Source: Parcubacteria group bacterium
Lineage (GTDB): Bacteria > Patescibacteriota > Minisyncoccia > Moranbacterales > GCA-2747515
Assembly: GCA_041660065.1 (NCBI GenBank)
Contig: JBAZXC010000006.1
Span: forward strand, 4,984 to 68,983
Direction of reading: 5' to 3'
DNA: 64,000 nucleotides
Positions within the stretch are counted from its first letter, which is position 1. The number at the start of each line of letters is the position of its first letter. The translations under genes were made by a program, and so were the position numbers. Under the pieces are notes generated by a model. The model did not search any database and was not told the origin of the DNA. It worked only from the letters and a program-made list of their open reading frames with translations. Positions 1 through 64,000 of the stretch are shown here, piece by piece.

Positions 1-230
1 TATTCCATTATTCCATCTTTTCTTTCTCGAAGAATTCCGAGTCCGATTTTGGAACAAATTTTCTCAAAGTTTTTTCTGTTTTGATTGGATTGGAATAACA
101 CGATATAAGGAGCAACCTGAAAACCATACCGATAGGTATCGTTTGGTTTCATCCTTACATAGATGCTTCCATCTCCATCAAGAAATCCTGCCAAATATGC
201 ACTAATTGTTGACGAAAAATTTTTACACAT
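1..230 (-). CDS. LAGLIDADG homing endonuclease, I-CreI family. Only the N-terminal part is in the window; the ORF runs off the window start.
   Basis: Minus-strand translation starting at ATG 230..228: MCKNFSSTISAYLAGFLDGDGSIYVRMKPNDTYRYGFQVAPYIVLFQSNQNRKNFEKICSKIGLGILRERKDG. The LAGFLDGDGSI motif sits at residues ~13-23 and the alignment to I-CreI (LYLAGFVDGDGSIIAQIKPNQSYKFKHQLSLTFQVTQKTQRR...) is close. There is an in-frame TAA immediately upstream of the ATG. Confidence 0.7.
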   Translation of the reverse strand, partial: MCKNFSSTISAYLAGFLDGDGSIYVRMKPNDTYRYGFQVAPYIVLFQSNQNRKNFEKICSKIGLGILRERKDGIME

Positions 231-462
231 AAACTTCCCTCGGTATTATCCTAACATGTGACAGGTTATGTCACAATAGGACTCCACCGATATAAGTCGA
301 TTTCTCATATATGATCGCTCATATACGCCGCCGTGTATGATGTCTTTTTCCTCGGGTTCAAACTGTACAAAAGTCAAAAGTTCATAATATTATAAAGTCC
401 ATAAAAAGTTTGGCATTCCAAAAATTTATAAACTTTAAAACTTTCTACTTTATAACTACTGT
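1..462 (-). mobile_element. Group I-type intron (partial, continues past window start) interrupting the 23S rRNA at the site homologous to E. coli 2593, which is also the I-CreI homing site
   Basis: In rRNA sense the sequence reads GAGCTGGGTTCAAACCGT up to the base at + position 463. It then departs from the universally conserved CGTGAGACAGTTCGGTCCC tract (ACAGTAGTTATAAAG...). The inserted stretch contains an I-CreI-like ORF. Exact splice junctions and the P1-P10 core are not resolved by eye. Confidence 0.6.
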
Positions 463-509
463 ACGGTTTGAACCCAGCTCGCGTACCACTTTAAACGGCG
501 AACAGCCGT

Positions 510-567
<58 letters not shown>

Positions 568-598
568 ACTCCGTCGATGTGAACTCTTGGGAGTGATA

Positions 599-629
<31 letters not shown>

Positions 630-789
630 ATGATCTTCCACACTCCTACAAGTGATGGTCGGTTCACTAACTTCTACTTTCGTAACTGAGCGACTTGCTT
701 GTCTTTCAGTAAAGCTGGTTTATGCGTTTGCACTATCGGCCCGATGTCCATCCGGACCTAACCAACCTTTGTAAACGCCTCCGTTACAT

Positions 790-821
<32 letters not shown>

Positions 822-1331
822 ACCAGGCACTGTTCCTGCACCGGTAGCTATATTCAACACGAGTAGTAAATTTAGTAGTACTTTTTAATCATCAGACGAG
901 TCTTATAAAATAAAATTTTATAAGCAGTTAGTGAATTCTTTTAAGTGAAAATTTTCCACGTCAAAGATCCCTCCGTACAAAACATTCTAAAAAACGCTTT
1001 GTTTTACGAAGGGCTTCACTACTCGCCTGTTGATCATATGTACCTTTGAATTTACACTCTGTAAAATACACCTAACGGTGCAAGGTTAGAATCAAAACTT
1101 CAGCAGGGTGGTATTCCACTGTTGACTCCACCGCTCCCTAAAGAGCAGCTTCAAAGTCTCCCACCTATTCTCGGCAACTAAAACTCTAATTCAATGCCAA
1201 GCTGTAGTAAAGCTCCACGGGGTCTTTTCGTCTAGCTGTAGGTAGGGGGCATCTTTACCCCCATTGCAATTTCACCGAGCACCTGGTTGAGACAGTTCCC
1301 ATCTCGTTACACCTTTCATGCGGGTCGGAAT

Positions 1332-1363
<32 letters not shown>

Positions 1364-2809
1364 GATTATAGTTATCGCCGACGTTCACTGGCGCTTCGGG
1401 GATCCGCGTAAACTTCTCCCGTTAACGTTCCAGCACTGGTCAGGTGTCACCCCCTATACATCCTCTTACGAGTTAGCAGAGAGTTGTGTTTTTGGTAAAC
1501 AGTCGAATGGGCACTTTAGCTTCGTCCAGCACCTATTTCAAAAATGATCGTCAAAATTTTTAACATTCATGAGCGATAGCGACTGCATCTTTTATCACTA
1601 TCAAATCTCTATGATCATCTCTAAAATAGGTGCTGGAAAGACATTTAGCGAACGTACGTCTAGCTTTTTTGCCGAGTTCCTTAACCAGGTCTCACTCATT
1701 CATCTTAGGCTACTCGCCCTATCTACCTGTGTCGGTTTACGGTACGGGTGTGTATATATTGAAGCTTAGAAGCTTTTCCTGGTACCCTGCTCACTACTAT
1801 TAATTCCTCCGAAGAGAAACGACTGTCCATATCTCGGATTATTGTATGGCGGATTTGCCTACCATACATCCTCAATACGTCCACATCAATCCAATAAGAT
1901 GCAGTAGCTACAAGAATACGTCACTCCATCGCATATATACACAGTGCAGGAATATTAACCTGCTGTCCATCGACTACGCCTTTCAGCCTCGCCTTAGGAC
2001 CGACTAACCCTGGGATGATTGCCATTGCCCAGGAAACCTTAGATTTTCGATGTGCACGGATCTCACGTGCATTGCGGTTACTCATTCCAGCATTCTCACT
2101 TCCTTGCGTTCCACCGGTGGTCACCCATCCGGCTTCGGCACACAAGGAACGCTCTCCTACCACTTGTAGATAAATCTACAAATCCGCATCTTCGGTATTA
2201 TACTTGAGCCCCGTTACATTTTCGGCGCAAGATCTCTAAACTAGTGAGCTATTACGCTTTCTTTAAAGGATGGCTGCTTCTAAGCCAACCTCCTAGGTGT
2301 CTGAGAAATCTCACTTCCTTTTCCACTGAGTATAAATTTTGGGACCTTAGATTGCGATCTGGGCTTTTTCCCTTTTGAACTACGAGCTTAGCCCCGTAGT
2401 TCTGACTGCCGCTGTACGATCATGAGCATTCGGAGTTTGGTTGAGCGCCCTACCTTGCGGCGGGAACTCATTCAGTAGCTCTACCTCCCATGATTAATTA
2501 AAGCGACGCTAGCCCTAAAGCTATTTCGGAGAGAACCAGCTATTGCCGAGCTCGATTGGAATTTCTCCTCTACGCACAAGTCATCCCCTGATGTTGCACA
2601 GTCAGTGGGTTCGGGCCTCCCACAACTTTTACATTGTGTTCACCCTGCTCATGCGTAGCTCGCCCGGTTTCGGGTCTAGTTCCTATGACATATTCGCCTG
2701 TTACAGCTCGCTTTCACTATGCATCGGTTACAGAGTAACTTATGCAAGCCATAGAAAACTAACTCGCTGGATCGTTCTACAAAAAGCACGCAGTCACCCC
2801 TCACCCAAA

Positions 2810-3070
2810 TTACTCTAAACTTTCTTTGACATGTTTTATCAATTGATATTTTGCCTTACCATTATGCTTCAAACGATATTCTCTCGTCCGTGCGGCACTG
2901 AGCGTTATCCACGACTCATAATAAACAATTTTCCAATGATGTGATTTTGTTGATCTGTTTTGACCACTGTTATGTGAATCAAAACGCTTTTTCAAATCAC
3001 TTGTACATCCGACGTAGAAAACTTCTCTATCATCAGTTGCTTGCAAAGCATAAACATAATGCATACGCAT
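2810..3070 (-). CDS. GIY-YIG domain protein, YhbQ/UPF0213-like, 86 aa, encoded inside the 23S helix-25 IVS
   Basis: MRMHYVYALQATDDREVFYVGCTSDLKKRFDSHNSGQNRSTKSHHWKIVYYESWITLSAARTREYRLKHNGKAKYQLIKH. GIY (YVYAL), YIG (FYVGCT) and R..EHN.G motifs are present, with a C-terminal REY..K block like YhbQ/YazA. Same strand as the rRNA. Confidence 0.65.
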   Translation of the reverse strand: MRMHYVYALQATDDREVFYVGCTSDLKKRFDSHNSGQNRSTKSHHWKIVYYESWITLSAARTREYRLKHNGKAKYQLIKHVKESLE

Positions 3071-3089
3071 ATATTTATACAGTTAAAAT
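2812..3089 (-). other. Intervening sequence (IVS) inserted in the loop of 23S helix 25 and closed by a 15-bp extended helix. Almost its whole length is an ORF.
   Basis: In rRNA sense ...GGAGCCCCTCACCCAAATT is the revcomp of 3090..3104. A 278-nt insert follows. AATTTGGGTGAGGGGTGACTGCGT (revcomp of 2797..2811 onward) then resumes the conserved GUGACUGCG of helix 25. The two arms are perfectly complementary. Too short for a group I intron; the position matches the classic RNase III-excised IVS site of Salmonella/Leptospira. Confidence 0.6.
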
Positions 3090-3159
3090 AATTTGGGTGA
3101 GGGGCTCCTACTCTTTGTTAGCGTATAGTTTCAGTTCTATTTCACCTCCCTCTACGGGA

Positions 3160-3201
<42 letters not shown>

Positions 3202-4110
3202 TGAGACAATATTTAGTCTTGGAAGTTAGTGCTCCCGGATTCAGACGGGGTTTCTCCGGCCCCGCCCTACTTGAGAATAAACTCACCTATTATTTTTTCT
3301 TTTCGTGTACAGGACTTTTACCTTTTATAGTCACACTTTCCAGAGTATTCCACTAAGAAAAAATTATTGGCCCCGCTCTAAGCGAGTCCGCTCATCTCGC
3401 AACCCCGTTCCTAATAAAAGAAACGGTTTAGACTGTTCCGCTTTCGCTCGCCACTACTGACGGAATCTCATATTGATTTATATTCCTCCTGGTACTAAGA
3501 TGTTTCAATTCCCAGGGTTTGCTTTCATAACCTATGAATTCAGTTATGAATTTCCACTTGCGTGGAAGGATTGCTCCATTCGGACATCTCCGGTTCACAG
3601 CTTGTTTGGTAGCTCCCCGAAGCTTTTCGCACCCAACTACGTCCTTCATCGCTCGTCTCAGCCAAGGCATCCACTATACGCCCTTTGTAACCTCTTTCTT
3701 TTATTTCATCAAAATCTATAAAGAATTGACAATTAAGAGAAACTTAACTGCAATTTTTATATCATTCAACAAAATTTAATGAGTGTATTGTTCATTTGAT
3801 CTTTTGGGTCAAATGAAATTGCTTAACCTATTTGTTGCTTTCTTCTGATATGACCACACATGTGTTCCGCAACAAATATGCGCGTCATTCAAAAATTTAT
3901 ATGCAGTTGTGAAAGTTCACACGTGCCTTGCCGTAGCTCACAAAAGCGACAGTAGGTTCTGCGGAAACAAGTAAATCTCTTTCACCATGTTTCCGCACAA
4001 CATTCTTTCATGTTTCAAACAAACAAAAAACGAGACATGTGCCTATATGTATTCTCGCTTGCGTCGCTCTTTCTCCGGCCGCACTTGACGTCCTCAGAGC
4101 AGTACTACCT

Positions 4111-4138
4111 ACTATAGCAAAGCCGAAAAATTTGTCAA
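4111..4138 (-). promoter_or_regulatory. Candidate sigma70-type promoter for the 23S rRNA transcript
   Basis: Minus strand reads TTGACA (4138..4133), a 16-nt spacer, then TATAGT (4116..4111). A second TTGACA lies ~22 nt further upstream. The 23S 5' end is ~410 nt downstream. Confidence 0.4.
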
Positions 4139-4296
4139 GTCTTCTTTATTTGTCAAACTGATGATATGCACAGGTTATTCACACTGTACCATTCAGTACA
4201 GTGCACGGCACTGTATTTGGTGCAATATAAGCACTGTGTTTTATTAGAAATTAGGGTGTGGAATGGTAGGTGGTAGACGTATGGATGGTAGGCTGT

Positions 4297-4345
4297 GGAA
4301 ATAAAAAACCAGTCATAGTATCCAACTATGACTGGGACGTTTTTT
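4297..4345 (-). terminator. Rho-independent terminator closing the pyrE-pyrF-small ORF transcript
   Basis: CCAGTCATAGT / ACTATGACTGG stem (4309..4336), followed on the minus strand by TTTTTTATTTCC. An A-tract/T-tract on both sides makes it bidirectional-looking. Confidence 0.6.
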
Positions 4346-4357
4346 CATTCAAAATAA

Positions 4358-4516
4358 CTATAGTTGTTCAACTGCATTTTGCAAATATTTTTTATATGCT
4401 TCGATGTGTACGCAATCATCATCTAAACATTGTTTACGTTTGCATCTCTTGCATTCTGCAGGCATTTCAACTTTCTTTGCACTGCTCTGATGCTGCTTTT
4501 TCTGACTTTGTACCAT
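4358..4516 (-). CDS. Small Lys- and Cys-rich protein, 52 aa, with C-x2-C-x4-C-x4-C; co-transcribed downstream of pyrF
   Basis: ATG at 4516 preceded by GGAGGTGG at a 5-nt spacing. Protein: MVQSQKKQHQSSAKKVEMPAECKRCKRKQCLDDDCVHIEAYKKYLQNAVEQL. The stop lies 21 nt before the terminator hairpin. The six-frame track gives a longer TTG-initiated version (4358..4543). Confidence 0.45.
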   Translation of the reverse strand: MVQSQKKQHQSSAKKVEMPAECKRCKRKQCLDDDCVHIEAYKKYLQNAVEQL

Positions 4517-4546
4517 GTACCACCTCCGATCTGAAAAAATCAAATT

Positions 4547-5458
4547 TTATGAAACTGTTTTTATAGCGCGTATTTGGTCACACAAAATTTGCGACTTTTT
4601 GCCAGATGCCTCTGCATAATCATCACCAGAGCTGGCAAAAATAATATCGGAGCTTGAATTGATCGCGATCGATCCGGGACCGGCATAAGCCGCTTTTATC
4701 GTTTCTTCCACAAAACCGCCTTGCGTACCAACACCGGGAATCAGAAACCACAGACCACTGCCAACGATCTGCCGACATTTCGACAAATGTTCGGAAAAAA
4801 TTTCTCCAGAACCTTTGAAGGTTTCGTATGCAGCTGCCATGACAAGTCCGGCATTTTCATTCACGCCGATCTCCCATGCCCACCGCAAAATCGTTTTGGC
4901 AATGAATTCCCAATATTGTCGCCCATCAGCAAGCAATACATCCTGGACTTCCCGCGCCTCTGGATTACTTGTGTAACAAAGTCCCACAATCGCTCGTCCC
5001 GGATGTGCAGGATCAAATAACGGCTTCATACAACTGCTACCCATATACGGCGAGAAATTCATCCCATCTACGCCATCGATCTCAAAGTGCGCAATACGAT
5101 AACGTTCTTGTGTTCTACCGATATCACCTCGTTTACAATCCAGGAAAACCGGAATATCGGGATAGAATTTGTGAATATAGCTCACGATTTTTTGGAGAGC
5201 TTTATCACCACCGCGAAATGCCTCATAATGCGCCTTCTGCAGTTTGAACATTGATGCGAATGGAGCGGTTGAATCTACAATATCAATCATCCACTGCGCG
5301 ATCGCCTTCCAGTCAGACGAAATCCAAAACTTCTTTCTGAGACAATGCGGCAACTTTTCTGGTAACGGATCCAGACCAACACATACAAGAGAGTTTATCT
5401 CCAATTGTCTCCTTGCAAGTTTTGCTCGAAATCCTTCTTCTTTTGCGCTTTCCACCAT
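4547..5458 (-). CDS. pyrF: Orotidine-5'-phosphate decarboxylase, long (type 2) form
   Basis: VCVGLDP, FLDCKRGDIG and LIPGVGTQGG motifs; 303 aa. Confidence 0.8.
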   Translation of the reverse strand: MVESAKEEGFRAKLARRQLEINSLVCVGLDPLPEKLPHCLRKKFWISSDWKAIAQWMIDIVDSTAPFASMFKLQKAHYEAFRGGDKALQKIVSYIHKFYPDIPVFLDCKRGDIGRTQERYRIAHFEIDGVDGMNFSPYMGSSCMKPLFDPAHPGRAIVGLCYTSNPEAREVQDVLLADGRQYWEFIAKTILRWAWEIGVNENAGLVMAAAYETFKGSGEIFSEHLSKCRQIVGSGLWFLIPGVGTQGGFVEETIKAAYAGPGSIAINSSSDIIFASSGDDYAEASGKKSQILCDQIRAIKTVS

Positions 5459-5482
5459 AACATCCTCCTTGTTTTTTTGACC

Positions 5483-6364
5483 TTATGGTCGTGACAGTTT
5501 TTCGTAGAGATCAGGATAAGTGTCCTGGATATCTGCAAGAAATTTTTTGCCGTGTCCGACACGCGTATCGATTGGGATGCCGTCCTTACACAGAGGACAC
5601 TGCTCTCTAGGATCTCGTGAAAGATCCATAGAGTAGTTTGTAGCCACAACATCCGTAAGTGCTTGTGCAAACTCAATGCAATATTCATCCTTGAGCGCCG
5701 TGAGTCCCGGATTTTTTTCACTGATCCGATTACACGCAGCGATAAAACCCACAAAATTACCAAATGATGAAATGATAAAGTCTGCTGTTTCACGCAAGCT
5801 TTTCGCTGAGTTGATCACGTCCTCGACCTGCATGGTACGCTTCCCTCTAATACGATCTCCATGATCCTTATACCACACCAATCCATTGTGAAATTTGAGG
5901 AGTGGTTTGAGAACTTCTATTGCCCGTCCATCGGTAAATTTTGTGTTATACCATGCAACGAAATTTGCCAGTGCATTCACATCATTTTGAAGTTTGAGTG
6001 GTTTGAGAACTTCAACAGCCCGTCCTCCGGTGAATTTTGTGTAATAATACGCGACAAGTGTTGCCAACGTATCCGCACCATGTGGTGTTCCTACGAAGGC
6101 ATCAATTTTCTCATCACGACATTCCCATGCCATCTGCATTGCTACAACACATAATTGTGCCACAGTTTTGAGATCACGAATATTTATATATGCATCTCCG
6201 TGACCCCCCCCTGAATAACCAAAGTGTCCCTTTAAGGCGACACCTTCATTTTCAAAGTATCCCCACACGCCGAGTTTTGCAATTGTATGCTCATACAATG
6301 CGAGATCAACAGCACCGTGCCGTGACAATACATCAAGATCAATTGGTGTAAAATGATCCATCAC
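5483..6364 (-). CDS. pyrE: Orotate phosphoribosyltransferase-like protein with an internal 33-aa tandem duplication
   Basis: GHFGYSGGGHGDAYINIRDL aligns to the PyrE GEFTLKSGRKSPYFFN block. IDAFVGTPHGADTLATLVA aligns to the PRTase loop. WYKDHGD...RTMQVEDVINSAKSLRETADFI aligns to NRKEAKDHGEG...[21 protein letters not shown]. Adjacent to pyrF. Confidence 0.6.
   Translation of the reverse strand: MMDHFTPIDLDVLSRHGAVDLALYEHTIAKLGVWGYFENEGVALKGHFGYSGGGHGDAYINIRDLKTVAQLCVVAMQMAWECRDEKIDAFVGTPHGADTLATLVAYYYTKFTGGRAVEVLKPLKLQNDVNALANFVAWYNTKFTDGRAIEVLKPLLKFHNGLVWYKDHGDRIRGKRTMQVEDVINSAKSLRETADFIISSFGNFVGFIAACNRISEKNPGLTALKDEYCIEFAQALTDVVATNYSMDLSRDPREQCPLCKDGIPIDTRVGHGKKFLADIQDTYPDLYEKLSRP
5889..6083. 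repeat. Diverged in-frame tandem duplication (99 nt + 96 nt) inside pyrE
   Basis: Copy 1 TGAAATTTGAGGAGTGGTTTGAGAACTTC... against copy 2 TGAAGTTTGAGTGGTTTGAGAACTTC.... At protein level YYTKFTGGRAVEVLKPLKLQ.. / YNTKFTDGRAIEVLKPLLKF... About 70-75% nt identity, so not a trivial assembly artefact. Confidence 0.7.
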
Positions 6365-6635
6365 TTCCTCCCATACGCCTTGCGCACCATTGCGCTGTTC
6401 CTTTTGATTGAAAACGAACTACTACCAAACCCAATTAACCATTCTACACAAGTCTCACAATTTTGGCTACAACTGCGAAAAAATACTCAACCATATCTCG
6501 ATATGCTTCCATATTTTTTCTGTGTTTTGCTCAAAATTGAGAAACTTGTTATTGTAGAAGCGTTAATTGGATTTGGTATAAAAACCTGCACTCATGCTAT
6601 CAAGTGCAGGTAAAAAGTCAATCACGTATCTTTTA

Positions 6636-6672
6636 TACACCCAAAAACCTCATGCAATCCCAACATGAGGTT
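6636..6672 (-). terminator. Rho-independent terminator downstream of the large surface-protein gene
   Basis: AACCTCATG-CAATCCCAA-CATGAGGTT hairpin, followed on the minus strand by TTTTGGGTGT. Confidence 0.55.
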
Positions 6673-6691
6673 TTTATTTCCGTAAAAAGTT

Positions 6692-9580
6692 CTATGGTCG
6701 CGTCTCGATCATACGTCCATCACTTCCGATGTCCGTGTCATCATTTACCGTTGTCGTTGTGTCTGGCACACTTTCTTTTATTGCACTGCAAATTGTATTT
6801 GTTCCGCCGTAGAGGCCTTCACATTCCCAGTTCCATCTACCATCTGATGCGTTTTGATCGGTCCAAATCACGTTACCTGTATCACAGAGATTTGATGATG
6901 GTTGAATAAAATATGTTTGACCGTCAGCCAGCCCGCACTCACCATTGCTTGCAGGTGGCATTGTGTATTCGCATTTTTGTGTATCTGTGCACGCTGTGAC
7001 TTGTTGCCATGGCGTATTTACTATGAGACCTCCGTCATCGCCCAGGCACCATGTTGCGCCTTGCGGCGGGTTACCGCCTGTGCAGGAGTATGCCGGCATT
7101 GTGTATTCGCATTTTTGTGTATCTGTACATACTGCGACTTGTTGCCATGCGGTATTTGTCGTGATATTTATATCGTCTCCCATACACCATATTGCACCTT
7201 GTGGCGGAGTACCTGTGCATGTGTATGATGGCGCAAGACGTGCTGCAGAACACGTTGCATTCGTACCACCGCCAGATCCGTTACATGTCCACGTCACCGT
7301 ACTATCTACACCATATGCACCTGATGGAAAACTCACTGTTGCCGGAGATGGTGTGCCAGCAGAGCAAAGAGGTGTGGATGGACCGGTTGCAGTATATACA
7401 TAATTATTTCGTGTTGAAGCAGAATTACATACTCCATTAATTGGAACAACACAAGAACCGACCGTAATATCCCAATAAAGAGTTGTGCCTCCGAGACTCA
7501 TTGTTGTGAAACTTGGGTTAGTATATTGCGTGTTTCCTCCTCCACAACCTATATGCTCATCCGTGGGAGAAACCCAGTAAGTAGAGTTGCTAGCGGTACA
7601 TCGATTCTGACCCAAGATGCTTCCGCCACATGACAACTTGGGTGTTCTAAACTCCTCGCATCTCGGTTTGTAATACGCGATAAGAGACCAAATACGCACG
7701 GTTGAACCATTAAGTTTCGCTGTAATTCTGGCCGTTCCAGATGCTCCGGCTACAGCAGCGCAGGTCATTCCCGAACATGTCATTACACTGGGGTTATTTG
7801 AAACTAAGCTAGGATTACCGGGCTGACTACCGGTAAAGTAAATATACCCACCCCGAGCACCATTACCACTGATATATTGACCGACGGCGGGAAGATTATT
7901 GCCGAAACAGCTTGCCGAAGTATAGTTACTGCATAGTGTTCCATACGGAGTGTCCCAAGATCCTCCACTAGCGTTAAATGTCAAATCAGAACCATAGCCA
8001 AAGCTTACTGAACCGCCACAAGGAACACTCGTACTAGTTACATTCATATAGCTATTCAAAGTGACATCGCCGGTAGAGATCGTGGCATAACCATTAGATA
8101 GATTATAGGGACTTGAAGACAACGCAGTTTGATCCCCCGCTGCCGAAGTCCCGTGACTCGACAATACTCCTCCAGTAACCAATAACCCGAAGATAAATAT
8201 ACCTAGTCTCGGCCCTCGATATCCTTTGATGATTCTGATCAACACGATTATGATAATAATAGTTACAATAAAGAGCACAACATAAGCGAAAATCTTCACA
8301 AAACCATTCATTCCCACCAGTCCGCTCACGTCTACTGTCTTGCATTCGTTGAGTTGGGCGCAATCATACGTTATTTCATAATGGTCAACGACATTCCCGT
8401 CCTTATCTCTAATCTCTGCTTTCAGTCCAACATAGTCATAATCCCGACGGGCAGAGATATCCGTCTTAGCGGCTGACATAGCGGAAGGAATATTGCCATC
8501 ATATTTTAATTCCCCGATCTCATTACCATCCCTATCCGACAACACAGCTCGGACGTTCCCACTCGTATTGACGTTAGTGGAATTGTGAAAACAGGAGAAA
8601 AGAGTGAAGGCGTCGCCTTTTTTGATCGGGAATTTAGTGATAGCAGGATAGTTGAGCCGCGCACGTGGCGCATCTGTTGCGAAACGAACATTGATAATGG
8701 ATTTCGTATCGTCATAGCTGGCAATTGTCTTCAGATAATATACACTGCCGGAAGTATCTGGCACTTTATATGAGATATCAGCCGTGCCGTTGGCCGGAAC
8801 AGTGACCGTCAAAGTCTTCTCGTCCAAACGGTCATCTTTGTTGAGACTGTCCCATCGGTAGAGCTCCTGAGTGACATTGACGACTTTTGTCTCACCAAAA
8901 GAATTGCGCAATACATTATTGATAGTAACTTCCGAGCCAGCGGTGATTTTTGGCCAACTGCCGATCTGGTTATATTTATCTCCATTGAAAGTCGTAGCCG
9001 ACTTATCGAAGGCAACAGCAGTGGTGATTGTCGAGCTTATATTAAAACGTGCCACACCGGCAGTTACTTCGTTGGAAAAAGACAACCCACCCAGATTGAA
9101 TTTCTTGCCAACTGAGAAGAAATAATCAACAACGTATGCTCCATTGCCTTCGTAAACCGGAACGTTCCAGATAAAATCGACTTTTTTCTCACTCTTTGCA
9201 TCAATGGAAATGTCTTTTACGGCAATGAACTCATCTACGATATTTTGACCCTCTTGCATGTAATTATCATTCGCTCTTCCGATCCGAACAAAAAGATTAC
9301 CGTCTACAACAGGATAATTATTGTCATTCTTGACCATTCCGACAAAATGCATCTCCGTCCCAGGCTGATAGACCTGCTGATCCGGTCCGACACTGACTAT
9401 AACAGATTGGAACTTGTAATAATCAAAACAATCCACATCATTCGCCGTTGCACCAACTGCCGGCCAATCAGAACCTTCTATTGTGTCTTTCGCAATTTCT
9501 TCATCAGACACCTGTGCAAAAACAAAAAAACCTGGCACAAAAATAAGCGAAAGGATTATTCCAAAAATGATCTTCTTCAT
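6692..9580 (-). CDS. Large (962 aa) secreted/cell-surface protein: signal peptide, N-terminal domain, two central TM helices, Cys/Gly/Thr-rich C-terminal domain with tandem repeats
   Basis: MKKIIFGIILSLIFVPGFFVFAQ signal. TM helices FVKIFAYVVLFIVTIIIIIVLIRII and LGIFIFGLLVTGGVLSS lie mid-protein. The C-terminal half has many Cys and a duplicated WQQV.ACTDTQKCEYTMP module. Confidence 0.6.
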   Translation of the reverse strand: MKKIIFGIILSLIFVPGFFVFAQVSDEEIAKDTIEGSDWPAVGATANDVDCFDYYKFQSVIVSVGPDQQVYQPGTEMHFVGMVKNDNNYPVVDGNLFVRIGRANDNYMQEGQNIVDEFIAVKDISIDAKSEKKVDFIWNVPVYEGNGAYVVDYFFSVGKKFNLGGLSFSNEVTAGVARFNISSTITTAVAFDKSATTFNGDKYNQIGSWPKITAGSEVTINNVLRNSFGETKVVNVTQELYRWDSLNKDDRLDEKTLTVTVPANGTADISYKVPDTSGSVYYLKTIASYDDTKSIINVRFATDAPRARLNYPAITKFPIKKGDAFTLFSCFHNSTNVNTSGNVRAVLSDRDGNEIGELKYDGNIPSAMSAAKTDISARRDYDYVGLKAEIRDKDGNVVDHYEITYDCAQLNECKTVDVSGLVGMNGFVKIFAYVVLFIVTIIIIIVLIRIIKGYRGPRLGIFIFGLLVTGGVLSSHGTSAAGDQTALSSSPYNLSNGYATISTGDVTLNSYMNVTSTSVPCGGSVSFGYGSDLTFNASGGSWDTPYGTLCSNYTSASCFGNNLPAVGQYISGNGARGGYIYFTGSQPGNPSLVSNNPSVMTCSGMTCAAVAGASGTARITAKLNGSTVRIWSLIAYYKPRCEEFRTPKLSCGGSILGQNRCTASNSTYWVSPTDEHIGCGGGNTQYTNPSFTTMSLGGTTLYWDITVGSCVVPINGVCNSASTRNNYVYTATGPSTPLCSAGTPSPATVSFPSGAYGVDSTVTWTCNGSGGGTNATCSAARLAPSYTCTGTPPQGAIWCMGDDINITTNTAWQQVAVCTDTQKCEYTMPAYSCTGGNPPQGATWCLGDDGGLIVNTPWQQVTACTDTQKCEYTMPPASNGECGLADGQTYFIQPSSNLCDTGNVIWTDQNASDGRWNWECEGLYGGTNTICSAIKESVPDTTTTVNDDTDIGSDGRMIETRP
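6959..7234. repeat. Two tandem 138-nt (46-aa) repeats inside the surface-protein gene
   Basis: CATTGTGTATTCGCATTTTTGTGTATCTGT(G/A)CA... begins at 6959 and again at 7097. The protein module C(L/M)GDD...WQQV.(A/V)CTDTQKCEYTMP occurs twice. Confidence 0.7.
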
Positions 9581-9723
9581 TTTTTTTTACTTCAAAAAAT
9601 TATGACTTTATTATACCATAATTTTTATAATTTTTATAATAAAAAGTAGATTTGCCTTAACGTAATATCTCATGTAGACAAAAAGATCACATCCTATTTG
9701 CGTCAAGAAACTCTTTTGCTATT

Positions 9724-10173
9724 TTAAAATTTTGAAAGTCGTCGCACGTGCCGTTCGTCACCCAAAAAAGAAGTTGACAGCCATGTATTCACTGCGGCCT
9801 TTGCGTCGAGATCAGACAGAAACCGTCCACCAAGCGCAAGCATATTTGCATCATTGTGTGTTCGCGATAAGGTGATGACATCCATTGGACCGCCATAATA
9901 CACCGCACATCGCACACCCTTTGTGCGATTGGCAACCATCGCCTCTCCTTGTCCCGTCTTTCCAAAGATGATCCCAAAACTCTCTTGCCCCTCCAAACGA
10001 TCTTTTGCCACTGCTTGCGCAACCGGCATAATATAATCTGGATAATCATCCAGCGCATTAAAAGTCAAGGCGCCCTTGTCTTCAACGTCATAATTCATTT
10101 CCTCTTGAAGGAATTTTTTGATATATTCTTTGAGATCAAGACCGGCATGGTCTGTGCCAAGGTAGATTTTCAT
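9724..10173 (-). CDS. rpiB: Ribose-5-phosphate isomerase B (RpiB/LacAB family)
   Basis: MKIYLGTDHAGLDLKEYIKKFL at the N-terminus; 149 aa; family-typical length and motifs. Confidence 0.75.
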   Translation of the reverse strand: MKIYLGTDHAGLDLKEYIKKFLQEEMNYDVEDKGALTFNALDDYPDYIMPVAQAVAKDRLEGQESFGIIFGKTGQGEAMVANRTKGVRCAVYYGGPMDVITLSRTHNDANMLALGGRFLSDLDAKAAVNTWLSTSFLGDERHVRRLSKF

Positions 10174-10257
10174 ATCCCTAGTTATAAAGTTAAAAGTGAA
10201 AAGTTTTTAAAGCAAATAACATCATGATTTATCCACATCAATCAAAACTCATCATTA

Positions 10258-11190
10258 TTAATTCTTCTTTACATAATCATAAGCGGAAAGCAACGCTTTA
10301 ATCGCATCACCCACAGCAATGTTGTTTTGTCTGTATGGCGTATCGGTCACATCGCCTGCGGCAAAAATACCGGGACAACTCGTCGCCTGCGTCTTCGTAT
10401 CAACAATGATATTGCTCCACTGATCTTTTTGCACCAAATCGCCAACGATCTCACTATTCGGCACTGAGCCGATCTCCACAAAAATTCCACCCACTGCAAT
10501 TTCACCGATCTCTCCCGTTGCAACGTTTTTATAACGCAATCCTGTCACCATTTTATCGCCCAATACCTCTACAGCATCAGACCCAAAGATCACTTCCACT
10601 TTATCAGATGCAAAAACTTTTTCCTGTGTCACAGGATCACCGCGCAACTCATCCTTATTTGCTTTGCGCGCTACGAGATAGATCTTATTTGCATAGGCAA
10701 GTAAATCCACCACCGCTTCCAAGCCGCTGTTTCCGCCACCGACCACAGCCACATCCTTCCCGCGGAAAAAAGGCGCATCACATGTTGCACAAAAAGCAAC
10801 ACCTCTCCCCTCAAATTCTTTTTCTCCCGGCACCTCCATGCGTCGGTGTCGTCCGCCGGAGCACACGATCACTGTTTTGGTTGTATATTTTTCCTCGCCT
10901 GTCATAACATCAAATGTGCCATCGTCATTTTTTGACACACGATCCACATTTTTCCCGATAAAAAGATCGATATTTTCTTTTTGCGCTTCCAGATGTTTTT
11001 TGAGCTTGATCGCCAACGCCGGACCACTGATCAGCGGCTCACCAATCCAATTTTCAATTCCATCAGACACAACAGATTGCCCACCGATCTGATTGGCAAA
11101 AAGTGCCGTCTTGATATTCTTGCGCGCTGCATATACACCAGCCGCTACAGCAGCTGGACCGCCACCGATAATAATTGTTTCGTACATCAT
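10258..11190 (-). CDS. trxB: Thioredoxin-disulfide reductase
   Basis: GGGPAAVAAGVYAAR FAD motif, CATCD redox-active disulfide, GGGNSGLEA NADPH motif; 310 aa. Confidence 0.85.
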   Translation of the reverse strand: MMYETIIIGGGPAAVAAGVYAARKNIKTALFANQIGGQSVVSDGIENWIGEPLISGPALAIKLKKHLEAQKENIDLFIGKNVDRVSKNDDGTFDVMTGEEKYTTKTVIVCSGGRHRRMEVPGEKEFEGRGVAFCATCDAPFFRGKDVAVVGGGNSGLEAVVDLLAYANKIYLVARKANKDELRGDPVTQEKVFASDKVEVIFGSDAVEVLGDKMVTGLRYKNVATGEIGEIAVGGIFVEIGSVPNSEIVGDLVQKDQWSNIIVDTKTQATSCPGIFAAGDVTDTPYRQNNIAVGDAIKALLSAYDYVKKN

Positions 11191-11262
11191 ATATTTTTAT
11201 AATCACGAGAAAGAAACAATAGGCGATATTTCTTTATCGCCTACATGTTTATTCCCAAATTT

Positions 11263-11508
11263 TTAGAGTCCAAGCATAGTAGAAAGTTGCACCTGATCGA
11301 ATCCTACAAGAACCTCTTCTTGACCATCTTTGATGATTACGATCACCGGCACGCCCATTTGTCCGGTTTTTTCCACCATCTCCTGCGCTTTTTGTTGATC
11401 AACGGATACATCAATATCCGTATATTCCACACCTTTCTCTTGAAGGAAATCTTTTGCCAATGTGCAATATCCACATGTTGGCGTCGAATAGATCGTTACT
11501 TCTGCCAT
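11263..11508 (-). CDS. Glutaredoxin/NrdH-like small redoxin
   Basis: 81 aa, TPTCGYCTLAK CxxC motif, thioredoxin-fold pattern; lies just upstream of trxB. Confidence 0.65.
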   Translation of the reverse strand: MAEVTIYSTPTCGYCTLAKDFLQEKGVEYTDIDVSVDQQKAQEMVEKTGQMGVPVIVIIKDGQEEVLVGFDQVQLSTMLGL

Positions 11509-11669
11509 ATGATTTTTGTCTCAGCGTTACATGTGACATTCAGACGTCACAGCACGATGAAATTACTTATTACTGTTTATAGTATACGCTCATAATATCA
11601 CAAATCATTCACAAGCACCAACCTTGACTGTCTCTTAATTTTAATGCACAATGAGTTGTAGACATATTT

Positions 11670-11743
11670 GTTCTGGTAGCTCAATTGGATAGAGCGTCTG
11701 GTTTCGGCCCAGGAGGTTAGAGGTTCAAGTCCTCTCCAGAACA
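11670..11743 (+). tRNA. tRNA-Arg (anticodon UCG)
   Basis: Hand-folded cloverleaf: acceptor GTTCTGG/CCAGAAC (7 bp, perfect), D-stem GCTC/GAGC, anticodon stem TCTGG/CCAGG, loop TTTCGGC (U33, anticodon TCG), T-stem AGAGG/CCTCT with a TTCAAGT loop. Confidence 0.8.
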
Positions 11744-11768
11744 CAATTCACAAAACGATATCCTCTTG

Positions 11769-12104
11769 TTATTGACGATAAAAAATGTCGTGAAAATCTT
11801 GTCGATCCCGCGCATAAAAGTCATTGCGTTGTACAATGCGGTCTTTGACCGCATCAAATCTCTTCTTATCAAAAGTTACTTCACTTTTTTTCTGGTTGAC
11901 ATAATCCGTTTTTTCAGCCCCTGTCAATTCCTTTGTGTGAACAAACACATACCATACATACCATACAAAAGAGAGAATGCACACTAATACGAAGCTGAGC
12001 ACAATTGGAAATATCTTTGTCCACTTTCTTCTCACAAAACCAAAAAACAATGCAAAATCACTCTGCGGTTTATTGAATGTATCTCTTCCTTTGATGCCAA
12101 ACAT
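11769..12104 (-). CDS. Hypothetical small membrane protein (1 TM) at the 3' end of the pilus operon
   Basis: 111 aa, TM segment IFPIVLSFVLVCILSFVWYVWYVFV; no recognisable domain. Confidence 0.35.
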   Translation of the reverse strand: MFGIKGRDTFNKPQSDFALFFGFVRRKWTKIFPIVLSFVLVCILSFVWYVWYVFVHTKELTGAEKTDYVNQKKSEVTFDKKRFDAVKDRIVQRNDFYARDRQDFHDIFYRQ

Positions 12105-12127
12105 ATATGAACTGCCGTTAAACTCAA

Positions 12128-12772
12128 TTACTTATTGACCTGATCAAGATAAAAAACGATCGTAATATCACTTTTGAGAAGATCTTTTCTTACCACTATT
12201 TTTTCACTATTTTCCTCATCCACAATGTCCGTGACAGGTGCAACATCACGAGAATTATCTACCGTTTTGACTGATTTGATCGATGTAACATCAGATATGT
12301 AGCGCATATTCTCAACTTTTTGCAAAAACATGATCAGATCATTATAATTACCGACCAAGGAAATTGTCATGCCAATATAATCAGTGACTTGTGGTACGAT
12401 ATTCTTTTTTGTTTCACCGGTTTTTTCCTCACCCTTTTTCACCGAGAGCGTAACACTTTTATTTCCCGTTTCCTGTGCGATGCTTTCAATCATAGAAAAC
12501 AATCGCACTTTTTCATCATCATTGTTCGGAAGCAGAATGTTGAAATTTTCACTGTTCTCATGAATATATGCCGCATCCTTCTTGAATACATAAATATTTT
12601 GCAGATACTCTTCTGCCAACACATGATCCATTTGTGTTTGTTTGAGACGTTCTGACTGCACTTTGATCATCGTAAAAATTTTATACGCTTCACCTATGAC
12701 AAAGATCACAAAACAACCCAGTGCGATCACCACAATCAATTGAATATAATACTTTTTAATAAATCTCCTCAT
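12128..12772 (-). CDS. pilO: Type IV pilus assembly protein PilO-like
   Basis: N-terminal TM anchor followed by a coiled-coil and periplasmic-domain-like region; position directly after pilM-pilN; 214 aa. Confidence 0.5.
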   Translation of the reverse strand: MRRFIKKYYIQLIVVIALGCFVIFVIGEAYKIFTMIKVQSERLKQTQMDHVLAEEYLQNIYVFKKDAAYIHENSENFNILLPNNDDEKVRLFSMIESIAQETGNKSVTLSVKKGEEKTGETKKNIVPQVTDYIGMTISLVGNYNDLIMFLQKVENMRYISDVTSIKSVKTVDNSRDVAPVTDIVDEENSEKIVVRKDLLKSDITIVFYLDQVNK

Positions 12773-12775
12773 ACG

Positions 12776-13339
12776 CTAACGCAAACAAGCAATATTAATA
12801 TCAAACGTCATTGTAAAAACAACATTTTTTGGCGATGCAAGATCAGATTCCGGCACAACAATATTTTCAAAACATTTTTTCTCATTCCATGACACATCGC
12901 GAAATTTTTCCTTAAGCGCAACAACATCCTCTCGCGTCTGCGCCGTTGCACGCAATTTTACCTGATTGTCTACCGTGGAAAATTCATCCACAGTAATTTT
13001 TTCATCAATATTTTCACTGAGCATGATCAGGACACGCGACCAATTGAAATGTCCATCCAAGATCTTATTCACCTCATTTGTTGTATGTTTTACATTTTTA
13101 AACTCTGAATGAATATCGATGATCTCTTGGTATCCATTTTGGTCGATCAATTGCTGTTCAACACCTTGCAATAACCCTGCCTCTGACTTGAGTAAAAAAT
13201 AAATTGCAAAGAGACTAAGCGTTAACACGCCAAAGACGATCATCACATAGATCTCTTGCTCAACGATCATACGCAAAATCTTCTGCGTATACAGATGATC
13301 TTTTTGTTGTTGCGGTAATAAATTAAATCTGATTTTCAT
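12776..13339 (-). CDS. pilN: Type IV pilus assembly protein PilN-like
   Basis: MKIRFNLLPQQQK (the INLLP motif of PilN), one TM helix, 187 aa; lies between pilM and pilO. Confidence 0.55.
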   Translation of the reverse strand: MKIRFNLLPQQQKDHLYTQKILRMIVEQEIYVMIVFGVLTLSLFAIYFLLKSEAGLLQGVEQQLIDQNGYQEIIDIHSEFKNVKHTTNEVNKILDGHFNWSRVLIMLSENIDEKITVDEFSTVDNQVKLRATAQTREDVVALKEKFRDVSWNEKKCFENIVVPESDLASPKNVVFTMTFDINIACLR

Positions 13340-13343
13340 AGTT

Positions 13344-14405
13344 TTATAATTGTTTTGTCGCCAATCCGATTACTGTCGCATATTGCACAGCATCTTCTCG
13401 CGTGATTGGTGGTACACCTTTGAAATGCACATTGACCCATGGATCACCAAGCTCAATATTATATCCCAAACGCCGTGACAGGTACGGCGCAAGTCCGACC
13501 GTTTTTGACCCTCCGCCACACATAATGATCCGATCAACCACAGTAGAGTATGTTAATCTGGACAAATAAAATTCAATGGACTTTTGTGCTTCCACAACAA
13601 AATTTTCTACAACGGATTTTGTCGCTTGAAAAACATGATCATTATTCAAAACGGACCCGATGCCATATGTAATTTTGATATTTTCCGCTTCACGATATGT
13701 AATGCCAAATGTCTGCTCGATCGCTTTTGTCATTGACTCCGATGAGAGCGGGATACTGGATGTGAAGACGGGAATATTGTCCACAGTAATCACAAAGCTC
13801 GTTCCTTTGTCTCCGATATCAATGATCATTGTCGTCACGCCCTTTTCTTCATCTTTGAGGAGACTCGTTGCCTGTGCAACCGGCTCCAACTCAAATCCAT
13901 AAGCAGAGAGACCCGCTTCTTGCAAAAGCTCAATAAAATCGTTGATATACTTTTTTGACACCGCAACAACGATCACATCCATTTGCTTCTCATTTTTTGA
14001 TAATCGCTTATTCAATATTTGCCAATCATAATACACCTGATCGATCGAAAGTGGGATCACCGCCTCAATTTCCCATTTGATCGCCTCTGCAACCTCAGAA
14101 TCGGTCATCTGAGGAATTGTCACGATACGCAAAAAAGATTTTGACTCCGGTAAAGAACAAATCACATTTTTCGTTGAAATTCTTGCTTTTTCTCGCGCAC
14201 GCTTAATTGCACCGACCACATGCTTTGGCTTCAGGATCTCACCATTTTTGATCATACCAGGCATTAATTTTTCCGACGCAAAACCACACACGCTATCATA
14301 CTTACCATGATGCGCCATCTGTAACACTTTCACAGAAAGCTCGCTGATATCCAAACCAAAATACGGTGGCGTCGGATCAATGATTTTTTTGTTCAAAAAT
14401 GACAT
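13344..14405 (-). CDS. pilM: Type IV pilus assembly ATPase-like protein PilM (actin/FtsA fold)
   Basis: YFGLDISELSVKVLQM start, 353 aa, gene order pilM-pilN-pilO, GGGS phosphate-binding-like loop. Confidence 0.65.
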   Translation of the reverse strand: MSFLNKKIIDPTPPYFGLDISELSVKVLQMAHHGKYDSVCGFASEKLMPGMIKNGEILKPKHVVGAIKRAREKARISTKNVICSLPESKSFLRIVTIPQMTDSEVAEAIKWEIEAVIPLSIDQVYYDWQILNKRLSKNEKQMDVIVVAVSKKYINDFIELLQEAGLSAYGFELEPVAQATSLLKDEEKGVTTMIIDIGDKGTSFVITVDNIPVFTSSIPLSSESMTKAIEQTFGITYREAENIKITYGIGSVLNNDHVFQATKSVVENFVVEAQKSIEFYLSRLTYSTVVDRIIMCGGGSKTVGLAPYLSRRLGYNIELGDPWVNVHFKGVPPITREDAVQYATVIGLATKQL

Positions 14406-14463
14406 GCGTTTTTTTTATTTTCTATACATATATAATATCACATTTTTACCTACACGTACTCAC

Positions 14464-16050
14464 TCACTTTATTTCTTCCCATAAATCCATTGCATACGTA
14501 CTTCCTGTAGGAAACATTGGCGGTGGACTATACAAAAGATTGCCATCAAAATACAAATTGCGCGTTTCAAAACCCAATGGTCTATTTGCACCATCACACC
14601 ATGCCGTTCCCACATAACCAAAATTCATGCGTGTATTAGTAGCAATTGCACCATAAAGCGTGATCGTATCCTTGCAATCATTCCAATTATCACGACCAAT
14701 ACGCCCGTATTGCGACAAAAGCACGGCATCAATTTTTAATTCATAACGTTCATCGCTATTGCTCACAGAGTGCAATCCCTCACTATTTCTCACAAGTTCA
14801 ATATTTCCCTCTGCAGCCAAACCGAGTACGCAATCACTATCTCGATCCTCATATTCAATATCATCCATACCAATGAACATACGCGGTTGCACAGAATCCT
14901 CATCATGTGCGGCAATCGTTAACTTCATACCTTCTGGCAATTTTCCCTCAATCCACACATTATCCCGCACGTAAACGATTGCCGTTTCTTCTGCATCAAG
15001 ATTTTTGATTATCGGATCTTCAGGAGCACATACATCATCCCATCCCCACGTTCTGCATGTTCCATTCCATTTATACCGCAAGCATACCCACTCTTGATGG
15101 CATGACTCCACAAATGTCGGCGTGTAATTACTATCAAAGCTCTGTACCCTACGCAATTCCATTGTCCCCTTGGTTGGATCTGATCCATCAACTTTCAACT
15201 CAATATATCGTCCTTGATACGAATTATCAAAATATGTGTTGTCAACAATCGCCAGCTCACGCATTTCATCAAAATTTGCTGTAACACTATTAAAATCTTG
15301 CACGGAAACAGGAAAACGCTTACCTGCTTGAAAAACTTTTTTATGCAAAGTAATATTATACTCATCTGTCCAGTTAGTCCATACACCCGGTCGTGTAATA
15401 CCCGTATCTGGATCCTGATAAGTTGTCTTAGAGCTTGTAACAATATTATATGCAACACCGTCAAAGCGAAATCCACCATTCACATGCATTGGACCGTACA
15501 CCACGGTACCTTCGCTTAAACGCGTGTCTGCATTGGCAAGAATAGCAAATTCACTCCATGACGGTTTGCGTTGACGCGCTCGTATCGTACGTGTTTTGGT
15601 TATGCCAGAAGATGTCGCCGTTCCCTCAGATTGGATGTGTAAAACCGTAGAATATGTTTGTGGTGGTGTAATGCAAATCTTATATTGTCCTATGCCCTCA
15701 TAATTTGCCACATACGCCTCTGTACCATCACCATCGCCATCTGCAGTGTCCGGATCATCACAGTCTCCATCACCATTATCATCTTGTCCTAATGGATCTC
15801 CATCCCAAAAATCCTGAATTTGACTTGCGGTCTTTCCTTCAATATTATGTGCCAAATACCACCGATAAAAAAATATTCCGGCCTCCGCAATATGAAATGC
15901 CTGTTGATCTGATTCCAATGTCGTATTGTATTTGACATGTGCAACAACAAGTTGAATCGTTCCCGCAAACAATACACTTGCCGCCGCAATTACCATAAGT
16001 ACATACACTAAAGCGGAGCCACTATATCTTCTTGTATGAGAATGCATCAT
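14464..16050 (-). CDS. PilX-N-like minor pilin / pilus-associated protein with an acidic D/G-rich calcium-binding-like loop
   Basis: N-terminal hydrophobic helix RRYSGSALVYVLMVIAAASVLFAGTIQL (PilX_N-like, no E at +5), DDNGDGDCDDPDTADGDGDG loop; 528 aa. Confidence 0.45.
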   Translation of the reverse strand: MMHSHTRRYSGSALVYVLMVIAAASVLFAGTIQLVVAHVKYNTTLESDQQAFHIAEAGIFFYRWYLAHNIEGKTASQIQDFWDGDPLGQDDNGDGDCDDPDTADGDGDGTEAYVANYEGIGQYKICITPPQTYSTVLHIQSEGTATSSGITKTRTIRARQRKPSWSEFAILANADTRLSEGTVVYGPMHVNGGFRFDGVAYNIVTSSKTTYQDPDTGITRPGVWTNWTDEYNITLHKKVFQAGKRFPVSVQDFNSVTANFDEMRELAIVDNTYFDNSYQGRYIELKVDGSDPTKGTMELRRVQSFDSNYTPTFVESCHQEWVCLRYKWNGTCRTWGWDDVCAPEDPIIKNLDAEETAIVYVRDNVWIEGKLPEGMKLTIAAHDEDSVQPRMFIGMDDIEYEDRDSDCVLGLAAEGNIELVRNSEGLHSVSNSDERYELKIDAVLLSQYGRIGRDNWNDCKDTITLYGAIATNTRMNFGYVGTAWCDGANRPLGFETRNLYFDGNLLYSPPPMFPTGSTYAMDLWEEIK

Positions 16051-16059
16051 ATTTTTTTA

Positions 16060-16722
16060 TTATGTTGGAATCTTATTAAAATCTGCCAAATTGCGCACAA
16101 CAACAAATGACTGAATGCGAACATTATTTGGTGCTCGAAGTGGATCAGGATTTACAAAGAGCAGAATCTTCACCATTTTTATACCACCTAATTCATCTTC
16201 ACTCAGTGGCGTGGACATTGCTGCATTCTCAACATCACTATAAGAATACATCGCACTTTCATCGTTATAATATTCAAATGTTTTATACCCCGTAGTTTCA
16301 TTCACGATATAATTTGCAGCATCTTTCACGCTTTCATCTGCATCTGCATATGTGGGTGGCGTTACAGAAAGATTTGGCTCTGTTACACCAACCTTGAACT
16401 TCTGATCCTCCACAAAATAATGCACACGTTCCGCAATACCATCCTCATCATAATCCATATAAAAAACGATACTATGATCTTCCGCAGACACAATAGGAAA
16501 TGCGCCGTTCTCCGCTGGCCGTGCTGCGCGAATGTCTTTCTCGGCTTTTTGAATGCCACGACTTGATACGAGAGACGCAATCGCAATTTCATACGTGAAC
16601 TGATTTGTCCGCCACATGCGTACAAAAAAAAGACTTGACCCCAGCATAACCGCAGACATAATACCAATCACAACAATCGTTTCTACAAATGTTACTCCAC
16701 GATAATTTTTCATATTCATCAT
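16060..16722 (-). CDS. Prepilin-type N-terminal cleavage/methylation domain protein (pseudopilin)
   Basis: YRG|VTFVETIVVIGIMSAVML matches the class III signal (G-x4-E); 220 aa; ATGA overlap with the upstream pilin gene. Confidence 0.6.
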   Translation of the reverse strand: MMNMKNYRGVTFVETIVVIGIMSAVMLGSSLFFVRMWRTNQFTYEIAIASLVSSRGIQKAEKDIRAARPAENGAFPIVSAEDHSIVFYMDYDEDGIAERVHYFVEDQKFKVGVTEPNLSVTPPTYADADESVKDAANYIVNETTGYKTFEYYNDESAMYSYSDVENAAMSTPLSEDELGGIKMVKILLFVNPDPLRAPNNVRIQSFVVVRNLADFNKIPT

Positions 16723-18239
16723 GATTCAGGCGTTAATATAACATTGATATCATACAATTTATCATCTTCTACAGTGATAACATCACTATATGTCTCATAC
16801 CCTCCGGCTGATACGATATATTCATATTCCATATCCTCCTCCAAAAGGGGTACAATATCATATGGCTCACTTTCGCTACGCATGGGAAAATATGCGTAAC
16901 CATAAACATCAGTTTGTTGAGTAGAACTGTATGTTGGCACATCATTATTGTCATATAGGTAAACATACGCTCCATTAGCTGGCACCCCTTCATCATTTAC
17001 CACACGAATCAAAATACTTTTATAGTTTTTATCCAATAAGATCATCTTTGCCTCCACAGCAGTGCCTGCATTAACACTTGTTTTTTGGCGATTGTTATCA
17101 AGCCCTGGCGACATTTTTAAAAATACATAATTTGTCTCCAATTCATCCAAACCAAACGTAAAGACACCCGGGTTAACATGATCTGCACTTGTTACCGATT
17201 CATCATCATTGGTATCTGTACGAATTACCACCTCTCCGCTCACATCAGTAACCACATCATCATAAAAACCATACACTTCAGCTTCTGTATATAGAGGATT
17301 CTCATTCAAATTCGTACCCATTACTCTGCCTCCTTGCACAGAAAAATCAACATCCGAAATTACATTTTCGAAAGGATCTTCAGTTGTTAATGTGAGATCA
17401 GAATATTCTTGCATAATAAAAGACATCGTCGTCATTGTGCTATCAGTAACACTTTGATGGATAAAACGCGGAAAATATGACACATCTCCAATTTCCGTTG
17501 ATACTGTTTTGTTTGCCGGAGACAGTTTTGTGGAGAGCGTTTCATAACCGCTTTTTTCCACATTGATCTCATAACAGTTTTGACATGCCGGTGCTCCAAT
17601 ATACATATAATTTCCAGTACTATCTGTCTGTACAACAAAAGTCTCATTTCGTACACTATCGTGGATTGTTAAAATCGCGTTGGGAATTGCATTTGCTGAT
17701 GCATCCAATACATTGATTGACAAAATACCTCCGGACTCAACCGTTTCCAGACCTCCCGGTGGCACAAACTGTGACACAAGACGCACTCGCTCAACAGAAC
17801 ACTCACCGCCATACTCCGCCATACCACGTGTATACGATGCACTTGTACACTGATCCCAAATCACCGAAACGCTCACGCGCTTGTAATCATTTGGGATTAC
17901 ATCCGTTCCATTGACCGCCCTTCCGTCCCATGGATCGTCAACAAGTATTACCGAGGTGATCACACGAAAAAACATCTCATTAATCGTTACATTTTCATCA
18001 GCAACAATATCTCCAAATGGCGCATTTGTGGTAGTGCCAACCTCCGCATATGCCAAATTGCGATAATGCTCCATACGTTCATTGGCAAGTGATACTGCCG
18101 CCCGTCGTTGTTTTCCATCTTGCATATGAACCATCGTTTGGGTAAACACATTATAAAAAGTCGTCACAAGCAACGAGAAAACAAAAAGTGCAACCAGACC
18201 TTCTATTAAAGTAAACCCTCTTTTGTGCGTAAGTGCCAT
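16719..18239 (-). CDS. Type IV pilin-like protein with a large C-terminal domain
   Basis: MALTHKRG|FTLIEGLVALFVFSLLV is a canonical prepilin leader with Glu at +5; 506 aa. Confidence 0.7.
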   Translation of the reverse strand: MALTHKRGFTLIEGLVALFVFSLLVTTFYNVFTQTMVHMQDGKQRRAAVSLANERMEHYRNLAYAEVGTTTNAPFGDIVADENVTINEMFFRVITSVILVDDPWDGRAVNGTDVIPNDYKRVSVSVIWDQCTSASYTRGMAEYGGECSVERVRLVSQFVPPGGLETVESGGILSINVLDASANAIPNAILTIHDSVRNETFVVQTDSTGNYMYIGAPACQNCYEINVEKSGYETLSTKLSPANKTVSTEIGDVSYFPRFIHQSVTDSTMTTMSFIMQEYSDLTLTTEDPFENVISDVDFSVQGGRVMGTNLNENPLYTEAEVYGFYDDVVTDVSGEVVIRTDTNDDESVTSADHVNPGVFTFGLDELETNYVFLKMSPGLDNNRQKTSVNAGTAVEAKMILLDKNYKSILIRVVNDEGVPANGAYVYLYDNNDVPTYSSTQQTDVYGYAYFPMRSESEPYDIVPLLEEDMEYEYIVSAGGYETYSDVITVEDDKLYDINVILTPES

Positions 18240-18250
18240 ATATGTATAAA

Positions 18251-19468
18251 TTAAATATTTTCCAAAACACTATACATCGGCTGTAACATCGCCACTGCAA
18301 AAAATCCCACCGCGGCACCAATCACGAGCATAAGCACCGGCTCAATGATCGATGAAAGATTTTTTGTGATCTGATTCACTTCCTCTTCATAAAATTCCGC
18401 CAACTTTACCATCATATCCTCCGTTTTACCCGTTTCCTCGCCAACGCGAATCATCTGCGCGACGATCACGGGGAAAATAACAGGATATTCCGCAATCACT
18501 GTCGACAACTCCACACCGCGCTGGATCTTATTGCGACCTTCCAGTACCGCTTCCTTGAAAAATGTATTTGTTAATGTATTTGCGACAATATTGAGAGAAT
18601 CCACCACAGACACACCGCTGTGCAAAAGTGAACTATAGATGCGCGCAAATCGCGCGCAATTTACTTTGATCACGATATGTTTGAGAATTGGCGTTTTGAG
18701 CAAAGCAAAACTCGCCGCCTTTTTGCCCATATCCGTCGATGAGAATGCCTTGAGAAAAATCCCACCTCCGATAAGAACGATTGCGATGAGAACGCCATGG
18801 TTTTGCAAGGCATCACTAAGTCCGATAATAAATCGAGTTGGTGCCGGGAGTTCCACCTTCATATCACCAAAAACACCCAAGATCTGTGGCAAAATATATG
18901 TAAGCATGATCACACCAACGATCGCCATCGCACTCACGATCACGGCCGGATAGATCAATGCACCACGCACTTTTGACCGAAGTTCATGCTCCTTTTCTAT
19001 TTGAATGGTAATGATATTTAACGATTCATCCAATGTGCCGCCAATTTCACCCACGCGGATCATGTTGACAAAGAGATCATTGAAGATTGCCGGATATTTT
19101 GTCAAAGAATCACTCAACGACAACCCTTTCTGCACATCCTTATACACATTATTCAATACTGCTTTAAAATGTTTATTTTTGGTTTGCACACCAAGATTAT
19201 CCAGTGCACGTGCAATTGTAAGTCCCGACGACACCATTACACTCAAATTGCGCGTAAAAAACAACTTTTCCTTCAAACTCACACCTTGTATACGATCAAA
19301 AAAATTGATATGTGGCTTATGATCCAGATCATCCACACGCTCGATCGATGTAACAACAAAACCTTCTCCGCGCAATTGCAGAGCGAGATCACGTTCGTTT
19401 TTTGCGTCCAATTCACCCGAACGCGGTTTTCCTTCAATACTTTTTGCTGTATATAAATATTTTGACAT
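18251..19468 (-). CDS. pilC: Type IV pilus inner-membrane platform protein PilC (GspF family)
   Basis: 405 aa, duplicated T2SS-F domain architecture with three TM segments; adjacent to pilB. Confidence 0.75.
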   Translation of the reverse strand: MSKYLYTAKSIEGKPRSGELDAKNERDLALQLRGEGFVVTSIERVDDLDHKPHINFFDRIQGVSLKEKLFFTRNLSVMVSSGLTIARALDNLGVQTKNKHFKAVLNNVYKDVQKGLSLSDSLTKYPAIFNDLFVNMIRVGEIGGTLDESLNIITIQIEKEHELRSKVRGALIYPAVIVSAMAIVGVIMLTYILPQILGVFGDMKVELPAPTRFIIGLSDALQNHGVLIAIVLIGGGIFLKAFSSTDMGKKAASFALLKTPILKHIVIKVNCARFARIYSSLLHSGVSVVDSLNIVANTLTNTFFKEAVLEGRNKIQRGVELSTVIAEYPVIFPVIVAQMIRVGEETGKTEDMMVKLAEFYEEEVNQITKNLSSIIEPVLMLVIGAAVGFFAVAMLQPMYSVLENI

Positions 19469-19487
19469 TGTATGTATTCAAAAATTC

Positions 19488-21224
19488 TTATTCTTTTGTA
19501 ACACGCATTACTTCCTCAATACTCGTAAGTCCTTGGACGATCTTGTAAAACCCATCCTCTACCATCGTGACCATGCCATCCTCTCGCGCCTTCTTTTCCA
19601 TTGTTTCCGATGTAGCGTTTTGTGTGATCATTTTTTGTATTGCCTCTGTGATTTCAAAAACCTCATAGATACCATTTCGCCCTTTATAACCGGTACCACT
19701 GCATTGTGAGCATCCATTCGCTTTAAATAGTTCAATGTCCGTCCACTTCGTCCCCGGCTTCAGTCCGCCGATGCGATACAATGTTTTTGAGATCGTATCG
19801 AGATCATAATTTTTCCCCAACGTTTCCACTTCCTTTGCATCCAATTTATACGGTTGCCGACATTCGCCACACAATCGACGTACAAGACGTTGCGCGATCA
19901 CGATATTGGTTGTTGATGCAATAAGAAACGGCTCCACACCCATATCCACCATGCGCGGAATTGCTCCAGCAGCAGAATTTGTATGCAGTGTAGAGAGTAC
20001 CAGATGTCCGGTCATTGCCGCATGGATCGCAATCTCCAATGTTTCCTTGTCACGAATCTCACCCACCATGATAATATCCGGGTCCTGACGCAGGAGTGCA
20101 CGCAGTGCCGCGGCAAATGTCATTCCGATCTTTGTCTGCACTTGTGTTTGATTGATGCTATCCATCCGATATTCCACAGGATCCTCAACGGTTGAGATGT
20201 TCACCTCCGGTGAATTCAAGATGTCCACCACGGTATAAAGCGTCGTTGTTTTGCCGGAGCCTGTCGGACCGGTTACCAAGATCATACCATTCGGTTTTTG
20301 AATCTCACGATGTACTGCCTCCAATGCCTCTCCAAACATTCCCATTTTTTCCAATGTCAATCCATGTGATGTCTCGTTCAAAAGACGCATGACGATTTTC
20401 TCCCCATCAAACACCGGCAAGATACTCACACGAAATGAAATCCTGTAATCCTCTTTTTCAATTTTGAAACGACCATCTTGTGGCAAACGATGTTCATCCA
20501 ACTTCAAGTTAGATAACACCTTGATGCGCGCAACAATTCCCGGTAAGGCATTTTTTGGCAAGGTCATCGCTTGCCGTAAAATGCCGTCCACACGATAGCG
20601 AACGATCACATCTTTTTCTTGCGGCTCAATATGAATATCAGATGCGCCATCGAGAATTGCGTGTTTGAGAAGTGTATCCACGATACGCACGATCGGGAGA
20701 TCCTCCGCGATTTTTACCAGATCATCATCCTCCCCTTGCGTCGCAATTGCAATTGCATCCTCTGGAATGATCTCACCAAATTCCACTTTCAAACTCTTGG
20801 CATACTGTTTGATCACTGTGCGAAAACTGTCCTCCGTCGTCATATACGGCATAATCTCCAGATCGGTCTTTTTGCGCAAAAAGTCAATGATTTGCAAATT
20901 TTCCGGATCAAGCATGGCAACTTTAAGCGTTTTTCCGCTTTTTTCAAAGGCAACTACTTGTGACTTTTTTGCCACCTGCTCGGGAATCATACTCAAGATC
21001 TGTCCGGATACATTTTCCTTTGTGAGGTCCACAAATGGGTACCCAAGCACGCCTGCTTTGATCCTCACACACTGTTTATCATCAATGATATTTTGTTGGA
21101 CCAAAAGATCACATAACTGCTCCTGATCTTTTTCCGCCTGCGCAAAAACCGGACCAAGTGTTTCTTGGTCAAGAATATTGTTTTCCAAAAGATAATCACG
21201 CACTTGTGAATTTTCTATTTTCAT
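19488..21224 (-). CDS. pilB: Type IV pilus assembly ATPase PilB (GspE family)
   Basis: GspII N-terminal domain, Walker A GPTGSGKTTTL, Asp/His boxes, tetra-Cys CGEC...CSQC motif. The start is taken at MKIENSQV; the track ORF extends to 21296. Confidence 0.8.
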   Translation of the reverse strand: MKIENSQVRDYLLENNILDQETLGPVFAQAEKDQEQLCDLLVQQNIIDDKQCVRIKAGVLGYPFVDLTKENVSGQILSMIPEQVAKKSQVVAFEKSGKTLKVAMLDPENLQIIDFLRKKTDLEIMPYMTTEDSFRTVIKQYAKSLKVEFGEIIPEDAIAIATQGEDDDLVKIAEDLPIVRIVDTLLKHAILDGASDIHIEPQEKDVIVRYRVDGILRQAMTLPKNALPGIVARIKVLSNLKLDEHRLPQDGRFKIEKEDYRISFRVSILPVFDGEKIVMRLLNETSHGLTLEKMGMFGEALEAVHREIQKPNGMILVTGPTGSGKTTTLYTVVDILNSPEVNISTVEDPVEYRMDSINQTQVQTKIGMTFAAALRALLRQDPDIIMVGEIRDKETLEIAIHAAMTGHLVLSTLHTNSAAGAIPRMVDMGVEPFLIASTTNIVIAQRLVRRLCGECRQPYKLDAKEVETLGKNYDLDTISKTLYRIGGLKPGTKWTDIELFKANGCSQCSGTGYKGRNGIYEVFEITEAIQKMITQNATSETMEKKAREDGMVTMVEDGFYKIVQGLTSIEEVMRVTKE

Positions 21225-21356
21225 ATCTTTGTTTTTGTGTCCATCTCGTAACATTATATCATCAAAAGTCCAAGAAAACAAAAAAAATAAAAACACACAT
21301 CATAAAACGATGTGCATTTTTATTTCTGATTGTCCTCATGTCTACCAGTCCATCCT

Positions 21357-21372
21357 GTCGCTCGCGAGCGAC
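21357..21372. repeat. Perfect 16-nt GC-rich palindrome GTCGCTCGCGAGCGAC (copy 1) between groEL and pilB
   Basis: Self-complementary. The same core with a longer 28-nt perfect palindrome recurs at 28823..28850. No adjacent T-tract. Confidence 0.6.
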
Positions 21373-21398
21373 GAGACTGCATGTCTAATAATCGATAA

Positions 21399-23121
<1,723 letters not shown>

Positions 23122-23185
23122 TCCTCTCCTTATTGTAGCGAATTTCAATTCCATGTCAAGAGAAAATACAAAAAAAGAATTTTCC

Positions 23186-23225
23186 AAATTAAAAACACCC
23201 CATACAATCACGATTGCATGGGGTG
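23186..23225 (-). terminator. Rho-independent terminator downstream of the His/Pro-rich small secreted protein gene
   Basis: CACCCCATACAATCACGATTGCATGGGGTG hairpin with a T-tract on the minus strand. Confidence 0.55.
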
Positions 23226-23241
23226 TGAATGGGCAAATGCC

Positions 23242-23628
23242 CTAATAATCTTCATACACCCACCGATACTTCCGGGTGTGATATCCGTTCCACCAGCCTG
23301 TGCGCACTTTGAGCACATAACCAGGACCGGGACACGGTGGCGGATTAAAAACCCACGGGAAATTAATAGGTCGAGGAAAAGGCAATGCAATTTCCGGTCC
23401 CCCACAATACCGGTGGTGACGGACAAAGGTGGGTGGTGGGTGGTGGCGGAAATGTCGCCCTCCATGATAAAACGGGAGACGATGCCGAAAAGTCTGTCCA
23501 CCTCCATAGTGCGACGGGGGTTGAAAATGATGTCCTCCTCCGTGTATTGGTGGTGGCGGAAAACCCCAACCAATAGACGGGATCACTAGGGACAAAAAAC
23601 CGATTGCTACTACAATGAGCTTTTTCAT
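23242..23628 (-). CDS. Small secreted His/Pro/Gly-rich protein (128 aa)
   Basis: Start taken at the internal ATG, 5 nt downstream of AAGGAG. MKKLIVVAIGFLSLVIPSIGWG signal, then GFPPPPIHGGGHHFQPPSHYGGG...RHFRHHPPP, and a C-terminal W..YH..KYRWVYEDY. Confidence 0.5.
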   Translation of the reverse strand: MKKLIVVAIGFLSLVIPSIGWGFPPPPIHGGGHHFQPPSHYGGGQTFRHRLPFYHGGRHFRHHPPPTFVRHHRYCGGPEIALPFPRPINFPWVFNPPPCPGPGYVLKVRTGWWNGYHTRKYRWVYEDY

Positions 23629-23926
23629 TTTTTCTCCTTGCTTCCTTTTTTTGATACATCTCCAATTGACACACGCCGATGGAAAAGAACATTCCTCAAA
23701 TATATTACTCGTTATAAAAGAATTTTGACGATTTGTCAATTACAAAACCGCAAATATAAAAACCCGTGTCATTCCCGTGAAGCTTGTCCTCGAGAAATTG
23801 GGGAACGGGAATCCAGAATTATATATATTCAGTAAATATTTTACAAAGATACGGTTTTCAAATTGGTGATAAAAAAATAAAAGCGCCAATCTGCTGATCA
23901 ACGCTTTTTACCCCCACCCAAAGAAT

Positions 23927-24393
23927 TCACTCACCCTCAGCCTCCTCATCATCTTCCCCTTCAGGAATGGTGATGAATTGCTTTATTTGCTGGCCATTCC
24001 CCAGATCCAAAACCCGTGTTAAATTTTCAAATCCTGGCGGAGCGTTGGGCGGATTTTTTCTGTCATATTTTTTCCATTGCCGTTCGCCCTCTGGAATGAA
24101 ATGAAACTGGACAACCCGTCCATTTTCCACTTCAACCTCCCGCAGTTCTATGGCATATCCCTGTGGCAGATTGATCCAGCCGCCATGATATTTCCGCCAT
24201 GCCCTGAGATGTGAGTCGTCAATGATAACATGACGCTCGACAACCGGTGGTGGCGGAGGCACCTGCCCTTCGATCTCCACCGGAACAGGAATGGGAATAA
24301 ATATCGGTGGCGGAAGAGGCGGACGCGGAAAACAAAATCCGCTCGTCGCAAAAAAGAAAATGGAAACGAAAATGAAAAAAGAAGTCCTCTTCA
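23927..24393 (-). CDS. Small secreted Pro-rich protein (155 aa), possible paralog of 23242..23628
   Basis: Start at the internal ATG after AAGAGG. MKRTSFFIFVSIFFFATSGFC signal, FPRPPLPPPIFIPIPVPVEIEGQVPPPPPV, W.KYHGGW motif, acidic tail. Almost abuts the upstream lipoprotein gene (3-nt gap). Confidence 0.5.
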
Positions 24394-24396
24394 TGT

Positions 24397-24957
24397 CTAA
24401 TACCTCTTTGTCTTCGGTTTCTTTGGAGTAACAGGTGGTGCGTACGCTATTTCCGTCTCGTTCCACTCACTGCCCCTGACGATTTCCCACTGCTTGGTAC
24501 GCGGATCATAACATGCATCCGCGTCAACAGTTGTTTTGTAAATCGTCCCATCAACGGCTGTTTTTTTGGAAACAACCTTTGATGTCATACATTCCTCGCC
24601 GATGTACGATCTGAATTCATTGCCATACGCGCGAGTGGGCCTGTAGTGCATGCCCGGCTCAAATACTACGCTTGAACCATCTGCAGCCACCCAACTGCCC
24701 GGCGCATTTGATTGGTATGCAACAGCCAATCGTTCCTGATCGCTCTTTGCAAGCTGTTGATAGTACTTTATTTTTGCTACACTTTCTGCGATTTTGAATC
24801 CGAGATTGACGCCTTCGGCCACTGTGTTGGCAACCTGCATTACCCTGCCGGCTGCATCAATGGCACGGAGTGCTCTGTCCGGATTGCATCCGGTCATCAA
24901 AAAAACCGCCACAATCACACATGTAACTGCACAAATCCTTCCCTTTTTTATGTTCAT
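24397..24957 (-). CDS. Lipoprotein (186 aa)
   Basis: Start at ATG after AGGAG. MNIKKGRICAVTCVIVAVFLMTGC carries a lipobox (LMTGC). Confidence 0.55.
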   Translation of the reverse strand: MNIKKGRICAVTCVIVAVFLMTGCNPDRALRAIDAAGRVMQVANTVAEGVNLGFKIAESVAKIKYYQQLAKSDQERLAVAYQSNAPGSWVAADGSSVVFEPGMHYRPTRAYGNEFRSYIGEECMTSKVVSKKTAVDGTIYKTTVDADACYDPRTKQWEIVRGSEWNETEIAYAPPVTPKKPKTKRY

Positions 24958-25085
24958 CTTTGCTCCTCTCTTTTGATTTTTCAAGCAATTCCGCCTATCG
25001 GAATCACAAAAAAATAAAATGGTGTAAAAGAACTACGATTTTCGAGTATAGCATAATAATAAAAATCTGTCAATCATCGTTGTCC

Positions 25086-25121
25086 ACAGCCAAAAAGCGA
25101 GATCTTGCCTCGCTTTTTTTC
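25086..25121 (-). terminator. Bidirectional-looking rho-independent terminator
   Basis: AGCGAG-ATCTTGC-CTCGCT hairpin flanked by an A-tract and a T-tract; 15 nt downstream of the 25133 gene end. Confidence 0.5.
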
Positions 25122-25132
25122 GTAATCACGCT

Positions 25133-25699
25133 CTAATTTTGTCGTCCCTCGATTGCCGCGATCAGTACTGCGGCAGCAATACCAATGCGCCGATCAATGA
25201 TACTCGGCCATTGCGTTAGATCGATCTCCAGTTTATAGATAAACGGATTGAATCGCTGGCGAATATCTGCCACACGCACACCACTGATCATGAGATCATA
25301 ATTTTGCGGGATCAAATTCAGGATCAACCGCCGCACAAGTGCCAGTCCCAGAGAATCCTCAATGCATACACCGATCTCCTGATCGTTTTTATCCATCACG
25401 ATCCATTCATCACGCACGAGAGCATTCCATCCCTTGCGTTTGAATGCACCAATCTTCTCTCCCGTCTTGCTATCCACCACATCATACGCGGCAGAAAAAT
25501 CCAAAATCTCTCGTGTGTGAATAAGCATCACTTCATCTGTCTTATTTTCGTCTGCGTACAATCGAATATCTTCTCTCAACTTAAACGCTTTTTGCGCCGC
25601 ATGGAGTATCATCACGCCATTTTCATCAAAAATATCGAATCGCGCACCCATGAGTTTGAACACCTTCCGACGAAGCATGTACTTTTCGTTTTGGATCAT
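25133..25699 (-). CDS. LURP-one-related (DUF567)/tubby C-terminal-like fold protein
   Basis: 188 aa; pattern F.I.DENG....gk.f.L...i.L.D..g..l..i..k...W.v.....i.....D.Y.L.I matches the LOR family by eye (low certainty). Confidence 0.35.
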   Translation of the reverse strand: MIQNEKYMLRRKVFKLMGARFDIFDENGVMILHAAQKAFKLREDIRLYADENKTDEVMLIHTREILDFSAAYDVVDSKTGEKIGAFKRKGWNALVRDEWIVMDKNDQEIGVCIEDSLGLALVRRLILNLIPQNYDLMISGVRVADIRQRFNPFIYKLEIDLTQWPSIIDRRIGIAAAVLIAAIEGRQN

Positions 25700-25733
25700 T
25701 ACCTTATTATTAATAATATTTTTTTAAAAAACC

Positions 25734-26216
25734 TCACATTGATTTATCCATAGCATCATAAAGGGTTTTCAATTCTACAAATTTTTCCTGATACTTCACG
25801 AGAGCACCTTTCATTTCTGCAAGTTCTTCCTCTTGCCTCGCTATATCTTCCTGCAACATCTCAATACGACCCTGACGCTCCTGAATTTCCCTCAACATCC
25901 CTTCCTTCTGTCCCGCATTCTTCTGATCAACGGTCATATTTTCCTGTCGTTCAAAATGCGCATCATAAGGACCCCGCAGTTCATCTGATAATAAATGACC
26001 ACTTTTGTTTTTGCCCAGAATCTTATCCATCACTGGTCGTTGACTATCCTCTTTACGTCTTATTTCCTCAGCCAGCGCATTCGCAATTTCTGTTTCCCTG
26101 ATCGCACTTTTTCTCACAAACCCACCCTCTGGCAAATCAGCATACTTCTCTTTTTCTTCTCCCGGCAGATCTTTCACCGATTTATATTTTGGATCATACG
26201 GATCGAAATTTTCCAT
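25734..26216 (-). CDS. Hypothetical coiled-coil protein
   Basis: 160 aa, rich in E/K/R/Q heptad-like sequence (EIQERQGRIEMLQEDIARQEEELAEMKGALVKYQEKFVELK). Confidence 0.4.
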   Translation of the reverse strand: MENFDPYDPKYKSVKDLPGEEKEKYADLPEGGFVRKSAIRETEIANALAEEIRRKEDSQRPVMDKILGKNKSGHLLSDELRGPYDAHFERQENMTVDQKNAGQKEGMLREIQERQGRIEMLQEDIARQEEELAEMKGALVKYQEKFVELKTLYDAMDKSM

Positions 26217-26372
26217 AGCCTTAGCCTTAAATTATTTATTACTGTAAGTATAGATCACTTTTGGATCGCTTACAATTGTTTCATTTTGCACAAAATATCA
26301 TATGCACAACAAAAAAGGAGCGAATTATACTAAATTCGCTCCCAAAGACTCCATTTGCATTTTGATCATGTG

Positions 26373-26642
26373 TCATGGGCTCCACTCTTGTCCGGCTCCA
26401 ATGATCGCCCACAGCATAAAGGGCGGAACGATAAGGACAAGGAACGCCACATCGAATACTCTTTGCCACAGCAATGCACCTACAAAAAACAACCACCCGA
26501 TAACCACCGCAACCGCAAAAACAAGCAACATGCCAAACAGCACATTCATGATCATCGTTTTGATCTTTTTCTTCTCATCGCCATACGCGTGTGCCATATG
26601 TTCCCCCTTTAAAAAGTTTTTAAAAAACTTGTCTGACATCAA
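26373..26642 (-). CDS. Small membrane protein (2 TM)
   Basis: MLLVFAVAVVIGWLFFVGALLW and VAFLVLIVPPFMLWAIIGA segments. The start may be the downstream MAHAYGD. Confidence 0.4.
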   Translation of the reverse strand: MMSDKFFKNFLKGEHMAHAYGDEKKKIKTMIMNVLFGMLLVFAVAVVIGWLFFVGALLWQRVFDVAFLVLIVPPFMLWAIIGAGQEWSP

Positions 26643-26676
26643 ATAGATAGATTATGCCGTACACAACTATGCAACA

Positions 26677-26775
26677 AACTTTTGTCATTCTGAACTTGTT
26701 TCAGAATCTCAAAATTATGACTTATATAGATACTGAAACAAGTTCAGCATGACATAAATATTAAATGAGCTCCGT
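26677..26775. repeat. About 100-nt palindromic repeat element, copy A (two hairpins in inverted orientation plus a conserved tail AATATT.AATGAGCTCCG)
   Basis: About 89% identical to 46197..46296 over ~98 nt. Arms are TGTCAT(T/C)CTGAACTTGTTTCAG(A/G)ATC and GAT(A/G)CTGAAACAAGTTCAGCATGACA. T->C and A->G differences between the copies preserve pairing. Confidence 0.7.
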
Positions 26776-27270
26776 ATCATATATTTTAACATCCATCGCA
26801 TAGCGCTTCAAAAAACGCAGGAAATCTTTTGTAGAAATTTTGAGTGATGCCGTGTTGCGAAACGGATGGAAATGCACAGACGCATAATCAAAAATTTCTT
26901 TATCCACCACAACACCCACTTCTCCGGCGTTTTCATGAATGAGACCAAACGGCGTCACGGACCCCGGCGTAAGTCCGAGATTATTTTCCAAGCGATCCGC
27001 TGATGCAAAACCCATCTTGCGATGCTCGCCCAAGAATTCCGCCAGATGCGGGATATCGATATTTTTTTGCGCACACAATATGACGAGATAATGCTTGCGT
27101 CCGCGACGATTTTGCATAAAAGCATTTTTGCAATCCACCCCCATATCATGATCGCGATAAAAACTCCCCGACGCCTCCACCGTCCCAAAAGCCGGATGTT
27201 CGAATTTTTCATAAGGAATATTCATTTCATCCAATATTTTATATAATTTTTGTTCGTATAGATCTGCCAT
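26761..27270 (-). CDS. YbaK/ProX-family aminoacyl-tRNA deacylase (prolyl-tRNA editing domain protein)
   Basis: MADLYEQKLYKILDEMNIPYEKFEHPAFGTVEASG...HYLVIL...LGLTPGSVTPFGL. The track ORF extends 40 codons upstream through two REP hairpins (EQVVKPAPA duplicated), so the start is taken at the internal Met. The last 4 codons overlap the palindromic repeat element. Confidence 0.55.
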   Translation of the reverse strand: MADLYEQKLYKILDEMNIPYEKFEHPAFGTVEASGSFYRDHDMGVDCKNAFMQNRRGRKHYLVILCAQKNIDIPHLAEFLGEHRKMGFASADRLENNLGLTPGSVTPFGLIHENAGEVGVVVDKEIFDYASVHFHPFRNTASLKISTKDFLRFLKRYAMDVKIYDTELI

Positions 27271-27307
27271 GCATTTTTTTAAAAATTCAAAACTTTTACC
27301 TACCGCA

Positions 27308-27373
27308 GGAGCAGGTTTTATAACCTGCTCCAACCTTTTCCACTTTGCAGGAGCAGGTTTTACAACCTGCTCC
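27308..27373. repeat. Two REP hairpins (27308..27331 and 27350..27373), GGAGCAGGTTTT(A/T)(T/C)AACCTGCTCC, immediately 3' of the RAYT gene
   Basis: 10-bp perfect GC-rich stems with 4-nt loops. The same unit recurs at 27967, 28020 and 28742. Confidence 0.75.
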
Positions 27374-27379
27374 GAACTT

Positions 27380-27877
27380 TTATAGCTCATCCACTTTCAG
27401 TTCACATAACTCATTCGCCGAAGACCAATACCAATCTTCCGGCTTCATCACATAATTCTTTCTGACAGGATTATTATGCATATATGTTAACTTATTTTGG
27501 AAAAAAGATTCCAATCCTATACATTTCGGCATATTGGTTTTTTGCCAAAACTCATAATTTCCTTTCTGGTCTAAAAATAACTTCAGAACCGTCGGTTCGT
27601 TTTTAATAAGATTTTTTCTAAATTCTCCGGATGTAAATCGCTTGAAATCGCGTACAAAACCGGACACATCCGGTGACTGAACGATCACGTGAATATGATT
27701 GAGTATAAAAACAAAACCGTATAATTTTAATCCTTTATGTTCTCGACAATATGCGAGAGAATCAGCCAAAATATGCCACCGATGATGACGGTCGAAAAGA
27801 TAATACCATCTTGCAACAGTCATGGTTAAAAAATATATATCTTGATTGAAATCTTTTGATATACGTACTGATGGCAT
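27380..27877 (-). CDS. REP-associated tyrosine transposase (RAYT; IS200/IS605-like Y1 HUH transposase, TnpA_REP)
   Basis: YFLTMTVARWYYLF N-terminus, HUH motif LNHIHVIVQ, catalytic Tyr region NYEFWQK...LTYMHNNPVRKNYVMKPEDWYWSS (Y.H.NPV...PEDW.WSS signature); 165 aa; flanked on both sides by REP hairpins. Confidence 0.75.
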   Translation of the reverse strand: MPSVRISKDFNQDIYFLTMTVARWYYLFDRHHRWHILADSLAYCREHKGLKLYGFVFILNHIHVIVQSPDVSGFVRDFKRFTSGEFRKNLIKNEPTVLKLFLDQKGNYEFWQKTNMPKCIGLESFFQNKLTYMHNNPVRKNYVMKPEDWYWSSANELCELKVDEL

Positions 27878-27966
27878 GAGCCTATTTTAACACAATCACA
27901 AAAACACAAAAGAGGGTTTTTCTATTGGCGGTTTGTTACCTGTGACGGAATATTCACAATTTTGCA

Positions 27967-28043
27967 GGAGCATAGTTGTACTATGCTCCGTAATGTTTAT
28001 TATGTGAGATAAAATGAAAGGAGCAGGTTATAAAACCTGCTCC
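27967..28043. repeat. Two REP hairpins 5' of the RAYT gene: a variant GGAGCATAGTTGTACTATGCTCC (27967..27989) and GGAGCAGGTTATAAAACCTGCTCC (28020..28043)
   Basis: Same architecture as the 3' REPs. The variant copy has compensatory stem changes (CATAG/CTATG). Confidence 0.7.
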
Positions 28044-28049
28044 TGCGAG

Positions 28050-28090
28050 ATAAATTTAAAACCAGACCTCACACGCGTGCGAGATCTGGT
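28050..28090 (-). terminator. Rho-independent terminator for gene 28099..28599
   Basis: CCAGACCTC-ACACGCGTGC-GAGATCTGG hairpin, followed on the minus strand by TTTTAAATTTAT. Confidence 0.5.
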
Positions 28091-28098
28091 ATAGTGTT

Positions 28099-28599
28099 TT
28101 ACATCACTTTATTTGCCACCACCAAATCGGTAGCGGACCCCTCAATATCGAAGTACTTCCGAAGAATTTTAATCTTTTCTTCCAGTTCACCGATGCACTT
28201 TTTGAGATTTTCTTGATCCAAGTTGTTTAATGGATCTGTCGTAAACCCCAACACACCATCCTTGAAGATTCCCGTCGCATGGATGAATTGCAAATTTCTG
28301 ATCATACTATTCCACTCAGAGTTGAGCAAAATTTTAATCTTTTCATCAGAGTCATGATCAATGCCAATCTGGCTTTGTGCAAATTTGAGTATGCGGACCG
28401 AATGCTCCGCATGACTGATCTTTGCGATCTCACTCAAACGATACACGGCAAATGATTTTTTCTCCTCAGCCTGTGACATTGGCTGTGACATTGGCGGCGT
28501 GGAAACAAATGAGACAATAAGTCTGCCTAGAAAAATGCCCAACAACAATGCCAGACCGATAACAAAAAGCCATTTTACTTTTCTCCCTTGATTTTTCAT
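28099..28599 (-). CDS. Hypothetical membrane-anchored protein (166 aa) embedded between REP clusters
   Basis: Start at ATG after AGAGGAGG. MKNQGRKVKWLFVIGLALLLGIFLGRLIVSFV anchor; no recognisable domain. Confidence 0.4.
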   Translation of the reverse strand: MKNQGRKVKWLFVIGLALLLGIFLGRLIVSFVSTPPMSQPMSQAEEKKSFAVYRLSEIAKISHAEHSVRILKFAQSQIGIDHDSDEKIKILLNSEWNSMIRNLQFIHATGIFKDGVLGFTTDPLNNLDQENLKKCIGELEEKIKILRKYFDIEGSATDLVVANKVM

Positions 28600-28741
28600 T
28601 GGATGTAACCTCCTCTTTTTATTGAAAAAATCAACTATATTAAATAACTCCATATGAATTGATACAACCGTCCATTGTACACCTAAATCGTCATTTTGTC
28701 AATATTTCTGCAACATTATTCAATAGTAAAAAAAGCTCGCA

Positions 28742-28765
28742 GGAGCAGGTTTTACAACCTGCTCC
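28742..28765. repeat. REP hairpin (fifth copy), GGAGCAGGTTTTACAACCTGCTCC, with a conserved 3' tail
   Basis: The ~55-nt block GCAGGAGCAGGTTTTACAACCTGCTCCGAACTTTT.ATA.CTCATCCACTTTCA is nearly identical to 27347..27400. Confidence 0.75.
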
Positions 28766-28822
28766 GAACTTTTCATAACTCATCCACTTTCAATTCTCTA
28801 CTCCCCAACTCCTACCCTTATA

Positions 28823-28850
28823 GTCCCGTCGCTCGCGAGCGACGGGACTG
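28823..28850. repeat. Perfect 28-nt palindrome AGTCCCGTCGCTCG|CGAGCGACGGGACT (copy 2 of the GTCGCTCGCGAGCGAC core)
   Basis: Perfectly self-complementary; ~50 nt downstream of ychF; no flanking T-tract on either strand. Confidence 0.6.
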
Positions 28851-28901
28851 ACGCCTAAAATCCTACTACTCCCTAACTTCTACTCCCTACAACCTAAAAA
28901 T

Positions 28902-29954
28902 CTACACTTTAAACTCCACCACATCACCCTCTTGCATGATATAATCTTTGCCCACTGTACGCAGTACACCCGTGTCACGTGCCTTGCTCCAACTCCCCGC
29001 TTCGATCAGTTTCTCCCAATTCACCACATCCGCACGGATAAATCGGTCTTTGAAATCATTGTGAATTGCCGCACCGGCTTCCGGTGCCGTGGAACCTTTT
29101 TTGATCGTCCATGCACGCGTTTCCACTTCGCCTGTTGTGAGAAATGTCTGCAGTCCGAGCAGTTCAAAAGATTTTGTAATGAGATCTTGCAGATGCGATC
29201 GCATACCGAGCTCTTCCGCTTCTTTTTTGCTCATCTCCATGAGCTCCTCTTCGATCTTGATGTCCAGTGCGACATGCGGTCGCGCGAGAAGTTTTGGATC
29301 CAATGCTGCGTCAAGGTCGGAGACGTTGTACACATACATGATCGGTTTCATCGTGAGGAGACTCATCTCTTGTATGATCTTTTTTGTCGGCTCATGCGTC
29401 AGATCAACCACAACTGTTCGCGCCAACTTTCCACTGTCCAGTGCATCTTTGATCTTTTGTACAATTTCTTTTTGTGCAGGTGCATCTTTATCATTCCCGC
29501 GTGCCAATTTTTCCAATCGCACGAGCGTCTTGTCCACTGTCACCATATCAGCGAGGATGAGTTCCATTTCGATGATCTCAATATCTCTCTCCGGATCGAC
29601 AATGTCATGCACGTGCGTGATCGTCTCCTTGACGAACACACGCACCACTTGCACGATCGCATCCACCTGACGAATATTCGCGAGAAATTTATTGCCCAAA
29701 CCCTCTCCCTCTGATGCACCCTTGACCAATCCTGCAATATCCACGAACTCGATGATCGTCGGCACAAGCTTCGTACAACCCGTAAGGTCTGCCAATCTCT
29801 GCAATCGCTCATCCGGCACAGTGACCACGCCGACATTCGGCTCGATCGTACAAAACGGATAGTTGCTGATGTCAACCTGCTTTTGTGTCAATGCTTTAAA
29901 AAGTGTGGACTTCCCGACATTCGGCAGTCCGACGATCCCTACTTGTAATCCCAT
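28902..29954 (-). CDS. ychF: Ribosome-binding ATPase YchF/Ola1 (Obg-family GTPase/ATPase with TGS domain)
   Basis: [15 protein letters not shown]-loop, NKFL and DAIVQVVR motifs, C-terminal TGS-like domain; 350 aa. Confidence 0.8.
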
Positions 29955-29957
29955 AAA

Positions 29958-30653
29958 CTAAACGCTCTTATAATATTTAACCACATCGTCAAATCCGTGT
30001 GCCACATGATCCGCTACGTCCATTACCTTGTCCCGCATCATGTGCTCTACAAATGCCACGAAATGATCTGCCGCTCCGGATTGCTTTACTTCATAATCCG
30101 TCCATCCATCCCCCACCATAATGACCTTACCCCCCAATTGCAACTGCTTCACCTGCAATGCCTTCCCTGACGGCTTGACCAAACAACTGTTCACATCATA
30201 GCCGATCACCTCCCCACGATCATCAAAGGCAAAACTATTTGCATGTACGTTCTGCGCATCGATCCCCAGTTCTGTCGCAACGGGTATGATGAAATCATAA
30301 AACCCCCCTGAGATGATATGAATGTTTTTATGATACTTTTTCAAAAAATCCCGATTCTTGAGTACCGACACCGTCACTGCGCGCATCACATGATCTTTGA
30401 ATGCCGTAATATCATCTCTGTGCAAATGCATCAATGCCAACCGCTGACTCAGAGACTGTGCAAAACTGATCTCACCTTGCATGCCCATTTCGGTGATCTC
30501 TTCGATCTTTTGTGCCAAGTCAACATCATATCCCGTGCGGCGCATCACAAACTTCGCCAGTTCATCCAGCGTTTCGATCGACACGATCGTACTGTCAAAA
30601 TCACAAATTAAATGTTTTTGCATAAAAATATATTTATGTTCTTCATTGTTCAT
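29958..30653 (-). CDS. serB: Phosphoserine phosphatase-like HAD hydrolase
   Basis: LICDFDSTI (DxDST motif I) near the N-terminus, GDGWTD motif IV. The true start may be Met11 (MQKHLICDFD). Confidence 0.6.
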   Translation of the reverse strand: MNNEEHKYIFMQKHLICDFDSTIVSIETLDELAKFVMRRTGYDVDLAQKIEEITEMGMQGEISFAQSLSQRLALMHLHRDDITAFKDHVMRAVTVSVLKNRDFLKKYHKNIHIISGGFYDFIIPVATELGIDAQNVHANSFAFDDRGEVIGYDVNSCLVKPSGKALQVKQLQLGGKVIMVGDGWTDYEVKQSGAADHFVAFVEHMMRDKVMDVADHVAHGFDDVVKYYKSV

Positions 30654-30708
30654 TATACACTACTCATTCTACTCGGATTGTGTCGGAAAATTCACAGATT
30701 GTCAATAT

Positions 30709-30782
30709 AAAATAAAAAAAGTCCGGGAAGAACTTATAAGATGATGTTCTGAACATTGTCAGATCTTATAGTCCTTACCCGG
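30709..30782 (-). terminator. Long-hairpin rho-independent terminator downstream of gene 30963..31826
   Basis: GTCCGGGAAG...CTTACCCGG extended imperfect stem, followed on the minus strand by CTTTTTTTATTTT. Confidence 0.5.
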
Positions 30783-30962
30783 AGCAGAAATCAGCGCAAA
30801 CTTGGCACTGACCATTTCCGACACAGTCGGATGTCCCACATAATTGCCCGTGGAAGACGACCAAGAAATGCAAAAATTTTTTTAATGTACTTCATCACAA
30901 ACCTCCCATTGTTAAGATTGCAGTATTTTCTAACACAAAAGTACCATGATTTGATTCAAAAG

Positions 30963-31826
30963 TCAACCTTTTTGATAGCAGCAATTTGGATACTTCTGTG
31001 CCAGTATTTCCAATTGATCGATCCAGTACATCTCTTCCACCGGCATCGATTCAAATGCCACATACGGCAATGAAAGACCGCCCGTCACATTGAACCAGAA
31101 CCACGCGAACGCCTCCAAATTACTACGCACCAACTTATAACTATTCCAATCCCTGCGAATCCGTTTCATCACATCATAATCGATCTTGACAATCTTGATG
31201 TGCGAATGAAGGAGTTCGACCAACATAATGATATATTCCTGCTGATCGGGAATCCGATGGCAAAATGTGCACAGATCATCAATATAGATCCGTATCCCTG
31301 TTTTTTTGCACACGTATGCCAGCTGTTGCATGGCGTGTGGCGATAATTGTGCATTTTCCTTGAGTTCCACATTTATCGGCACATTATCGCATGTGGAAAG
31401 AATCTCACACACTTCATTCCATGATCCCTCTGGACTTTCCAGATTTACCGAAAAGTACTGCCCCGGAATAACGTCCATGCTCCGGATGAACTCAACTTGC
31501 CAACGCAAAAGTAATGGGAACATTTTTTCCATCTTTTCTGCAGGCATCTCATTGAACGCCTTGCCTATGAGAAACTGTGGCAACAATTCCGGCTCACACC
31601 GCGTAAGAAGTTCTCCACCCAGATTTTGATATGCGATTTTTGGTATATTCTTACCTCGCGATATGTCGAGCACGCGTTGCGCTCGTATGCGCCATCTCCG
31701 ATCGATCGTAACCAGATCACCAATATGCGGAATCAATCGTTCTGGATAGTGCATCACAACATCGTATAACACCTCCCATGGTTCACAGTAGTTATCGTAG
31801 ACACTTTTTGGTTTATTCATCATCAC
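30963..31826 (-). CDS. Hypothetical protein (287 aa)
   Basis: Long ORF with no motif I can assign. Confidence 0.35.
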   Translation of the reverse strand: MMMNKPKSVYDNYCEPWEVLYDVVMHYPERLIPHIGDLVTIDRRWRIRAQRVLDISRGKNIPKIAYQNLGGELLTRCEPELLPQFLIGKAFNEMPAEKMEKMFPLLLRWQVEFIRSMDVIPGQYFSVNLESPEGSWNEVCEILSTCDNVPINVELKENAQLSPHAMQQLAYVCKKTGIRIYIDDLCTFCHRIPDQQEYIIMLVELLHSHIKIVKIDYDVMKRIRRDWNSYKLVRSNLEAFAWFWFNVTGGLSLPYVAFESMPVEEMYWIDQLEILAQKYPNCCYQKG

Positions 31827-31972
31827 CGCTCCTTAAGTTAGGTTGATGTATATTTTTTTGTTAATGATACTGATGTGATGTTATATCACAAAACATGTCA
31901 TTTGTAAATGGTGTATTTTTTCATTTTATATTCAGTGTTATACTTATCATATATCATTAAACACACCAAACT

Positions 31973-33310
31973 ATGCACCAAGAAATTTTTAAAGCATATG
32001 ACGTCCGCGGGATCTATCCTACGGAAATTGATGAGGATGCTGTTTACAAGATCGGTCATGCCGTTGTCGCAGAGCTCAGCGCCAAAACACTTGCCGTCGG
32101 ACGTGATGCGCGCGAATCCGGTCCGTCACTTCACACGGCTCTTCTCAATGGGATCACGGATGCTGGTTGTGATGTGGTTGACTTGGATATGATCACGACA
32201 CCGATGCTCTATTATTCTTCCCATGCACTTGATGTAGATGGTGCAGTTTCTGTCACGGCATCTCATAATCCGGGAGAATATAACGGCGTAAAGATCTGTC
32301 GCAGAGATGCCCAACCTGTCGGCAGTGCGACCGGACTCAACGACATCCGCGACGCAGTGATCGCCGGCACATTCACAAAATCCCACAGAAAAGGAACCGT
32401 CACCACATACAACATCCGCCCATCATACTATGAATACTTCAGTAAATTTGCTGCATTTGGAGATAAAAAATTCACGATCGTTGTGGACTGTGCCAACACC
32501 ATGGGTGTGCTAGAGCTTCCTTTTTACAAAAAATATTTTGCCGATAATTTCAACGTGATCGAGCTTTACTGCGACCTCACCAATGCATACAATGCACACG
32601 AGGCGAATCCACTGAAAACAGAAACGTTGCGAGAACTCCAAGAAAAAGTCATCGCCGAAAAGGCAGACCTCGGCATTGCCTATGACGGTGACGCCGATCG
32701 CATCGGATTTGTGGATGAGACTGGTGCAGTAATTCCTATGGATCTCACGACAGGGCTCATTGCTAAAGTGCTCCTTGAAAACAATATTGGCGCAACCATT
32801 CTCTATGATCTGCGATCATCGCGCGCAGTCAAAGAAGTGATCGAGGAGAGCGGTGGCATCGCACACGAATGTCGTGTGGGTCACGCATTTATCAAAGCGC
32901 AGATGCGTGAAGAAAACGCCCTCTTTTCCGGCGAACTATCCGGTCATTATTATTTCCAAGCAAACAAAAATGGTGAAGTAAGCACTCTCGCCGCATTCAC
33001 ATTGCTCAACTTGATGGCACAAACCGGTCAAAAAATCTCCGAACTCGTCGCTAACCTAAGACGCTATGCACACAGTGGAGAAATTAATTCCGAAGTGCAT
33101 GACAAGGATGCCGTCATTGCAACGCTCAAAGAAAAATTCAGCGACGGCACACTCAGCGAGCTCGATGGTATCAAAATCGATTACCCCGATTGGTGGTTCA
33201 ACGTCCGTCCGTCCAACACCGAACCCGTTCTCCGACTTAATTGTGAAGCAAAAACGCAAGAAATAATGGAACAAAAACGTGATGAACTCCTCGCAATCAT
33301 TCGCAGCTAA
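31973..33310 (+). CDS. Phosphomannomutase/phosphoglucomutase (alpha-D-phosphohexomutase family)
   Basis: TASHNPGEYNGVKI active-site Ser loop, GIAYDGDADR metal-binding loop, sugar-binding GEQSGH-like loop; 445 aa. Confidence 0.8.
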   Translation: MHQEIFKAYDVRGIYPTEIDEDAVYKIGHAVVAELSAKTLAVGRDARESGPSLHTALLNGITDAGCDVVDLDMITTPMLYYSSHALDVDGAVSVTASHNPGEYNGVKICRRDAQPVGSATGLNDIRDAVIAGTFTKSHRKGTVTTYNIRPSYYEYFSKFAAFGDKKFTIVVDCANTMGVLELPFYKKYFADNFNVIELYCDLTNAYNAHEANPLKTETLRELQEKVIAEKADLGIAYDGDADRIGFVDETGAVIPMDLTTGLIAKVLLENNIGATILYDLRSSRAVKEVIEESGGIAHECRVGHAFIKAQMREENALFSGELSGHYYFQANKNGEVSTLAAFTLLNLMAQTGQKISELVANLRRYAHSGEINSEVHDKDAVIATLKEKFSDGTLSELDGIKIDYPDWWFNVRPSNTEPVLRLNCEAKTQEIMEQKRDELLAIIRS

Positions 33311-33502
33311 AGCAGTTTTATACAAACAATATTATCACCAAAAAAAACTGTGACTTGTACTCATGGTCAATGTACCGTCATTGCAATCCGCCTTGTGTGA
33401 AGAAAAATCTACCTACCGTTAGACAGGAAATCTTTTTGCAATATGCACCATTAGCCCCCTGTCATTCCCATGAAAACGGGAATCTATTTTCTCGTTTATG
33501 TG

Positions 33503-33958
33503 CTACTGCACACCACGCTCAATTCTCTGTGCAGAAATCAGTTGTTTAACGATTTTTTCAACTTCCAATTTTGATGAAACATTCGATGCAGGTACAAGGA
33601 ATTTTTCAAAGACCACTTTATCAACGTCATCATATATTATCAAAGATTGCTCTTCATTTTTACTAATCATTGTCCCCATCAAAATACGATGCGTAATATG
33701 TCTCGACACTTCCCATTTATCCATGTTTCCAAAAAAAGCCGTATGAACTTCTTTGAAAACTTCATAGCAGTACTCCAGATCCTGCTCTGCGATGTGTATA
33801 ACACGTTCACGCAACTGCGCTCCTTCATTATACATTTCCTCTGCTTCTTCAAACGTCAATTTTTTTTGACCCTCAGATTTATTTTTATCAAGATTGCCAA
33901 TATTATTATTTTTGTGCAAATTTACCTGCATCTGTGTTTCAAACTTTTTCCCCTCCAT
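33503..33958 (-). CDS. Hypothetical protein (151 aa)
   Basis: ORF convergent with the PMM/PGM gene; no motif recognised. Confidence 0.35.
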   Translation of the reverse strand: MEGKKFETQMQVNLHKNNNIGNLDKNKSEGQKKLTFEEAEEMYNEGAQLRERVIHIAEQDLEYCYEVFKEVHTAFFGNMDKWEVSRHITHRILMGTMISKNEEQSLIIYDDVDKVVFEKFLVPASNVSSKLEVEKIVKQLISAQRIERGVQ

Positions 33959-33978
33959 AATTTTTATTTTTTTCTAAC

Positions 33979-35118
33979 TTAAATGATAAAGCCCACCTTT
34001 TCTTTCACTTCCCGTATTTTCTTTTCCGCGATCTTCTCTGCTCGCCTTGCACCATCATGCAAAACTTGTAATGCATCCTCATCACTTATTGCCTGCATGC
34101 GTTCTTGAAAAGGTGTAAGGAAGTTCACGATCACTTCCGCGAGATTATTTTTGAAGTCGCCATACCGCTTGCCTACAAATTTCTGTTCCACTCCCTGCGC
34201 AGTCATACCTGCAAGAATTGCATAAATATTGATGAGATTTTTGAGTGCCGGTTTTTCATCACGGTATACGATCTCTTCCCCGCTATCCGTCACCGCTTTG
34301 CGGATCTTTTTGCGCACACTCTCCGCATCATCCATGAGAGAAATATAATTATACTCACTCGCAGCAGACTTACTCATTTTTTTCTCCGGATTATCCAGTC
34401 CCATAATCATCTTTCCTTCTTCTTTGACAAAGTATTCCGGCACAACAAATGTCTCACCAAATCGTTTATTAAATCGTCGTGCAAGCGTCCGTGCAAGTTC
34501 TACATGTTGCACCTGATCCTGTCCCACCGGTACAGTCTGTGTATCGTAAAGTAAAATATCTCCAGCCATTAAGACAGGGTAATCAAAAAGCCCCATGCCA
34601 GCAGAATTAAATCTTTCCTTTATAAATTTTTGAAAAACATCAGCTGCGGTTTGTGCAGTGATTTTATATACCTGTTGTTTCGTCAAATCATTCGTTGAAT
34701 TTCCTACTACTATTTCTTCAAGCTTTCTTTCTGACTGCTCTTTAATGAAAGGAACAATTGCCTCGACATCCATTCCAGTTTTATCCTTAAACTGTGTCAT
34801 TTTTGTCAAATCACCATTCTGTGTAATAGTATTCAAAATCCAACACAATTCCGCATGTGCTTTGACATGCGACTGAATAAAGATCGTGGACTTCTCTGGA
34901 TCGATCCCTGCCGCGAGATAGATCTTTGCGATCTCAATTGTTTTCTTTTTTAAAATTTCCGGATCTTGCGGTACAGTGATCGCGTGCATATCCACGACAC
35001 AAAAAATTGATTCATATTCATCCTGCATATCCACCCAATTCTTGATCGCACCAAGATAATTCCCGATATGCAAATTACCACTCGGTTGTATCCCCGAAAA
35101 AATTCTTTTCTTTGTCAT
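33979..35118 (-). CDS. trpS: Tryptophan--tRNA ligase
   Basis: GIQPSGNLHIGNYLGAI (HIGH region), KMSKS motif; 379 aa with insertions relative to minimal TrpS. Confidence 0.8.
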   Translation of the reverse strand: MTKKRIFSGIQPSGNLHIGNYLGAIKNWVDMQDEYESIFCVVDMHAITVPQDPEILKKKTIEIAKIYLAAGIDPEKSTIFIQSHVKAHAELCWILNTITQNGDLTKMTQFKDKTGMDVEAIVPFIKEQSERKLEEIVVGNSTNDLTKQQVYKITAQTAADVFQKFIKERFNSAGMGLFDYPVLMAGDILLYDTQTVPVGQDQVQHVELARTLARRFNKRFGETFVVPEYFVKEEGKMIMGLDNPEKKMSKSAASEYNYISLMDDAESVRKKIRKAVTDSGEEIVYRDEKPALKNLINIYAILAGMTAQGVEQKFVGKRYGDFKNNLAEVIVNFLTPFQERMQAISDEDALQVLHDGARRAEKIAEKKIREVKEKVGFII

Positions 35119-35180
35119 AAATTTTTTTAAAATAAAATCATACTACTATATCAATATAGTAGTATTTTAACGATCACTTG

Positions 35181-35213
35181 TCCATAAAACCCCTGTACCA
35201 GTACGGTACAGGG
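35181..35213 (-). terminator. Rho-independent terminator downstream of the BNR/FN3 protein gene
   Basis: CCCTGTACC-GTAC-GGTACAGGG stem, followed on the minus strand by GTTTTATGG. A second GC hairpin (TGCCTGCCGGTAGGCAGG) lies nearby. Confidence 0.5.
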
Positions 35214-35338
35214 CACAGCCCTTTACATACTTTTTATTTGTTACTTTTTCCGCCCAAGGTGCCTGCCGGTAGGCAGGGTGGACAGGGATCAGCCTTTGAC
35301 TGAAACTTTTGATTTTATATTTTTGATCTTTGATTTTA

Positions 35339-37138
35339 TTATGGTCTGCCCGCAGCCGTATACGTCACTGATCCTTCGTATTCTCCTGCGATCTGTGTGC
35401 TGGGGACATTGACGCGGTAGCAGATCTCTGTATCTGTGTGGGTGTTGCTGTAGGTTGTGTGTCTCATGATGTCTGTTGTGGTGTGCGGGATACCGGCGTA
35501 GAGTTGATCTGGATCATCACACGTTGTGCCTGTGCCCCACCATGATTCATTCTTTGTGGCTGTGGAGTTTAGGATACCAAAGCCTAGTCCTGTTGTTGTG
35601 AAGGTTTGTGCATTGGGGGTTGCGGGGTCCCATGGGGTTTTGTCTTGGATCTGTCCGTCACTTGTAGCTGATTGTGTTGTGTGATAGAGGGTGTTGTCTG
35701 ATCCTCTGTCATTGGTGAGTTGGAGATCGTAGCCATTGTCATCGTTTGTGGTGACGGTGCAGGTTGTGGTGTTTGACTGTGGGGTTTGGGGTATGAGTGT
35801 GGAACCATTGTCGATGTCTACATCTGTGCCACAGTCGAGTGTAAGGTTTTCTCCGATGGTTGCGGAGATGTTGTTTGATCCTGATTCGTTTATTTGTAAA
35901 GTTTGAAAGCTTGTTTCATCACTGGAGGTTGTGCCTGCACTGTTTGTTGCGTAGGCTTGGACGTAATATGTTGTGCCTGGGGTGAGGTTTGTGAGAGTGC
36001 AGGAGTAGTCTCCGACTCCTCCTGTTCCTGCGGAACAGGAGTCCGTGTAGTTACCACTTTCTGTACCCCAGTGGATGAGACGTTCTGGGTCTTCGCCTCC
36101 TGTTTCTGTGATTGTGCCGTTTCCTGTAGCTGTGGTGTCTGTGATGGAGGTGGGGGATGGGGTTTGGGTGGGGAGGGTGGGAGAAACAACGGGTGGAGTC
36201 GCATCCATCGCAGTCATAATAAATCCAGAGAAAGCTACAGCAACAAGTTGACTGTCACCATACACAATGGCATATCCATATTCGCTACTCTGAGACATCG
36301 TATATTCATCCCAATTGACACCATCAGAGGATACCATGTATATATTATTATCCGCCAAAACAACAAATTGATCTCCTCCATAACCTACCACACTCCAATT
36401 TATAGTCACTGGCAATGAAGGCGTCGCCCATGTAGTGCCACCATCAGAAGATGTATAAATTGTACTGCCTCCAGCTTCTGTGACAACAAAAAGACCATTT
36501 CCATAGGCAATTGAACCAAGACCACCGCTTGTCCCAGAAACAGTATGATCCGTCCAATTGATCCCATTAGATGACGTAGCCACAGTATGCGACATGCCGT
36601 CCAGAGCAACAAATACTCCATCACCATATGCCATCGCATCCCAATCAAGCCCCGACATTGTACCACTATATTGCGTCCAATTTATACCATCTATTGATAC
36701 AGCGACTTTGGACATGTATGATTCGGTCGCTACAAAAATGCCATTACCGTATTCTAATTCATACCAATAATAATCTGTAAGTGTTGCAGAATGTGTCCAA
36801 TTTACACCATCAGGCGATGTGAGAACATAACCGTCATCTTGAGAAAGAAGCACAAAAACACCGTTACCATAGACAACCGTCTGCCAGTCATGCGACAACG
36901 GCAAATTCCTGTGTGTCCAATTTACACCATCAGGCGATGTATAATAATCAGAACCAGTAACGCTTCGAACTGCAACATACATCCCATTTCCATAGGCGAC
37001 TGTTCCATACGATGTTCCAATTCCCGTCACCTGCGTATTCCACTCAAGCTCGGCTGCACTAACATTATAAGTAATCCCCATACAGCCAATCATAACTGTC
37101 ATAAAAGCCACATACAAAAATATCTCTTTATTTTTCAT
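35339..37138 (-). CDS. Secreted BNR/Asp-box repeat beta-propeller protein with a fibronectin type III domain
   Basis: Signal peptide. Seven or more repeats of YGNG.FVA...S.DG.NWT (Asp-box S-x-D-G-x-x-W). FN3-like segment (GTTYYVQAYATNSAGTTSSDETSFQT). 599 aa. Confidence 0.6.
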   Translation of the reverse strand: MKNKEIFLYVAFMTVMIGCMGITYNVSAAELEWNTQVTGIGTSYGTVAYGNGMYVAVRSVTGSDYYTSPDGVNWTHRNLPLSHDWQTVVYGNGVFVLLSQDDGYVLTSPDGVNWTHSATLTDYYWYELEYGNGIFVATESYMSKVAVSIDGINWTQYSGTMSGLDWDAMAYGDGVFVALDGMSHTVATSSNGINWTDHTVSGTSGGLGSIAYGNGLFVVTEAGGSTIYTSSDGGTTWATPSLPVTINWSVVGYGGDQFVVLADNNIYMVSSDGVNWDEYTMSQSSEYGYAIVYGDSQLVAVAFSGFIMTAMDATPPVVSPTLPTQTPSPTSITDTTATGNGTITETGGEDPERLIHWGTESGNYTDSCSAGTGGVGDYSCTLTNLTPGTTYYVQAYATNSAGTTSSDETSFQTLQINESGSNNISATIGENLTLDCGTDVDIDNGSTLIPQTPQSNTTTCTVTTNDDNGYDLQLTNDRGSDNTLYHTTQSATSDGQIQDKTPWDPATPNAQTFTTTGLGFGILNSTATKNESWWGTGTTCDDPDQLYAGIPHTTTDIMRHTTYSNTHTDTEICYRVNVPSTQIAGEYEGSVTYTAAGRP

Positions 37139-37509
37139 ACAACATATACATTTAACTCAATAACAACTATTTTACATTTATATCTTATAATATTTGATCT
37201 TAGTATACCATACTTTACATGAAAAATTTATCAATCAACGACCCAACTATATGCCCTGCACTATTCCGCATATGTTCCACCTAAAAAACTTTCCAATAAA
37301 AATCGTTTTTCCATCAGCTTAAATCACGGACTCATTCATTCTGTCATATACCATTATATCAATTTTCAAATCAGATGCAGACTCAGGCACATTCTCTACC
37401 CATCAATTCCCACAACCTCTCATCTTTACAAACTTGTACGATAATACATAGGCTGGCGCAAGAGCATAAAATAGTAAAGTATCTTCAATCATATGCCAAA
37501 AATCCAGAA

Positions 37510-37536
37510 AATGACAAAAACCGAGAACATGTCCCG
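37510..37536 (-). terminator. Rho-independent terminator after dnaK
   Basis: CCGGGACATGTTCTCGG hairpin then TTTTTGTCAT on the minus strand; 30 nt after the dnaK stop. Confidence 0.5.
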
Positions 37537-37566
37537 GTTTTTATTTTCTGATGACGAAGAGATTTG

Positions 37567-39474
37567 TTACTTTTTCTCTTCATCTTTTGATGCATCCTCC
37601 ACCTCTGCTTCTTTCGCGCCACCTTCTTCTTTTGGTGTTTCTTGCTTGTCTGACTTAGCTTCAGCTGCCGCTTTGTAGAGTTTTTCACCGATCTTTTGCG
37701 CTTCTGTCGAGAGATCTTCTGTTGCCTTTTTGATCTTCTCACCGTCAGCATTTGTATCTTTGAGAACTTCTTTAAGTGCGTCAACTTTTTCTTGTACCGG
37801 TTTTTTCTCTTCTTCTGTGAGTTTGTCTCCTGCATCTTTCATCGCCTTTTCCGTTGTAAAGACGAGCGTGTCCGCCATGTTGCGAATCTCAACAAGCTCT
37901 TTCTTTTTCTTGTCTTCCTCTGCATGTGCTTCTGCATCTTTTTTCATGCGTTCAATCTCTTCTTTAGAGAGTCCTGATGATCCTTCTATCTTGATGGACT
38001 GCTCTTTGCCGGATGCTTTGTCAACCGCTTTTACGCTCAAAATACCATTTGCGTCAATATCAAATGAGACCTCGATCTGGGGGATACCACGCGGTGATGG
38101 TGGAATACCATCCAAGATAAATCGCCCCAAAGTCTTATTATCCCCAGCCATTTCACGTTCTCCTTGCAAGACATGGATCTCTACACTCGGCTGATTATCC
38201 ATTGCTGTTGAAAATACTTGTGACTTACTTGCAGGAATCGTCGTATTCTTATCGATAAGAGGTGTTCGTACACCGCCCATTGTTTCAATGCCAAGCGTCA
38301 ATGGCGTCACATCAAGAAGAAGCACATCTTTCACATCACCTTGAAATACACCACCTTGAATTGCCGCACCCATTGCCACTACTTCATCCGGGTTGACTGT
38401 CATATTTGGCTTCTTGCCAAAAAATTTCTCCACGGTCTGCTGAATGATCGGCATACGTGTCATACCACCCACGAGGATTACCTCGTCAATATCACCTTTG
38501 CTAAATCCCGCATCTTTGAGCGCCTGCTCTGTCGGGATCAACGTCTTCTGCACAAGATCATGCACCAATTCTTCCAATTTTGCACGCGTCAACGTCATAA
38601 CAAGATGTTTCGGACCCTGATCACTTGTTGTGATGAATGGCTGATTGATCTCTGTCTGTTCTGAGGATGACAATTCGATCTTTGCTTTTTCTGCTGCTTC
38701 TTTCACGCGTTGCAATGCCAAGTTATCATTTCCCAAATCAATACCCTCCGCTTTTTTGAACTCATCCAAGATCCACTTGATCAAAATTTGATCGAAATCA
38801 TCACCGCCGAGATGTGTATCACCGTTCGTCGCCTTTACTTCGATCGTATCATTGCTCACTTCGAGGATCGATACGTCAAATGTGCCACCGCCCAAATCAT
38901 ACACAGCGATCTGCTCATCATTTTTCTTGTTAAATCCATATGCGAGTGCCGCCGCAGTCGGCTCATTGATCACGCGACGCACCTTGAGTCCTGCAATTTC
39001 CCCCGCCTCTTTAGTTGCCTTGCGTTGCGCATCATCAAAGTATGCCGGCACTGTGATCACCGCTTCTTCGATCTTTTCACCCAGTTTGCTTTCTGCATCC
39101 GCCTTCAATTTGCCGAGGATCATCGCACTCACTTCTTGTGGCGTGTAATCCTTATCGCCCATTTTTACTTTGATACTGCCGTTATCCGCTTTGACCACGG
39201 TATATGACGAGAGCTTGATATCTGCCTGTACTTCCGCATCATCAAAATGACGTCCGATGAAACGCTTGATACTAAAAAGCGTATTATTTGGATTTGTCAC
39301 TGCTTGACGCTTTGCCAAAAGACCCACCAGTCGCTCATTGTTTCTATTTACCGCAACCATTGACGGCGTGGTGCGATTACCCTCCTTGTTTTCGATGATC
39401 TCCGGCTTGCCCCCCTCAATGATCGCCATCGCCGAGTTCGTTGTGCCGAGATCAATACCGAGAATTTTTCCCAT
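37567..39474 (-). CDS. dnaK: Molecular chaperone DnaK (Hsp70)
   Basis: [38 protein letters not shown], acidic C-terminal tail; 635 aa. Confidence 0.95.
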
Positions 39475-39586
39475 ATGATTTATATTAAATAATTGATTAT
39501 AATAAAAAGATAATTTTTTTGATCTATCATCTTTTCTTTCTCTCCCCCCACAAAAATTGTGAGGAGAGATGTGATCAGACGATTGT

Positions 39587-40009
39587 TTACTTCTTGTTTT
39601 TTACACTTACAGCGATCTTCTTTGGCTTTGCTTCCTCCGCCTTTGGCATTCGGATGGAAAGCACACCATTATCATATTCCGCTGTCGCTTCAGAGCCTTT
39701 GACAGCAGCAGGTAAAATAACCGATCGAGAAAATGACCCCTGGCGAATTTCCTTGCGATAATAGTCTTCGCGCTTGACCTCCTTCTTTTCCTTGGTCTCA
39801 CCGGAAATCGTCAACACATCATTTTCCACCGAGATATCAATGTTTTCCGGATCCATTCCCGGAAGCGATGTTTCAACGATGAGATCGTCATTGTCTTGAT
39901 AGACGTCGATTGCTGGCGCGAAATTTTGTGGCGCGAAAGGAAAAACTCCTTCATTGAAAAATCGATCGATATCTGCTGTTGGCGTAAAACGCATGATTTC
40001 TCTTGTCAT
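39587..40009 (-). CDS. Hsp20/alpha-crystallin family small heat-shock protein
   Basis: [40 protein letters not shown]...[15 protein letters not shown]; 140 aa. Confidence 0.8.
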
Positions 40010-40069
40010 AATGTGTTCACCCCCTTTCTATATTAAATCTTTATAGCCTCTCAAACTTTTACAAAAAAT

Positions 40070-40939
40070 TCATTCCTTGCTTTTTGCTCCACCAAGTACT
40101 ACGCGTGCCGGACGCAGAACTTTTGTACCGATCTCATACCCCGGTTGCGCGATCTTTATCACTTTTGCATCAGCGGGCAATTCTTCCTCCTTATCATTTG
40201 CAACGGCTTCCATGATGCGCGGATCAAATTCGTCACCGATCTTCACAGTCATTCTTGCCACACCTTTTTCCTCAAAAACCTTTTCCATTTGCTGTTGAAT
40301 ATACATGATCCCCGTTACCCATGGGTTATCTTTTTCTGTTTCGGGAATGTGATCTGTCGCCGCATGAAAATTATCCACTACCGGCAACATATCAGAGATC
40401 ACACCTTCTGCCGCATATGCGATAAATTCTTTTTGATTTTCAATTTGCCTTTTTTTGTAATTGTCAAAATCCGCCACGCACCGCTTCCATCTGTTTTCCG
40501 CTTCATACAATTCCCCCAACTCTTCCGCCTTTACAATCGCGTCTTTGACCCATTGATTGATATTTTTGTCTTTTAGAACTTCATCGGCAGACATCCATTT
40601 ATATTCACTATGCTCCTCGCTCAATACGATCTCCCCACCATCATAAAAAGCCAAATATGTCATGATCACACCATCCACATGATCCTTGTATGACACGCGA
40701 ACACCGCGTAGTGGCCCGATCACACGATATGCGATATCGCCCAACTCCTCTTTGACTTCCCGAGCAAATGCCACTTCCAGTTCTTCGACACCATCCACAC
40801 GTCCACCGGCAAACTGCCATGCGCCTTTCTCGATCTTGTATGAATTTTCTTTTGCCAAAAGATATTTTTTCTGTTGCGGATCATATAATACCGCTCGTTG
40901 CGAAAAATACATTTGTACATTCTTTTTTGCATCCTTCAT
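40070..40939 (-). CDS. grpE: NUDIX hydrolase domain fused to the GrpE nucleotide-exchange factor (single 289-aa ORF)
   Basis: N-terminal canonical Nudix box GRVDGVEELEVAFAREVKEELGDI (Gx5Ex7REUxEExGU). C-terminal GrpE core WKRCVADFDNYKKRQIENQKEF...DNFHAA...GDEFDPRIMEAV...GYEIGTKVLRPARVVL. Lies between hrcA and hsp20-dnaK. Confidence 0.7.
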   Translation of the reverse strand: MKDAKKNVQMYFSQRAVLYDPQQKKYLLAKENSYKIEKGAWQFAGGRVDGVEELEVAFAREVKEELGDIAYRVIGPLRGVRVSYKDHVDGVIMTYLAFYDGGEIVLSEEHSEYKWMSADEVLKDKNINQWVKDAIVKAEELGELYEAENRWKRCVADFDNYKKRQIENQKEFIAYAAEGVISDMLPVVDNFHAATDHIPETEKDNPWVTGIMYIQQQMEKVFEEKGVARMTVKIGDEFDPRIMEAVANDKEEELPADAKVIKIAQPGYEIGTKVLRPARVVLGGAKSKE

Positions 40940-40955
40940 GATTCTCTATTTTAAA

Positions 40956-41702
40956 TTAATTTATATTACTCGCGATCATCACTATGATGATACTCGTACC
41001 TCCGAGGATTTTTTTCACATAATCAATGAGTGACTTATTGCGTTCATAGGCCATGTTCTTTGGACCGATCAATGCAACGATTCCCTTTTCTCCATCTCGT
41101 TCATATTGTCCCACTACCATTGAATAATTCGTCGTCTTACTGATTGGATTGTCCGCGCCGATAAAGATCTTTGTCTCACCATCTGCCAATTTTCGCATCA
41201 AACTTTCACATCGCTCATCGATATAATCCAAACTTTCCGCCAAACAACAAAGGTCATCCAATTCATCCGCCCCGACATCCTGCATGAGCGACCGCAACCC
41301 GAACTCTGAGAATTCATTTTTGTGCGGTACACCGCTTACCGCCACATATCCACTAAGCGTTGCCAGCAATTTTGCCGTCGTGCGCGTGAGCCGTGTGTTT
41401 TGCGCTTTGAGCTGTAATAGCTCTTTTTGCAGCGATTGCTGTTCTCTCTTTGTCAATTTTCTGTCCGGCATTACTTCCTCCACAAAATATCTATACCCCG
41501 CATCTGTTGGGATCCTGCCCGCGCTTGTATGTGGCTGATAGAGAAATCCTAAATCCTCCAAGCACGACATATCATTGCGCAACGTTGCCGGTGAAACCTG
41601 AAATCCATACTGTTCCACTAACACCGAAGAGCCCACAGGCAAACCTGTCTTGGTATATTCTTCAATCACTGCAACGAGAATTTTGGATTGTCTCTCATTC
41701 AT
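40956..41702 (-). CDS. hrcA: Heat-inducible transcription repressor HrcA
   Basis: Start at MNERQSKILVAVIEEYTKTGLPVGSS (winged-helix N-terminus), 21 nt downstream of a perfect CIRCE. The track ORF extends further upstream through the CIRCE. Confidence 0.75.
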   Translation of the reverse strand: MNERQSKILVAVIEEYTKTGLPVGSSVLVEQYGFQVSPATLRNDMSCLEDLGFLYQPHTSAGRIPTDAGYRYFVEEVMPDRKLTKREQQSLQKELLQLKAQNTRLTRTTAKLLATLSGYVAVSGVPHKNEFSEFGLRSLMQDVGADELDDLCCLAESLDYIDERCESLMRKLADGETKIFIGADNPISKTTNYSMVVGQYERDGEKGIVALIGPKNMAYERNKSLIDYVKKILGGTSIIIVMIASNIN

Positions 41703-41722
41703 ATTTCCAGTATAAAATAACA

Positions 41723-41749
41723 TTAGCACTCTTGTCAAGAGAGTGCTAA
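41723..41749. promoter_or_regulatory. Perfect CIRCE operator with an overlapping sigma70-like promoter for the hrcA-grpE-hsp20-dnaK operon
   Basis: TTAGCACTC-TTGTCAAGA-GAGTGCTAA. On the minus strand, TTGACA within the CIRCE and TTATAC ~17 nt downstream. Confidence 0.8.
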
Positions 41750-41835
41750 CCCGACCAAAATAAAACCGGATGATGATCATTTGATCACCATCCGGCACAT
41801 ACTATAGTAACTGCGCAAATAAGACGCTTTTGTGC

Positions 41836-42207
41836 TTACGAGGAAGCCGATGATGCGCTGTGACTATTTTCACCATACGATCGACATCCGCCTCCAATAC
41901 GTTCGATCTGCAATTGACCCTTGCTGTTAACATGGACATGCATATCATACTTCTGCCCGCATTTTTGCAATAACAATGTAACGCTGGCATTTTTTTCAAG
42001 AATCAACCGTATGTCTCCATCATCACAGAAGTGAAGCAATGCACTTTTCTGCACAGACGCCTCCTCTGTCATGAGGTTAACAACATGAAATGGAATTGCG
42101 CAAATCACATGTTTTTTTGCCCGCGCAGATGTCGTCCATCGCTCATATTGCTGATGATTTCCTTTGATCTTTTGCCATCCGTAAAGAGCTTCCTTAAACT
42201 CTTGCAT
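41836..42207 (-). CDS. Hypothetical protein (123 aa)
   Basis: ORF with a Ser-rich C-terminus; no motif recognised. Confidence 0.3.
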   Translation of the reverse strand: MQEFKEALYGWQKIKGNHQQYERWTTSARAKKHVICAIPFHVVNLMTEEASVQKSALLHFCDDGDIRLILEKNASVTLLLQKCGQKYDMHVHVNSKGQLQIERIGGGCRSYGENSHSASSASS

Positions 42208-42234
42208 GCTATTTTTTCTCCTTCTTGTAATGTT

Positions 42235-42534
42235 TCAAGTATCCTTATGAAGTCTATGCTTGTCGACAACCTTCTTCACAAGACCAAAGACCTCTCTCCT
42301 CGTTTTATCACCTTCCGGCAAACTAGCAATCTCCGCCACCCTTGCAACAAGACCACATTCTTTTATTTCCTTTGCAAGCGTTTCAAAATTCACACTTGGT
42401 TTATACCCGCCACAATAATCCGTGAAATACCAAAACAAGTATCGCGGACTTGGATTTTTAAACCCAAGATCCTCCACCATTCGAAGCGCTCTTGATCTGG
42501 TAAATGCCATCATATCCCCTTGCGTCATGACCAT
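42235..42534 (-). CDS. Hypothetical protein (99 aa)
   Basis: ORF 27 nt upstream of the previous one; no motif recognised. Confidence 0.3.
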   Translation of the reverse strand: MVMTQGDMMAFTRSRALRMVEDLGFKNPSPRYLFWYFTDYCGGYKPSVNFETLAKEIKECGLVARVAEIASLPEGDKTRREVFGLVKKVVDKHRLHKDT

Positions 42535-42650
42535 AAAAACCTCCCGTGCTATGAAATCACCGATCCCCCCATGAGATCGGCTTTTTCCTCTATTTAATTT
42601 TTTAAATACAGGAAAAAACCAACCTCAACGAAAGGGGTACCGACTAACTA

Positions 42651-42893
42651 TTATGGCACAGGATCATATCCGCCTTCTTGCCATGGATGACACCGGCTGA
42701 TCCTTTTGATCCCCATCCAAGAGCCACGCGCGACACCATACCGCTCAACTGCAGTATATGTGTACATAGAACACGTCGGATGAAAACGGCACAATCTCTC
42801 TCCATAGATCCACGATAATGGTCCGTGATCAAGAGACAGTGTCCTCTGATAAACTCTAATCAATTGTAAAATAACTTTTTTCATATGATACAA
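42651..42893 (-). CDS. yidD: Membrane protein insertion efficiency factor YidD
   Basis: [10 protein letters not shown]...[46 protein letters not shown] matches the YidD signature; ~77-80 aa. Confidence 0.75.
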
Positions 42894-42977
42894 ACAATAA
42901 TGACATATTGTACCATGAGAATCATTTTATGGCAACCAAAGACAACTTTTTTGTCAAAAAGGCAAATTGTTGATAGA

Positions 42978-43916
42978 ATGAGGATAGAAAAATACAAAAC
43001 AAATATGAATATCGTAAAACACGAAGACATCACCTGGATCGACATCGAAAATCCCTCCAAACACAATATCGAGTACATTCGTGAGAATTTTAATGTGCAT
43101 CCCTTGGCAATCGAGGAGTTTATCACACCGACATATCGAGCTCGCGCAACCAAATACAGCAATTGTCTCTTTCTCACGATTCACATCCCTCTCTTTGACA
43201 CTGAACGTCGCACGACATATGCCGGTGAAATTGATATCCTTCTCACCAAAACTCATCTCGTAACAGGTCATAAAAAAGACATCTACCAACTGCGCACATT
43301 TTTTGACGGTTTACAAAAAAGCGAAGGAAAGCGTCGCACATATATGATCCATTCGACAGCGCACCTTCTTTATGAAATTTTTCGTATTTTGACAGAATCC
43401 TGTTTTCCACGGCTCGACCATGTCGTACGTCATATTGACGAGGTGCAGGAGGGTATTTTTAATGGCAATGAACGTGAGATGGTGCGGGAAATTAGCATCA
43501 TCAAACGTGACATTCTCAATTTTCGTCGCACGCTCATGCCACAACGCTCGATCCTTGAATCGATCATTTCACAGCCAAACGGCGTCGTGCCCACTGATAT
43601 CAAAATGTATTACCAAGATTTGATCGGCACCAACATCCGCCTCTGGAATGATTTGGAAAGTGCCAAAGAAACGATCGTGTCGCTGGAAAAAACCAACAAC
43701 TCCCTTCTTTCTGAAAAGATCAATCACCGCATGCGCATCATCACTGTTTTTTCCGTGCTGTGGATCCCTATTACGATGTATCTGAATTTTTTTGGCATCA
43801 ATGTTACCAACATGCCCCTCAAAGATAATCCCTTTGCGGTCTTTATCCATTTGGGAGTTATGCTCACCATATCCATCATCACCTTTGTCATTTTCAAGAT
43901 TGCAAAGTGGATCTGA
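42978..43916 (+). CDS. corA: CorA-family magnesium/cobalt transporter
   Basis: Cytoplasmic N-domain plus two C-terminal TM helices with a GMN-like FFGINVTNMP loop. The track ORF starts at 42885 but that would overlap divergent yidD, so the start is placed at a downstream Met (42978 or 43005). Confidence 0.6.
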   Translation: MRIEKYKTNMNIVKHEDITWIDIENPSKHNIEYIRENFNVHPLAIEEFITPTYRARATKYSNCLFLTIHIPLFDTERRTTYAGEIDILLTKTHLVTGHKKDIYQLRTFFDGLQKSEGKRRTYMIHSTAHLLYEIFRILTESCFPRLDHVVRHIDEVQEGIFNGNEREMVREISIIKRDILNFRRTLMPQRSILESIISQPNGVVPTDIKMYYQDLIGTNIRLWNDLESAKETIVSLEKTNNSLLSEKINHRMRIITVFSVLWIPITMYLNFFGINVTNMPLKDNPFAVFIHLGVMLTISIITFVIFKIAKWI

Positions 43917-43985
43917 AAACTGCTCGCAATGGTACAAAATTTCTTCTTATGTTACAGTTATTGTAGATAACTGTAACATTTTTTT

Positions 43986-45416
43986 ATGTTAAAATTTCAC
44001 AATACTCTTACAAAGCAAAAAGAAGAATTTACTCCAATCAACGCCGGCAAGGTTGGCATGTATACGTGCGGACCGACAGTTTATAGCTATGTCCACATTG
44101 GCAATCTGCGTGCATACACAAATGCCGATCTCATCCGTCGCTATCTGATGTATCGCGGTTATGAAGTGCGCATGATCAAAAACATTACTGATGTCGGACA
44201 CCTCACAGACGACGATATCGCCCAAGGCGACAGTGGTGAAGATAAGATGGAAAAAGCGGCAAAAAAAGAAAAAAAGACCCCGACAGAAATTGCTCGCTTC
44301 TACGAAAATTATGCCAAAGAAGTTGAAAAGGAAATGAATATCCTCCCTGCACATTTTTTCCCGCGCGCAACTGAACACATCTCACAAATGATCATCATCA
44401 TCGAAACACTTATCACAAAAGACTTTGCTTATGAAAAGAATGGCAATGTGTTTTTTGACGTCACACGCTTTGCCGACTATGGCAAACTATCCGGCAATAC
44501 ACTGGGAAACCTCAACATCGGTGCACGTCTCGAAGACCCTCACCCTGACAAGCGCAATCAGTGGGACTTTGCACTCTGGCTCAAAGCACCGGACAATCAC
44601 ATTATGAAATGGCAATCACCATGGTCACTCGGCTATCCGGGATGGCATATTGAATGCTCCGCGATGAGCATGGAATATCTCGGTGCATCATTTGATATTC
44701 ACACCGGCGGAACTGATAACATCTTTCCACATCATGAAGCGGAGATCGCACAATCAGAGTGCGCCAATGACGTAAAATTCGTCAATTATTGGCTTCACTC
44801 TCAACTCCTTCTCGTTGACGGTGAAAAAATGAGCAAATCCAAAGGAAATTTTTACAGAGTTGAGGATATCAAAGAACGTGGATTTACACCGATGGATCTG
44901 CGCCTGACGTATCTTCTTTCACATTACCGTTCACAGATGAATTTTACATGGGATGTGATGGCTCAAGCACAAAAAAATCGCAAAACATGCGAGAATTTTA
45001 TCACGCGTCTCGATAATTTCGCCCCGGCAGATACAACCGACCATATCGCTCTTGATATTGCAAAATACAAAAAACAATTCGAAGATGCCATGAATGATGA
45101 TCTCAACACACCACTTGCCATTACCACACTCCTTGCCATCGTGACGGAAGGAAATACACTCATGGATGAACAAACGCTCACCAATGCTTCTGACATATCT
45201 GCATTTTTTACAAAGGCCTTTACCACTGTCCTAGGAATTACCCTAACACCGGAAGACACTAAAATCCCGACAGAAATCACTCAATTGCTCAAAAAGCGCG
45301 AGGAAGCACGCACACAAAAAGACTTCGCCACATCAGACAGCGTCCGTGATGAAATATTATCCATGGGCTACATGATCAAAGATACGCCCGATGGATGTAA
45401 AATTCAAAAAATATAA
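43986..45416 (+). CDS. cysS: Cysteine--tRNA ligase
   Basis: CGPTVYSYVHIGNLRAY (HIGH), KMSKSKGN; Zn ligands C28 and the WHIECS region; 476 aa. Confidence 0.9.
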   Translation: MLKFHNTLTKQKEEFTPINAGKVGMYTCGPTVYSYVHIGNLRAYTNADLIRRYLMYRGYEVRMIKNITDVGHLTDDDIAQGDSGEDKMEKAAKKEKKTPTEIARFYENYAKEVEKEMNILPAHFFPRATEHISQMIIIIETLITKDFAYEKNGNVFFDVTRFADYGKLSGNTLGNLNIGARLEDPHPDKRNQWDFALWLKAPDNHIMKWQSPWSLGYPGWHIECSAMSMEYLGASFDIHTGGTDNIFPHHEAEIAQSECANDVKFVNYWLHSQLLLVDGEKMSKSKGNFYRVEDIKERGFTPMDLRLTYLLSHYRSQMNFTWDVMAQAQKNRKTCENFITRLDNFAPADTTDHIALDIAKYKKQFEDAMNDDLNTPLAITTLLAIVTEGNTLMDEQTLTNASDISAFFTKAFTTVLGITLTPEDTKIPTEITQLLKKREEARTQKDFATSDSVRDEILSMGYMIKDTPDGCKIQKI

Positions 45417-45442
45417 TACATTGTCCTCCCATAAAAAATAAT

Positions 45443-45471
45443 AATCCTGCACGAACTTCGCATGCAGGATT
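45443..45471. terminator. Bidirectional terminator between convergent cysS and acpP
   Basis: AATCCTGCACGAACTTCGCATGCAGGATT hairpin, with ATAAAAAATAATA upstream and TATGTAAAAT downstream. Confidence 0.55.
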
Positions 45472-45484
45472 ATGTAAAATCTCC

Positions 45485-45718
45485 TTATTTATTCTTGATG
45501 AAATAATCGATCGCATCCTGGACTGTATTGATCTTCCCCGCGTCATCATCAGGGATCTCAACATCAAGCTTCTCCTCAAATGCTTGAAGCAGCTCTACAA
45601 GATCCAATGAATCTGCGCCCAGATCATCCGTGAAATGTGCTGTTGGCACAACCTCCTCCCTCTTGACAGACAGTTGATCGACAATGATATCGATCACTTG
45701 TTTTTCAATATTACTCAT
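45485..45718 (-). CDS. acpP: Acyl carrier protein
   Basis: [29 protein letters not shown] (phosphopantetheine Ser in the DSLD motif); 77 aa. Confidence 0.85.
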
Positions 45719-45825
45719 TGTACATTACCTCCAAAAGAGTTTTTTGTTGTTTTGATACCAATGAACTACTCCTGCGAAATACTATACCAAATCATACAAA
45801 CTTTGTCTATAATAAAAAATAAAAA

Positions 45826-45851
45826 ACACCATTCTATTATGGTGTTTTTTA
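45826..45851 (-). terminator. Rho-independent terminator after the ferredoxin gene
   Basis: AAAAAACACCAT-TCTATT-ATGGTGTTTTTT. Confidence 0.6.
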
Positions 45852-45860
45852 TGATCATAT

Positions 45861-46109
45861 TTAGTCATTATAGCCACTGATCTTGATGATCTGTACGGGA
45901 CATGAGTCTGCCGCCTCTTTGTTTGCTGTCAATGCATCTTCGTCGATCTCCCCCACCATGAATTCCTCACCCTTCCACTGCGCACCGGCAAGCATCGCTT
46001 TGCCATCCTCCTGACTCATAGACCATTGTTCCGGTGCCGCCATTGTACACGCGCCACAACCGATACAATCATTGCGCTTATGACTTACTGTGATCTTGTT
46101 TGTTCCCAT
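45861..46109 (-). CDS. 4Fe-4S ferredoxin
   Basis: CIGCGAC...ADSCPV cluster-binding motifs; 82 aa. Confidence 0.75.
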   Translation of the reverse strand: MGTNKITVSHKRNDCIGCGACTMAAPEQWSMSQEDGKAMLAGAQWKGEEFMVGEIDEDALTANKEAADSCPVQIIKISGYND

Positions 46110-46196
46110 ATATGTGATTGATTTAAAAATTACTCTCCAAAAAATTATTTAATATAAATGTCATTTTTCTCCTATATAAGCAATTATTGAAAGTAA

Positions 46197-46296
46197 ATTT
46201 TTGTCATCCTGAACTTGTTTCAGGATCTCACGTGTATGACTTATATAGATGCTGAAACAAGTTCAGCATGACACGAATATTGAATGAGCTCCGATG
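46197..46296. repeat. About 100-nt palindromic repeat element, copy B
   Basis: See copy A (26677..26775). In this copy both hairpins are perfect (ATCCTGAA-CTTGT-TTCAGGAT and ATGCTGAA-ACAAG-TTCAGCAT). Confidence 0.7.
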
Positions 46297-46312
46297 TTTG
46301 CATTATATCATA

Positions 46313-47581
46313 TCACTTTTCATTTTGATATTGTGTCCGTTTTTTGACCACGTACATCTTATCATTGATCCGCACACGATCCGACACCACAAATGTCACG
46401 ATGTCCTTTTTTTGTGCAGTTTGAATAATCTCGTTATCACGGCGCAGTTCTTGAATTTTTACCTCCAATGCACCGGTTGTCGCACCGATAAAGATCACCT
46501 CATCTCCCACATTGACCTGTCCTGCGTCAATACATACCTCCGCCACCGATGGCTTTTTGTAATAATGCACGACATGTCCCACGAATTCCTTTGTGTGTGT
46601 CGCGCGTGAACCATAGACATCGCAATATGCGCCAATCTCTTTGCCGAGATAATAATTTCCATGTGACAATTTTCGGTTAAACACTTTTTCAAGATCATGG
46701 TAGTATGTGTGAATTTTTTCTTGCGTATATGTGCCTTGCGCAATATCCGCCAATGCTTTTTTATACGTTCGTACAACTGTCGCCACATATTCCGGCGATC
46801 GTCCTCGCCCCTCAATTTTCAAAACCTGCACACCGGCATCCAACACCTTATCCAAAAAATCGATCGTGCAAATATCCGCTGCACTCATCACATAGTGATT
46901 ATCGATCACCATTTCCTTCCCTGTGTCCACATCCGTCACCTTATACTGCATCCGACAGTTCTGACGGCAAGCCCCACGATTTGCACTGGCATTGTACGCA
47001 TAGAGACTCATATAACACCGCCCAGACTGCGCGATACACAATGCGCCATGTGCAAATGCTTCGATTTCCATCAGTCGTCCCTCATTGCCCATTAACTTTT
47101 CCTCGCAAATTTTGTGATGGATATTTTTGATCTGATCAAGATTGAGCTCTCGTGCAAGCACGATGCGATTGGTAAACTGCGCAAAAAATTTCACCGTCTC
47201 ATAATTGGAAATAGAGAATTGCACAGACATATGCACCGGCATGACGATTGCATTGCAATAATTCACACATGCAAAATCATAGGCAATGATCGCATCGATC
47301 CCGCTTTTTTTTGCCGCATTAATGATCTTTTTCATCACGGTCACATCATGGTCATAAAGGATCGTATTGACCGCCAAGTATGTTTTGACACCGCTTTTGC
47401 GTGCAATACGCGCGACTTCCTCCAAATCCTCGATCGTCATATTATCCGCCGCACGCGCACGCATATTGAGCTGTGTCACGCCAAAATATACACTATCAGC
47501 CCCGGCATTGATCGCCGCCGCCAATGATTCAAAACTCCCCACCGGCGCCATCACTTCCGCTTTTTGTGGATCGATCATCAT
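46313..47581 (-). CDS. Peptidase U32 family protein (collagenase-like; RlhA/TrhP/YegQ type)
   Basis: 422 aa. N-terminal TIM-barrel-like region with conserved Cys (ALCIAQSGRCYMS...GACRQNCRMQY), typical of U32. Confidence 0.65.
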   Translation of the reverse strand: MMIDPQKAEVMAPVGSFESLAAAINAGADSVYFGVTQLNMRARAADNMTIEDLEEVARIARKSGVKTYLAVNTILYDHDVTVMKKIINAAKKSGIDAIIAYDFACVNYCNAIVMPVHMSVQFSISNYETVKFFAQFTNRIVLARELNLDQIKNIHHKICEEKLMGNEGRLMEIEAFAHGALCIAQSGRCYMSLYAYNASANRGACRQNCRMQYKVTDVDTGKEMVIDNHYVMSAADICTIDFLDKVLDAGVQVLKIEGRGRSPEYVATVVRTYKKALADIAQGTYTQEKIHTYYHDLEKVFNRKLSHGNYYLGKEIGAYCDVYGSRATHTKEFVGHVVHYYKKPSVAEVCIDAGQVNVGDEVIFIGATTGALEVKIQELRRDNEIIQTAQKKDIVTFVVSDRVRINDKMYVVKKRTQYQNEK

Positions 47582-47811
47582 TTTTCTTTAATCTAAAAGT
47601 AATCGTTAGCATAACAAAAAAACGCGCAAAAGGCAACTTATCGTATGCGCTCGGTACAAAGCAATGCAAAAACACTGCAAACATCTTCCGCACAGAAAGA
47701 AAAATAGCAACACAAGAAAAACCGTTTTACTACCACGCACTAGAGCGTGATAATTTGTGCGATTATGGTTTTATCGGATAAAAATTTACTTCCTTCTTTC
47801 CGCAAGCCTCA

Positions 47812-48336
47812 TCAATCACTTGCCTTTTTACCTTTGTTAAATAGTTGCTCTGCAGGACACCCTATCTCTTTTTGTTTGCAGAATTTACATGCCAGAGAAC
47901 CTCGCACAAAGCTGTTTCCGACAGAGGTGAGGAGTGCCAACATTATGATCAATGCGAGGATCAGCCACGTGAAATTCATGATCAATACTGTTATTCCCAC
48001 AACAATGGGAATCAGTGAGACAAGGATGTCTGGAGCTATACTCTTCCACGTAATTTTCTTTTTGTTAAATTTATCAGGATGTCCCTTTTTGAAAAACACA
48101 GAACTAATCTTCCCTTTGCCAAAAGCGCAAAATTTCCCATAATAATAACAATTGACACAGCTCGTTTTCAACAGACGAATTTCCAACCCAAAAATATACA
48201 GTACGTAAAATGCTAACCAAACAACACCCAATTGATAGACGACGTACGCCCCTATGCAATAAATCAAGATCGAAACAAGATTGGAAACAATGATGATCCT
48301 GCATGGATAATTTTCAAATGTTTGTGCTTGTCTCAT
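47812..48336 (-). CDS. Cys-rich polytopic membrane protein (hypothetical)
   Basis: 4-5 TM segments; CVNCYYYGKFCAFGKG and CKFCKQKEIGCPA motifs; 174 aa. Confidence 0.4.
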   Translation of the reverse strand: MRQAQTFENYPCRIIIVSNLVSILIYCIGAYVVYQLGVVWLAFYVLYIFGLEIRLLKTSCVNCYYYGKFCAFGKGKISSVFFKKGHPDKFNKKKITWKSIAPDILVSLIPIVVGITVLIMNFTWLILALIIMLALLTSVGNSFVRGSLACKFCKQKEIGCPAEQLFNKGKKASD

Positions 48337-48357
48337 AAAATTGTGTGGATAGATCTT

Positions 48358-48711
48358 TTATTTTCTCGTTCCTATCGGATCAAAACATTCGAAATGGATA
48401 GCATCATCTTTAAAGATCTCAACTACTTTGTAAAGACCTTTGGTATACATAACGCCATCAACGACAAAGTGCGTGGCTTCCACTATTATAACACTTGCCT
48501 TGGGACGTGATAAAATCTCATCACCTTGCGTTTCAATCAACGGGATTGCGCCGTAAAGCCAATAGTTGCGCTGATCGCGTTTTAAAAACGGATAAGTCTT
48601 GTCGACCTCAAGGTTATCAGGAATGCACTCCTCAATTTTACGATTACCATTTTTAAACTCTGAAATATTGCGTAAAGCAAGGTCTGGATTGAATTCAACT
48701 TTTATACCCAT
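48358..48711 (-). CDS. Hypothetical protein (117 aa)
   Basis: ORF in the same operon-like arrangement as the Cys-rich membrane protein; no motif recognised. Confidence 0.35.
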   Translation of the reverse strand: MGIKVEFNPDLALRNISEFKNGNRKIEECIPDNLEVDKTYPFLKRDQRNYWLYGAIPLIETQGDEILSRPKASVIIVEATHFVVDGVMYTKGLYKVVEIFKDDAIHFECFDPIGTRK

Positions 48712-48771
48712 AGAAGTAAGAGCAAATGAATTATTATTTAACGTAATCAGATATGCCGTATTAGGCGATGT

Positions 48772-49593
48772 TTATTTTCTATCTTCTTTTTCTTTTACTA
48801 ATTTAAAAACAAAAACTTTAAAATCTACTAGACGCTTATGCTTATAGCTATCGTCTATTGTAATTTCTGAAGCAGGATATTCCCTTTCAATTTGAATCTT
48901 TAATCCCGCCTCCTTAAACGCACTTAAATAGTCATCTATCGTTATAGCAAAATTTTTAATTGGCACTTCAGACTCGCCGAGTCGTAAAATCAATGGTATG
49001 GCGTTTTTTTGAATTTCATCTTTATTATTCTTTATAGAAGCTACATTTGTCTCTATCAGCACCTCTCCGCCCTCCTTTAAACTTTCACCTATTTCCTTCA
49101 TAACTTTAGAAATGTTGGGACTGTAGATGAGGCTGAAACGAGAAAAAACGAGATCAAACTTATTTTTTCCTACAGACAGATTATTTATATCACCTAGAAC
49201 AAATTCCAATTGTTGAAGTTGCTGTTCTTTGTTTCTCTTTGTTGCCTCCCGTATCATGGATGGGCTCAGATCTATTCCCAACACTCTTTTGGCACCTCTT
49301 TGGCAGAACAATTCTCCATATCGTCCATTGCCACAACCATGATCAAGCACGACTTGATTATCGAAATTTTGCGGAATCAAAGATTCAAAATATTTATCTG
49401 CCTCTGTTTTATGCTCTCCAGATCCAGCATTTTCGCCAACAGTCTTATAATATTGCTCGGTTATATTATCATCGTAAATATTTTCAGGTTTTTGTGTTAT
49501 TGTTTCCATAAAGAAAAAGATAGAAATGAACGAAATGATATTTTTCATAACGTATCCAAATATCTGAAGTTTGCTAGAGTGTAACAAAAGCAA
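48772..49593 (-). CDS. Class I SAM-dependent methyltransferase
   Basis: VLDHGCGNGRYGELF (motif I), DLVFSRFSLIY (motif II-like); hydrophobic N-terminus; 273 aa. Confidence 0.65.
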   Translation of the reverse strand: MLLLHSSKLQIFGYVMKNIISFISIFFFMETITQKPENIYDDNITEQYYKTVGENAGSGEHKTEADKYFESLIPQNFDNQVVLDHGCGNGRYGELFCQRGAKRVLGIDLSPSMIREATKRNKEQQLQQLEFVLGDINNLSVGKNKFDLVFSRFSLIYSPNISKVMKEIGESLKEGGEVLIETNVASIKNNKDEIQKNAIPLILRLGESEVPIKNFAITIDDYLSAFKEAGLKIQIEREYPASEITIDDSYKHKRLVDFKVFVFKLVKEKEDRK

Positions 49594-49751
49594 ACTTGGG
49601 CACGAAAATTTTTCACTCCTTATTAATTATGCTTGATGAAAAATTTCTAAGCCAGATATTTGGTGTTATCGGATGTAAATTTATTTTTGTCACTCCTATT
49701 TAAAATAAAAAATTAGAATTGAGCGAGTGATTGGGCAAACACTCGCTTTTT

Positions 49752-49952
49752 TTACAGAACATATGGATCTGTCACTATAAGGATTAACGCTAATACGCCA
49801 ACCGGATAAAAAGCCATGTAATGAACCAGCGGAGAAAAATCTGGCAAAGTTGCCATGCCGAGGAATACACCTAAAGCTGCAAGTGTCCATCTTCGATAAA
49901 TTACATCTTTATTAAAGAGTTTTTCAAAATACAGATTAAGCCATAATCTCAT
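49752..49952 (-). CDS. Small membrane protein (66 aa)
   Basis: Two hydrophobic segments; the stop overlaps the T-tract of a GAGCGAGTG...CACTCGC terminator hairpin. Confidence 0.3.
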   Translation of the reverse strand: MRLWLNLYFEKLFNKDVIYRRWTLAALGVFLGMATLPDFSPLVHYMAFYPVGVLALILIVTDPYVL

Positions 49953-50106
49953 TATATTCCCTCCATTTTAATAGCCCAATTCTAATTTTTTATTTTATTT
50001 TCAAAAGACAAAAATGAATTTATTTCAGATAACTCACTCTTATGCAAAGTACTTTCCTTTCCTCAATCACTTCTTTATGAATTATACACACAAACCCCAA
50101 ATACAC

Positions 50107-50135
50107 AAAAAACGACATTTTGTGTCGTTTTTTGT
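50107..50135 (-). terminator. Rho-independent terminator ending the ribosomal protein operon after rplO
   Basis: AAAAAACGACA-TTTTG-TGTCGTTTTTTG. A-tract and T-tract flank the hairpin, so it is bidirectional. Confidence 0.6.
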
Positions 50136-50158
50136 CTTTTTGAAGAAAAAGCGAGGTG

Positions 50159-50605
50159 CTATTTTTTGTCTGCAGATGCTATAGTACCGCCGGCTTTTTC
50201 AATTTGTGCCTGTGCGGTAGCTGACACACCGATCCCGCTTGCAATTGTGACCTTTTTTGTGATCGTTCCGACTGCGAGGATCTTCACGTCATTTTTTAGA
50301 GATGTGCTCTTGATGATCTTTTTTTCGATCAATGATACGACTGACACTGTGTCTCCATCGATATAGTTTTTTTCGATCTTTGCAAGAGATACTACCACCT
50401 TTTTTGCATGTGGTGATTTGAATCCGCGCAATTTTTTCATCTTGTCGACAAGTGTCGTGCGACCACCTTCAAAAAGCGGGTCTACATTACCACCACTACG
50501 CGCTTTTTGACCTTTCATGCCACGACCGCTGTACGTGCCACGCTTACCACCGCGACCAATGCGCTTTTTCTTGGTCTTTTTGATAGAAATCTCATGAATC
50601 TGCAT
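50159..50605 (-). CDS. rplO: 50S ribosomal protein L15
   Basis: KKRIGRGGKRGTYSGRGMKGQKARSGG; 148 aa. Confidence 0.9.
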   Translation of the reverse strand: MQIHEISIKKTKKKRIGRGGKRGTYSGRGMKGQKARSGGNVDPLFEGGRTTLVDKMKKLRGFKSPHAKKVVVSLAKIEKNYIDGDTVSVVSLIEKKIIKSTSLKNDVKILAVGTITKKVTIASGIGVSATAQAQIEKAGGTIASADKK

Positions 50606-50626
50606 ATCTCAAAACGTTATTTATGA

Positions 50627-51220
50627 TTATTTAGCCACTTTTTTCACAACTTTTTTTGGTGCTGCCTTTTTTACCGCAACAGGCTTCTTTGTCTTTTTTT
50701 CCTCCACAGCCTTTACTTCCTTTTTCTCTTCCGGAGCAACCTCTCGCACATGCAAGTTTTTCAATGCACCGACAGCTGCTCGCGCAACGTTAAGTTTATT
50801 TGATGATCCTTGTGATTTTGCCACAACATCTCGGATGCCTACCAATTCCACAACTGAACGCACAGCTCCTCCGGCGATAATACCGCGTCCTTCTTTTGTC
50901 GGCTTCAAGATCACTTTTGCACTGCCAAGTTTACATGTGATGTCATGCGCAATGGTATTTCCTGCCAATACGATCGTGATCAGATTCTTTTTTGCATCCG
51001 CAGCCGCTTTTTGGATCGCCTGAGAAACATCCGACCCCTTTGCAACACCTACGCCCACTTTTCCTTTTCGGTTACCGATCACAACAGTCGCACGGAAACG
51101 GAAACGTCGACCGCCTTTTACCACGCGTGTTACACGAGCCAAATCCAACATTTGCTGATCAAATTCAGATTTTTGTCGTCGTTTATTATCTCCTTTTTTT
51201 CGATCTTTTTTCATTGCCAT
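50627..51220 (-). CDS. rpsE: 30S ribosomal protein S5 with a Lys-rich C-terminal extension
   Basis: RFRFRATVVIGNRKGKVGVGVAKG...; extra ~35-aa K/V/A tail; 197 aa. No L30 gene between S5 and L15. Confidence 0.9.
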   Translation of the reverse strand: MAMKKDRKKGDNKRRQKSEFDQQMLDLARVTRVVKGGRRFRFRATVVIGNRKGKVGVGVAKGSDVSQAIQKAAADAKKNLITIVLAGNTIAHDITCKLGSAKVILKPTKEGRGIIAGGAVRSVVELVGIRDVVAKSQGSSNKLNVARAAVGALKNLHVREVAPEEKKEVKAVEEKKTKKPVAVKKAAPKKVVKKVAK

Positions 51221-51243
51221 ATGATCTTAATACGCCATGTAAA

Positions 51244-51594
51244 TTAAAACTTTAGTCCAGCTGACCGTGCACCCTCTGCTATAGCTTTGACTTTTCCATG
51301 ATATTTGTATCCCGCACGATCAAAGACGATCTCAGTGATCTTTTTTTCTATCGCTTTTTTTGCGATCAATGCACCGAGCTTCTCCGCATCAGCGACAGTA
51401 TTTTTTGCACCCTTGATCTCAGCCAGTTGCGCAGATGCAACAGTGGTTTGCTTTGTGTCGTCGATCAATTGCACCGACAAACTGCGTAATGAACGAAAAA
51501 CGCTCAATCGTGGTCGCACTGTTGTGCCATTCACATGTGCACGCACACGCTGTGCTCTGTGTAATCTTTTCTTATTTTTAGTAGTATTATTCAT
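51244..51594 (-). CDS. rplR: 50S ribosomal protein L18
   Basis: RPRLSVFRSLRSLSVQLIDD; 116 aa. Confidence 0.9.
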   Translation of the reverse strand: MNNTTKNKKRLHRAQRVRAHVNGTTVRPRLSVFRSLRSLSVQLIDDTKQTTVASAQLAEIKGAKNTVADAEKLGALIAKKAIEKKITEIVFDRAGYKYHGKVKAIAEGARSAGLKF

Positions 51595-51623
51595 AGTTTA
51601 TGCTTAAAATATACACATCACAA

Positions 51624-52160
51624 TTATGCCGATGCTTTCTTTCCTTCCTTGCGACGCACTTGCTCGCCAAAATAACGGAATCCTTTGCCCTTGTATGGTT
51701 CCACCGGTTTCAAAGCGCGAATATTTGCCGCAAACTGTCCCACTGCATGCTTGTCAATTCCCGTAATTGTCATCAGAGCATTTTCGATCACTACAGTAAT
51801 CCCGTCAGGAATCGCCACAATAACAGGATGCGAAAAGCCGAGAGCCATTTCAACATTTTGTCCTTTTACCGCCATACGATAGCCCACGCCATTCAATTCC
51901 AGTTTCTTTTCAAATCCCTGCACAACACCTGTGATCATGTTTTCCACAAGACGCGCTGTCGTACCCCACATTGCCTGCGCGATCTGTGCATTGTGTTTTT
52001 TCTTTACAGAAATGCTATTGTCTTCAATCACAACATCAACAGAATTGTGAATAGGCATCGACAATTCTCCTTTTGCTCCTTTGACAACCACACTCCCGCC
52101 GGATATTGCAACAGTCACACCACTGGGGATATCTAATTTTTTTTGACCAATTCGACTCAT
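51624..52160 (-). CDS. rplF: 50S ribosomal protein L6
   Basis: MSRIGQKKLDIPSGVTV...; 178 aa. Confidence 0.9.
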   Translation of the reverse strand: MSRIGQKKLDIPSGVTVAISGGSVVVKGAKGELSMPIHNSVDVVIEDNSISVKKKHNAQIAQAMWGTTARLVENMITGVVQGFEKKLELNGVGYRMAVKGQNVEMALGFSHPVIVAIPDGITVVIENALMTITGIDKHAVGQFAANIRALKPVEPYKGKGFRYFGEQVRRKEGKKASA

Positions 52161-52190
52161 ATTATTATGTTAGATTTAACGCGCATTAAC

Positions 52191-52610
52191 TTACCACAAT
52201 TCACAGATCACTTCTCCGCCAAGACCTTTTTTACGAGCATCTTTACCAGACATTACGCCCTGTGATGTAGAGATAATAGAAATACCGAAACCGTTACGCA
52301 CCTTGTGAATATTTTCTTTTTTGATATATGCTCGTTGACCCTGTTTACTCACTTGACGAATATTCTCAATCGCCGGTTTTTTTACCGTGCTTGAAATATG
52401 ATTATATTTGAGAGTAATGTGGATGTTCTCCCGCTTTTCATTATTTTCATCCACAACACGATCCGCTTTCTCAATGAAGCCTTCCTTTGCCAAAACTTGT
52501 GCTATAGCATATTTTAGTTTTGACATCGGCACAACAACAACACTGTGCCCGACAGCGGACGCATTGCGAATTCGTGTTAACATGTCACTAATTGAATCGA
52601 TCATAATCAC
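52191..52610 (-). CDS. rpsH: 30S ribosomal protein S8
   Basis: DSISDMLTRIRNA...; 139 aa. Confidence 0.9.
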   Translation of the reverse strand: MIMIDSISDMLTRIRNASAVGHSVVVVPMSKLKYAIAQVLAKEGFIEKADRVVDENNEKRENIHITLKYNHISSTVKKPAIENIRQVSKQGQRAYIKKENIHKVRNGFGISIISTSQGVMSGKDARKKGLGGEVICELW

Positions 52611-52647
52611 TTATCATTTAAATATCAAACTATTTTTCAAAAATAAA

Positions 52648-52833
52648 CTACCAACTACTCTTTTTAACACCAGGCAATTCTCCCTTGCTTGCCAACTCAC
52701 GAAAACATACGCGACAAATACCGAAATAACGGAGATATCCTCTTTTACGCGAACACTTCCAACAACGTCGAACCTCGCGTGAAGAGAACTTCGGTTTTTT
52801 GTCTGCTCGTGCTTTTACTGATGTCTTTGCCAT
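52648..52833 (-). CDS. rpsZ: 30S ribosomal protein S14 type Z (zinc-binding)
   Basis: 61 aa, [20 protein letters not shown]. Confidence 0.9.
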
Positions 52834-52853
52834 ATCTTATTTAGTACAATAAA

Positions 52854-53408
52854 TTATTTTTGACTTTTCAATGGAAATCCCAACGCTCTATACATTTTTT
52901 CCGCATCTTCCTTGTTTCTCGCAGAAGAAACGACTGTCACCTGAAATCCGAACGAATTACGCACGTTTTCTGCGACAATCTCCGGAAAAATTGTATGTTC
53001 CTTTATGCCGATATTGAGATTGCCTGATTGATCGATCGCCTCAATATTGATCCCCTGAAAATCGCGCACACGTGGTAATGAGATCCCCACCAATCGATTG
53101 AGAAAATCCCACATCCTTCTTCCACGCAACGTTACCTTCATCCCAACATCCTGTCCTTCACGAATCTTGAACGTAGCGATGGATTTTGTTGCTTTTGTGT
53201 TTAACGGCTTTTGACCGGTAATATCTCGCAACCCCTTTTCCACTTCAGCCAAACCTTCCGTATTTTTGATAAACTTTCCGATACCAACGTTCACCACAAC
53301 TTTTTCTATACGTGGAACCAACATGACACTGTCAAGACCGAGATCTTTTTGCAAAGTCTTTGCCATGTCATTATATCGCTGTTTAATTGTCTTTATTGTA
53401 GTACTCAT
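52854..53408 (-). CDS. rplE: 50S ribosomal protein L5
   Basis: 184 aa; position between L24 and S14; conserved L5 blocks. Confidence 0.9.
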   Translation of the reverse strand: MSTTIKTIKQRYNDMAKTLQKDLGLDSVMLVPRIEKVVVNVGIGKFIKNTEGLAEVEKGLRDITGQKPLNTKATKSIATFKIREGQDVGMKVTLRGRRMWDFLNRLVGISLPRVRDFQGINIEAIDQSGNLNIGIKEHTIFPEIVAENVRNSFGFQVTVVSSARNKEDAEKMYRALGFPLKSQK

Positions 53409-53416
53409 ATATTACG

Positions 53417-53728
53417 TTATTCAATTTCTTTACCACTCTTCTTTGACACACGTACCTTTACTCCTTCTTTCACCACAAATCCTACACGAGTCGGCTTATC
53501 AGTATGCGGACACACCAATGCGACATTTGATATGGCAATCGGCGCTTCGATCGAAATCCTTTCGCCTTTTTGTCCCATTTGACTCGCTTTTTTGTGTCGT
53601 ATGACCATGTTGCGCTTCTTTACCGTCACCGTAGCATTTACAGCAGAAACAGCAATTACTTCGCCACGCTTTCCGCGATCCTTTCCTGCGATTATCTCCA
53701 CATTGTCACCCTTTTTAATCTTCAACAT
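53417..53728 (-). CDS. rplX: 50S ribosomal protein L24
   Basis: MLKIKKGDNVEIIAGKDRGKRGEV (KOW motif); 103 aa. Confidence 0.9.
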   Translation of the reverse strand: MLKIKKGDNVEIIAGKDRGKRGEVIAVSAVNATVTVKKRNMVIRHKKASQMGQKGERISIEAPIAISNVALVCPHTDKPTRVGFVVKEGVKVRVSKKSGKEIE

Positions 53729-53751
53729 ATCTCTAAAAAAATTATTCGATG

Positions 53752-54123
53752 TTATAAAACTTCCGGCGCAAGCGAAACGATCTTTGCATAACCTTTTTCA
53801 CGAAGTTCGCGTGCAACCGGCCCAAATATACGCGTAGCTTTTGGTTCTTTGTTATTTGGATCAACGATCACAGCTGCATTTTCATCAAATCGAATATATG
53901 AACCATCTTTGCGTCGCAATGCTTTCTTTTGGCGCACGATCACAGCCTTTACCACATCACATGCTTTGACGCTACCTCGTGGCTCAGCGTTTTTGACAGA
54001 TGCAATAATAATATCTCCCACCTGTGCATACCGCTTCTTGGAACCACCAAGAACCTTAAAACATTCAATGTTTTTCGCGCCAGAGTTATCTGCAACTTTT
54101 AGCCATGTTTCCGACTGAATCAT
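53752..54123 (-). CDS. rplN: 50S ribosomal protein L14
   Basis: [17 protein letters not shown]; 123 aa. Confidence 0.9.
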
Positions 54124-54151
54124 ACTTTTCTCTTAAAAAAATCTTTATAAA

Positions 54152-54391
54152 CTATATTACTACAACAAATTTTTTATCCTTACTCATTGGTCGTCCCGGT
54201 ACGATTTTCACCACATCACCGATCTTATATGCATTTTCCGGATCGTGCACCTTATATTTTTTTGTGGAAATATATTTTTTCAAATATTTTTTATGTGTTT
54301 TGAATGTATCCACGGCTACAACAATCGTCTTATCCATCGCATCCGAAACCACCGTGCCTTTCAAAATCATTTTTTTCTTCTCTTGGGTCAT
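54152..54391 (-). CDS. rpsQ: 30S ribosomal protein S17
   Basis: 79 aa; GTVVSDAMDKTIVV... Confidence 0.85.
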   Translation of the reverse strand: MTQEKKKMILKGTVVSDAMDKTIVVAVDTFKTHKKYLKKYISTKKYKVHDPENAYKIGDVVKIVPGRPMSKDKKFVVVI

Positions 54392-54412
54392 AAAAATTTC
54401 TTAAAAAATATA

Positions 54413-54607
54413 TTATGCGCTTCGCTTCTTTTCGCCAATCACCGTCATCACCTGTGCAAGATCTCTTTTCGCACATGTGATTTTATTGTGTTCTTTGCTT
54501 TTATTGAGTGTAATATCCATCACGCTCTGATGAATTTTGCCACGCAAATCTTCTGCCACAATAAGCAACTCATCGATATTCTTTTCTCTCAATTCTACTA
54601 CCTTCAT
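54413..54607 (-). CDS. rpmC: 50S ribosomal protein L29
   Basis: 64 aa; LREKNIDELL. Confidence 0.85.
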   Translation of the reverse strand: MKVVELREKNIDELLIVAEDLRGKIHQSVMDITLNKSKEHNKITCAKRDLAQVMTVIGEKKRSA

Positions 54608-54620
54608 AAAAATTGCTTAA

Positions 54621-55037
54621 TTATTCACCATGCTTTGTTACAAACCGCGTCTTCACTCCCAATTTATGCCCCGCAAGGCGACATGCCTCTCGCGCAGTGG
54701 TTTCATCAATACCGTCAATTTCAAACATAATCTTCCCTGCTTTTACTTTTGCGACATAATGGTCAACGGCACCTTTACCCTTACCCATCGGTGTTTCATC
54801 ACCTTTTTTTGTCATCGGATGATCAGGAAAAATGCGAATCCAATATTTGCCCGTACGTTGCATGTATCGCGTCACTGTGCGACGTGCTGATTCGATCTGT
54901 CTCGCAGTCACGAGACCGGACGTTGTCGCCTTCAAACCAAAACTGCCAAAATCAACAGAAGTTCCACGCTTTGCGAGTCCTTTGAGCGCACCTCCGCGAT
55001 GCATTTTTCTATGTTTTACTTTTCGTGGCATTAACAT
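54621..55037 (-). CDS. rplP: 50S ribosomal protein L16
   Basis: MLMPRKVKHRKMHRG; 138 aa. Confidence 0.9.
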   Translation of the reverse strand: MLMPRKVKHRKMHRGGALKGLAKRGTSVDFGSFGLKATTSGLVTARQIESARRTVTRYMQRTGKYWIRIFPDHPMTKKGDETPMGKGKGAVDHYVAKVKAGKIMFEIDGIDETTAREACRLAGHKLGVKTRFVTKHGE

Positions 55038-55068
55038 ACTTTTTTGTAAAATCTATGGTTACTTAATA

Positions 55069-55716
55069 TTAATTCTCTTTGAACACTTCTCCCTTATATA
55101 CCCACACTTTCACGCCAATCGCACCGTATGTCGTTCGTGCGACATCGCGCGCAAAATCAATATCTGCTCGGAGTGTGTGAAGTGGAATTGTTCCTTCGCT
55201 CAACCATTCTACGCGCGACATTTCTGCACCATTCAATCGTCCTGACATCTGAATTTTCATTCCTTTGATATTACGATTCTTTGCAGCCAATTCAAGTGTT
55301 GTTTTGAGAACGCGACGGAATGGCATACGCTTTTCCAACTGCTCTGCGACGTTTTGCGCAACAAGCGCAGCACTCTCCTCAAACTGTTTGATCTCTTTGA
55401 TATCCACTTTTACATCAATTTTCTTTCCCGGAAAAACTGTCTTTTTTACAAAAGTGATCAAATCCTCAATCCCGCTACCGCCACGACCAATGATCATACC
55501 GGGTCGCGATGTCTTTATGATCACCTTCACGCTATTCGCATTCCGCTCCACCTCAACATCTGCGATTGCAGCGTGACGCCATTTTTTCATCACAGCACGA
55601 CGAAGCATAACATCCTGCTCAAGCAGATGTGCATAATTATTGCCACCAAACCAACGTGAACGCCAGTTTGTTGTTATACCTAATCGGAGACCTTTTGGAT
55701 TTACTTTATGACCCAT
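55069..55716 (-). CDS. rpsC: 30S ribosomal protein S3
   Basis: MGHKVNPKGLRLG, KH domain; 215 aa. Confidence 0.9.
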   Translation of the reverse strand: MGHKVNPKGLRLGITTNWRSRWFGGNNYAHLLEQDVMLRRAVMKKWRHAAIADVEVERNANSVKVIIKTSRPGMIIGRGGSGIEDLITFVKKTVFPGKKIDVKVDIKEIKQFEESAALVAQNVAEQLEKRMPFRRVLKTTLELAAKNRNIKGMKIQMSGRLNGAEMSRVEWLSEGTIPLHTLRADIDFARDVARTTYGAIGVKVWVYKGEVFKEN

Positions 55717-55731
55717 ACTATCTATAAAATA

Positions 55732-56115
55732 TTATTTATTCGCATCTTTTTTCTGAACACTCTTCTTTGGTTTCGCCACTGCCTTTTCCTCCAAAACAAC
55801 GTTAATGGATGACGTTCGCTTGAGGATCTGCGATGCACGACCATACGCTCGCGGCATCCAACGCTTCAATGTTGGCCCCTCTTCAACTGTAATATTTTTT
55901 ATAATGAGATTGTCCCCGCTTAATTTGTGATTATTTTGCGCATTTGCTACTGCACTCTTCAACAATTTTTGCATTGGCTCAGCAGTTTTACGCAAATCAT
56001 ATGCGAGCATTGCAATCGCCTTTTTTATGTCCATACCACGCACACGATCAGCCACAAGACGCACCTTTCGTGGTGATATGCGTAAATTGTTCAATTGTGC
56101 CGTAACTTTTGTCAT
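55732..56115 (-). CDS. rplV: 50S ribosomal protein L22
   Basis: 127 aa; position and L22 blocks. Confidence 0.85.
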   Translation of the reverse strand: MTKVTAQLNNLRISPRKVRLVADRVRGMDIKKAIAMLAYDLRKTAEPMQKLLKSAVANAQNNHKLSGDNLIIKNITVEEGPTLKRWMPRAYGRASQILKRTSSINVVLEEKAVAKPKKSVQKKDANK

Positions 56116-56160
56116 AATATGTATTTAAAACCAATTTTCATTAATATCCCTCTTTACCAC

Positions 56161-56478
56161 TTATTTTCCTTTTGCTGAATCAATTTCACGCTGTTTTGCC
56201 GCTTGTTCCAAATCTTTCTGCATCTTACCACCATGACGAGAAAATCGACGTGTCGGTGAGAATTCACCAAGCTTGTGTCCAACCATCTCTTCTGACACAA
56301 AGACGCTGATAAAATCTTTTCCATTATGCACCAAAAAGGTAAAACCAATCATTTCGGGAGAAATCGTACATGCACGTGACCACGTCTTGATCGTGCCTGT
56401 CTCTTGAGGAGTTTTTCCCGTGACTTTTTTCATCACTCTCTCATCTATGTATAAACCTTTTTTTACTGATCGACTCAT
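56161..56478 (-). CDS. rpsS: 30S ribosomal protein S19
   Basis: [17 protein letters not shown]; 105 aa. Confidence 0.9.
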
Positions 56479-56495
56479 GATTTTACTCTATGTAA

Positions 56496-57326
56496 TTATT
56501 TCTTATGTCGTGACTTCACAATATACTTGTCGCTTGCTTTGCTTTTTCTTCGCGTCCGCACACCAAGTGCCGGTTTGCCCCATGGCGTTTTTGGATATTT
56601 CAAACCAATCGGTTGTCGTCCTTCACCACCACCATGCGGATGATCCACAGGATTCATTACCGTCCCACGTACTGCCGGACGTTTTCCCATATGTCGCGCG
56701 CGTCCCGCTTTTCCGATATTGACAGTATTGTGTTCAAAATTACTCACAGAACCGATCGTTGCATAACATTCATTATCGATCAAACGGATCTCTCCGGACG
56801 GCATTTTGAGCTGTGCGTACTTTTCATCCACACTCATCACCAATGCGCTACTGCCAGCACTGCGAATAATCTGTCCACCCTTACCGCGTTTCATTTCAAT
56901 ATTTGATACAGAGGTACTGGATGCGATGTTCTTTAATTTTGTACGATTTCCCTCATTGATCGGCGCATTTTCTCCTGTAATGATCTGCATGCCGACACGC
57001 ATACCTTCCGTCGCCAAAACATATCGCTTCTCCCCATCCGCATAGTTTATGAGTGCAATAAGAGCACTGCGATTCGGATCGCGTTCAATTGCTACAATCC
57101 TGCCGGGGATATCAATTTTGTTTTGTTTGAAATCAACAAGACGATACAATTTTTTATGACCAACACAACGATGTCGTACAGAGATTTTCCCATTTGCGCG
57201 TCCTGCTTTCTTATTGAGAGAAATGCACAAAGACTTTTCCGGTTCCTTATCCGTCACAGCGATCGGCTTTACGATCGACATATTGCGTCTTGCAGAATGA
57301 TTTCTTTTATATACTTTAATTGCCAT
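56496..57326 (-). CDS. rplB: 50S ribosomal protein L2
   Basis: 276 aa; HPHGGGEGR motif. Confidence 0.95.
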   Translation of the reverse strand: MAIKVYKRNHSARRNMSIVKPIAVTDKEPEKSLCISLNKKAGRANGKISVRHRCVGHKKLYRLVDFKQNKIDIPGRIVAIERDPNRSALIALINYADGEKRYVLATEGMRVGMQIITGENAPINEGNRTKLKNIASSTSVSNIEMKRGKGGQIIRSAGSSALVMSVDEKYAQLKMPSGEIRLIDNECYATIGSVSNFEHNTVNIGKAGRARHMGKRPAVRGTVMNPVDHPHGGGEGRQPIGLKYPKTPWGKPALGVRTRRKSKASDKYIVKSRHKK

Positions 57327-57362
57327 AATCCGAGAATTATTTATCTACTATACTATAAAATG

Positions 57363-57788
57363 TTATACGCTTTCAAAAACTGCGATGTGCTGACCTTTTG
57401 CAACAGTCACAATCGCTTTTTTATATAATTTCTGATATCCGCGATCATACTTGACAGTCCGTCTTTTCGGTTTTACTACAACCATATGCACATCCTTTAC
57501 TGTCACTTTGTACATTTTTTCTACGATATTTTTTACTTGTTTTTTTGTCGCACTTTTGGCCACACGAAACGCAAACTTGCTCATCGCTGCCATTTTGTGG
57601 GATTTCTCCGTCACAATCGGCGCCTCGATCACACCGTATGCCTGCGCAATTGATGCTACATCGTCCACCACCACTTTTTTTGTCGATCGTTTTTCACTTT
57701 TTGGGGCAACTTTCTTTTCTGCTTCTGCGCCAACTTGTGCGTCATGATCTTTTGTGGATTCTTCTTTTTTGCTACTAAAAATTCCCAT
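57363..57788 (-). CDS. rplW: 50S ribosomal protein L23 with a ~40-aa Lys/Glu-rich N-terminal extension
   Basis: L23 core in the C-terminal 100 aa; 141 aa total. Confidence 0.8.
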   Translation of the reverse strand: MGIFSSKKEESTKDHDAQVGAEAEKKVAPKSEKRSTKKVVVDDVASIAQAYGVIEAPIVTEKSHKMAAMSKFAFRVAKSATKKQVKNIVEKMYKVTVKDVHMVVVKPKRRTVKYDRGYQKLYKKAIVTVAKGQHIAVFESV

Positions 57789-57807
57789 ATTTTTACATCA
57801 TTGCCAA

Positions 57808-58437
57808 TTATTGTGCGTACTGATTATCGAGCTGTTGCAGTGATTCCTTGCTCAAAACGACATACTCCGTATTCAATAATTCATATACATTGAATTTTGT
57901 TGTTTCGATCACATTCGTTTTCGCAATATTGCGCACTGCTTTATAGCTATCACTTTCTCCCTTGCTGAGACCAAAAAGTACGCTTTTATCAATACCGATA
58001 TTCTTTAACATTGTGACAACTTTTTTTGTCTTTGGCTCATCCATTTGCAATGAATCAATAACACGGATCTTTCCCATTTCCGCTTTTTGCGACAGTACGG
58101 TCAACAATGCTTTTTGTTTCATTTTTGCATTGATGCCTTTTGTGTAATTCTTTTCTTTGAGCGGACCAAAAATGATACCGCCTCCACGCCAGATCGGGTT
58201 ACGAATTGATCCTGTGCGCGCATTACCTGTACCCTTTTGCTTCCACGGTTTTTTACCGCCTCCACTCACTTCTGAACGAATCTTTGTATGTGCGCTTCCA
58301 CTGCGACGATTTGCCGCTTGTGCGACATACACCTGATGCACTAAAGCATCATTTTTTGCACAACCAAAGACCTTTTCACTGAGCTCCATATCAGCAATTT
58401 TCTTTCCTTCTAAATTGTATATATCTACTTTTTTCAT
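57808..58437 (-). CDS. rplD: 50S ribosomal protein L4
   Basis: 209 aa; position and L4 blocks. Confidence 0.9.
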   Translation of the reverse strand: MKKVDIYNLEGKKIADMELSEKVFGCAKNDALVHQVYVAQAANRRSGSAHTKIRSEVSGGGKKPWKQKGTGNARTGSIRNPIWRGGGIIFGPLKEKNYTKGINAKMKQKALLTVLSQKAEMGKIRVIDSLQMDEPKTKKVVTMLKNIGIDKSVLFGLSKGESDSYKAVRNIAKTNVIETTKFNVYELLNTEYVVLSKESLQQLDNQYAQ

Positions 58438-58451
58438 AAATAATGGAAAAA

Positions 58452-59021
58452 TTATGCAAGGCTTACAATCTCAACAATTCTACCAGCCACACCCGGCACA
58501 GATCCTCTTACCGCGATCGTATTGGTTGCTGGATCAACATGGACAATGCTGAGATGTTCAGATGTGCTGCGCTGTCCACCCATTCTTCCGGCCATTTTTT
58601 TCCCTTTGCGCACATGCTCAGGAAACGCACTACCAATTGACCCCGCTTGTCGCAATACATGTCGGTGACCGTGTGATTTTGGACCTCCTTTAAACCCATG
58701 TCTTTTTACAACACCCTGAAAACCTTTTGCCTTACTCGGCGCAGAAACACGCACAACATCCCCTACAGAAAAAACGTCCACCGTGATCTCATCTTTTTCT
58801 TTGAAATCCAACACGTTTTCTACGCGAAATTCTTTCTTATACTGAATATTTTTAGTTTTATTGACTGCCAAACGAATTGCATTATATCCATCACGTTCAA
58901 CATTTCTCACCAAATCCACGACATTCGGCTCAACACTGATCAGTGTAACATTTTGCGCCCCATTCTCGTCATAGATGGTAGTCATTCCCGATTTTCTTCC
59001 TAAAGCAAATTTCATAATCAT
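58452..59021 (-). CDS. rplC: 50S ribosomal protein L3
   Basis: KFALGRKSGMTTIYDENG; 189 aa. Confidence 0.9.
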   Translation of the reverse strand: MIMKFALGRKSGMTTIYDENGAQNVTLISVEPNVVDLVRNVERDGYNAIRLAVNKTKNIQYKKEFRVENVLDFKEKDEITVDVFSVGDVVRVSAPSKAKGFQGVVKRHGFKGGPKSHGHRHVLRQAGSIGSAFPEHVRKGKKMAGRMGGQRSTSEHLSIVHVDPATNTIAVRGSVPGVAGRIVEIVSLA

Positions 59022-59295
59022 TATTCTCTAATTCACGAGATTATTTCAATCTCAAATTATTTCTTAAAACAAAAAATGGCCTTTACTGAAGCCAGATTGT
59101 ATTCTTCTACTAATTTTATAGAAAAACTAACCATTTGTCAAGCGCATACTTGTCAAACAGATCATCCAGCTCGATTAGTATCTCTCTCAACGAGAGACTT
59201 AAACGAAACTACTAATTGTAAACCGCACACATCTTTTCCGCAACTGTCACACAATGTGCTACAAATCCGCATGAAATTCCATTCACACAAAAAAC

Positions 59296-59619
59296 CTACA
59301 TCTTAACCTCAATACTTACACCGGCAGGAAGATCGAGATTTGTCAGATCTTCAACAGTCTTTGGTGACGGATTGATGATATCAATGAGTCTCTTATGTGT
59401 ACGCATCTCATATTGCTCTCGCGCATCCTTATGCACAAAAGTAGATTTGTTCACAGTTACCTTTTTAATGTGAGTGGGCAATGGCACCGGACCGGATACT
59501 TGTGACCCTGTCCTGACCGCTGTTTCCACTATTTGTTTCGCAGACTTATCTATTACTTTGCTGTCGTATGCTTTAATTTTGATACGCATACGCACTGCTG
59601 CGTCTTCTTGCTTCGCCAT
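59296..59619 (-). CDS. rpsJ: 30S ribosomal protein S10
   Basis: [24 protein letters not shown]; 107 aa. Confidence 0.9.
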
Positions 59620-59723
59620 TGCGAATTATCTCTCATTTACAAATTATATCCCCACGAAATATTCATGAGAAAAGGGAGCGTTGCACGTTCTACCTTGTGC
59701 AACGATCCACTTTTTTCATCAAC

Positions 59724-60914
59724 TTATTTGATGATCTTTGTTACAACACCAGCACCAACTGTTCGTCCACCTTCGCGGATTGCAAATCGCATTCCATCTT
59801 CCATTGCAACCTCCGCACCAAGATTTACAGCCAATGTAACAGTATCTCCAGGCATTACCATTTCCGTGCCTTCCGGAAGGATCACCTCACCAGTCACATC
59901 CGTTGTGCGGATATAGAACTGTGGTTTGTATCCCTTGAAAAACGGCGTATGGCGTCCACCCTCTTCTTTTGTCAAAATATATACTTCACATTCAAACTCC
60001 GTATGAGGCTTGATACTGCCAACCTTTGCCAATACCTGTCCGCGCTCAACATCTTCTTTCTTGGTGCTACGCAACAATACACCTGCATTGTCTCCTGCCT
60101 CACCATGATCAAGTGATTTGTTAAACATTTCGATACCTGTCACAACGGTCTTTTGCGTCGGACGAAGTCCCACGATTTCAACTTCAGCGCCTACATTGAT
60201 CTGTCCGCGTTCGATGCGACCTGTTACTACAGTACCGCGACCTTCAATCGAGAAGATGTCCTCGATCGGCATAAGGAAGTCCTTATCCATATCACGCTCC
60301 GGTTGTGGGATCTTTTCATCAAGTGCAGCAACGAGATCAAGCATTGGTTTTGCAGCCTCATCATCCAAGCTTTTTGATTCAAGTGCTTTGGTCGCACTGC
60401 CGCGAATCACAGCGGCATTGTCTCCGTCAAACTCATACTTCGTCAAAAGTTCACGTACCTCTGCCTCAACAAGCTCAATAAGTTCTGCATCATCCACCAT
60501 GTCAACCTTATTGATAAACACAACGATCTCCGGTACACCAACTTGACGTGCAAGCAAGATGTGTTCACGCGTCTGTGGCATCGGTCCATCTGTCGCACTT
60601 ACCACCAAAATCGCACCGTCCATCTGTGCAGCACCGGTAATCATGTTTTTGATATAATCAGCATGTCCCGGACAATCCACATGAGCATAATGTCGCTTAT
60701 CTGACTCATATTCACAGTGCGCAGTCGCAATCGAGATGCCACGCTCACGCTCTTCCGGCGCCTTATCAATTTCATCTACACCTCTTTCCTTTGCAAAACC
60801 TTTCATCGAAAGCACATGCAAAAGAGCAGCAGTAGTTGTTGTCTTACCATGATCAACGTGACCAATCGTTCCCACATTCACATGTGGTTTGCTTCGATCA
60901 AATACTTCAGCCAT
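59724..60914 (-). CDS. tuf: Elongation factor Tu
   Basis: [21 protein letters not shown]; 396 aa. Confidence 0.97.
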
Positions 60915-61016
60915 AGCTTTTATATTTTGTGCATCATATACGATTAGCCACGCATATGTGCATCTTACTTAATTAATAAATTATAAATTTTTTATAAACA
61001 TAAAAAAACTAACACA

Positions 61017-61045
61017 TATTATAGATAAGAAATATTATCTATGCA
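61017..61045 (-). promoter_or_regulatory. Candidate sigma70 promoter for tuf and the S10 operon
   Basis: Minus strand TTGCAT, 17-nt spacer, TATAAT; ~95 nt upstream of the tuf ATG. A second TTGACA-17-TACAGT lies further upstream. Confidence 0.45.
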
Positions 61046-61167
61046 AGTGCGTTCATCCCATTTCTTGACTCATCATCTCAAAACAGTATAGACACTGTAT
61101 CATCAATCATTTTTCTTGTCAAATGTTTTGACTTTTTCCGCAAAAATCACGACTGAGCAGAACACAA

Positions 61168-61797
61168 TTACTCCAAAATACCGTCCAAATTCACATCGTA
61201 CAGGATCGCATCCTGCACCAAACGATAGTTAATAACCTCATCCTCCGTGAACCATAGAGCAATCTCTCTCTCAGCCTCAGAAGGACTCTCCGAGCAATGC
61301 ACTAAATTACGGACAGCTCTCCCATCAAGTCCCGCCAACGCGTATGAATCGATCGTAAAATCTGCACGGATCGTCCCGATATCGGCAGTCAACGGCTCAG
61401 TACCACCCACAAGTTTTGCCACGACACCCGTTGCCCCATTTCCCTCAACGATCATCGCCAAAACCGGTCCTGATGTCATAAAGCTGATCAGATGTCGCAA
61501 AATGTCTTTTCCATATTCGATAGCCGGCTTTTCTACAGCAATGCCTCGCTCTTCCATTTCACGAACGATATTGCCACCCTTTTTCTCAAACCACACATCG
61601 TCTTTATTATAATGCTTCCACAATGTTTCCTCGTCCAACACCACAAATTTCATCGCAACAAATTTGAGTCCTGTTCTTTCAATTCTCTTAATGATCTCTC
61701 CCATCAAAGATCTCTGAATTGCGTCCGGTTTGAGAATTACCAGTGATCGTTCTTTTATTGCTGGATTTGCCATAAATTTTTTAAAAATATTTATCAT
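61168..61797 (-). CDS. ndk: Nucleoside diphosphate kinase (long form with insertions)
   Basis: ERSLVILKPDAIQRSLMGEII, NLVHCSESPSEAEREIALWF (active-site His); 209 aa. Confidence 0.75.
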   Translation of the reverse strand: MINIFKKFMANPAIKERSLVILKPDAIQRSLMGEIIKRIERTGLKFVAMKFVVLDEETLWKHYNKDDVWFEKKGGNIVREMEERGIAVEKPAIEYGKDILRHLISFMTSGPVLAMIVEGNGATGVVAKLVGGTEPLTADIGTIRADFTIDSYALAGLDGRAVRNLVHCSESPSEAEREIALWFTEDEVINYRLVQDAILYDVNLDGILE

Positions 61798-61886
61798 TTA
61801 CTAAAATTTATTCTATCATACGCATACTTAGCTGGCAACCAATACGTCTAAAATAACTGTTCATGAATGAATACGAAGATACTACT

Positions 61887-62753
61887 TTATTGTTTTTGCA
61901 AAAATAATTGACATGCATGATCGTCGCATCGATATTCGATCGTGCCGTTTTCATCCGTACGATAAATATTTGCATTGCTAGACATGAAACGATCAATGAC
62001 GTCCTTGTGTGGATGCCCATAACGATTATCCTTTCCCACAGAGATTACCACATCACGCGGATGCAGTTTATTTAAGAAAAGTTCACTCGTTGATTTTTGT
62101 GATCCATGATGACTTGCTTTGAGTACTGTGACTTCTGTATCAATGGGGAGTATATCTTCGTATTCGGTTGGCAAATCGCCACCGAGATAGAATTTTTCAC
62201 CACCAATCGTCACGATCATCGCAATGCTCTCATCATTGACATCCTTGCTATATGCATCATTTTGCGCTGTGAAAGGATACACGACTTTTACATTTGCATA
62301 ATCAGCCAGATGCGTCTCAACCCCATTGCGTACAAGAACATCTTCCATACCCTCTTCACGATGTGCCATATGCATCAGTGCCACATACTGTGAGGTGTCC
62401 TTGCCGGCTTCCGTGTGCCAAAACTGATGTACAGTGTAATTTTTGAATATGCTGACCAATCCATCAATGTGATCACTATCTGGATGCGTCGCAACAACGA
62501 TATCGATCGTGCGATCCCAAAACGGCATATGTCTACCGAGCTCCTCTTGCAACACAACACCATCTGCGCCACCATCAATCAAAATCTGGTGTGTGCCTTG
62601 TGCAATAAGAGTTGCATCACCTTGTCCCACATTGAGAAAGACAACCTGTGTGTATTTCAGCTGCATCATGTAGTAGAGAGCTACTACACATATAACGATC
62701 GCCACCGCACCACAACCCAAACTACTATATATGACCATTCTTTTTTGCTTCAT
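61887..62753 (-). CDS. comEC: ComEC/Rec2 C-terminal metallo-beta-lactamase domain protein (separate ORF, overlaps the upstream comEC part by 29 nt)
   Basis: TM anchor then VVFLNVGQGDATLI...ILIDGG...HPDSDHIDGL (MBL H.H.DH motif). Start taken at MKQKRMV (62753). Confidence 0.65.
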   Translation of the reverse strand: MKQKRMVIYSSLGCGAVAIVICVVALYYMMQLKYTQVVFLNVGQGDATLIAQGTHQILIDGGADGVVLQEELGRHMPFWDRTIDIVVATHPDSDHIDGLVSIFKNYTVHQFWHTEAGKDTSQYVALMHMAHREEGMEDVLVRNGVETHLADYANVKVVYPFTAQNDAYSKDVNDESIAMIVTIGGEKFYLGGDLPTEYEDILPIDTEVTVLKASHHGSQKSTSELFLNKLHPRDVVISVGKDNRYGHPHKDVIDRFMSSNANIYRTDENGTIEYRCDDHACQLFLQKQ

Positions 62754-63996
62754 ATTTTTTATGAAAATAAAATAATATACATGCCAAAATGCCATAATAT
62801 ACCCCGACCCACCATACATACACATGTGGCACATCAATCGCACTCCATGAAATGCTCGCACAGTAACGCACGATCATGATCTCATAAGATAAAAGAAAAT
62901 ATGCCACCCAGCCGCAAAACATGGCCACAGGAGGGAAAATATATGAAAAGACGATCAACAAAAAAACCGCCAACATCGTAAAAGGAATGATCGGAAGCAC
63001 GAGAATATTTGCAATAAGAGAAAGCGTTGCCACCGTATGAAAGTGATACATAATGATTGGCACAACAAACACTTGTGCACTGATCGTAAGCGCCGCAATT
63101 TCAAAAATGCCAAATGAGCTCTTGCGTGCAACAAAAAAACTCTCAAAAAACGGGTAGGTAAAAATAATGCCCAATGTTGCCAAAAACGACAGCTGAAATC
63201 CTACATCATACCGCAATAGAAGCGGATTGCACAAAAGCATCAGTGCCGCGACAAAAAATACCGCATTATATGCCTGTGATATTCTGCCAAATGTCGCTGC
63301 AACAAGCACCATAATTCCCATGATTGCCGCACGCACACCGGACGATGGAAATCCGATCAAAAAAACAAATCCGACCACACCGACAATAGCAAGAACAACC
63401 GCCATTTTGCGTCTTGCGCCACAAAAAATCACCATCCCCATTATTGCGCCAATAATGACCGATACATTATATCCCGATACCGCCACAACATGTGTCAAAC
63501 CGGTGCGTGCAAATTGTTTTTGAATCGTGTCTGACAACCGATCATCTCCCCCAAAAAGTAACCCATTCGCCAGCCCCGCCTGCGGTGATGGGATCGATTG
63601 ATCAATGATTTGCTCCATCACATGCCGAAATGTGGCAAAATGCGTCCCTATCGTTTCTCTCCTACCTACAACATCATAAGAATATTCACTGCAAATATAA
63701 TACACGCCATGCATGGCAAGATACATGTGATAATCAAATTCATCAATATTTTCCGGTACAGATGCTATGCATGACAACAAGAGAATATCTCCCTGTGATA
63801 TTTGCGGATATTTTGCATCTTTGATCAAAACTTTTATATCCCCATGTTCAAATTGCGCACGAACTTCCGTATACCATTGCTTTTGCACCAGATCATCACT
63901 GACACGCGCCTCACCAGTGATCATTTGTCCTTCTGCATCACGATACTTCTCTATGGCTGCCATGCGCTCTTGCATAACAAACACACCACCACACAC
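62725..63996 (-). CDS. comEC: ComEC/Rec2 N-terminal part: DUF4131 plus the polytopic competence domain. It may extend beyond the window end.
   Basis: 8 or more TM helices in the C-terminal half; LTHVVAVSGYNVSVI competence-domain motif. The first listed Met is 4 nt from the window end. Confidence 0.6.
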   Translation of the reverse strand: MCGGVFVMQERMAAIEKYRDAEGQMITGEARVSDDLVQKQWYTEVRAQFEHGDIKVLIKDAKYPQISQGDILLLSCIASVPENIDEFDYHMYLAMHGVYYICSEYSYDVVGRRETIGTHFATFRHVMEQIIDQSIPSPQAGLANGLLFGGDDRLSDTIQKQFARTGLTHVVAVSGYNVSVIIGAIMGMVIFCGARRKMAVVLAIVGVVGFVFLIGFPSSGVRAAIMGIMVLVAATFGRISQAYNAVFFVAALMLLCNPLLLRYDVGFQLSFLATLGIIFTYPFFESFFVARKSSFGIFEIAALTISAQVFVVPIIMYHFHTVATLSLIANILVLPIIPFTMLAVFLLIVFSYIFPPVAMFCGWVAYFLLSYEIMIVRYCASISWSAIDVPHVYVWWVGVYYGILACILFYFHKKYEAKKNGHI

Positions 63997-64000
63997 ACCC

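Follow-up and report, generated by a model that had tools for sequence, protein, structure and literature searches.

The 64,000-nt stretch of DNA analysed here, referred to as the window, carries at its start, on the minus strand, the 5′ exon of an interrupted 23S rRNA gene and the first part of the insertion that interrupts it (Table 1). The rRNA exon ends in ...GGGUUCAAACCGU at window position 463, the equivalent of E. coli U2593. The conserved tract GAGCUGGGUUCAAACCGU can be read at 480-463, and beyond it only scattered bases can still be aligned to the 23S model; a scan restricted to window 1-860 yielded a clean 23S match at model positions 2230-2617, of which the last bases are CCGU. The bases past the break (ACAGUAGUUAUAAAG..., running from 462 to 1) have a G+C content of ~35%, versus ~50% in the flanking rRNA. 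E. coli numbering was obtained by alignment to an rrl copy of 2902 nt (L086), in which the break falls after index 2591; this index is U2593 in the standard numbering, because the GGG-UUU run G2581-U2586 sits at 2579-2584 in the copy used. The insertion is thus located directly 3′ of the U2593 equivalent, the position that marks the L2593 lineage, and the identical junction is found in 56 relatives. The original prediction, made from the letters of the DNA, had a 23S tract broken at E. coli 2593 by an AT-rich insert, and this is what the alignment places at window 463. It had assigned positions 1-467 to the intron, a range that includes four or five exon bases because the exon ends at 463; an intron is indeed present, and its extent in the window is 1-462.

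Table 1. Features of the 23S rRNA exon and of the intron segment, in window coordinates
Feature	Position	Strand	Remarks
23S rRNA 5′ exon (E. coli 1-2593 equivalent)	463..3697	minus	Rfam RF02541, 2171 bits
Predicted group I intron at L2593, 5′ part	1..462	minus	cut by window start
P1 5′ strand, exon CCGU, U2593 = splice-site U	463..466	minus	pairs with GCGG 328-331
L1 insertion, 127 nt, AT-rich	336..462	minus	variable among relatives; MFE fold
Internal guide: CACG 332-335 (P10, with 3′ exon CGUG) and GCGG 328-331 (P1)	328..335	minus	
P2 hairpin AUAUGA-GCGA-UCAUAU, GNRA loop	309..324	minus	6/6 pairs compensatory in family
P3 5′ strand AUCGAC	296..301	minus	partner GUCGAU beyond window; 4/6 pairs covary in relatives
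P4-P5 domain	240..290	minus	all pairs complete in window sequence
P4, UCGGU with ACCGA	286-290 with 240-244	minus	100% paired in family
P5, UCCUA with UAGGA	277-281 with 249-253	minus	92% paired in family
P5 extension hairpin	257-275	minus	
P6 5′ strand GGGAAGUU	232..239	minus	P6 99.5% paired in family
I-CreI-like LAGLIDADG ORF, first 76 codons	1..230	minus	ATG 228-230; in P6 loop

Rfam model RF02541 calls the 23S gene at 401-3697 as model positions 1-2925, 'not cut off'. This span is a local-alignment artefact: the true match stops at model position ~2617, the last ~310 nt of the 23S rRNA are absent, and window positions 401-462 are intron forced into the local alignment. An automatic annotation would put the 3′ end of the 23S gene in the wrong place, and the intron accounts both for the truncated-looking rRNA annotation of the contig and for an Rfam 'full-length' 23S that is devoid of its last ~310 bases. 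In the 64-kb window Rfam detects no further 23S match and neither a 16S nor a 5S rRNA gene, and there is no 16S gene ahead of the 23S; the sole tRNA of the 64 kb lies at 11670-11743. The relatives have a 5S gene downstream of the 23S gene.

The 23S exon of the window has no insertion at 1917-1951, and two other insertions were found in it. The first, 295 nt long and AT-rich (2803-3097, minus strand), follows ~E. coli 546 in helix 25, where intervening sequences (IVSs) are known to occur; it folds into a single closed structure whose terminal stem measures ~25 bp (z = -9.7) and is probably an IVS of the RNase III type or an expansion segment. The second, of 227 nt (846-1072, minus strand), sits at the tip of a hairpin, close to E. 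coli 2212, and forms one long hairpin (z = -9.3). At the latter site the related loci L001, L008, L009, L010 and L014 carry an insertion of unrelated sequence, and L016 and L002 carry none.

Complete relatives and their group I fold

The element in the window belongs to a family of insertions that can be followed across both splice sites in other contigs. A protein search with the 76 residues encoded in the window returned 52 relatives with 58-88% identity. One of them, L001, is a 30-kb contig that holds the whole element: the 23S rRNA up to ...AACCGU, an insertion of 704 nt, CGUGAGACAGG..., the rest of the 23S rRNA and the 5S gene. A scan of one genome per species identified 93 loci that encode a relative of the ORF, and the best 80 of the 93 are almost all labelled Patescibacteria or CPR (Moranbacteria, Parcubacteria and others), at 61-93% identity. 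An insertion of 668-824 nt between ...AACCGU/ and G/CGUGAGACAG is carried by 56 of 85 loci, and these 56 stem almost entirely from Patescibacteria (CPR) genomes; nearly all 56 have an intact ORF of ~150 aa, the ORF of L041 being only 33 codons long, and the intron-terminal G precedes CGUGAGACAG in every one of the 56. The 462 nt of intron in the window are ~80% identical to the first part of the L001 insertion, and the complete relatives continue for ~240-360 nt more with the rest of the ORF, P6′, P7, P3′, P8, P7′, P9 and the terminal G. In L006, L007, L011-L013, L018, L019 and many others the contig begins or ends within ~30-160 nt of the 5′ splice site, so that assemblies often break shortly before the intron, within the 23S exon.

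The group I assignment of the window segment is based on its homology to this family of complete introns, which have a group I fold. The fold was derived by hand and tested on an alignment (A3) of 37 ORF-deleted constructs. Its 52 pairs in 10 helices leave 96.3% of the alignment cells paired, versus 33-46% in controls with the 3′ partners shifted by 1-3 columns; changes on both sides of the pair occur in 21 of the 52, and the observed covariation score was reached by none of 500 shuffles. Compensatory pairs include four of the five in P8 and five of the six in P9, while P1 and P7 never vary. All 37 sequences have the same P1 pairs, CG, CG, GC and UG, with the U.G pair at the splice site, and P3 covaries between versions such as AUCAAC/GUUGAU and ACCGAC/GUCGGU. 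P6 is formed by GGG-AA-GUY with RAC-CCC, its closing pair being U-A in 22 sequences and C-G in 14; the RAC-CCC partner is found where the ORF ends, immediately ahead of the stop codon, such that the whole ORF is contained in the P6 loop and P6′ and J6/7 double as its last codons (...L T P stop). P10 joins CACG, directly 5′ of the P1 guide, to CGUG of the 3′ exon, and is 95% paired across the family. P8 is a variable hairpin, P9 is a hairpin with a GNRA loop followed by the terminal G, and P3 and P7 cross to form a pseudoknot, as in every group I intron.

The guanosine-binding site of group I introns is formed by the conserved J6/7-P7 (AGAGACUA) and J8/7-P7′ (AAGAUAUAGUCC). The relatives read GUAGAGACU in J6/7 and P7, and (A/G)(A/U)G(A/G)UAUAGUCC in J8/7 and P7′, and their 3′ cores align to the consensus AGACUAAAcG...gAAGAUAUAGUC...P9 of the Rfam group I model RF00028. 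On the complete relatives this model scores 22-32 bits (E 1e-6 to 0.04), which is short of the 50 bits that Rfam requires, since the model is split by the ORF. In the window it gives no match even at E up to 10, and nothing attains the 50-bit gathering threshold, because the conserved 3′ core lies beyond the window edge.

Two candidate pairings were rejected while the fold was being derived. A long helix of GGGUUCAAAC-CGU with ACAGUUUGAACCC would, as P1, put the splice-site U in a U-A pair, and five minimal relatives do not have it; GGCGGC, which is invariant, was taken as the P1 guide because the canonical U.G pair results. The sequence GACUAUA in J3/4 was considered as the 5′ strand of P7, for which GAGACU beside P3′ fits the standard topology and the Rfam consensus.

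The part of the core that is visible in the window conforms to this fold. The window retains the family-invariant guide GGCGGC, has every pair of P2, P4 and P5 formed, and agrees with the consensus at each base of the P3 and P6 5′ strands. A covariance model (R1) that extends from the guide to the P6 5′ strand, built from 29 distant relatives with the window and its subfamily left out, aligns from end to end with window 336-232 (minus strand) at 104 bits (E 5e-26); the only other match in the 64 kb, of 16.8 bits, is to the opposite strand of the same 336-232 stretch. The group I identity put forward in the original prediction is thus supported by the R1 match, the similarity to L001, the covarying fold of the relatives and the alignment of their 3′ cores to the RF00028 consensus.

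The endonuclease ORF and the host lineage

The ORF in the P6 loop is open from position 230 to the window start, its translation reading MCKNFSSTISAYLAGFLDGDGSIYVRMKPNDTYRYGFQVAPYIVLFQSNQNRKNFEKICSKIGLGILRERKDGIME. The motif LAGFLDGDGSI occupies residues 13-23, where it had been predicted, and the acidic residue D20 lies within LAGFLDGDG. Pfam LAGLIDADG_1 (PF00961) recognizes the 76 residues with 37.5 bits against a cut-off of 23.1 (E 4.7e-9), and the profile search that had been proposed as a check on the ORF is thereby passed. Residues 5-71 align without gaps to residues 5-71 of I-CreI (E ~1e-11), and therefore G19, D20, Q47, R68 and R70 keep their I-CreI numbering. A second stretch, KPN..Y.....L.F.V.Q, had been described as matching I-CreI residue for residue; K28, P29, N30, Y33, Q38 and Q47 are identical, whereas the L, F and V positions are merely hydrophobic in both proteins. 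The best matches among solved structures are I-CreI, I-MsoI and I-CvuI (PDB), and identity to I-CreI amounts to ~38-40% by a hand count on the alignment. The proteins of the relatives are 148-154 aa long, have a single motif and are co-linear with I-CreI 5-143; the closest full-length relative, that of L008 (148 aa), aligns to I-CreI 5-143 with E 1.6e-22. Judged from its sequence, the ORF encodes an I-CreI-type single-motif LAGLIDADG_1 protein.

The 23S rRNA of the window is 83-88% identical to that of L001, L008 (a 'Moranbacteria' genome), L009, L010 and L014, and the same loci, L001, L008, L009, L010 and L014, harbour the closest introns. This agreement between the relatives of the host 23S and those of the intron is compatible with vertical inheritance inside a CPR lineage and speaks against the assembly being a chimera. 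It also upholds the CPR placement that had been proposed, since the nearest introns and the nearest 23S genes come from Patescibacteria genomes, with 'Moranbacteria' closest. An exact match to 48 nt of the ORF was found neither in genome_contigs nor in metagenome_contigs, and a search with the neighbouring OMP decarboxylase gene (4547-5458) matched only a 3.5-kb Logan contig that stops short of the intron.

Taken together, positions 1-462 of the minus strand very probably hold the 5′ portion of a mobile group I intron located directly 3′ of U2593 in the 23S rRNA gene of a member of the Patescibacteria (CPR), a reading to which we assign a probability of roughly 0.93. The copy might instead be decayed or truncated, in which case splicing would not restore the 23S rRNA or the endonuclease would be dead. 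Only 462 nt of the element are visible, many related contigs end in it or beside it, and decay does occur in close relatives: in L001, two single-nucleotide insertions early in the ORF (3323-3400) have separated the ATG from the reading frame of the LAGLIDADG motif, and the 33-codon ORF of L041 points in the same direction. In the window, however, the visible core (GGCGGC, P2, P3 5′, P4, P5, P6 5′) matches the consensus with its pairs intact, 76 of 76 visible codons are open up to the edge, where the ORF runs off the window as had been foreseen, the catalytic motif is present, and a second 23S match is absent from the 64 kb. We consider decay or truncation of this copy to be very unlikely.

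Proposed splicing and homing, and the loop of P1

The sequence that separates the 5′ splice site from the guide contains an additional complement to the exon. At the 3′ end of the L1 insertion, the stretch 353-363 (GUUUGAACCCG) is complementary to exon positions 466-476, just upstream of P1; the longest helix between exon and L1 is 11 bp, versus ~7 in shuffled sequences. The exon complement is 11 bp long in the window's subfamily and 5-8 bp in most other members, and it is absent from five minimal introns, in which the loop of P1 measures ~6 nt. It also tracks an A/G polymorphism of the exon, CAAAC/GUUUG versus CAGAC/GUCUG, and because the complement follows the polymorphism it appears to be selected. 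We infer that it serves as an extension of exon binding.

The same helix bears on another explanation, according to which the insertion is an IVS that RNase III cuts, or that is left in place, giving a fragmented or interrupted rRNA with no splicing. There are precedents in the IVSs of helix 25 and helix 45 and in the unspliced Simkania intron, the two other insertions in the window's 23S fold as long closed stems typical of IVSs, and an exon-L1 helix of at least 11 bp is readable as a processing stem. However, a covarying group I core, an invariant U.G pair, a terminal G and P10 play no part in RNase III processing, and helix 93 of the peptidyl-transferase centre is expected to need exact religation (PMC3315327, PMC11270868). 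An origin of this kind is, in our judgement, extremely improbable.

As a self-splicing group I element, the intron would be removed in two steps. The exon sequence CCGU would pair with the guide GCGG as P1, with the U.G pair at the splice site, and 11 more exon bases would pair with their complement in the P1 loop. The attack after U2593 would then come from a free guanosine bound in P7; subsequently the intron-terminal G would replace the guanosine, P10 (CACG with CGUG) would hold the 3′ exon, and the exons would be joined. The ligated junction would read AACCGU-CGUGAG, and ligation would restore helix 93 (2588-2606) of the peptidyl-transferase centre (PMC3315327). In homing, the P6-loop ORF product of ~150 residues, a predicted homodimer by analogy with I-CreI, would cut the intron-less 2593 site, a nearly palindromic target of ~22 bp (TCAAACCGTCGTGAGACAGGTTGG), leaving 4-nt 3′ overhangs around GTGA; the cut allele would then receive a copy of the intron during repair. 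The continuation to the left of the window is expected to comprise an ORF that ends ...LTP-UAG inside AACCCCGUAGAGACU, followed by ACGUCGAU; the 3′ boundary of this copy should read G/CGUGAGACAGGUUGG, with the last ~310 nt of the 23S rRNA behind it.

The window's subfamily differs from the bulk of the family in a second region. Most distant relatives, such as L015-L018, carry two hairpins of the subgroup IA type between P7 and P3′ (P7.1/P7.2), whereas none of the nine closest relatives, which include L001, L006-L009, L011, L013 and L014, has them; in the window's subfamily GAGACUACACGUCG runs directly from P7 to P3′. We tentatively propose, while regarding the case as somewhat doubtful, a distinct L2593 subfamily that has lost P7.1/P7.2 and in which an 11-13-base stretch of the P1 loop pairs with the 5′ exon as a possible 'exon clamp'. 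If this were true, the clamp would retain the exon, or prevent the formation of helix 93 prior to splicing, and would offset the lost peripheral elements. A description of such an exon complement in the P1 loop of 2593 introns was not found in the literature consulted.

A further group I 3′ core, GAAGATATAGTC, was noticed in L001, L008 and L014 just ahead of the exon at ~E. coli 1931, which is ~780-840 nt upstream of the 2593 site of these loci. In L018, positions 1495-1666, downstream of its 2593 intron, give a sub-threshold match to RF00028.

Relation to known L2593 introns

Insertions in CPR rRNA genes were reportedly first noted by Brown et al. in 2015. A survey of CPR 23S genes has documented LAGLIDADG_1 ORFs in insertions at 1917, 1931, 1952, 2593, 2604 and 2657 (PMC11270868), and sites 23IS6-23IS14, a range that includes 2593, have been classed as group I intron positions (Tsurumaki 2024, J Bacteriol, PMC11270868). 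The CPR 2593 insertions reported there share with the window's copy the host group at phylum level, the site and the ORF family. The survey classified insertions by Rfam only and gave the 2593 elements without structure, and the enzyme tested biochemically, I-ShaI, belongs to another site, 23IS7 (PMC11270868). The window's copy is a further CPR member of the 2593 group that is identical to no retrieved sequence, and a hand-checked secondary structure backed by covariation is now given for the CPR L2593 family.

Outside the CPR, L2593 introns have been described in the cyanobacteria Synechococcus sp. C9, S. lividus C1 and Thermosynechococcus elongatus (Haugen 2007, PMC1995217). They occupy the same site, measure 744-748 nt compared with 668-824 nt in the relatives of the window's intron, and encode a single-motif LAGLIDADG ORF of 159-189 aa (PMC1995217). 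Short P5 and P2 elements are common to the cyanobacterial and CPR L2593 introns. The P7.1/P7.2 hairpins of the cyanobacterial introns (PMC1995217) are likewise present in most CPR relatives but absent from the window's subfamily, which in contrast to the cyanobacterial introns has a long P1-loop insertion with the 11-bp exon complement.

The 2593 site is also that of the enzymes I-CreI and I-MsoI (PMC3315327), in accordance with the original prediction as far as I-CreI is concerned. For I-CpaI, which had been named alongside it, no support was found. The I-CpaI site presumably lies near position 1931. The Cr.LSU intron of the Chlamydomonas reinhardtii chloroplast, which encodes I-CreI, is inserted after 2593 (PMC3315327), and its ORF is co-linear with that of the window. 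The introns of I-MsoI and I-CvuI reside at the same site as the window's copy. As in the window, the Cr.LSU ORF is located in the P6 loop; the host of the window's intron, unlike that of Cr.LSU, is a bacterium.

The window's element is another member of an already described group of group I introns. Its novelty is low, because LAGLIDADG_1 ORFs at CPR 2593 have been catalogued and L2593 introns are known in cyanobacteria and chloroplasts; the I-CreI family moreover counts among the best-studied enzymes, which leaves little weight for discovery. Natural I-CreI-like enzymes with a slightly shifted target may nevertheless be of some use in meganuclease engineering. The predicted target of the window's enzyme reads CAAACCGU...ACAGGUUG and that of the algal enzyme, as we take it to be, CAAAACGU...ACAGUUUG, the two presumably differing at two symmetric positions.

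What the first reader, a model, noticed from the sequence alone, without database searches (positions are those of the whole stretch)
2797..3104. Helix-25 intervening sequence in 23S rRNA that is almost entirely a YhbQ-type GIY-YIG ORF
A 278-nt insertion sits exactly where helix 25 should cap. It is flanked by perfectly complementary 15-nt arms, CCCCUCACCCAAAUU and AAUUUGGGUGAGGGG, that extend helix 25. An extended stem of this kind is the classic RNase III-processed IVS geometry, not a group I intron. The insert encodes an 86-aa protein with clear GIY...YIG...R..EHN.G motifs like YhbQ/YazA. An IVS whose payload is a free-standing GIY-YIG nuclease is unusual. It suggests a compact mobile or selfish element that uses rRNA processing for its own expression, or at least tolerates insertion there.
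Basis: partly seen in the sequence, partly recalled or inferred. Interest (0 to 1): 0.7.

Follow-up and report, generated by a model that had tools for sequence, protein, structure and literature searches.

The report
Nuclease gene inside an rRNA hairpin
A small, intact nuclease gene wrapped in a 25-base-pair hairpin replaces the tip of helix 25 in a CPR bacterium's 23S rRNA gene; this kind of insert has been noted before in CPR rRNA genes, but here it proves to belong to a widespread, apparently mobile family that may be the source of the classical rRNA "intervening sequences".

Summary
The window's 23S rRNA gene (401-3697, minus strand) carries a 308-nt insert (2797-3104) at the tip of helix 25. 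It consists of a ~25-bp closing stem around an 84/86-aa ORF on the rRNA-sense strand.

- **ORF:** it is a full-length GIY-YIG domain (Pfam E=6e-13) under purifying selection (dN/dS 0.07-0.33). Its fold matches Slx1/UPF0213 (YhbQ-type) nucleases.
- **Not an intron:** there is no intron signature, and only ~20-45 nt lie outside the ORF.
- **Stem:** it covaries strongly across 27 loci (20 of 23 pairs compensatory).
- **Distribution:** 333 species-representative genomes encode relatives, in CPR and at least eight other phyla. Of 80 loci fetched, about 50 lie in rRNA genes (23S H25, H45, H63, H68; 16S helix 6), always on the sense strand. One occupies the P3 position of RNase P RNA.
- **Arms:** the same arm consensus recurs at all sites and in ORF-less mini-inserts, so the arms belong to the element.

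Most likely this is an RNase III-type intervening sequence that is an autonomous hairpin element encoding an active structure-specific nuclease. Excision, translation and mobility are inferred.

GIY-YIG ORFs in non-intron CPR rRNA inserts were already reported (Tsurumaki 2024), so this is a new member of a known kind. The family-level features appear undescribed.

The parts
401..3697 (-). Host 23S rRNA gene (complete), ~90% identical to a Ca. Moraniibacteriota (CPR) 23S
   Evidence: Rfam RF02541, 2171 bits, model positions 1-2925. Identity to L008 is 89.9%.
2797..3104 (-). Whole inserted element (arms plus ORF), replacing the tip of helix 25
   Evidence: Insertion between model positions 583 and 584, which is E. 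coli ~544-549. Exact 15-nt inverted repeat at both ends.
3080..3105 (-). 5' arm of the closing stem in the rRNA sense (GCCCCUCACCCAAAUUAUUUUAAC...); element-borne terminal inverted repeat
   Evidence: RNAfold. Covariation: 20 of 23 pairs with compensatory changes, 96.9% of cells paired. The same arm consensus is found at other rRNA sites.
2796..2821 (-). 3' arm of the closing stem (...GUUUAGAGUAAUUUGGGUGAGGGGU); it contains the last three codons and the stop codon of the ORF
   Evidence: RNAfold. The ORF ends at 2810, inside the arm. Covariation.
2810..3070 (-). GIY-YIG nuclease ORF: 86 aa from the ATG at 3070, or 84 aa from the ATG at 3064, which is the start shared with homologues
   Evidence: Pfam PF01541 E=5.8e-13, full length. 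Invariant Y7, Y19, G21, R29, N34, E64. dN/dS 0.07-0.33. AlphaFold pLDDT 92.8. Slx1/UPF0213 fold.
3071..3079 (-). Short A/U-rich leader between the 5' arm and the start codon; no Shine-Dalgarno motif, as for most genes of this genome
   Evidence: Sequence. SD statistics for relatives and for the window's own long ORFs. No promoter-like site upstream beyond chance.

Best explanation
The insert is an autonomous member of a family of compact hairpin elements. Each has two ~20-25-nt terminal inverted repeats (consensus about CCCCGCcACUAAAUcaCUuU and its complement) that enclose an ~84-aa Slx1/YhbQ-type GIY-YIG nuclease gene and little else. The element replaces the tip of a surface-exposed rRNA hairpin, here helix 25 of 23S.

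Proposed mechanism, with the status of each step:

1. It is transcribed as part of the pre-23S rRNA. Shown: same strand, no promoter of its own. Co-transcription itself is inferred.
2. The arms form a long perfect dsRNA stem. Shown by covariation, with G-U wobbles that fit the sense-strand RNA.
3. The stem is cut by RNase III, as in classical helix 25/45 intervening sequences. This leaves a functional 23S in two pieces (~0.6 kb and ~2.4 kb) and frees a ~0.28-kb RNA. Inferred by analogy; not tested.
4. That RNA, or the precursor, is translated into an active nuclease. Inferred from purifying selection, an intact catalytic set and host-matched initiation signals.
5. The nuclease sustains the element by making breaks in empty or hairpin-forming target DNA. 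These breaks are repaired by recombination with an element-bearing rDNA copy, and the near-universal conservation of flanking rRNA sequence makes this possible even after transfer between phyla. Inferred.

Loss of the ORF leaves short stem-loops with the same arms, that is, ordinary-looking intervening sequences. Shown for several genomes.
For: **Anatomy**
- Insertion at the H25 loop.
- A 25-bp stem, z = -7.
- ORF and stop codon nested in the stem.

**Stem under selection as RNA**
- Across 27 loci, 96.9% of cells pair and 20 of 23 pairs show double changes.
- 0 of 500 shuffles reach this, and slid registers pair at only 34-48%.
- There are 65 G-U cells against 19 other mismatches.

**Protein is real and probably active**
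- Pfam full length, invariant Y/Y/G/R/N/E and dN/dS 0.07-0.33.
- pLDDT 92.8. Foldseek gives Slx1 nuclease domain at TM ~0.7, rmsd 2.1-2.8 A, plus UPF0213 1ZG2/1YWL.

**Translation signals track the host**
- An SD core lies 4-12 nt upstream in 24 of 40 non-CPR copies, against 11% background.
- There is none in the 7 CPR-clade copies, whose genome hardly uses SD (12% of long ORFs).

**Not an intron**
- No Rfam family matches in the insert.

**Family and mobility**
- 333 relatives occur in GTDB species representatives.
- About 50 of the 80 fetched lie in rRNA genes on the sense strand, at 23S H25, H45, H63 and H68 and at 16S helix 6.
- The arm consensus is shared among sites, while empty H25 sites are short UUCG hairpins.
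- The strict arm motif is found 83 times against ~5 expected.
- ORF-less inserts carry the same arms at L025 H25, L016 H68, L083 H25, L040 H45 and in L016's 16S.
- Second copies occur in the same 23S gene.
- The window's clade nests among Gammaproteobacteria and Nitrospirales copies. Planctomycete and alphaproteobacterial copies at different sites cluster by host.

**Precedent for RNase III excision of stem-closed IVSs at H25/H45**
- PMC4990558 and PMC2672173.
Against: - No RNA, proteomic or biochemical data could be examined, so excision, fragmentation, translation and nuclease activity are all inferred.
- No RNase III gene is visible in the 64-kb window. That is uninformative, but it gives no support.
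- The protein has no DNA-binding domain, so how it would find targets is unknown.
- In the rRNA copies the element replaces the hairpin tip without a target-site duplication. This fits recombination but gives no direct trace of a nuclease-made break.
- In Coxiella the IVS ORF is probably not expressed, and its SD is removed by RNase III. Here too the stop codon, and in relatives part of the SD, lie in or next to the stem.
- The NJ tree rests on ~80 residues and has no support values.
- Some MAG contigs may be mis-binned.
Confidence: 0.55

Rival explanations
1. Retained expansion segment. The hairpin and its ORF stay in the mature 23S rRNA as a 300-nt extension of helix 25, with no cleavage. 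The ORF is translated, if at all, only from precursor or from readthrough transcripts.
For: Helix 25 is a tolerated site of length variation; the eukaryotic expansion segment ES7 arises there (established knowledge). No RNase III gene was seen in the window. Nothing in the sequence proves cleavage.
Against: A perfect ~25-bp dsRNA is a canonical RNase III substrate. Every experimentally studied stem-closed insert at H25/H45 is excised. Covariation keeps a long, uninterrupted duplex and not merely a folded domain. Nested elements keep two such duplexes.
Confidence: 0.15
2. Domesticated or host-serving nuclease. The GIY-YIG protein is a cellular YhbQ-like DNA repair or structure-resolving enzyme. 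The rRNA hairpin is only a safe harbour that couples its expression to rRNA synthesis. The element no longer moves.
For: Purifying selection is strong. The closest relatives by fold are cellular structure-specific nucleases. The element appears vertically kept within the Moraniibacteriota clade: window, L008, L010 and L011 share the same site, and their 23S genes are 82-90% identical. A related clade sits at a fixed position downstream of tRNA-Trp without arms.
Against: The distribution is very patchy (333 of ~186,000 species, many phyla). There are several sites, second copies and ORF-less derivatives. Two different lineages occupy the same site in two rrn operons of one MAG (L020 and L042). 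Selfish nuclease genes also show purifying selection while active.
Confidence: 0.15
3. Classical sequence-specific homing endonuclease gene. The protein recognises the empty helix 25 rDNA sequence, as I-TevI-type enzymes recognise their homing sites, and the arms are merely what makes the insert harmless.
For: GIY-YIG is a known homing-endonuclease fold. All rrn copies recovered from a genome often carry the element (L016-18, L022-24, L029-30, L045/47). The H25 lineage is large and site-faithful.
Against: The 84-aa protein is the catalytic domain only and lacks the linker and DNA-binding domain that define I-TevI-type enzymes. The fold search finds Slx1/UPF0213 and no homing enzymes. Close relatives sit at unrelated sequences (H25, H63, H68, 16S h6, RNase P P3, intergenic) but keep the same arms.
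Confidence: 0.1
4. Self-splicing intron (group I or II) with an endonuclease ORF. The 23S would be religated after splicing.
For: Most ORF-bearing insertions in CPR 23S genes are group I introns.
Against: No intron family matches, even at E<=10 with permissive filters. Only ~20-45 nt of the 308 nt lie outside the ORF. The ends form a simple long duplex. Tsurumaki et al. found that all GIY-YIG ORFs were in non-intron inserts.
Confidence: 0.01
5. Artefact: a chimeric assembly, or a chance ORF in a structured spacer.
For: Metagenomic origin; rRNA regions are prone to mis-assembly.
Against: The same architecture is present in dozens of independent assemblies, including finished chromosomes (NZ_CP173170.1, CP024202.1). 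The Pfam match is full length, the model is high-confidence, dN/dS is well below 1 and the stem covaries.
Confidence: 0.01

Closest known systems
RNase III-excised intervening sequences (IVS) of bacterial 23S rRNA (Salmonella helix 25/45; Coxiella, Leptospira helix 45)
   Same: Same sites (helix 25 here; helix 45 in relative L083 and ORF-less L040). The native hairpin tip is replaced by a long stem made of terminal inverted repeats (28 bp in Coxiella). There is no ribozyme, the phylogenetic distribution is sporadic, and some carry an ORF in the loop.
   Different: Classical IVSs are ORF-less (~80-110 nt) or carry an S23p/23S_rRNA_IVP four-helix-bundle ORF. In Coxiella that ORF is decaying and probably not expressed. 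Here the ORF is a GIY-YIG nuclease under purifying selection with no PF05635 match. Cleavage by RNase III is not demonstrated for this family.
GIY-YIG ORFs in non-intron insertions of CPR rRNA genes (Brown et al. 2015, as cited in Tsurumaki; Tsurumaki et al. 2024, PMC11270868)
   Same: Same host group, the same Pfam domain and the same absence of intron structure. Their frequent short-insert sites 23IS2/23IS4 are said to coincide with known IVS sites. The window element is almost certainly an instance of this class.
   Different: That survey reported counts only (15 + 15 ORFs) and considered them sparse, recent and outside homing. It did not describe the conserved hairpin arms, the Slx1-like fold, ORF-less derivatives with the same arms, or the occurrence in Gammaproteobacteria, Alphaproteobacteria, Desulfobacterota, Planctomycetota, Nitrospirota, Cloacimonadota and Firmicutes found here.
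Archaeal rRNA introns with LAGLIDADG homing endonuclease ORFs (bulge-helix-bulge introns, e.g. I-DmoI, I-PorI) - from established knowledge
   Same: A nuclease gene sits in an rRNA gene inside an intervening sequence that is not self-splicing and is removed by a host RNA-processing enzyme that recognises a helix formed by the insert's ends.
   Different: Archaeal introns are cut at a BHB motif by the tRNA splicing endonuclease and the exons are ligated. Here the helix is a plain long duplex, the presumed enzyme is RNase III, and no ligation is expected. The nuclease family is also different.
Slx1 / UPF0213 (YhbQ, YazA, BH0048, EF2693) minimal GIY-YIG nucleases
   Same: These are the best sequence and fold matches (1ZG2 E=6e-7; Slx1 TM ~0.7). 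Size is the same (~85-100 aa) with a single-domain architecture. Prokaryotic Slx1-like proteins are described as the minimal GIY-YIG form (PMC1564403).
   Different: Cellular YhbQ-type genes are ordinary chromosomal genes. This subfamily is embedded in hairpin arms inside stable-RNA genes. No NCBIfam model reaches threshold. Slx1 needs Slx4 and has a RING/zinc domain, both absent here.
I-TevI / I-BmoI / Seg-type GIY-YIG homing endonucleases
   Same: The catalytic fold and catalytic residues (Tyr, Tyr, Arg, His, Glu) are shared, as is the association with selfish insertion into conserved genes.
   Different: Those enzymes have a linker and a C-terminal DNA-binding domain (~245 aa in total). They belong to the UvrC-like lineage with an extra Asn, and they live in group I introns or free-standing in phage genomes. 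None appear among the fold hits.
Small insertion sequences and their MITE derivatives (terminal inverted repeats, autonomous and non-autonomous copies)
   Same: There are conserved terminal inverted repeats, ORF-bearing and ORF-less copies share the same ends in one genome, and some intergenic copies may have a 5-bp flanking direct repeat.
   Different: No transposase family is present. GIY-YIG is not a known bacterial transposase. rRNA-borne copies show replacement of the hairpin tip and not insertion with duplication.

Membership tests
RNase III-processed 23S rRNA intervening sequence (IVS) | Located at the tip of a variable 23S helix (classically helix 25 or 45), replacing the native loop | tested here: met
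   Insertion between Rfam model positions 583 and 584, the H25 loop. This is E. coli ~544-549.
RNase III-processed 23S rRNA intervening sequence (IVS) | Ends are complementary and form an extended double-stranded stem of about two helical turns or more | tested here: met
   A ~25-bp stem, conserved with 20 of 23 covarying pairs in 27 loci.
RNase III-processed 23S rRNA intervening sequence (IVS) | Excised by RNase III without religation, giving fragmented but functional 23S rRNA | not testable with these tools
   No RNA data. No rnc signature in the 64-kb window, which is uninformative.
RNase III-processed 23S rRNA intervening sequence (IVS) | No self-splicing ribozyme core | tested here: met
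   No Rfam match in the insert at E<=10. Non-coding sequence outside the ORF is ~20-45 nt.
23S_rRNA_IVP / S23p IVS-encoded protein (PF05635) | The ORF matches the four-helix-bundle 23S rRNA-intervening sequence protein family | tested here: not met
   A Pfam scan at E<=1 lists GIY-YIG, T5orf172, DUF123 and one spurious family, not PF05635. The model is an alpha/beta GIY-YIG fold.
Group I intron | Conserved P1-P9 ribozyme core detectable by covariance models | tested here: not met
   No intron family found at gathering or permissive thresholds.
GIY-YIG nuclease superfamily (PF01541) | Full-length match to the domain profile above the curated cut-off | tested here: met
   49.4 bits against 22.6, profile positions 1-78 of 78.
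GIY-YIG nuclease superfamily (PF01541) | Catalytic residues present: Tyr of 'GIY', Tyr/Gly of 'YIG', Arg, His and the metal-binding Glu | tested here: met
   Y7, Y19, G21, R29, N34 and E64 are invariant, and H33 is >=90% conserved, in 12 sequences. They align to the same residues in 1ZG2/1YWL.
GIY-YIG nuclease superfamily (PF01541) | Nuclease activity | not testable with these tools
   Requires purified protein.
Slx1 / UPF0213 (YhbQ-type) lineage | Closest to Slx1/UPF0213 rather than the UvrC/I-TevI lineage; minimal single-domain form | tested here: met
   PDB sequence hits are 1ZG2, 1YWL and Slx1 only. The top 13 Foldseek hits are all Slx1, UPF0213 or At-HIGLE. Length is 84-86 aa.
Slx1 / UPF0213 (YhbQ-type) lineage | Orthology to E. 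coli YhbQ or B. subtilis YazA (curated family model) | tested here: not met
   No NCBIfam model matches at E<=1. Identity to 1ZG2/1YWL is only ~28-29%. This is a related subfamily, not an ortholog.
I-TevI-type GIY-YIG homing endonuclease | N-terminal catalytic domain joined by a linker to a C-terminal sequence-specific DNA-binding domain | tested here: not met
   The whole protein is the 78-residue domain plus one C-terminal helix.
I-TevI-type GIY-YIG homing endonuclease | Cleaves the insert-less allele and is copied in by repair | not testable with these tools
   Indirect only: all recovered rrn copies are filled in several genomes.
GIY-YIG-encoding non-intron rRNA insertions of CPR bacteria (Tsurumaki et al. 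2024) | CPR host; insertion in a 16S/23S gene; no intron structure; ORF with PF01541 | tested here: met
   The host 23S is ~90% identical to Ca. Moraniibacteriota. Class described in PMC11270868.
Transposable element with terminal inverted repeats (IS/MITE-like) | Conserved terminal inverted repeats shared by copies at different loci, with autonomous and non-autonomous forms | tested here: met
   The same arm consensus is found at five rRNA sites and in intergenic copies. ORF-less copies have the same arms. The motif occurs 83 times against ~5 expected.
Transposable element with terminal inverted repeats (IS/MITE-like) | Target-site duplication and a recognised transposase | tested here: inconclusive
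   There is no duplication at rRNA sites, only replacement of the tip. A TTGAC/TTTAC pentamer flanks both ends in 4-5 intergenic copies. No transposase domain is present.

The most novel reading that the evidence does not exclude
These hairpin-armed GIY-YIG units are the autonomous parents of bacterial rRNA intervening sequences. On this reading they form a pan-bacterial family of mobile elements that colonise the tips of hairpins in stable-RNA genes (23S, 16S, RNase P RNA). They are made harmless by host RNase III cutting their own arms, and they spread through an Slx1-like structure-selective nuclease that acts on hairpin- or cruciform-forming DNA. The short ORF-less IVSs known since 1990 would then be their decayed, MITE-like remnants.
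Probability: 0.3. Interest if true: 0.8.

Novelty: new member of a known kind. Interest (0 to 1): 0.6.

Why it matters
The origin and means of spread of rRNA intervening sequences have been open since their discovery. The Coxiella study still lists 'remnant of a transposition' and 'mobile element whose ORF encoded a mobility function' as untested ideas (PMC4990558).

This family offers a concrete candidate. It has a nuclease gene under purifying selection between IVS-type arms, and ORF-less stem-loops with the same arms sit at classical IVS sites in the same genomes.

It also makes the question testable, because carriers include cultured strains: Methylotuvimicrobium sp. KM1, Methylomicrobium sp. 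wino1, Rhodospira trueperi ATCC 700224 and Lacimicrobium alkaliphilum.

There are practical consequences too. Such inserts lengthen and fragment rRNA, create ORF calls inside rRNA genes, and disturb rRNA-based binning and phylogeny.

The 84-aa enzyme is one of the smallest apparently complete nucleases tied to a defined nucleic-acid structure, which could interest enzymologists.

Tried and rejected
- **Intron:** Rfam at gathering and permissive thresholds found nothing in the insert.
- **S23p/IVP protein:** no Pfam match.
- **YhbQ orthology:** no NCBIfam hit.
- **Phage or defence origin:** PHROGs gave only a generic 'endonuclease' family at E=8e-6. PADLOC gave nothing meaningful.
  - One weak viral contig hit was found in 2.9 million contigs.
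  - No hit was found in 72,556 plasmids.
- **Own promoter or terminator in the window element:** none beyond chance.
- **Other copies in the window:** the arms occur only at the element. tblastn with the whole family found only the element. A weak hit at 60051-60209 lies antisense to the EF-Tu gene and is spurious.
- **RNase III gene in the window:** no signature.
- **Second insert (H79) as a decayed copy:** no protein remnant and no arm motif.
- **Literature:** searches for a description of GIY-YIG intervening sequences outside CPR, or of YhbQ function, found nothing.
- **Not possible with these tools:**
  - Testing classical enterobacterial IVS arms for the motif; no Salmonella, Yersinia or Campylobacter sequences were reachable.
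  - Checking all rrn copies of the complete genomes.
  - Examining the remaining 253 of the 333 loci.
Full report
**1. Observation.**
Rfam finds a complete bacterial 23S rRNA gene at window 401-3697 on the minus strand. In the alignment to the family model, one block of sequence is inserted between model positions 583 and 584. That is inside the hairpin loop whose two strands are the consensus helix 25. By blastn against an E. coli rrl, the flanks end at E. coli ~544 and resume at ~549.

The 15-mer CCCCTCACCCAAATT occurs exactly at 2797-2811 (+) and 3090-3104 (-). It occurs nowhere else in 64 kb except for one 3-mismatch match at chance level.

Folding 2780-3125 as minus-strand RNA gives a closing stem of 23 bp, a one-base bulge and 2 more bp (3105-3080 with 2796-2821). 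MFE is -112 kcal/mol, and z = -7.1 against dinucleotide shuffles.

An ORF at 2810-3070 (-) lies on the rRNA-sense strand. Its stop codon and last three codons are inside the 3' arm. It matches Pfam GIY-YIG over the whole profile (E=5.8e-13).

**2. Reality of the ORF.**
A search of 5.8 billion proteins returned eleven relatives of 84-86 aa at 58-79% identity. All begin at the residue that is Met3 of the window ORF. Y7, Y19, G21, R29, N34 and E64 are invariant, and H33 is nearly so. This is the GIY-YIG catalytic set (established knowledge; Asn90 of the UvrC/I-TevI lineage is not expected in Slx1-like members; PMC1564403).

Nei-Gojobori estimates among ten ungapped homologues give dN/dS of 0.07-0.33 wherever dS is not saturated. 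Variable columns by codon position number 53, 33 and 79 of 83.

AlphaFold gives pLDDT 92.8. Foldseek against the PDB returns only Slx1 nuclease domains (TM ~0.7, rmsd 2.1-2.8 A over ~73 residues), At-HIGLE and the two UPF0213 NMR structures. A profile search of PDB sequences gives 1ZG2 (E=6e-7), 1YWL and Slx1.

'YhbQ-type' is therefore right as a lineage statement. However, no NCBIfam model matches, so this is not an ortholog of YhbQ or YazA. An exhaustive profile search finds 716 cluster representatives at E<=1e-10, mostly 80-110 aa.

**3. Genomic context of relatives.**
For all six homologues whose encoding contigs were scanned against Rfam (a seventh, L007, was placed at H25 by blastn), the ORF lies inside a 23S gene on the sense strand at the same offset.

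A scan of one genome per GTDB species found 333 loci that encode a relative. I mapped the 80 loci returned onto rRNA references. The counts were:

- About 45 loci at the helix 25 tip.
- 7 at E. coli ~1865-1876 (tip of helix 68).
- 1 at helix 45.
- 1 at ~1702-1772 (helix 63).
- 3 alphaproteobacterial genomes (4 loci) in 16S at 68-100 (helix 6).

In every case the ORF is on the rRNA-sense strand.

Hosts include the following:

- CPR (Moraniibacteriota, Saccharibacteria).
- Gammaproteobacteria (Methylotuvimicrobium sp. KM1 and Methylomicrobium sp. wino1 complete genomes, Alteromonadaceae, Chromatiaceae).
- Alphaproteobacteria (Rhodospira trueperi, Pararhizobium, Aurantimonas).
- Desulfobacterota, Nitrospirales, Planctomycetota, Cloacimonadota, SAR324 and a Firmicute (Tindallia).

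The window's 23S is ~90% identical to that of a Ca. Moraniibacteriota MAG that carries the closest protein (81%) at the same site.

**4. The stem is selected, and as RNA.**
I aligned the two arms of 27 helix 25 elements in register with the conserved host flanks, using an artificial GAAA linker, and counted pairs for the 23-bp stem. The results were:

- 96.9% of 621 cells form standard pairs.
- 20 of 23 pairs show changes on both sides, in 111 cells.
- No shuffle out of 500 reaches any of the five measures.
- Sliding the partner by 1-3 columns drops pairing to 34-48%.

Because the register came from the host flanks and not from the structure, the slid control is meaningful.

Non-Watson-Crick cells are mostly G-U (65), with 19 others, 10 of them at the innermost pair. 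G-U is tolerated only in RNA of this strand, since the complement would be C-A. That points to selection on the sense-strand RNA and not on a DNA palindrome alone. The inner third of the 3' arm is also constrained by coding.

**5. The arms belong to the element.**
The arms at helices 25, 45, 63 and 68 of 23S, and at helix 6 of 16S, share one consensus. This is roughly CCCCGC(C/A)(A/C)CUAAAU(C/G)(A/G)CU(C/U)U and its complement. The host sequences at these sites are unrelated.

Genomes whose ORF is at another site show empty helix 25 tips that are short UUCG-capped hairpins, for example GGAGCC-GGCC-UUCG-GGCU-GGUGAC. E. coli has GGGAGCC-UCUUUAUG-GGGUGACU.

The element therefore replaces the distal 10-22 nt of the native hairpin, and no target duplication is visible.

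A strict form of the arm motif occurs 83 times in the 572 kb of loci, against ~5 in shuffles. The window's own arms are a variant (CCCCUCACCCAAAUU) shared with its Moraniibacteriota relatives.

**6. Autonomous and non-autonomous copies.**
Several rRNA genes carry ORF-less inserts with the same arms:

- A 195-nt insert at helix 25 of L025.
- A 212-nt insert at helix 68 of L016.
- An 88-nt insert at helix 25 of L083. Its arms nearly match those of the ORF-bearing element at helix 45 of the same gene.
- A 72-nt stem-loop at helix 45 of L040. Its arms (CCCCGCCACUAAAUCG...) match the ORF element at helix 63 of the same gene.
- An insert in the 16S of L016.

L021, L014 and L031 carry a second GIY-YIG copy at helix 68 of the same 23S; the copies are intact, degenerate and truncated, respectively.

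In several Gammaproteobacteria the helix 25 insert is larger and nested. L015 reads arm - 62 nt - arm' - ORF - arm - 71 nt - arm'. It can form either two flanking hairpins or an outer and an inner 20-24-bp duplex.

**7. Beyond rRNA.**
More distant relatives (40-50% identity) fall into several groups:

- Armed copies in intergenic DNA of CPR and Bdellovibrionales genomes. Here a TTGAC...TATAAT promoter-like arrangement overlaps the 5' arm, and no known RNA family is present.
- One copy (L078, Saccharibacteria) at the P3 hairpin position of RNase P RNA. The Rfam RF00010 hit abuts the 3' arm, and the flanks read ...GGUCG[arm...arm]AGGAAAGUCCGGGC.
- An arm-less clade ~150-200 nt downstream of tRNA-Trp in Uhrbacteria and others.
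- Two tRNA-adjacent cases.

**8. Phylogenetic pattern.**
A neighbour-joining tree of 80-residue cores is weak evidence, with no support values. It puts the window and the other Moraniibacteriota helix 25 proteins inside a clade of gammaproteobacterial and Nitrospirales helix 25 proteins.

Planctomycete proteins from helices 25, 63 and 68 cluster together. The Rhodospira helix 25 protein is sister to the alphaproteobacterial 16S helix 6 group.

One Chromatiaceae MAG carries two different lineages at helix 25 of two operons (L020 and L042).

The family occurs in 333 of ~186,000 species spread over many phyla. Together with the tree, this indicates transfer between phyla and occasional change of site within a host lineage. 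Neither strict vertical descent nor strictly site-specific homing fits.

**9. Expression signals.**
There is no promoter-like or terminator-like site in or just upstream of the window element beyond chance, so transcription with the rRNA is the simplest reading (inference).

A Shine-Dalgarno core lies 4-12 nt before the start in 24 of 40 non-CPR rRNA-borne copies, against 10.7% at random positions. None is present in the seven CPR-clade copies.

Only 12% of the window's own long ORFs have one, and their leaders are A/U-rich like the element's. The ORF thus carries whatever initiation signal its host uses, which argues that it is translated.

**10. Mechanism.**
What is shown:

- The site and the selected dsRNA stem.
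- An intact, selected nuclease gene of the Slx1/UPF0213 type.
- Conserved element-borne arms.
- Multiple sites and hosts.
- ORF-less derivatives.

What is inferred:

- RNase III cuts the stem, as it does in every studied stem-closed IVS at helices 25 and 45 (Burgin 1990 and others, as cited in PMC4990558; PMC2672173). This would yield a two-piece 23S.
- The released ~0.28-kb RNA, or the precursor, is the mRNA.
- The nuclease promotes copying of the element by breaking target DNA, followed by recombinational repair from a filled copy.

The fold points to structure-selective cleavage. Slx1 cuts flaps, junctions and stem-loops (PMC6902002 and PMC8287910 abstracts). Sequence-specific homing looks less likely, and there is no DNA-binding domain. 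I therefore favour recognition of hairpin- or cruciform-prone DNA, but that is speculation.

Highly conserved rRNA flanks would supply homology for integration even in a foreign genome (inference).

**11. Comparison with what is known.**
Functionally the element behaves like a classical IVS. Its gene content and evolutionary state are what differ. Coxiella's IVS ORF (S23p) is decaying and probably untranslated. This ORF is a conserved nuclease.

As a class, GIY-YIG ORFs in non-intron rRNA insertions of CPR bacteria were reported by Tsurumaki et al. 2024, who cite Brown et al. 2015. They counted 30 such ORFs, all in non-intron inserts, and considered them sparse and not spread by homing. The window element is a member of that class, hence 'new member of a known kind'.

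In the searchable literature I could not find the following described:

- The conserved arms.
- The occurrence far outside CPR.
- The Slx1-like fold.
- The ORF-less derivatives at classical IVS sites.
- The RNase P case.

The literature library is incomplete, so this is not proof of novelty.

**12. Verdict.**

Its wider interest lies in the family-level picture. That picture gives a concrete and testable answer to where rRNA intervening sequences come from.

Confidence that this is a hairpin-armed, selected GIY-YIG element of a horizontally spreading family is ~0.95. Confidence in the full mechanistic chain (RNase III excision, translation, nuclease-driven maintenance) is ~0.55.

Noticed in passing
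window 845-1080 (minus strand), within the 23S gene: A second, ORF-less insertion of ~230 nt lies between E. coli 23S ~2211 and ~2226 (helix 79 tip). It folds into one long irregular hairpin (MFE -104 kcal/mol, z = -10.2). It has no ORF over 36 aa, no GIY-YIG remnant and no arm motif of the helix 25 element.
   Followed up: partly
window 1-64000: The 23S gene is unlinked. No 16S or 5S rRNA gene is detected anywhere in the 64 kb; only one tRNA, at 11670-11743. EF-Tu is at 59724-60914 (-).
   Followed up: no
window, long ORFs genome-wide: Only ~12% of ORFs of 200 aa or more have a Shine-Dalgarno core 4-12 nt upstream, which equals background. Leaders are A/U-rich, so this CPR organism seems to make little use of SD-led initiation.
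   Followed up: partly
L078:3940-4584 (Ca. Saccharibacteria MAG): A GIY-YIG element with the same kind of arms occupies the P3 hairpin position of RNase P RNA. The flanks read GGUCGGUCG[arm-ORF-arm]AGGAAAGUCCGGGC, and the Rfam RF00010 hit at 4227-4584 abuts the ORF at 4001-4249. If the arms are cut, RNase P RNA would be in two pieces.
   Followed up: partly
L069, L085, L087, L075, L084 (intergenic armed copies): The pentamer TTGAC (TTTAC in L075) abuts both arms in direct orientation. The upstream copy, the 17-nt arm and a TATAAT/TATCAT form a promoter-like unit for the ORF. The downstream copy begins a TTGACT-N17-TATAAT promoter in L085. This looks like insertion at a -35 box with a 5-bp duplication, or else TTGAC is part of the element's ends.
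   Followed up: no
L036, L050, L055, L061, L064, L066, L073, L081: A distinct clade (MWYFYILQS...), mostly in Uhrbacteria and other CPR, sits ~150-200 nt downstream of tRNA-Trp(CCA) and has no long arms. It seems to be a fixed, perhaps domesticated, position.
   Followed up: no
L051:3910-4320; L079:4001-4325: In L051 the ORF lies between a 28-nt duplicate of the 5' part of tRNA-Glu and the intact tRNA-Glu. In L079 the ORF ends 1 nt before tRNA-Cys.
   Followed up: no
L015:3847-4369 (Methylotuvimicrobium sp. KM1); similar in L016, L020, L026, L028, L029, L041: These larger nested helix 25 inserts read arm - ~60 nt - arm' - ORF - arm - ~70 nt - arm'. They allow two alternative foldings: two small flanking hairpins, or an outer plus an inner 20-24-bp duplex.
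   Followed up: partly
L020 and L042 (same Chromatiaceae MAG, JACKMX01): Two rrn operons of one MAG carry different GIY-YIG lineages at the same helix 25 site. One is compact (291 nt) and one is nested (484 nt).
   Followed up: no
L016:1490-1620 (Alteromonadaceae MAG, 16S gene): An ORF-less insert with the arm motif CCCAGCACCUAAAU lies in 16S around the helix 10 region. The position was judged by eye from the flanking sequence ACCAAAGGGG.
   Followed up: no
L009; L032, L033, L080: There is possible mis-binning. The 'Micavibrio' contig L009 has a CPR-like 23S (88.5% identical to the window's). Three short contigs assigned to Desulfuromonadales, Anaerolineales and Patescibacteria encode nearly identical proteins at helix 68.
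   Followed up: no
L062:4001-4762; L063:4001-4951: The GIY-YIG domain is fused in frame to a C-terminal region that resembles a prepilin-type N-terminal methylation/transmembrane segment (...GFTLIEVLV / GFTMAELLV...). This may be read-through into a neighbouring pilin-like gene. Several 210-500-aa relatives also appear in the representative search.
   Followed up: no

Follow-up and report, generated by a model that had tools for sequence, protein, structure and literature searches.

CGTC-type REP doublets form the core of a probable non-autonomous mobile repeat in a candidate-phyla-radiation bacterium

What kind of sequence is a palindromic repeat of about 100 nt that occurs twice between the genes of a candidate-phyla-radiation bacterium? 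A repeat search of the window, by which we mean the whole 64-kb stretch of DNA analysed, aligns positions 26676-26774 (copy A) with 46195-46293 (copy B) at 89% identity over 99 nt, in agreement with an initial annotation that had reported two ~98-nt copies at ~89%. Pairwise alignment of the two copies with 35-45 nt of flank on each side demonstrates that similarity drops sharply at both edges. As it collapses on both sides of the repeat, the copies are not part of a larger segmental duplication, the alternative that the initial annotation had set against its own proposal. Furthermore, the core 15-mer CTGAACTTGTTTCAG occurs exactly four times in the 64-kb window, every time at a hairpin of copy A or copy B, and 0 of 100 dinucleotide shuffles of the window reached this count. 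The low-complexity, AT-rich context is the sole point that speaks for chance or segmental duplication as the source of the similarity; set against the extent and sharp edges of the match, the outcome of the shuffles and the homologous units found in other organisms (below), this explanation is refuted.

Both copies lie after stop codons and between co-directional genes, and both have the same orientation relative to the minus-strand genes, as previously described. Each consists of two hairpins with an 8-bp stem and a 5-nt loop that are mutual reverse complements, which had likewise been recognized; the spacer between them is 22 nt and not ~24 nt as first given. Hairpin 1 of copy A (ATTCTGAA-CTTGT-TTCAGAAT) occupies 26687-26707 and hairpin 2 (ATACTGAA-ACAAG-TTCAGCAT) 26730-26750, and those of copy B occupy 46206-46226 and 46249-46269. 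Extended by a tag and a 3-nt tail, the units of copy A read TGTC/ATTCTGAA/CTTGT/TTCAGAAT/CTC on the plus strand (26683-26710) and TGTC/ATGCTGAA/CTTGT/TTCAGTAT/CTA on the minus strand (26727-26754), the latter with one G.T pair. Those of copy B read TGTC/ATCCTGAA/CTTGT/TTCAGGAT/CTC on the plus strand (46202-46229) and TGTC/ATGCTGAA/CTTGT/TTCAGCAT/CTA on the minus strand (46246-46273). Thus all four hairpins of the window carry the tag TGTC, pointing outward, a stem of the form ATNCTGAA/TTCAGNAT that starts with A-T/T-A, the loop CTTGT, and CTC or CTA at the tail position. Only two such doublets are visible in the 64-kb window. A further hairpin candidate, GAAATAAATTC at 50014-50028, has neither tag nor stem and was discarded as a chance match.

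The two units of each doublet differ at stem pair 3. Differences between the copies had been described as paired; this holds for hairpin 1, which has T-A in copy A and C-G in copy B, but in hairpin 2 the G-C of copy B corresponds to a mismatch in copy A, A.C on the plus strand and G.T on the minus strand. At minimum energy each copy folds into a single long, imperfect hairpin of 27-30 bp, arm against arm (-33.8 and -35.9 kcal/mol for the two copies; z = -6.9 and -6.6). The two 1x1 mismatches of this long fold fall exactly at the covarying positions, a state that matches the "heterodimer" described for CGTC-tagged REPs (PMC3733652).

The CGTC-tagged REP superfamily was defined by Di Nocera, De Gregorio and Rocco (2013, BMC Genomics 14:522; PMC3733652). 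Its hairpins carry a terminal tag CGTC, often TGTC, with CCTC accepted as a variant, a stem of 8-9 bp whose first two positions are almost always complementary A/T residues, a loop of 4-5 nt of few major sequence types, and a 3-nt tail that fits CCA (PMC3733652). They occur mainly as inverted ("HH") dimers with 20-100-bp spacers, often heterodimers and sometimes inside longer palindromes, and they are dispersed in multiple copies, mostly intergenic, downstream of ORFs and between co-directional or convergent genes, without an associated transposase (PMC3733652). The hairpins of the window agree with this description in tag, in the 8-bp stem starting with AT and in the 5-nt loop. Likewise, the doublets are inverted dimers and heterodimers with a 22-nt spacer and no linked transposase, and the copies are alike in their location downstream of ORFs and in their longer palindrome context. 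They differ in the tail, which is CTC/CTA in the window and CCA in the superfamily, and in the host: the superfamily was reported from five phyla (Proteobacteria, Chlorobi, Bacteroidetes, Spirochaetes and Thermotogae; PMC3733652), which include no candidate phyla. The window doublet also sits in a clade-specific composite of ~154 nt with extra inverted flanks, which can be compared with an empty site.

Sphingomonas and Novosphingobium, genera in which these families were described (PMC3733652), have the identical 22-mer with a CGTC tag and a CCA tail. By its geometry and its identity to the Sphingomonadales copies, the window hairpin would belong to the 8-bp/5-nt family (CGTC-2), the family being compared by its description. 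Other members are Neisseria dRS3/NIME and Rickettsia RPE-4/RPE-6, which belong to CGTC-1 and CGTC-4, respectively (PMC3733652). The stems and loops of both differ from those of the window element; dRS3/NIME form large mosaic clusters and the RPEs are in-frame intragenic insertions, which can, like copy A, contribute codons to genes. A dRS3-like singleton, ATTCCC-N8-GGGAAT with a TGTC tag, is present in the window at 33461-33486. A literature search for the core sequence string found no occurrence, and later papers cite PMC3733652 in their reference lists only. The repeat, which had been called novel, represents a REP superfamily that is already known and widespread, here in a new host and in a composite form specific to one clade; it is neither a new class nor a demonstrated RNA gene.

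How widely the hairpin is distributed was seen by searching for the exact 22-mer CATNCTGAACTTGTTTCAGNAT, which occurs in at least 120 genome stretches from a dozen or more named phyla (one genome per species). The hosts listed include Sphingomonas, Novosphingobium and Sphingopyxis (Sphingomonadales), many Bacteroidota, Treponema, Nitrospirota, Nitrospinota, Elusimicrobia, Ignavibacteria, Heliobacteriaceae, Melainabacteria, Gracilibacteria, Patescibacteria and one Nanoarchaeota MAG/bin. In viral contigs (IMG/VR) the 22-mer pattern is found in 82 stretches. A plasmid collection gave short hairpin matches in Sphingobium, Novosphingobium, Treponema and Sulfurovum plasmids, along with AT-rich noise and with no annotation, and an annotated phage collection gave no match to the element.

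Hairpin statistics were taken from 236 non-redundant instances among the matches listed. Judged by the base before GTCAT, 53% of them carry the tag CGTC and 35% TGTC. No single tail is more common than CCA (63 of 236), which occurs mainly in high-GC hosts; CTC, CTA and CTT taken together outnumber it. The loops counted across loci are CTTGT (286), TTTAT (33) and CTCGT (25). An inverted partner hairpin (for example GACCCTGAAACGAGTTCAGGGTGAC) accompanies 112 of the 236 instances at a median distance of 36 nt and up to 95 nt, and tandem arrays of doublets exist in other genomes (L026, L034 and L077). The variable stem pair N-N' is Watson-Crick in 227 of the 236 instances (GC 110, CG 86, TA 26, AT 5), with A.C/C.A in five and G.T in none. 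Two-sided changes affect four of the eight stem pairs in the 78 distinct hairpin variants, a set pre-selected for at most one mismatch, so that its percentage paired holds by construction; the observed covariation score of these variants was reached by 0 of 500 shuffles. The compensatory argument, weak on the two window copies alone, becomes strong only with this wider family, in which the compensatory variation is real: across hundreds of genomes the hairpin is maintained by compensatory change that is strictly Watson-Crick.

Hairpins occur in every gene context. Intergenic instances in the genome loci number 56 in tandem, 28 in convergent and 9 in divergent spacers, against ~54, ~16 and ~22 expected from spacer lengths, both sets resting on crude ORF calls. 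This convergent enrichment and divergent depletion is the bias toward gene 3' ends that is typical of REPs.

Copy B allowed us to compare a filled with an empty site. It lies between a U32-peptidase gene and a ferredoxin gene. In two related contigs (L122 and L123), whose U32 peptidase is 89% identical to that of the window, 49 nt separate the peptidase stop from the ferredoxin start, against 203 nt in the window, and the empty site reads ...catcgga/aagtaatttttaaatcaa.... The extra ~154 nt of the window (46136-46289, minus strand) form a single block bordered by cGGA(G)...tGGA(G). More distant relatives (L124 and L125) have unrelated 113-nt spacers with no hairpin; since these too are without the element, copy B was gained in the lineage of the window, and a precise deletion in L122 and L123 is contradicted. 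Copy B is thus an insertion of the whole unit into the 49-nt peptidase-ferredoxin spacer. A contig of another sample with an identical peptidase (L121) stops within the first hairpin, as assemblies typically break at repeats, and for annotation purposes the element accounts for that break. The nearest named relatives of the flanking proteins are from Candidatus Moranbacteria/Moraniibacteriota and "Parcubacteria group" MAGs, which places the host in the candidate phyla radiation (Patescibacteria).

The inserted unit is a composite: the doublet is preceded by a 5' flank (TCATTYAATATYNN) and followed by an AT-rich 3' extension, and at its far end the unit repeats the 5' flank in inverted orientation. 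In copy B the left inverted flank (TCATTCAATATTCGTGTCAT, 20 nt) lies at 46268-46287 on the minus strand, 1-2 nt from the junction, and the right one (TTATTTAATATAAATGTCAT) at 46145-46164 on the plus strand, 7-8 nt from the junction, matching the left-flank pattern, inverted, at 18 of 20 positions. Four relatives (L126-L129) carry a related composite downstream of ybaK, in which 20 nt are inserted into the loop of hairpin 2; in L126 the composite flanks form a 12/12 inverted repeat. The composite is also present in a groundwater contig (L135). Full-length matches to a composite profile are restricted to copy B, L126-L129 and L135, and other phyla match the doublet core only. A metagenome scan with a spacer-plus-hairpin pattern gave 0 matches, and a scan with a second pattern gave four loci, with L135 as the sole full homologue.

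The empty site already has the CGGA that lies directly 5' of the copy B insert (46290-46293, minus strand), and a repeat of it, TGGA, is found at 46136-46139; this may be a 3-4-bp target duplication or a target preference. A search for target-site duplications, as had been proposed, thus gave a candidate of 3-4 bp (GGA or GGAG) for copy B and one of 7 bp (TTATTAG) for L135 but none for copy A; these lengths differ between copy B and L135, and the exact ends of the element are ambiguous. The six bases CGGAGC stand in front of copy A and copy B alike and also begin the stem of a REP that brackets a nearby RAYT gene (below), which in two copies could be either target preference or chance.

Copy A is a shorter form of the same unit and has neither the 3' extension nor the 3' inverted flank. 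A profile built without copy A aligns to it at 26774-26670 only (model positions 9-113 of 177), which identifies it as the 105-nt 5' part, 5' flank plus REP doublet (26670-26774, minus strand). An apparent homology of the 60 nt downstream of copy A to the 3' extension of copy B was not supported when the profile excluded copy A. The unit, given initially as ~100 nt, is thus longer than the shared 99 nt: ~154 nt in copy B and, in copy A, 105 nt of homology, which ends at 26670.

Copy A adjoins and partly overlaps the 3' end of a YbaK-like gene, whose ORF carries a tRNA_edit domain and encodes a protein of 209 aa. The stop codon (26761-26763) lies inside the copy, together with the last three codons (E-L-I) and two bases of a Thr codon; the earlier statement that the repeat supplies the last four codons and the stop was thus right for the stop and slightly generous for the codons. 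The 5' flank of copy A (TCATTTAATATTTATGTCAT, 26749-26768, minus strand) is the source of the TAA stop and of these codons. The C-terminus of the window protein is ...YDTELI*, and relatives end in ...YDTYSMI*, ...YDACSMMQM* or ...YNTQV*. Downstream of ybaK, L126-L129 have a related unit, as noted above, and L130 and L131 have no element. Together the results show that copy A is a truncated unit that replaced the last codons and the stop of the YbaK-like gene. For annotation, the element accounts for the remodelled C-terminus of the YbaK-like deacylase and, together with the neighbouring RAYT REPs, for a spurious 40-aa N-terminal extension in the deposited protein.

Selection on structure had been taken initially to indicate a structured RNA or a DNA cruciform/TIR element, and we asked how far the data accord with a small RNA, or a cis-regulatory 5'- or 3'-UTR of the minus-strand genes, whose hairpins would be under selection as RNA. 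In its favour are the very stable fold, the orientation that both copies share between co-directional minus-strand genes, and the lone non-Watson-Crick pair, in copy A, which would be G.U on the transcribed minus strand. A shared orientation of two copies has, however, a chance expectation of 50%, and in the wider family A.C/C.A occurs at 5 of 236 variable pairs while the absence of G.T does not favour tolerance of wobble at the RNA level. Rfam at the gathering threshold detects only LSU rRNA and one tRNA in the whole window and nothing at the element; at E values up to 10 the two copies match only generic miRNA-hairpin models, at about one-third of their thresholds. Conservation of the spacer and flanks is confined to one clade, the genes that flank the hairpins are unrelated across loci, and a close relative does without the element at this site. 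Likewise, the proposal of a terminator-promoter cassette found no support in either copy: there is no sigma-70-like promoter (-35/-10 with 16-18-nt spacing) and no hairpin followed by a T-run inside them, the sense-strand hairpin being followed by ACAAAA. An origin of the conservation in RNA function is therefore very unlikely. Even less credible is a regulatory site in the DNA, in which a dimeric DNA-binding protein would use each 21-bp palindrome as its operator and the pair would control the downstream genes. Two near-identical 21-bp palindromes with centres 43 bp apart, about four helical turns, would suit such a site, but among the matches listed the palindrome stands beside unrelated genes in a dozen or more phyla, is depleted in divergent, promoter-rich spacers and enriched in convergent ones, and has its partner at widely varying distances of up to 95 nt. 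Furthermore, the loop is asymmetric and the partner preserves it in inverted form, unexpectedly for an operator, and the site is empty in a close relative.

A closer contender is a classical MITE: the ~154-nt composite would be a deletion derivative of a DDE-type IS, moved by cut and paste through its 20-nt inverted flanks with a short target-site duplication, and the REP doublet would either be carried along as cargo or have inserted into it secondarily. The initial description as a MITE-like or TIR element came close to the mark. The quality of these flanks (18/20 in copy B, 12/12 in L126), the insertion as a discrete block, the direct repeats cGGA(G)/tGGA(G) at the junctions of copy B, present once in the empty site, and TTATTAG on both sides of the L135 unit all argue for a MITE. 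As in bacterial MITEs such as the Correia elements, the unit is ~150 nt long, non-coding and gene-adjacent, with inverted flanks and a possible short target duplication; it is unlike them in its subterminal flanks and its REP-doublet core. Against a MITE, the candidate duplications disagree in length (3-4 bp versus 7 bp), the 7-mer lies in AT-rich sequence, and the flanks lie at unequal distances from the junctions, subterminal on one side. Since the REP tag TGTCAT closes the flank, the flank resembles a prolonged REP more than an end in its own right; CGTC dimers inside longer palindromes have been described (PMC3733652). No full-length IS with the ends of the composite was seen in the window or in any locus fetched. 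We know of no parent IS for the composite element. Overall we consider the classical MITE unlikely.

A RAYT gene at 27380-27877 (NF047646, 84.2 bits against a cut-off of 80) is located 0.6 kb from copy A, and REPINs and GTAG REPs are reportedly mobilised by RAYT transposases. Like REPINs, the window element is an inverted doublet folding into one long hairpin, dispersed, non-autonomous and intergenic, with a RAYT in the same window. However, its tag is TGTC and not GTAG, and the doublets do not flank the RAYT, which is bracketed by its own, different hairpins, (C)GGAGCAGGTT-GTAA-AACCTGCTCC-TGC. In addition, tblastn with the window RAYT detected no RAYT homologue in 1.7 Mb of other hairpin-bearing loci. 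A REPIN/RAYT system of the GTAG type was accordingly rejected. Clustering of 3571 ORFs within 3 kb of hairpins revealed no recurrent recombinase among these neighbours; almost all recurrent clusters came from high-GC viral-contig loci, and those that could be recognized we take, from reading their translations, to be phage portal, capsid and protease proteins. Hairpin pairs 1.7-3.8 kb apart were considered as ends of autonomous elements and dismissed, as the genes they bracket look ordinary on reading: a 1115-aa protein, a 757-aa metabolic-enzyme-like ORF (possibly methylmalonyl-CoA mutase) and phage-tail-like genes.

Taking the evidence together, we hold with a probability of about 0.8 that copies A and B are a small, non-coding, non-autonomous REPIN/MITE-like mobile repeat whose core is an inverted doublet of CGTC-tagged REPs. 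As with other REP/REPIN elements, the unit would be copied as DNA, most likely through single-stranded hairpin or cruciform intermediates that would be recognized in trans by an enzyme encoded outside the element. That this enzyme is of the HUH/Y1 type is a tentative proposal, and that it is a DDE enzyme acting on the inverted flanks a still more tentative one.

Transcribed within the minus-strand operons, the unit would form a long imperfect hairpin of -34 to -36 kcal/mol. In E. coli, REP hairpins in 3' UTRs shield the upstream mRNA from 3' exonucleases and can reduce expression of downstream or closely preceding cistrons. By analogy, the transcribed hairpin probably acts only as a passive 3'-UTR or intercistronic stem-loop that protects mRNA 3' ends or decouples the downstream gene, and this passive effect is the most that we infer for function; the element is probably not a dedicated RNA gene. 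The BIMEs of E. coli are similar in being inverted REP pairs in 3' UTRs and intercistronic spacers, in forming tandem arrays and in their likely passive effects as mRNA hairpins. Unlike the TGTC-tagged window element, they belong to the GTAG class, bind the host factors IHF, gyrase and Pol I, and are known only from enterobacteria.

It is conceivable, although we think it improbable, that CGTC-type REP doublets are currently mobile in a candidate-phyla-radiation lineage. In one version of this scenario, the RAYT near copy A would also act on the doublets and insert them 3' of CGGA; enzymes of the IS200/IS605 group insert 3' of a fixed tetranucleotide. In a broader and equally doubtful version, the 22-nt hairpin, conserved letter for letter, among the matches listed, in a dozen or more bacterial phyla, a DPANN archaeal bin and viral contigs, would owe its exact conservation to recognition by a universal factor.

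The analysis reveals no new kind of system. What has some value is that a candidate-phyla genome offers an insertion that can be set beside its empty site, that the hairpin is conserved exactly over a very broad range, viral contigs included, and that a RAYT lies close by. The CGTC REP superfamily now reaches candidate-phyla-radiation bacteria and, with the caveats of binning, many phyla beyond the original five as well as viral contigs. The clean pair of filled and empty sites argues that "orphan" REPs still move, a modest but useful input to the question of what mobilises CGTC REPs. Members of the candidate-phyla-radiation lineage typically have genomes of about 1 Mb with very few recombinases, and if the doublets are mobile now, this clade would be a minimal system in which to find the enzyme that moves the "orphan" CGTC superfamily.

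The gene for a REP-associated tyrosine transposase (RAYT) lies on the minus strand at 27380-27877 and matches NCBIfam NF047646 with a score above the cut-off. Together with its own flanking hairpin repeats (27305-28051 and 28739-28800) it looks like a 'REPtron'. The RAYT REP hairpin has the form (C)GGAGCAGGTT-GTAA-AACCTGCTCC-TGC. Two copies stand in tandem downstream of the gene (27305-27339 and 27347-27381), and a single inverted copy is found upstream (28017-28051). A variant hairpin, CGGAGCATAGT-ACAA-CTATGCTCC, is located at ~27960-27990, and the final ~25 nt of the RAYT gene with its REP recur as a second copy at 28739-28800. The relatives' ybaK loci L126-L131 lack a RAYT at the corresponding position.

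The downstream REPs also bear on the neighboring gene. The deposited YbaK-like protein P0121 (209 aa) has an annotated start that is 40 codons too early (27271-27390). Translation of the tandem pair of RAYT REPs fully accounts for its N-terminal extension (…VVKPAPAKWKRLEQVIKPAPAV…), and YbaK-like homologues are 162-187 aa long, mostly 163-174. The true start is likely the ATG at 27270.

The six bases that open the RAYT REP stem, CGGAGC, directly precede both CGTC-tagged REP doublets, copies A and B, on the gene-sense strand (26290-26774; 46290-46293). This may reflect a target preference or a coincidence; CGGA is already present at the copy B empty site in the relative L122.

Examination of other phyla reveals the doublets in tandem arrays in loci of Ignavibacterium, Treponema and Melioribacteraceae (L026 1450-1700, L034 1-300 and L077 200-900). 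The arrays repeat every 82 nt, every 98 nt and roughly every 120-180 nt, and they resemble the BIME-2 clusters of E. coli. In a Treponema MAG locus (L021 3586-7009), a single gene encoding 1115 aa (3624-6971) is bracketed by two hairpin copies, one just beyond each end, whose tags point toward the gene; this arrangement involves no transposase.

Elsewhere in the window, a lone hairpin, TGTC-ATTCCC-ATGAAAAC-GGGAAT-CTA, is located between convergent ORFs (33461-33486). Since it shares the ATTCCC-N8-GGGAAT form with the Neisseria dRS3 / CGTC-1 repeats, the genome may harbor a second CGTC-type family besides the doublets. The 23S rRNA match at 401-3697 spans 3297 nt vs the 2925-nt model, implying ~370 nt of insertion(s) in this gene; rRNA genes of candidate phyla often carry insertions. 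An Rfam scan at the gathering threshold reported no 5S or 16S rRNA in the window.

The spacer between ybaK and the LOR-like gene differs in size and content among relatives. In the window it extends over ~1.06 kb (25700-26760), where two ORFs accompany the REP element: a membrane ORF of 89 aa and another of 160 aa that has no Pfam match. The spacer is 16 nt in L130, 195-243 nt with the element only in L126-L129, and 440 nt with the membrane ORF only in L131. Within the second-hairpin loop of the element downstream of ybaK, L126 (7590-7609) and likewise L127-L129 carry a 20-nt insertion, ACTTGCCTACTGGCAGGCAG, a small palindrome in its own right and a nested event within the REP loop. The ybaK/LOR-like spacer is a hotspot whose gene content changes among relatives.

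Follow-up and report, generated by a model that had tools for sequence, protein, structure and literature searches.

A probable REPtron in a Parcubacteria-group genome: one RAYT gene and five REP hairpins

Does an HUH/Y1 transposase gene surrounded by hairpins in a Parcubacteria-group (CPR) genome form a REPtron, that is, a single intact REP-associated tyrosine transposase (RAYT) gene with its cognate REP hairpins, or does it belong to an insertion sequence of the IS200/IS605 type? Nearly all RAYT/REP work to date has been done in gamma-proteobacteria, and the locus bears on how REPs get copied and on whether the RAYT gene itself moves. It offers a compact case, with one intact RAYT gene and five REPs in a reduced CPR genome and a close relative without the gene as a comparison. 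We analyzed a 64-kb stretch of DNA (the window) and conclude that the locus is very probably a REPtron; the element is an ordinary example of a type already known. The features discussed below are as follows:

27304..27335, plus strand: REP a, a CGCA tag followed by the hairpin 27308-27331 with a TTAT loop, on the downstream side of RAYT and antiparallel to the gene
27346..27405, plus strand: REP b, a TGCA tag followed by the hairpin 27350-27373 with a TTAC loop and then a 32-nt tail
27380..27877, minus strand: RAYT (TnpA_REP) gene, 165 aa, with HUH motif, Tyr132 and a WYWSS C-terminus
27963..27993, plus strand: REP c, a TGCA tag followed by the variant stem GGAGCATAGT-TGT-ACTATGCTCC, antiparallel to RAYT and 90 nt upstream of its start
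28016..28047, minus strand: REP d, a CGCA tag followed by the hairpin 28020-28043, on the upstream side of RAYT and parallel to the gene
28099..28599, minus strand: native gene of 166 aa (the orphan), not part of the element, that separates REP d from REP e and encodes a hydrophobic segment at the N-terminus
28738..28798, plus strand: REP e, a CGCA tag followed by the hairpin 28742-28765 and then a tail, in the spacer between YchF and the orphan

The RAYT open reading frame contains both LNHIHVIV (HUH) and TYMHNNPVRKNYVMKPEDWYWSS, the two motifs by which the original prediction had recognized a 165-aa HUH protein with a RAYT-type C-terminal signature. The HUH motif corresponds to N60-H61-I62-H63, of which H61 is invariant and H63 nearly so among 24 homologs, and the segment Y132-M-H-N-N136-P137 forms a Y---NP motif with a catalytic-type Tyr132. 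Y---NP is the signature of class 2 TnpA_Y1 enzymes, whereas Y---Q is that of IS200/IS605 subclass 1.1 (PMC6006769, Table 1). The ORF is full length and retains every column that is invariant across the 24 homologs (32/32), including HUH and Tyr132. Because the N-terminal MPSVRISK of RAYT is conserved among homologs, the 147-aa NCBI call (P0001) starts too late. For annotation the case is routine; the gene should be renamed RAYT and its start codon placed 18 codons further upstream.

Searches with PF01797 and with RAYT group profiles had been suggested as checks on this assignment. The ORF passes the NCBIfam equivalog model NF047646 (REP_Tyr_transpos) narrowly, with 84.2 bits for a cut-off of 80 over model positions 8-146 of 146, and it scores 19.9 bits with Pfam PF01797 (Y1_Tnp), which is below the gathering threshold of 23. 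A precomputed PF01797 match is present on many close homologs of RAYT. Single-sequence phmmer against the PDB yielded no match to RAYT and a family profile was needed, the sole match of which is 4ER8, the E. coli TnpA_REP. The profile alignment places Y132 of RAYT on chain residue 115 of 4ER8; in the E. coli enzyme, Y115F is the catalytic mutant (PMC8266576). The AF2 model of RAYT (pLDDT 88) likewise retrieved 4er8_A as the top Foldseek match (E 1.3e-7, TM 0.68), followed by the IS200, IS608 and ISDra2 TnpA structures (2f4f, 2vhg and 2xma; E 1.5e-4 or worse, TM 0.45-0.51). The neighbours of RAYT are a YbaK-type tRNA_edit gene, the 166-aa orphan and YchF; neither 2-kb flank contains an ORF of tnpB size, and YchF is the only ORF of more than 300 aa in the 25.5-30.5 kb interval. 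An ORF grouping with canonical IS200/IS605 TnpA and accompanied by a tnpB, together with a REP motif absent elsewhere in the genome, had been named as the case that would speak against a RAYT. We found instead a RAYT grouping, Y---NP and no tnpB-sized ORF within 2 kb, and the assignment of the protein to RAYTs and not to IS200/IS605 TnpA is supported.

The pattern GGAGCAGGTT-N4-AACCTGCTCC occurs four times in the 64-kb window, at 27308, 27350, 28020 and 28742, and in none of 100 shuffled windows (0/100); no other match was detected in 64 kb when up to 3 mismatches were allowed. REP c is the stem variant with compensatory changes that had been described; its hairpin (27967-27989) pairs perfectly over 10 bp, three of the positions being compensated, around a loop of 3 nt. 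All five REPs carry 5' GCAG, which gives them a direction, and their orientations are, in order, +, +, +, - and +. None of them has the GT(A/G)G tetranucleotide that had been proposed as a check (GCAG in 5/5). The ssDNA folds of the five REPs range from -9.9 to -12.1 kcal/mol, with z = -5.5 to -9.6 (REP a, -11.5 kcal/mol, z -6.8). One upstream REP is parallel to RAYT and the downstream REPs are antiparallel, with the tags outermost, and a perfect 28-nt inverted repeat formed by REP a and REP d (27304-27331 / 28020-28047) brackets the ORF. The 3' flank of REP a resembles the REP b tail minus an internal stretch, in keeping with a deletion. The five hairpins thus exist as predicted; their placement within 600 nt on either side of the gene holds for the four that lie within ~170 nt of the ORF and fails for REP e, which is ~865 nt from the start codon.

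We scanned the 64 kb with a covariance model (CM R1) built from the hairpins flanking ~45 homologous RAYT genes (46 training sequences). It returned exactly five REPs at E <= 4e-5, all of them <=1.5 kb from the RAYT gene: REP a (29.6 bits, E 3.9e-5), REP b (32.5 bits, E 7.1e-6), REP d on the minus strand (31.0 bits, E 1.7e-5), REP e (32.9 bits, E 5.6e-6) and REP c, whose 39.9 bits come from a hairpin that is itself one of the 46 training sequences. The next match, at E = 0.12, is terminator-like with a T-run. We rejected the hairpin 26317-26342 (GGAGCGAATT...AATTCGCTCC) as a sixth REP, since it is tagless, its CM E is 0.12 and a T-run follows it on the strand that codes for the upstream gene. 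No second copy of the GC-rich palindrome at 28822-28849 exists in the window, nor any among 210 fetched loci. Neither the pattern nor CM R1 detected a REP in the remaining ~62.5 kb of the window beyond the 1.5-kb neighbourhood of RAYT, where the family density far from the gene (0.05 per kb) would predict ~3 REPs in the window.

Hairpins of this type also flank the majority of the 85 homologous RAYT loci that we examined, and the same REPtron layout is found in L061, L092, L104, L121, L122, L124 and most of L127-L206. The REP c stem is also present on both sides of a Moranbacteria RAYT (L124, 9949-9973 and 10514-10538), and GAGCATATT lies upstream of the RAYT of the Saccharibacteria locus L092. 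Among the 103 nearest flanking hairpins of the 85 loci (78 distinct sequences), oriented solely by gene side, tag position 2 is G in 68/78 and position 3 is C in 59/78 and T in 12, leading to the consensus G-C/T-N-G, with the last G in 74/78; the family REPs also share a T-G-Y loop and a G-G hairpin foot. A further 120 independent loci were found by the stem alone; with the tag as guide to orientation, their asymmetric loops were TGC (45), TGT (21) and TTCC (8), and the reverse complements of these were never seen (0). The stems covary, with 8/10 pairs changed on both sides and 125 cells versus 33 in shuffles. The 99.6% paired figure is circular because the hairpins were pre-selected as perfect stems of >=8 bp, and the informative part of the covariation evidence is only the diversity of the stems at equivalent positions.

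Synteny with the window extends over >10 kb in the loci L207-L209, at a nucleotide identity of 75-89%. RAYT and REP e are both missing there, and a single solo REP lies where the window has REP d; in the close relative L207, this REP (5546-5578) is 91% identical to window positions 28049-28017 and occupies the same spacer in the same orientation relative to the genes. The segment missing in L207 extends from REP a to the variant REP c, both on the plus strand, and a global alignment of the orphan-YbaK spacers did not place its breakpoints. A YGCA target at the empty site was a by-eye reading of an AT-rich stretch and is not claimed. RAYT and REP e are a presence/absence difference from the close relative, and the comparison shows that RAYT was recently either gained in the window genome or lost in the relative.

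The orphan had been described as an unrelated membrane-protein gene trapped between REP clusters. It is instead a native, syntenic gene, a homolog of the encoded protein (P0122) being found between YchF and YbaK in L207-L209. It starts at 28599 behind a conserved TTGACA/TACAAT promoter, and we discarded the idea of a passenger of the element because both synteny and promoter are conserved in L207. The protein has no Pfam or NCBIfam match; a word-indexed search returned only itself and exhaustive phmmer six weak relatives. It is 35.5% identical to its L207 counterpart, compared with 94.9% for the adjacent YchF.

REP e is a ~60-nt copy of REP b and the RAYT 3' end. The segments 27346-27405 and 28738-28798, noticed beforehand as two copies with an extended shared tail, are ~93% identical over ~60 nt with one indel, the REP b tail, which overlaps the final 8 codons and the stop of RAYT, aligning with 28766-28798. 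Read on the minus strand, the REP e tail encodes ELKVDEL followed by a stop, the same as the RAYT C-terminus. REP e, 1.39 kb away, still holds the final 24 nt of the RAYT reading frame and therefore derives from the REP at the 3' end of the gene; the segment is absent from the orthologous L207 spacer. A duplication of a REP with the RAYT 3' end is also present in L092. The copied RAYT tail differs by two substitutions, each a synonymous change in a Leu codon, and two events are too few to argue for selection.

The family (NF047646 and the 4ER8 match), the fold, the five oriented REPs, the conserved layout and the family-wide stem covariation are established here. The original prediction of a REP-RAYT module agrees with the NF047646 pass, with 4ER8 as the best fold match, with the REPtron layout and with a hairpin type common to homologous RAYT loci. 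A different reading, which we consider unlikely, is an autonomous IS200/IS605-type insertion sequence in which the hairpins are the element ends and the whole unit transposes, with no service to dispersed REPs. The confinement of the hairpins to the RAYT neighbourhood in 64 kb and the absence of RAYT from the close relative would fit such an element. So would the family-wide drop in REP density from 2.6 per kb beside the gene to 0.05 per kb at distances above 1 kb, the two RAYT copies within 4 kb in L189, and RAYT genes that are 96-99% identical in nucleotide sequence within unrelated flanks, homology stopping at the outer REPs (L151 4884-5583 versus L168 1203-1904; L142 versus L149). Both sequence and fold are nevertheless nearest to TnpA_REP, with Y---NP and not Y---Q (PMC6006769, Table 1), tnpB is lacking and the flanking hairpins are mutually inverted, unlike those of the one-strand IS608. 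The same-strand arrangement of IS200/IS605 hairpins deserves a qualification, as the identical REPs bracketing RAYT are inverted and the REPs at the approximate ends of the segment absent from L207 (a and c) are both on the plus strand. The same REP also occurs many times without RAYT in other genomes, as a solo copy in L207 and, in the Myxococcales SURF_8, as 14 copies of an identical stem on 13 fetched stretches from separate contigs, only one of which carries RAYT; REP e itself is a REP copied without the gene.

It is still less probable, to the point of being hardly credible, that RAYT is an inactive relic whose hairpins were kept as host terminators or mRNA stabilisers between co-directional genes. 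The genes from YchF through YbaK are all on the minus strand with REPs filling the spacers, REP b, REP c and REP d fit a loose terminator pattern, and REP e, on the minus strand, is followed 7 nt later by seven T's and stands in the place of the hairpin and T-run present after YchF in L207. A relic is at odds with a full-length ORF that keeps every family-invariant residue, HUH and Tyr132 among them. Four of the five REPs lack a proper T-run on the coding strand, and a terminator role provides no explanation for a tag, loop and orientation relative to RAYT that are conserved across phyla. Perfect hairpins are common in the window (18 with stems >=9 bp versus ~1 in shuffles), which could suggest hairpins unrelated to the ORF and adjacent by chance; this explanation, to which we give virtually no weight, is refuted by four identical copies against 0 expected and by an association that is seen again in the majority of the 85 homologous loci examined.

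Within the REPtron reading, we use E. coli TnpA_REP as the analogy from which to infer the catalytic activity and putative cleavage sites of RAYT. The enzyme would bind a REP strand folded as an ssDNA hairpin, presumably reading the 5' GCAG tag, both G-C pairs of the foot and the loop with its leading T and not the mid-stem. It would cut nearby via Tyr132 with an HUH-bound metal and would rejoin the strands, so that REPs are copied or moved. According to the published view, evidence of tnpA_REP mobility is lacking (PMC8266576). We tentatively raise the possibility, and we would not favour it on present data, that this RAYT family (~165-168 aa; NHIH / WQ / YIHNNP; short, perfect REPs with a G-C/T-N-G tag) is a still-mobile REP-RAYT-REP unit moving between unrelated sites and across many phyla including CPR, the window representing a recent gain beside a resident solo REP together with a first daughter REP carrying 24 nt of the ORF. 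If so, RAYT in this family would not be a domesticated, immobile gene, and the daughter REP would show copying from the gene's own 3' REP, flanking DNA included. The locus and the family-wide data (conserved tag and loop, freely covarying stems, and units that are nearly identical within unrelated flanks) make up a simple substrate set for in vitro tests of REP recognition and copying.

The locus departs from a textbook REPtron by its GCAG tag, its short perfect hairpins and the lack of a REP copy elsewhere in the window. The reference system is the E. coli K-12 REPtron, which comprises TnpA_REP/RayT (YafM; structure 4ER8) with y and z REPs and belongs to Bertels group 2, Quentin subclass 2.2. 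Both rely on a single HUH/Tyr enzyme of ~165 aa, the E. coli protein being the only one in the PDB matched by sequence and the closest in fold; in both, inverted REPs bracket the gene, more than one REP subfamily adjoins it, and the REP consists of a tag and a hairpin and is directional. RAYT is only 16% identical to the E. coli enzyme in the structural alignment. The E. coli REPs are long, bulged and GTAG-tagged, with ~600 per genome (PMC8266576), whereas those described here have short, perfect 10-bp stems and GCAG tags, with none away from the gene in 64 kb. The IS200/IS605 TnpA enzymes (IS608, ISDra2) share the HUH/Y1 fold, hairpin ends read as ssDNA and, on the 5' side of the hairpin foot, a tetranucleotide at the 'guide' position. 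Their Y---Q motif, multiple identical copies and (often present) tnpB were not seen in the window; both of their end hairpins are on one strand, and the identical REPs bracketing RAYT are inverted.

Short, perfectly palindromic REPs are a trait shared with the group 3 / subclass 2.5 REPtrons (Pseudomonas, Stenotrophomonas, Marinomonas Mb), in which certain loop positions are essential and the mid-stem is read chiefly as structure (PMC8266576). The T-G-Y loop conservation and free stem covariation observed here match this mode of recognition. Subclass 2.5 differs by its DH[LF]H and YI[VI]ANP motifs and GTAG tag, compared with NHIH, YMHNNP and GCAG here, and by REPs in hundreds to thousands of copies. 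The RAYT motifs (NHIH, W111-Q112, YMHNNP, which is YIHNNP/YIHENP in the family, and WSS) resemble those of two further subclasses of Quentin et al. 2018, the assignment being made by motifs alone because none of the genera carrying this RAYT family appears in the Quentin 2018 supplements. Subclass 2.4 (group 4) has NH[IFV]H, WQ and YIxNNP, and differs by GT[AG]G REPs that are long or 'double-foot' and by REPs inserted within the gene. Subclass 2.6 (Bertels group 5), described as mostly from Bacteroidetes, has weak atypical structures in place of the strong, GCNG-tagged 10-bp hairpins found here. It shares with our family NH[LIV]H, WQ, YIH[QN]NP and a C-terminal 'SS', flanking repeats at low genomic copy number and REPs without GT[AG]G, tags other than GT[AG]G being already accepted for subclasses 2.6 and 3.

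The 165-aa protein encoded by the open reading frame (ORF) at 27380-27877 on the minus strand is a REP-associated tyrosine transposase (RAYT, or TnpA_REP) and not a canonical IS200/IS605 TnpA. Direct reading of the ORF recovers the HUH and C-terminal signatures of the original prediction, here LNHIHVIV and TYMHNNPVRKNYVMKPEDWYWSS, respectively. The ORF stays below the cut-off of Pfam Y1_Tnp (PF01797; 19.9 versus 23 bits), the family suggested beforehand for checking it, but passes the NCBI equivalog NF047646, 'REP-associated tyrosine transposase', over approximately the whole model length (84.2 bits, cut-off 80). A protein database search returned 569 relatives, and the identical database entry is a 147-aa 'hypothetical protein WC819_05690 [Parcubacteria group bacterium]'; the 165-aa start is correct since the N-terminus MPSVRISK is kept in homologs. 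The next relatives share 55-75% identity and come from Moranbacteria and Paceibacterota, and also from Methylobacter, Jettenia, Kuenenia, Nitrospirota and Thiodictyon. In a 24-sequence alignment, N60 (preceding HUH), H61 (its first His), Tyr132 and N136 (of Y---NP) are invariant, and H63 (the second HUH His) and P137 (of Y---NP) nearly so. The corresponding profile has a sole match in the PDB, the E. coli TnpA_REP–REP complex 4ER8 (E 1.8e-6), and aligns Tyr132 with chain residue 115, which is altered in Y115F, the E. coli catalytic mutant (PMC8266576). The best fold match of the AlphaFold model (pLDDT 88) is likewise 4er8_A (E 1.3e-7, TM 0.68), followed by the IS200, IS608 and ISDra2 TnpA proteins (E ~1e-4, TM about 0.45-0.5). 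This ranking and the absence of any tnpB-sized ORF near the gene argue against the alternative raised originally, an IS200/IS605 TnpA accompanied by tnpB. Such proteins already carry the label RayT in pipeline annotations; searching the literature for Patescibacteria RAYTs brought up nothing specific.

Five REP hairpins accompany the gene, four of them identical copies of GGAGCAGGTT-N4-AACCTGCTCC:

27304-27335, plus strand: REP a, motif at 27308
27346-27405, plus strand: REP b, motif at 27350
27967-27989, plus strand: hairpin of REP c, with the variant but perfectly paired stem GGAGCATAGT-TGT-ACTATGCTCC, as predicted
28016-28047, minus strand: REP d, motif at 28020
28738-28798, plus strand: REP e, motif at 28742

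The identical motif has no further match in the 64 kb, even when three mismatches are allowed, and no match in any of 100 shuffled windows. Folded as single-stranded DNA, all five REPs reach -9.9 to -12.1 kcal/mol (z = -5.5 to -9.6). A covariance model trained on hairpins flanking homologous RAYT genes retrieves exactly these five in the window (E <= 4e-5); its next match (E = 0.12), a hairpin with a T-run, most likely serves gene 26373-26642 as its terminator. Each REP carries (C/T)GCA at its 5' side, which reads GCAG with the first stem base included, and this tag makes the REPs directional; the textbook GT(A/G)G suggested beforehand is thus not the tag in any of the five. Four hairpins lie within 600 nt of the ORF, as had been stated, but the fifth lies ~865 nt away from the RAYT start codon. 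The RAYT ORF is bracketed by an inverted repeat of 28 nt without mismatch (27304-27331 / 28020-28047).

GC skew is negative in all 2-kb bins of the whole window (mean ~ -0.19), all genes identified at 25.1-30.7 kb lie on the minus strand, and the five REPs, REP d excepted, are oriented along the plus, C-rich strand. Elsewhere in the window, a 23S rRNA match at 401-3697 (minus strand) covers 3297 nt where the model has 2925 positions and therefore contains ~370 nt extra; the RNA genes reported for the window include neither 16S nor 5S rRNA, and its one tRNA lies at 11670-11743.

A scan for the REP stem across 596 Gb, with one genome per species, returned at least 120 loci, where by our own arithmetic ~2 chance matches are expected. 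Among the matches listed, asymmetric loops oriented by the tag read TGC (45), TGT (21) and TTCC (8) and never their reverse complements, and REP direction is independently supported because these loops all face one way. RAYT homologs were present at four loci among the matches listed (Moraniibacteriota, Myxococcales SURF_8, Saccharibacteria and Peregrinibacteria), and all four have the layout of the window, with the tags outermost, the REP upstream of the gene parallel to it and those downstream antiparallel. In SURF_8, 14 copies are distributed over 13 fetched stretches on separate contigs, one of which bears a RAYT, and the REP is therefore truly dispersed in this genome.

We also oriented, solely by side of the gene, the nearest hairpins flanking RAYTs at 80 loci from metagenomes and three obtained via protein look-ups. 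Their consensus comprises N-G-C/T-N, a GG foot, a variable middle stem, a GTT-TGY-AAC top and a CC closing foot. Stems vary freely among loci with full compensation (GGAGCAGGTT, GGTTCAAGTT, GGACGGGGTT, GGTTCGGGGT and others), changing on both sides at 8 of 10 pairs; the percentage of paired bases is not itself evidence, since only perfect hairpins had been selected beforehand. The window's variant stem GGAGCATAGT is the REP on either side of a Moranbacteria RAYT (L124), and the closest RAYT homolog (L121, 75% identity) is flanked by GGAACGGGTT with loop TTAC, as in the window. The window hairpins are the cognate REPs of its RAYT family, and the RAYT–REP pairing proposed at the outset is corroborated by NF047646, by the sequence and fold matches to 4ER8 and by the shared hairpin layout at homologous loci. 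Two metagenome RAYT loci (L155 400-3500 and L157 1-2400) hold dense arrays alternating GGGACGGGATT and CGGACGGGGCAACATGCCCCGTCCG, BIME-like clusters far denser than the window, with at least 20 REP-model matches in ~3 kb. The L124 locus also carries a 23S_rRNA_IVP/bAvd-family gene (15197-15568) within an ATP synthase operon.

Counting strict tag-bearing perfect hairpins at 28 RAYT loci with long flanks gave 2.6 REPs per kb up to 300 nt from the gene, falling to 0.43 per kb between 300 and 1000 nt and to 0.05 per kb farther out, with a distant copy at 8 of the 28. This last density predicts ~3 REPs in the remainder of the window, where 0 were seen; the REP family of the window RAYT is low-copy. 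RAYT genes with 96-99% nucleotide identity were found in unrelated flanks, and in clean cases the homology block stops a few nt beyond both REPs. Such REP-RAYT-REP blocks are shared, within unrelated flanks, by L151 (4884-5583) and L168 (1203-1904) and by L142 and L149; a further locus, L189, contains two RAYTs within 4 kb. Evidently, movement or exchange in this family involves the REP-RAYT-REP unit as one block.

The gene at 28099-28599 (minus strand), between REP d and REP e, encodes a 166-aa protein with an N-terminal hydrophobic segment that was assigned to no family among Pfam and NCBIfam models. A word-indexed search returned only the protein itself; its relatives number just 6, all weak, among 1.8 billion representative proteins, and an exhaustive phmmer search found P0122 (46% identical). 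Contigs L207-L209 of a close relative present the order HAD, YchF, P0122 homolog, YbaK and LOR, as does the window, and match window positions 33310..22000 at 75-89% nucleotide identity. The orphan is a native, very fast-evolving small protein, because it is syntenic in the relative and 35.5% identical there beside a 94.9% identical YchF (HAD, 93.9%; YbaK, 78.8%). Its TTGACA/TACAAT promoter is kept in L207, and the description of this gene as 'trapped' between REP clusters does not hold.

L207-L209 lack the RAYT. The orphan–YbaK spacer measures 176 nt in the relative versus 825 nt in the window and contains one REP, GCAGGAGCAGGTTTTACAACtTGCTCC, which matches REP d in position and orientation; REP e is absent from the relative's YchF–orphan spacer. 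The RAYT, REPs a-c and REP e therefore differ between two close lineages, by either gain in the window lineage or loss in the relative, and the spacers of the window and this one relative have diverged too far for the breakpoints of the RAYT-bearing segment to be placed. Two neighboring repeats are native: an inverted repeat between YbaK and the next gene (26680-26757; 30-nt arms, 90% complementary, 18-nt spacer), as it is conserved at L207 6180-6240, and a tract downstream of YchF (28797-28896; TCTACTCCC repeats on the plus strand, GGGAGTAGA on the coding strand), which lies outside the element, since L207 4790-4830 holds a similar (T)AGTAGG-rich tract.

The tail of ~55 nt that two REPs had been said to share is confirmed by a ~60-nt alignment of 27346-27405 with 28738-28798 (three substitutions and one indel). 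Past the hairpin, the tail common to REP b and REP e is the RAYT ORF end, and on the minus strand that of REP e reads ELKVDEL-stop, matching the RAYT gene. This shared end shows that REP e is a copy of the gene's 3' REP, taken with adjacent DNA and placed in the next spacer at a distance of 1.39 kb. REP a lies 42 nt from REP b, and its 3' flank resembles the REP b tail with an internal deletion. The same duplication of a REP with the RAYT 3' end occurs in Saccharibacteria (L092), and dispersed REP copies with common 8-25 nt tails occur in several genomes. Adjoining REP e is a perfect GC-rich palindrome, AGTCCCGTCGCTCG/CGAGCGACGGGACT (28822-28849; 12-bp stem, -15.3 kcal/mol). It is a poor match to the REP model (E 6.6), is missing from the orthologous L207 spacer and has no second copy in the window or in 210 fetched loci.

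The window locus is very probably a REPtron, the published term for a tnpA_REP gene with flanking REPs (PMC8266576). Its tag is non-canonical, its REPs are low in copy number and it shows signs of having been mobile recently. The E. coli enzyme TnpA_REP binds the REP strand in its folded form and not the complementary strand; it requires the tag and cuts at a CT located 5' or 3' of the REP; in short perfect REPs, particular loop positions are decisive (PMC8266576). Flanking repeats are low-copy in groups 1, 4 and 5 of Bertels et al. (PMC5581495). Quentin et al. defined class 2 by Y---NP, assigned GT[AG]G REPs to subclasses 2.2, 2.4, 2.5, 2.7 and 2.8, listed structures that are atypical and lack GT[AG]G for subclass 2.6 and class 3, and reported a patchy distribution that fits horizontal transfer (PMC6006769). 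Compared by motif only, the window RAYT (NHIH, WQ, YMHNNP, WSS) best fits subclass 2.6 or 2.4, but its strong GCNG-tagged hairpins are unlike the published descriptions of both.
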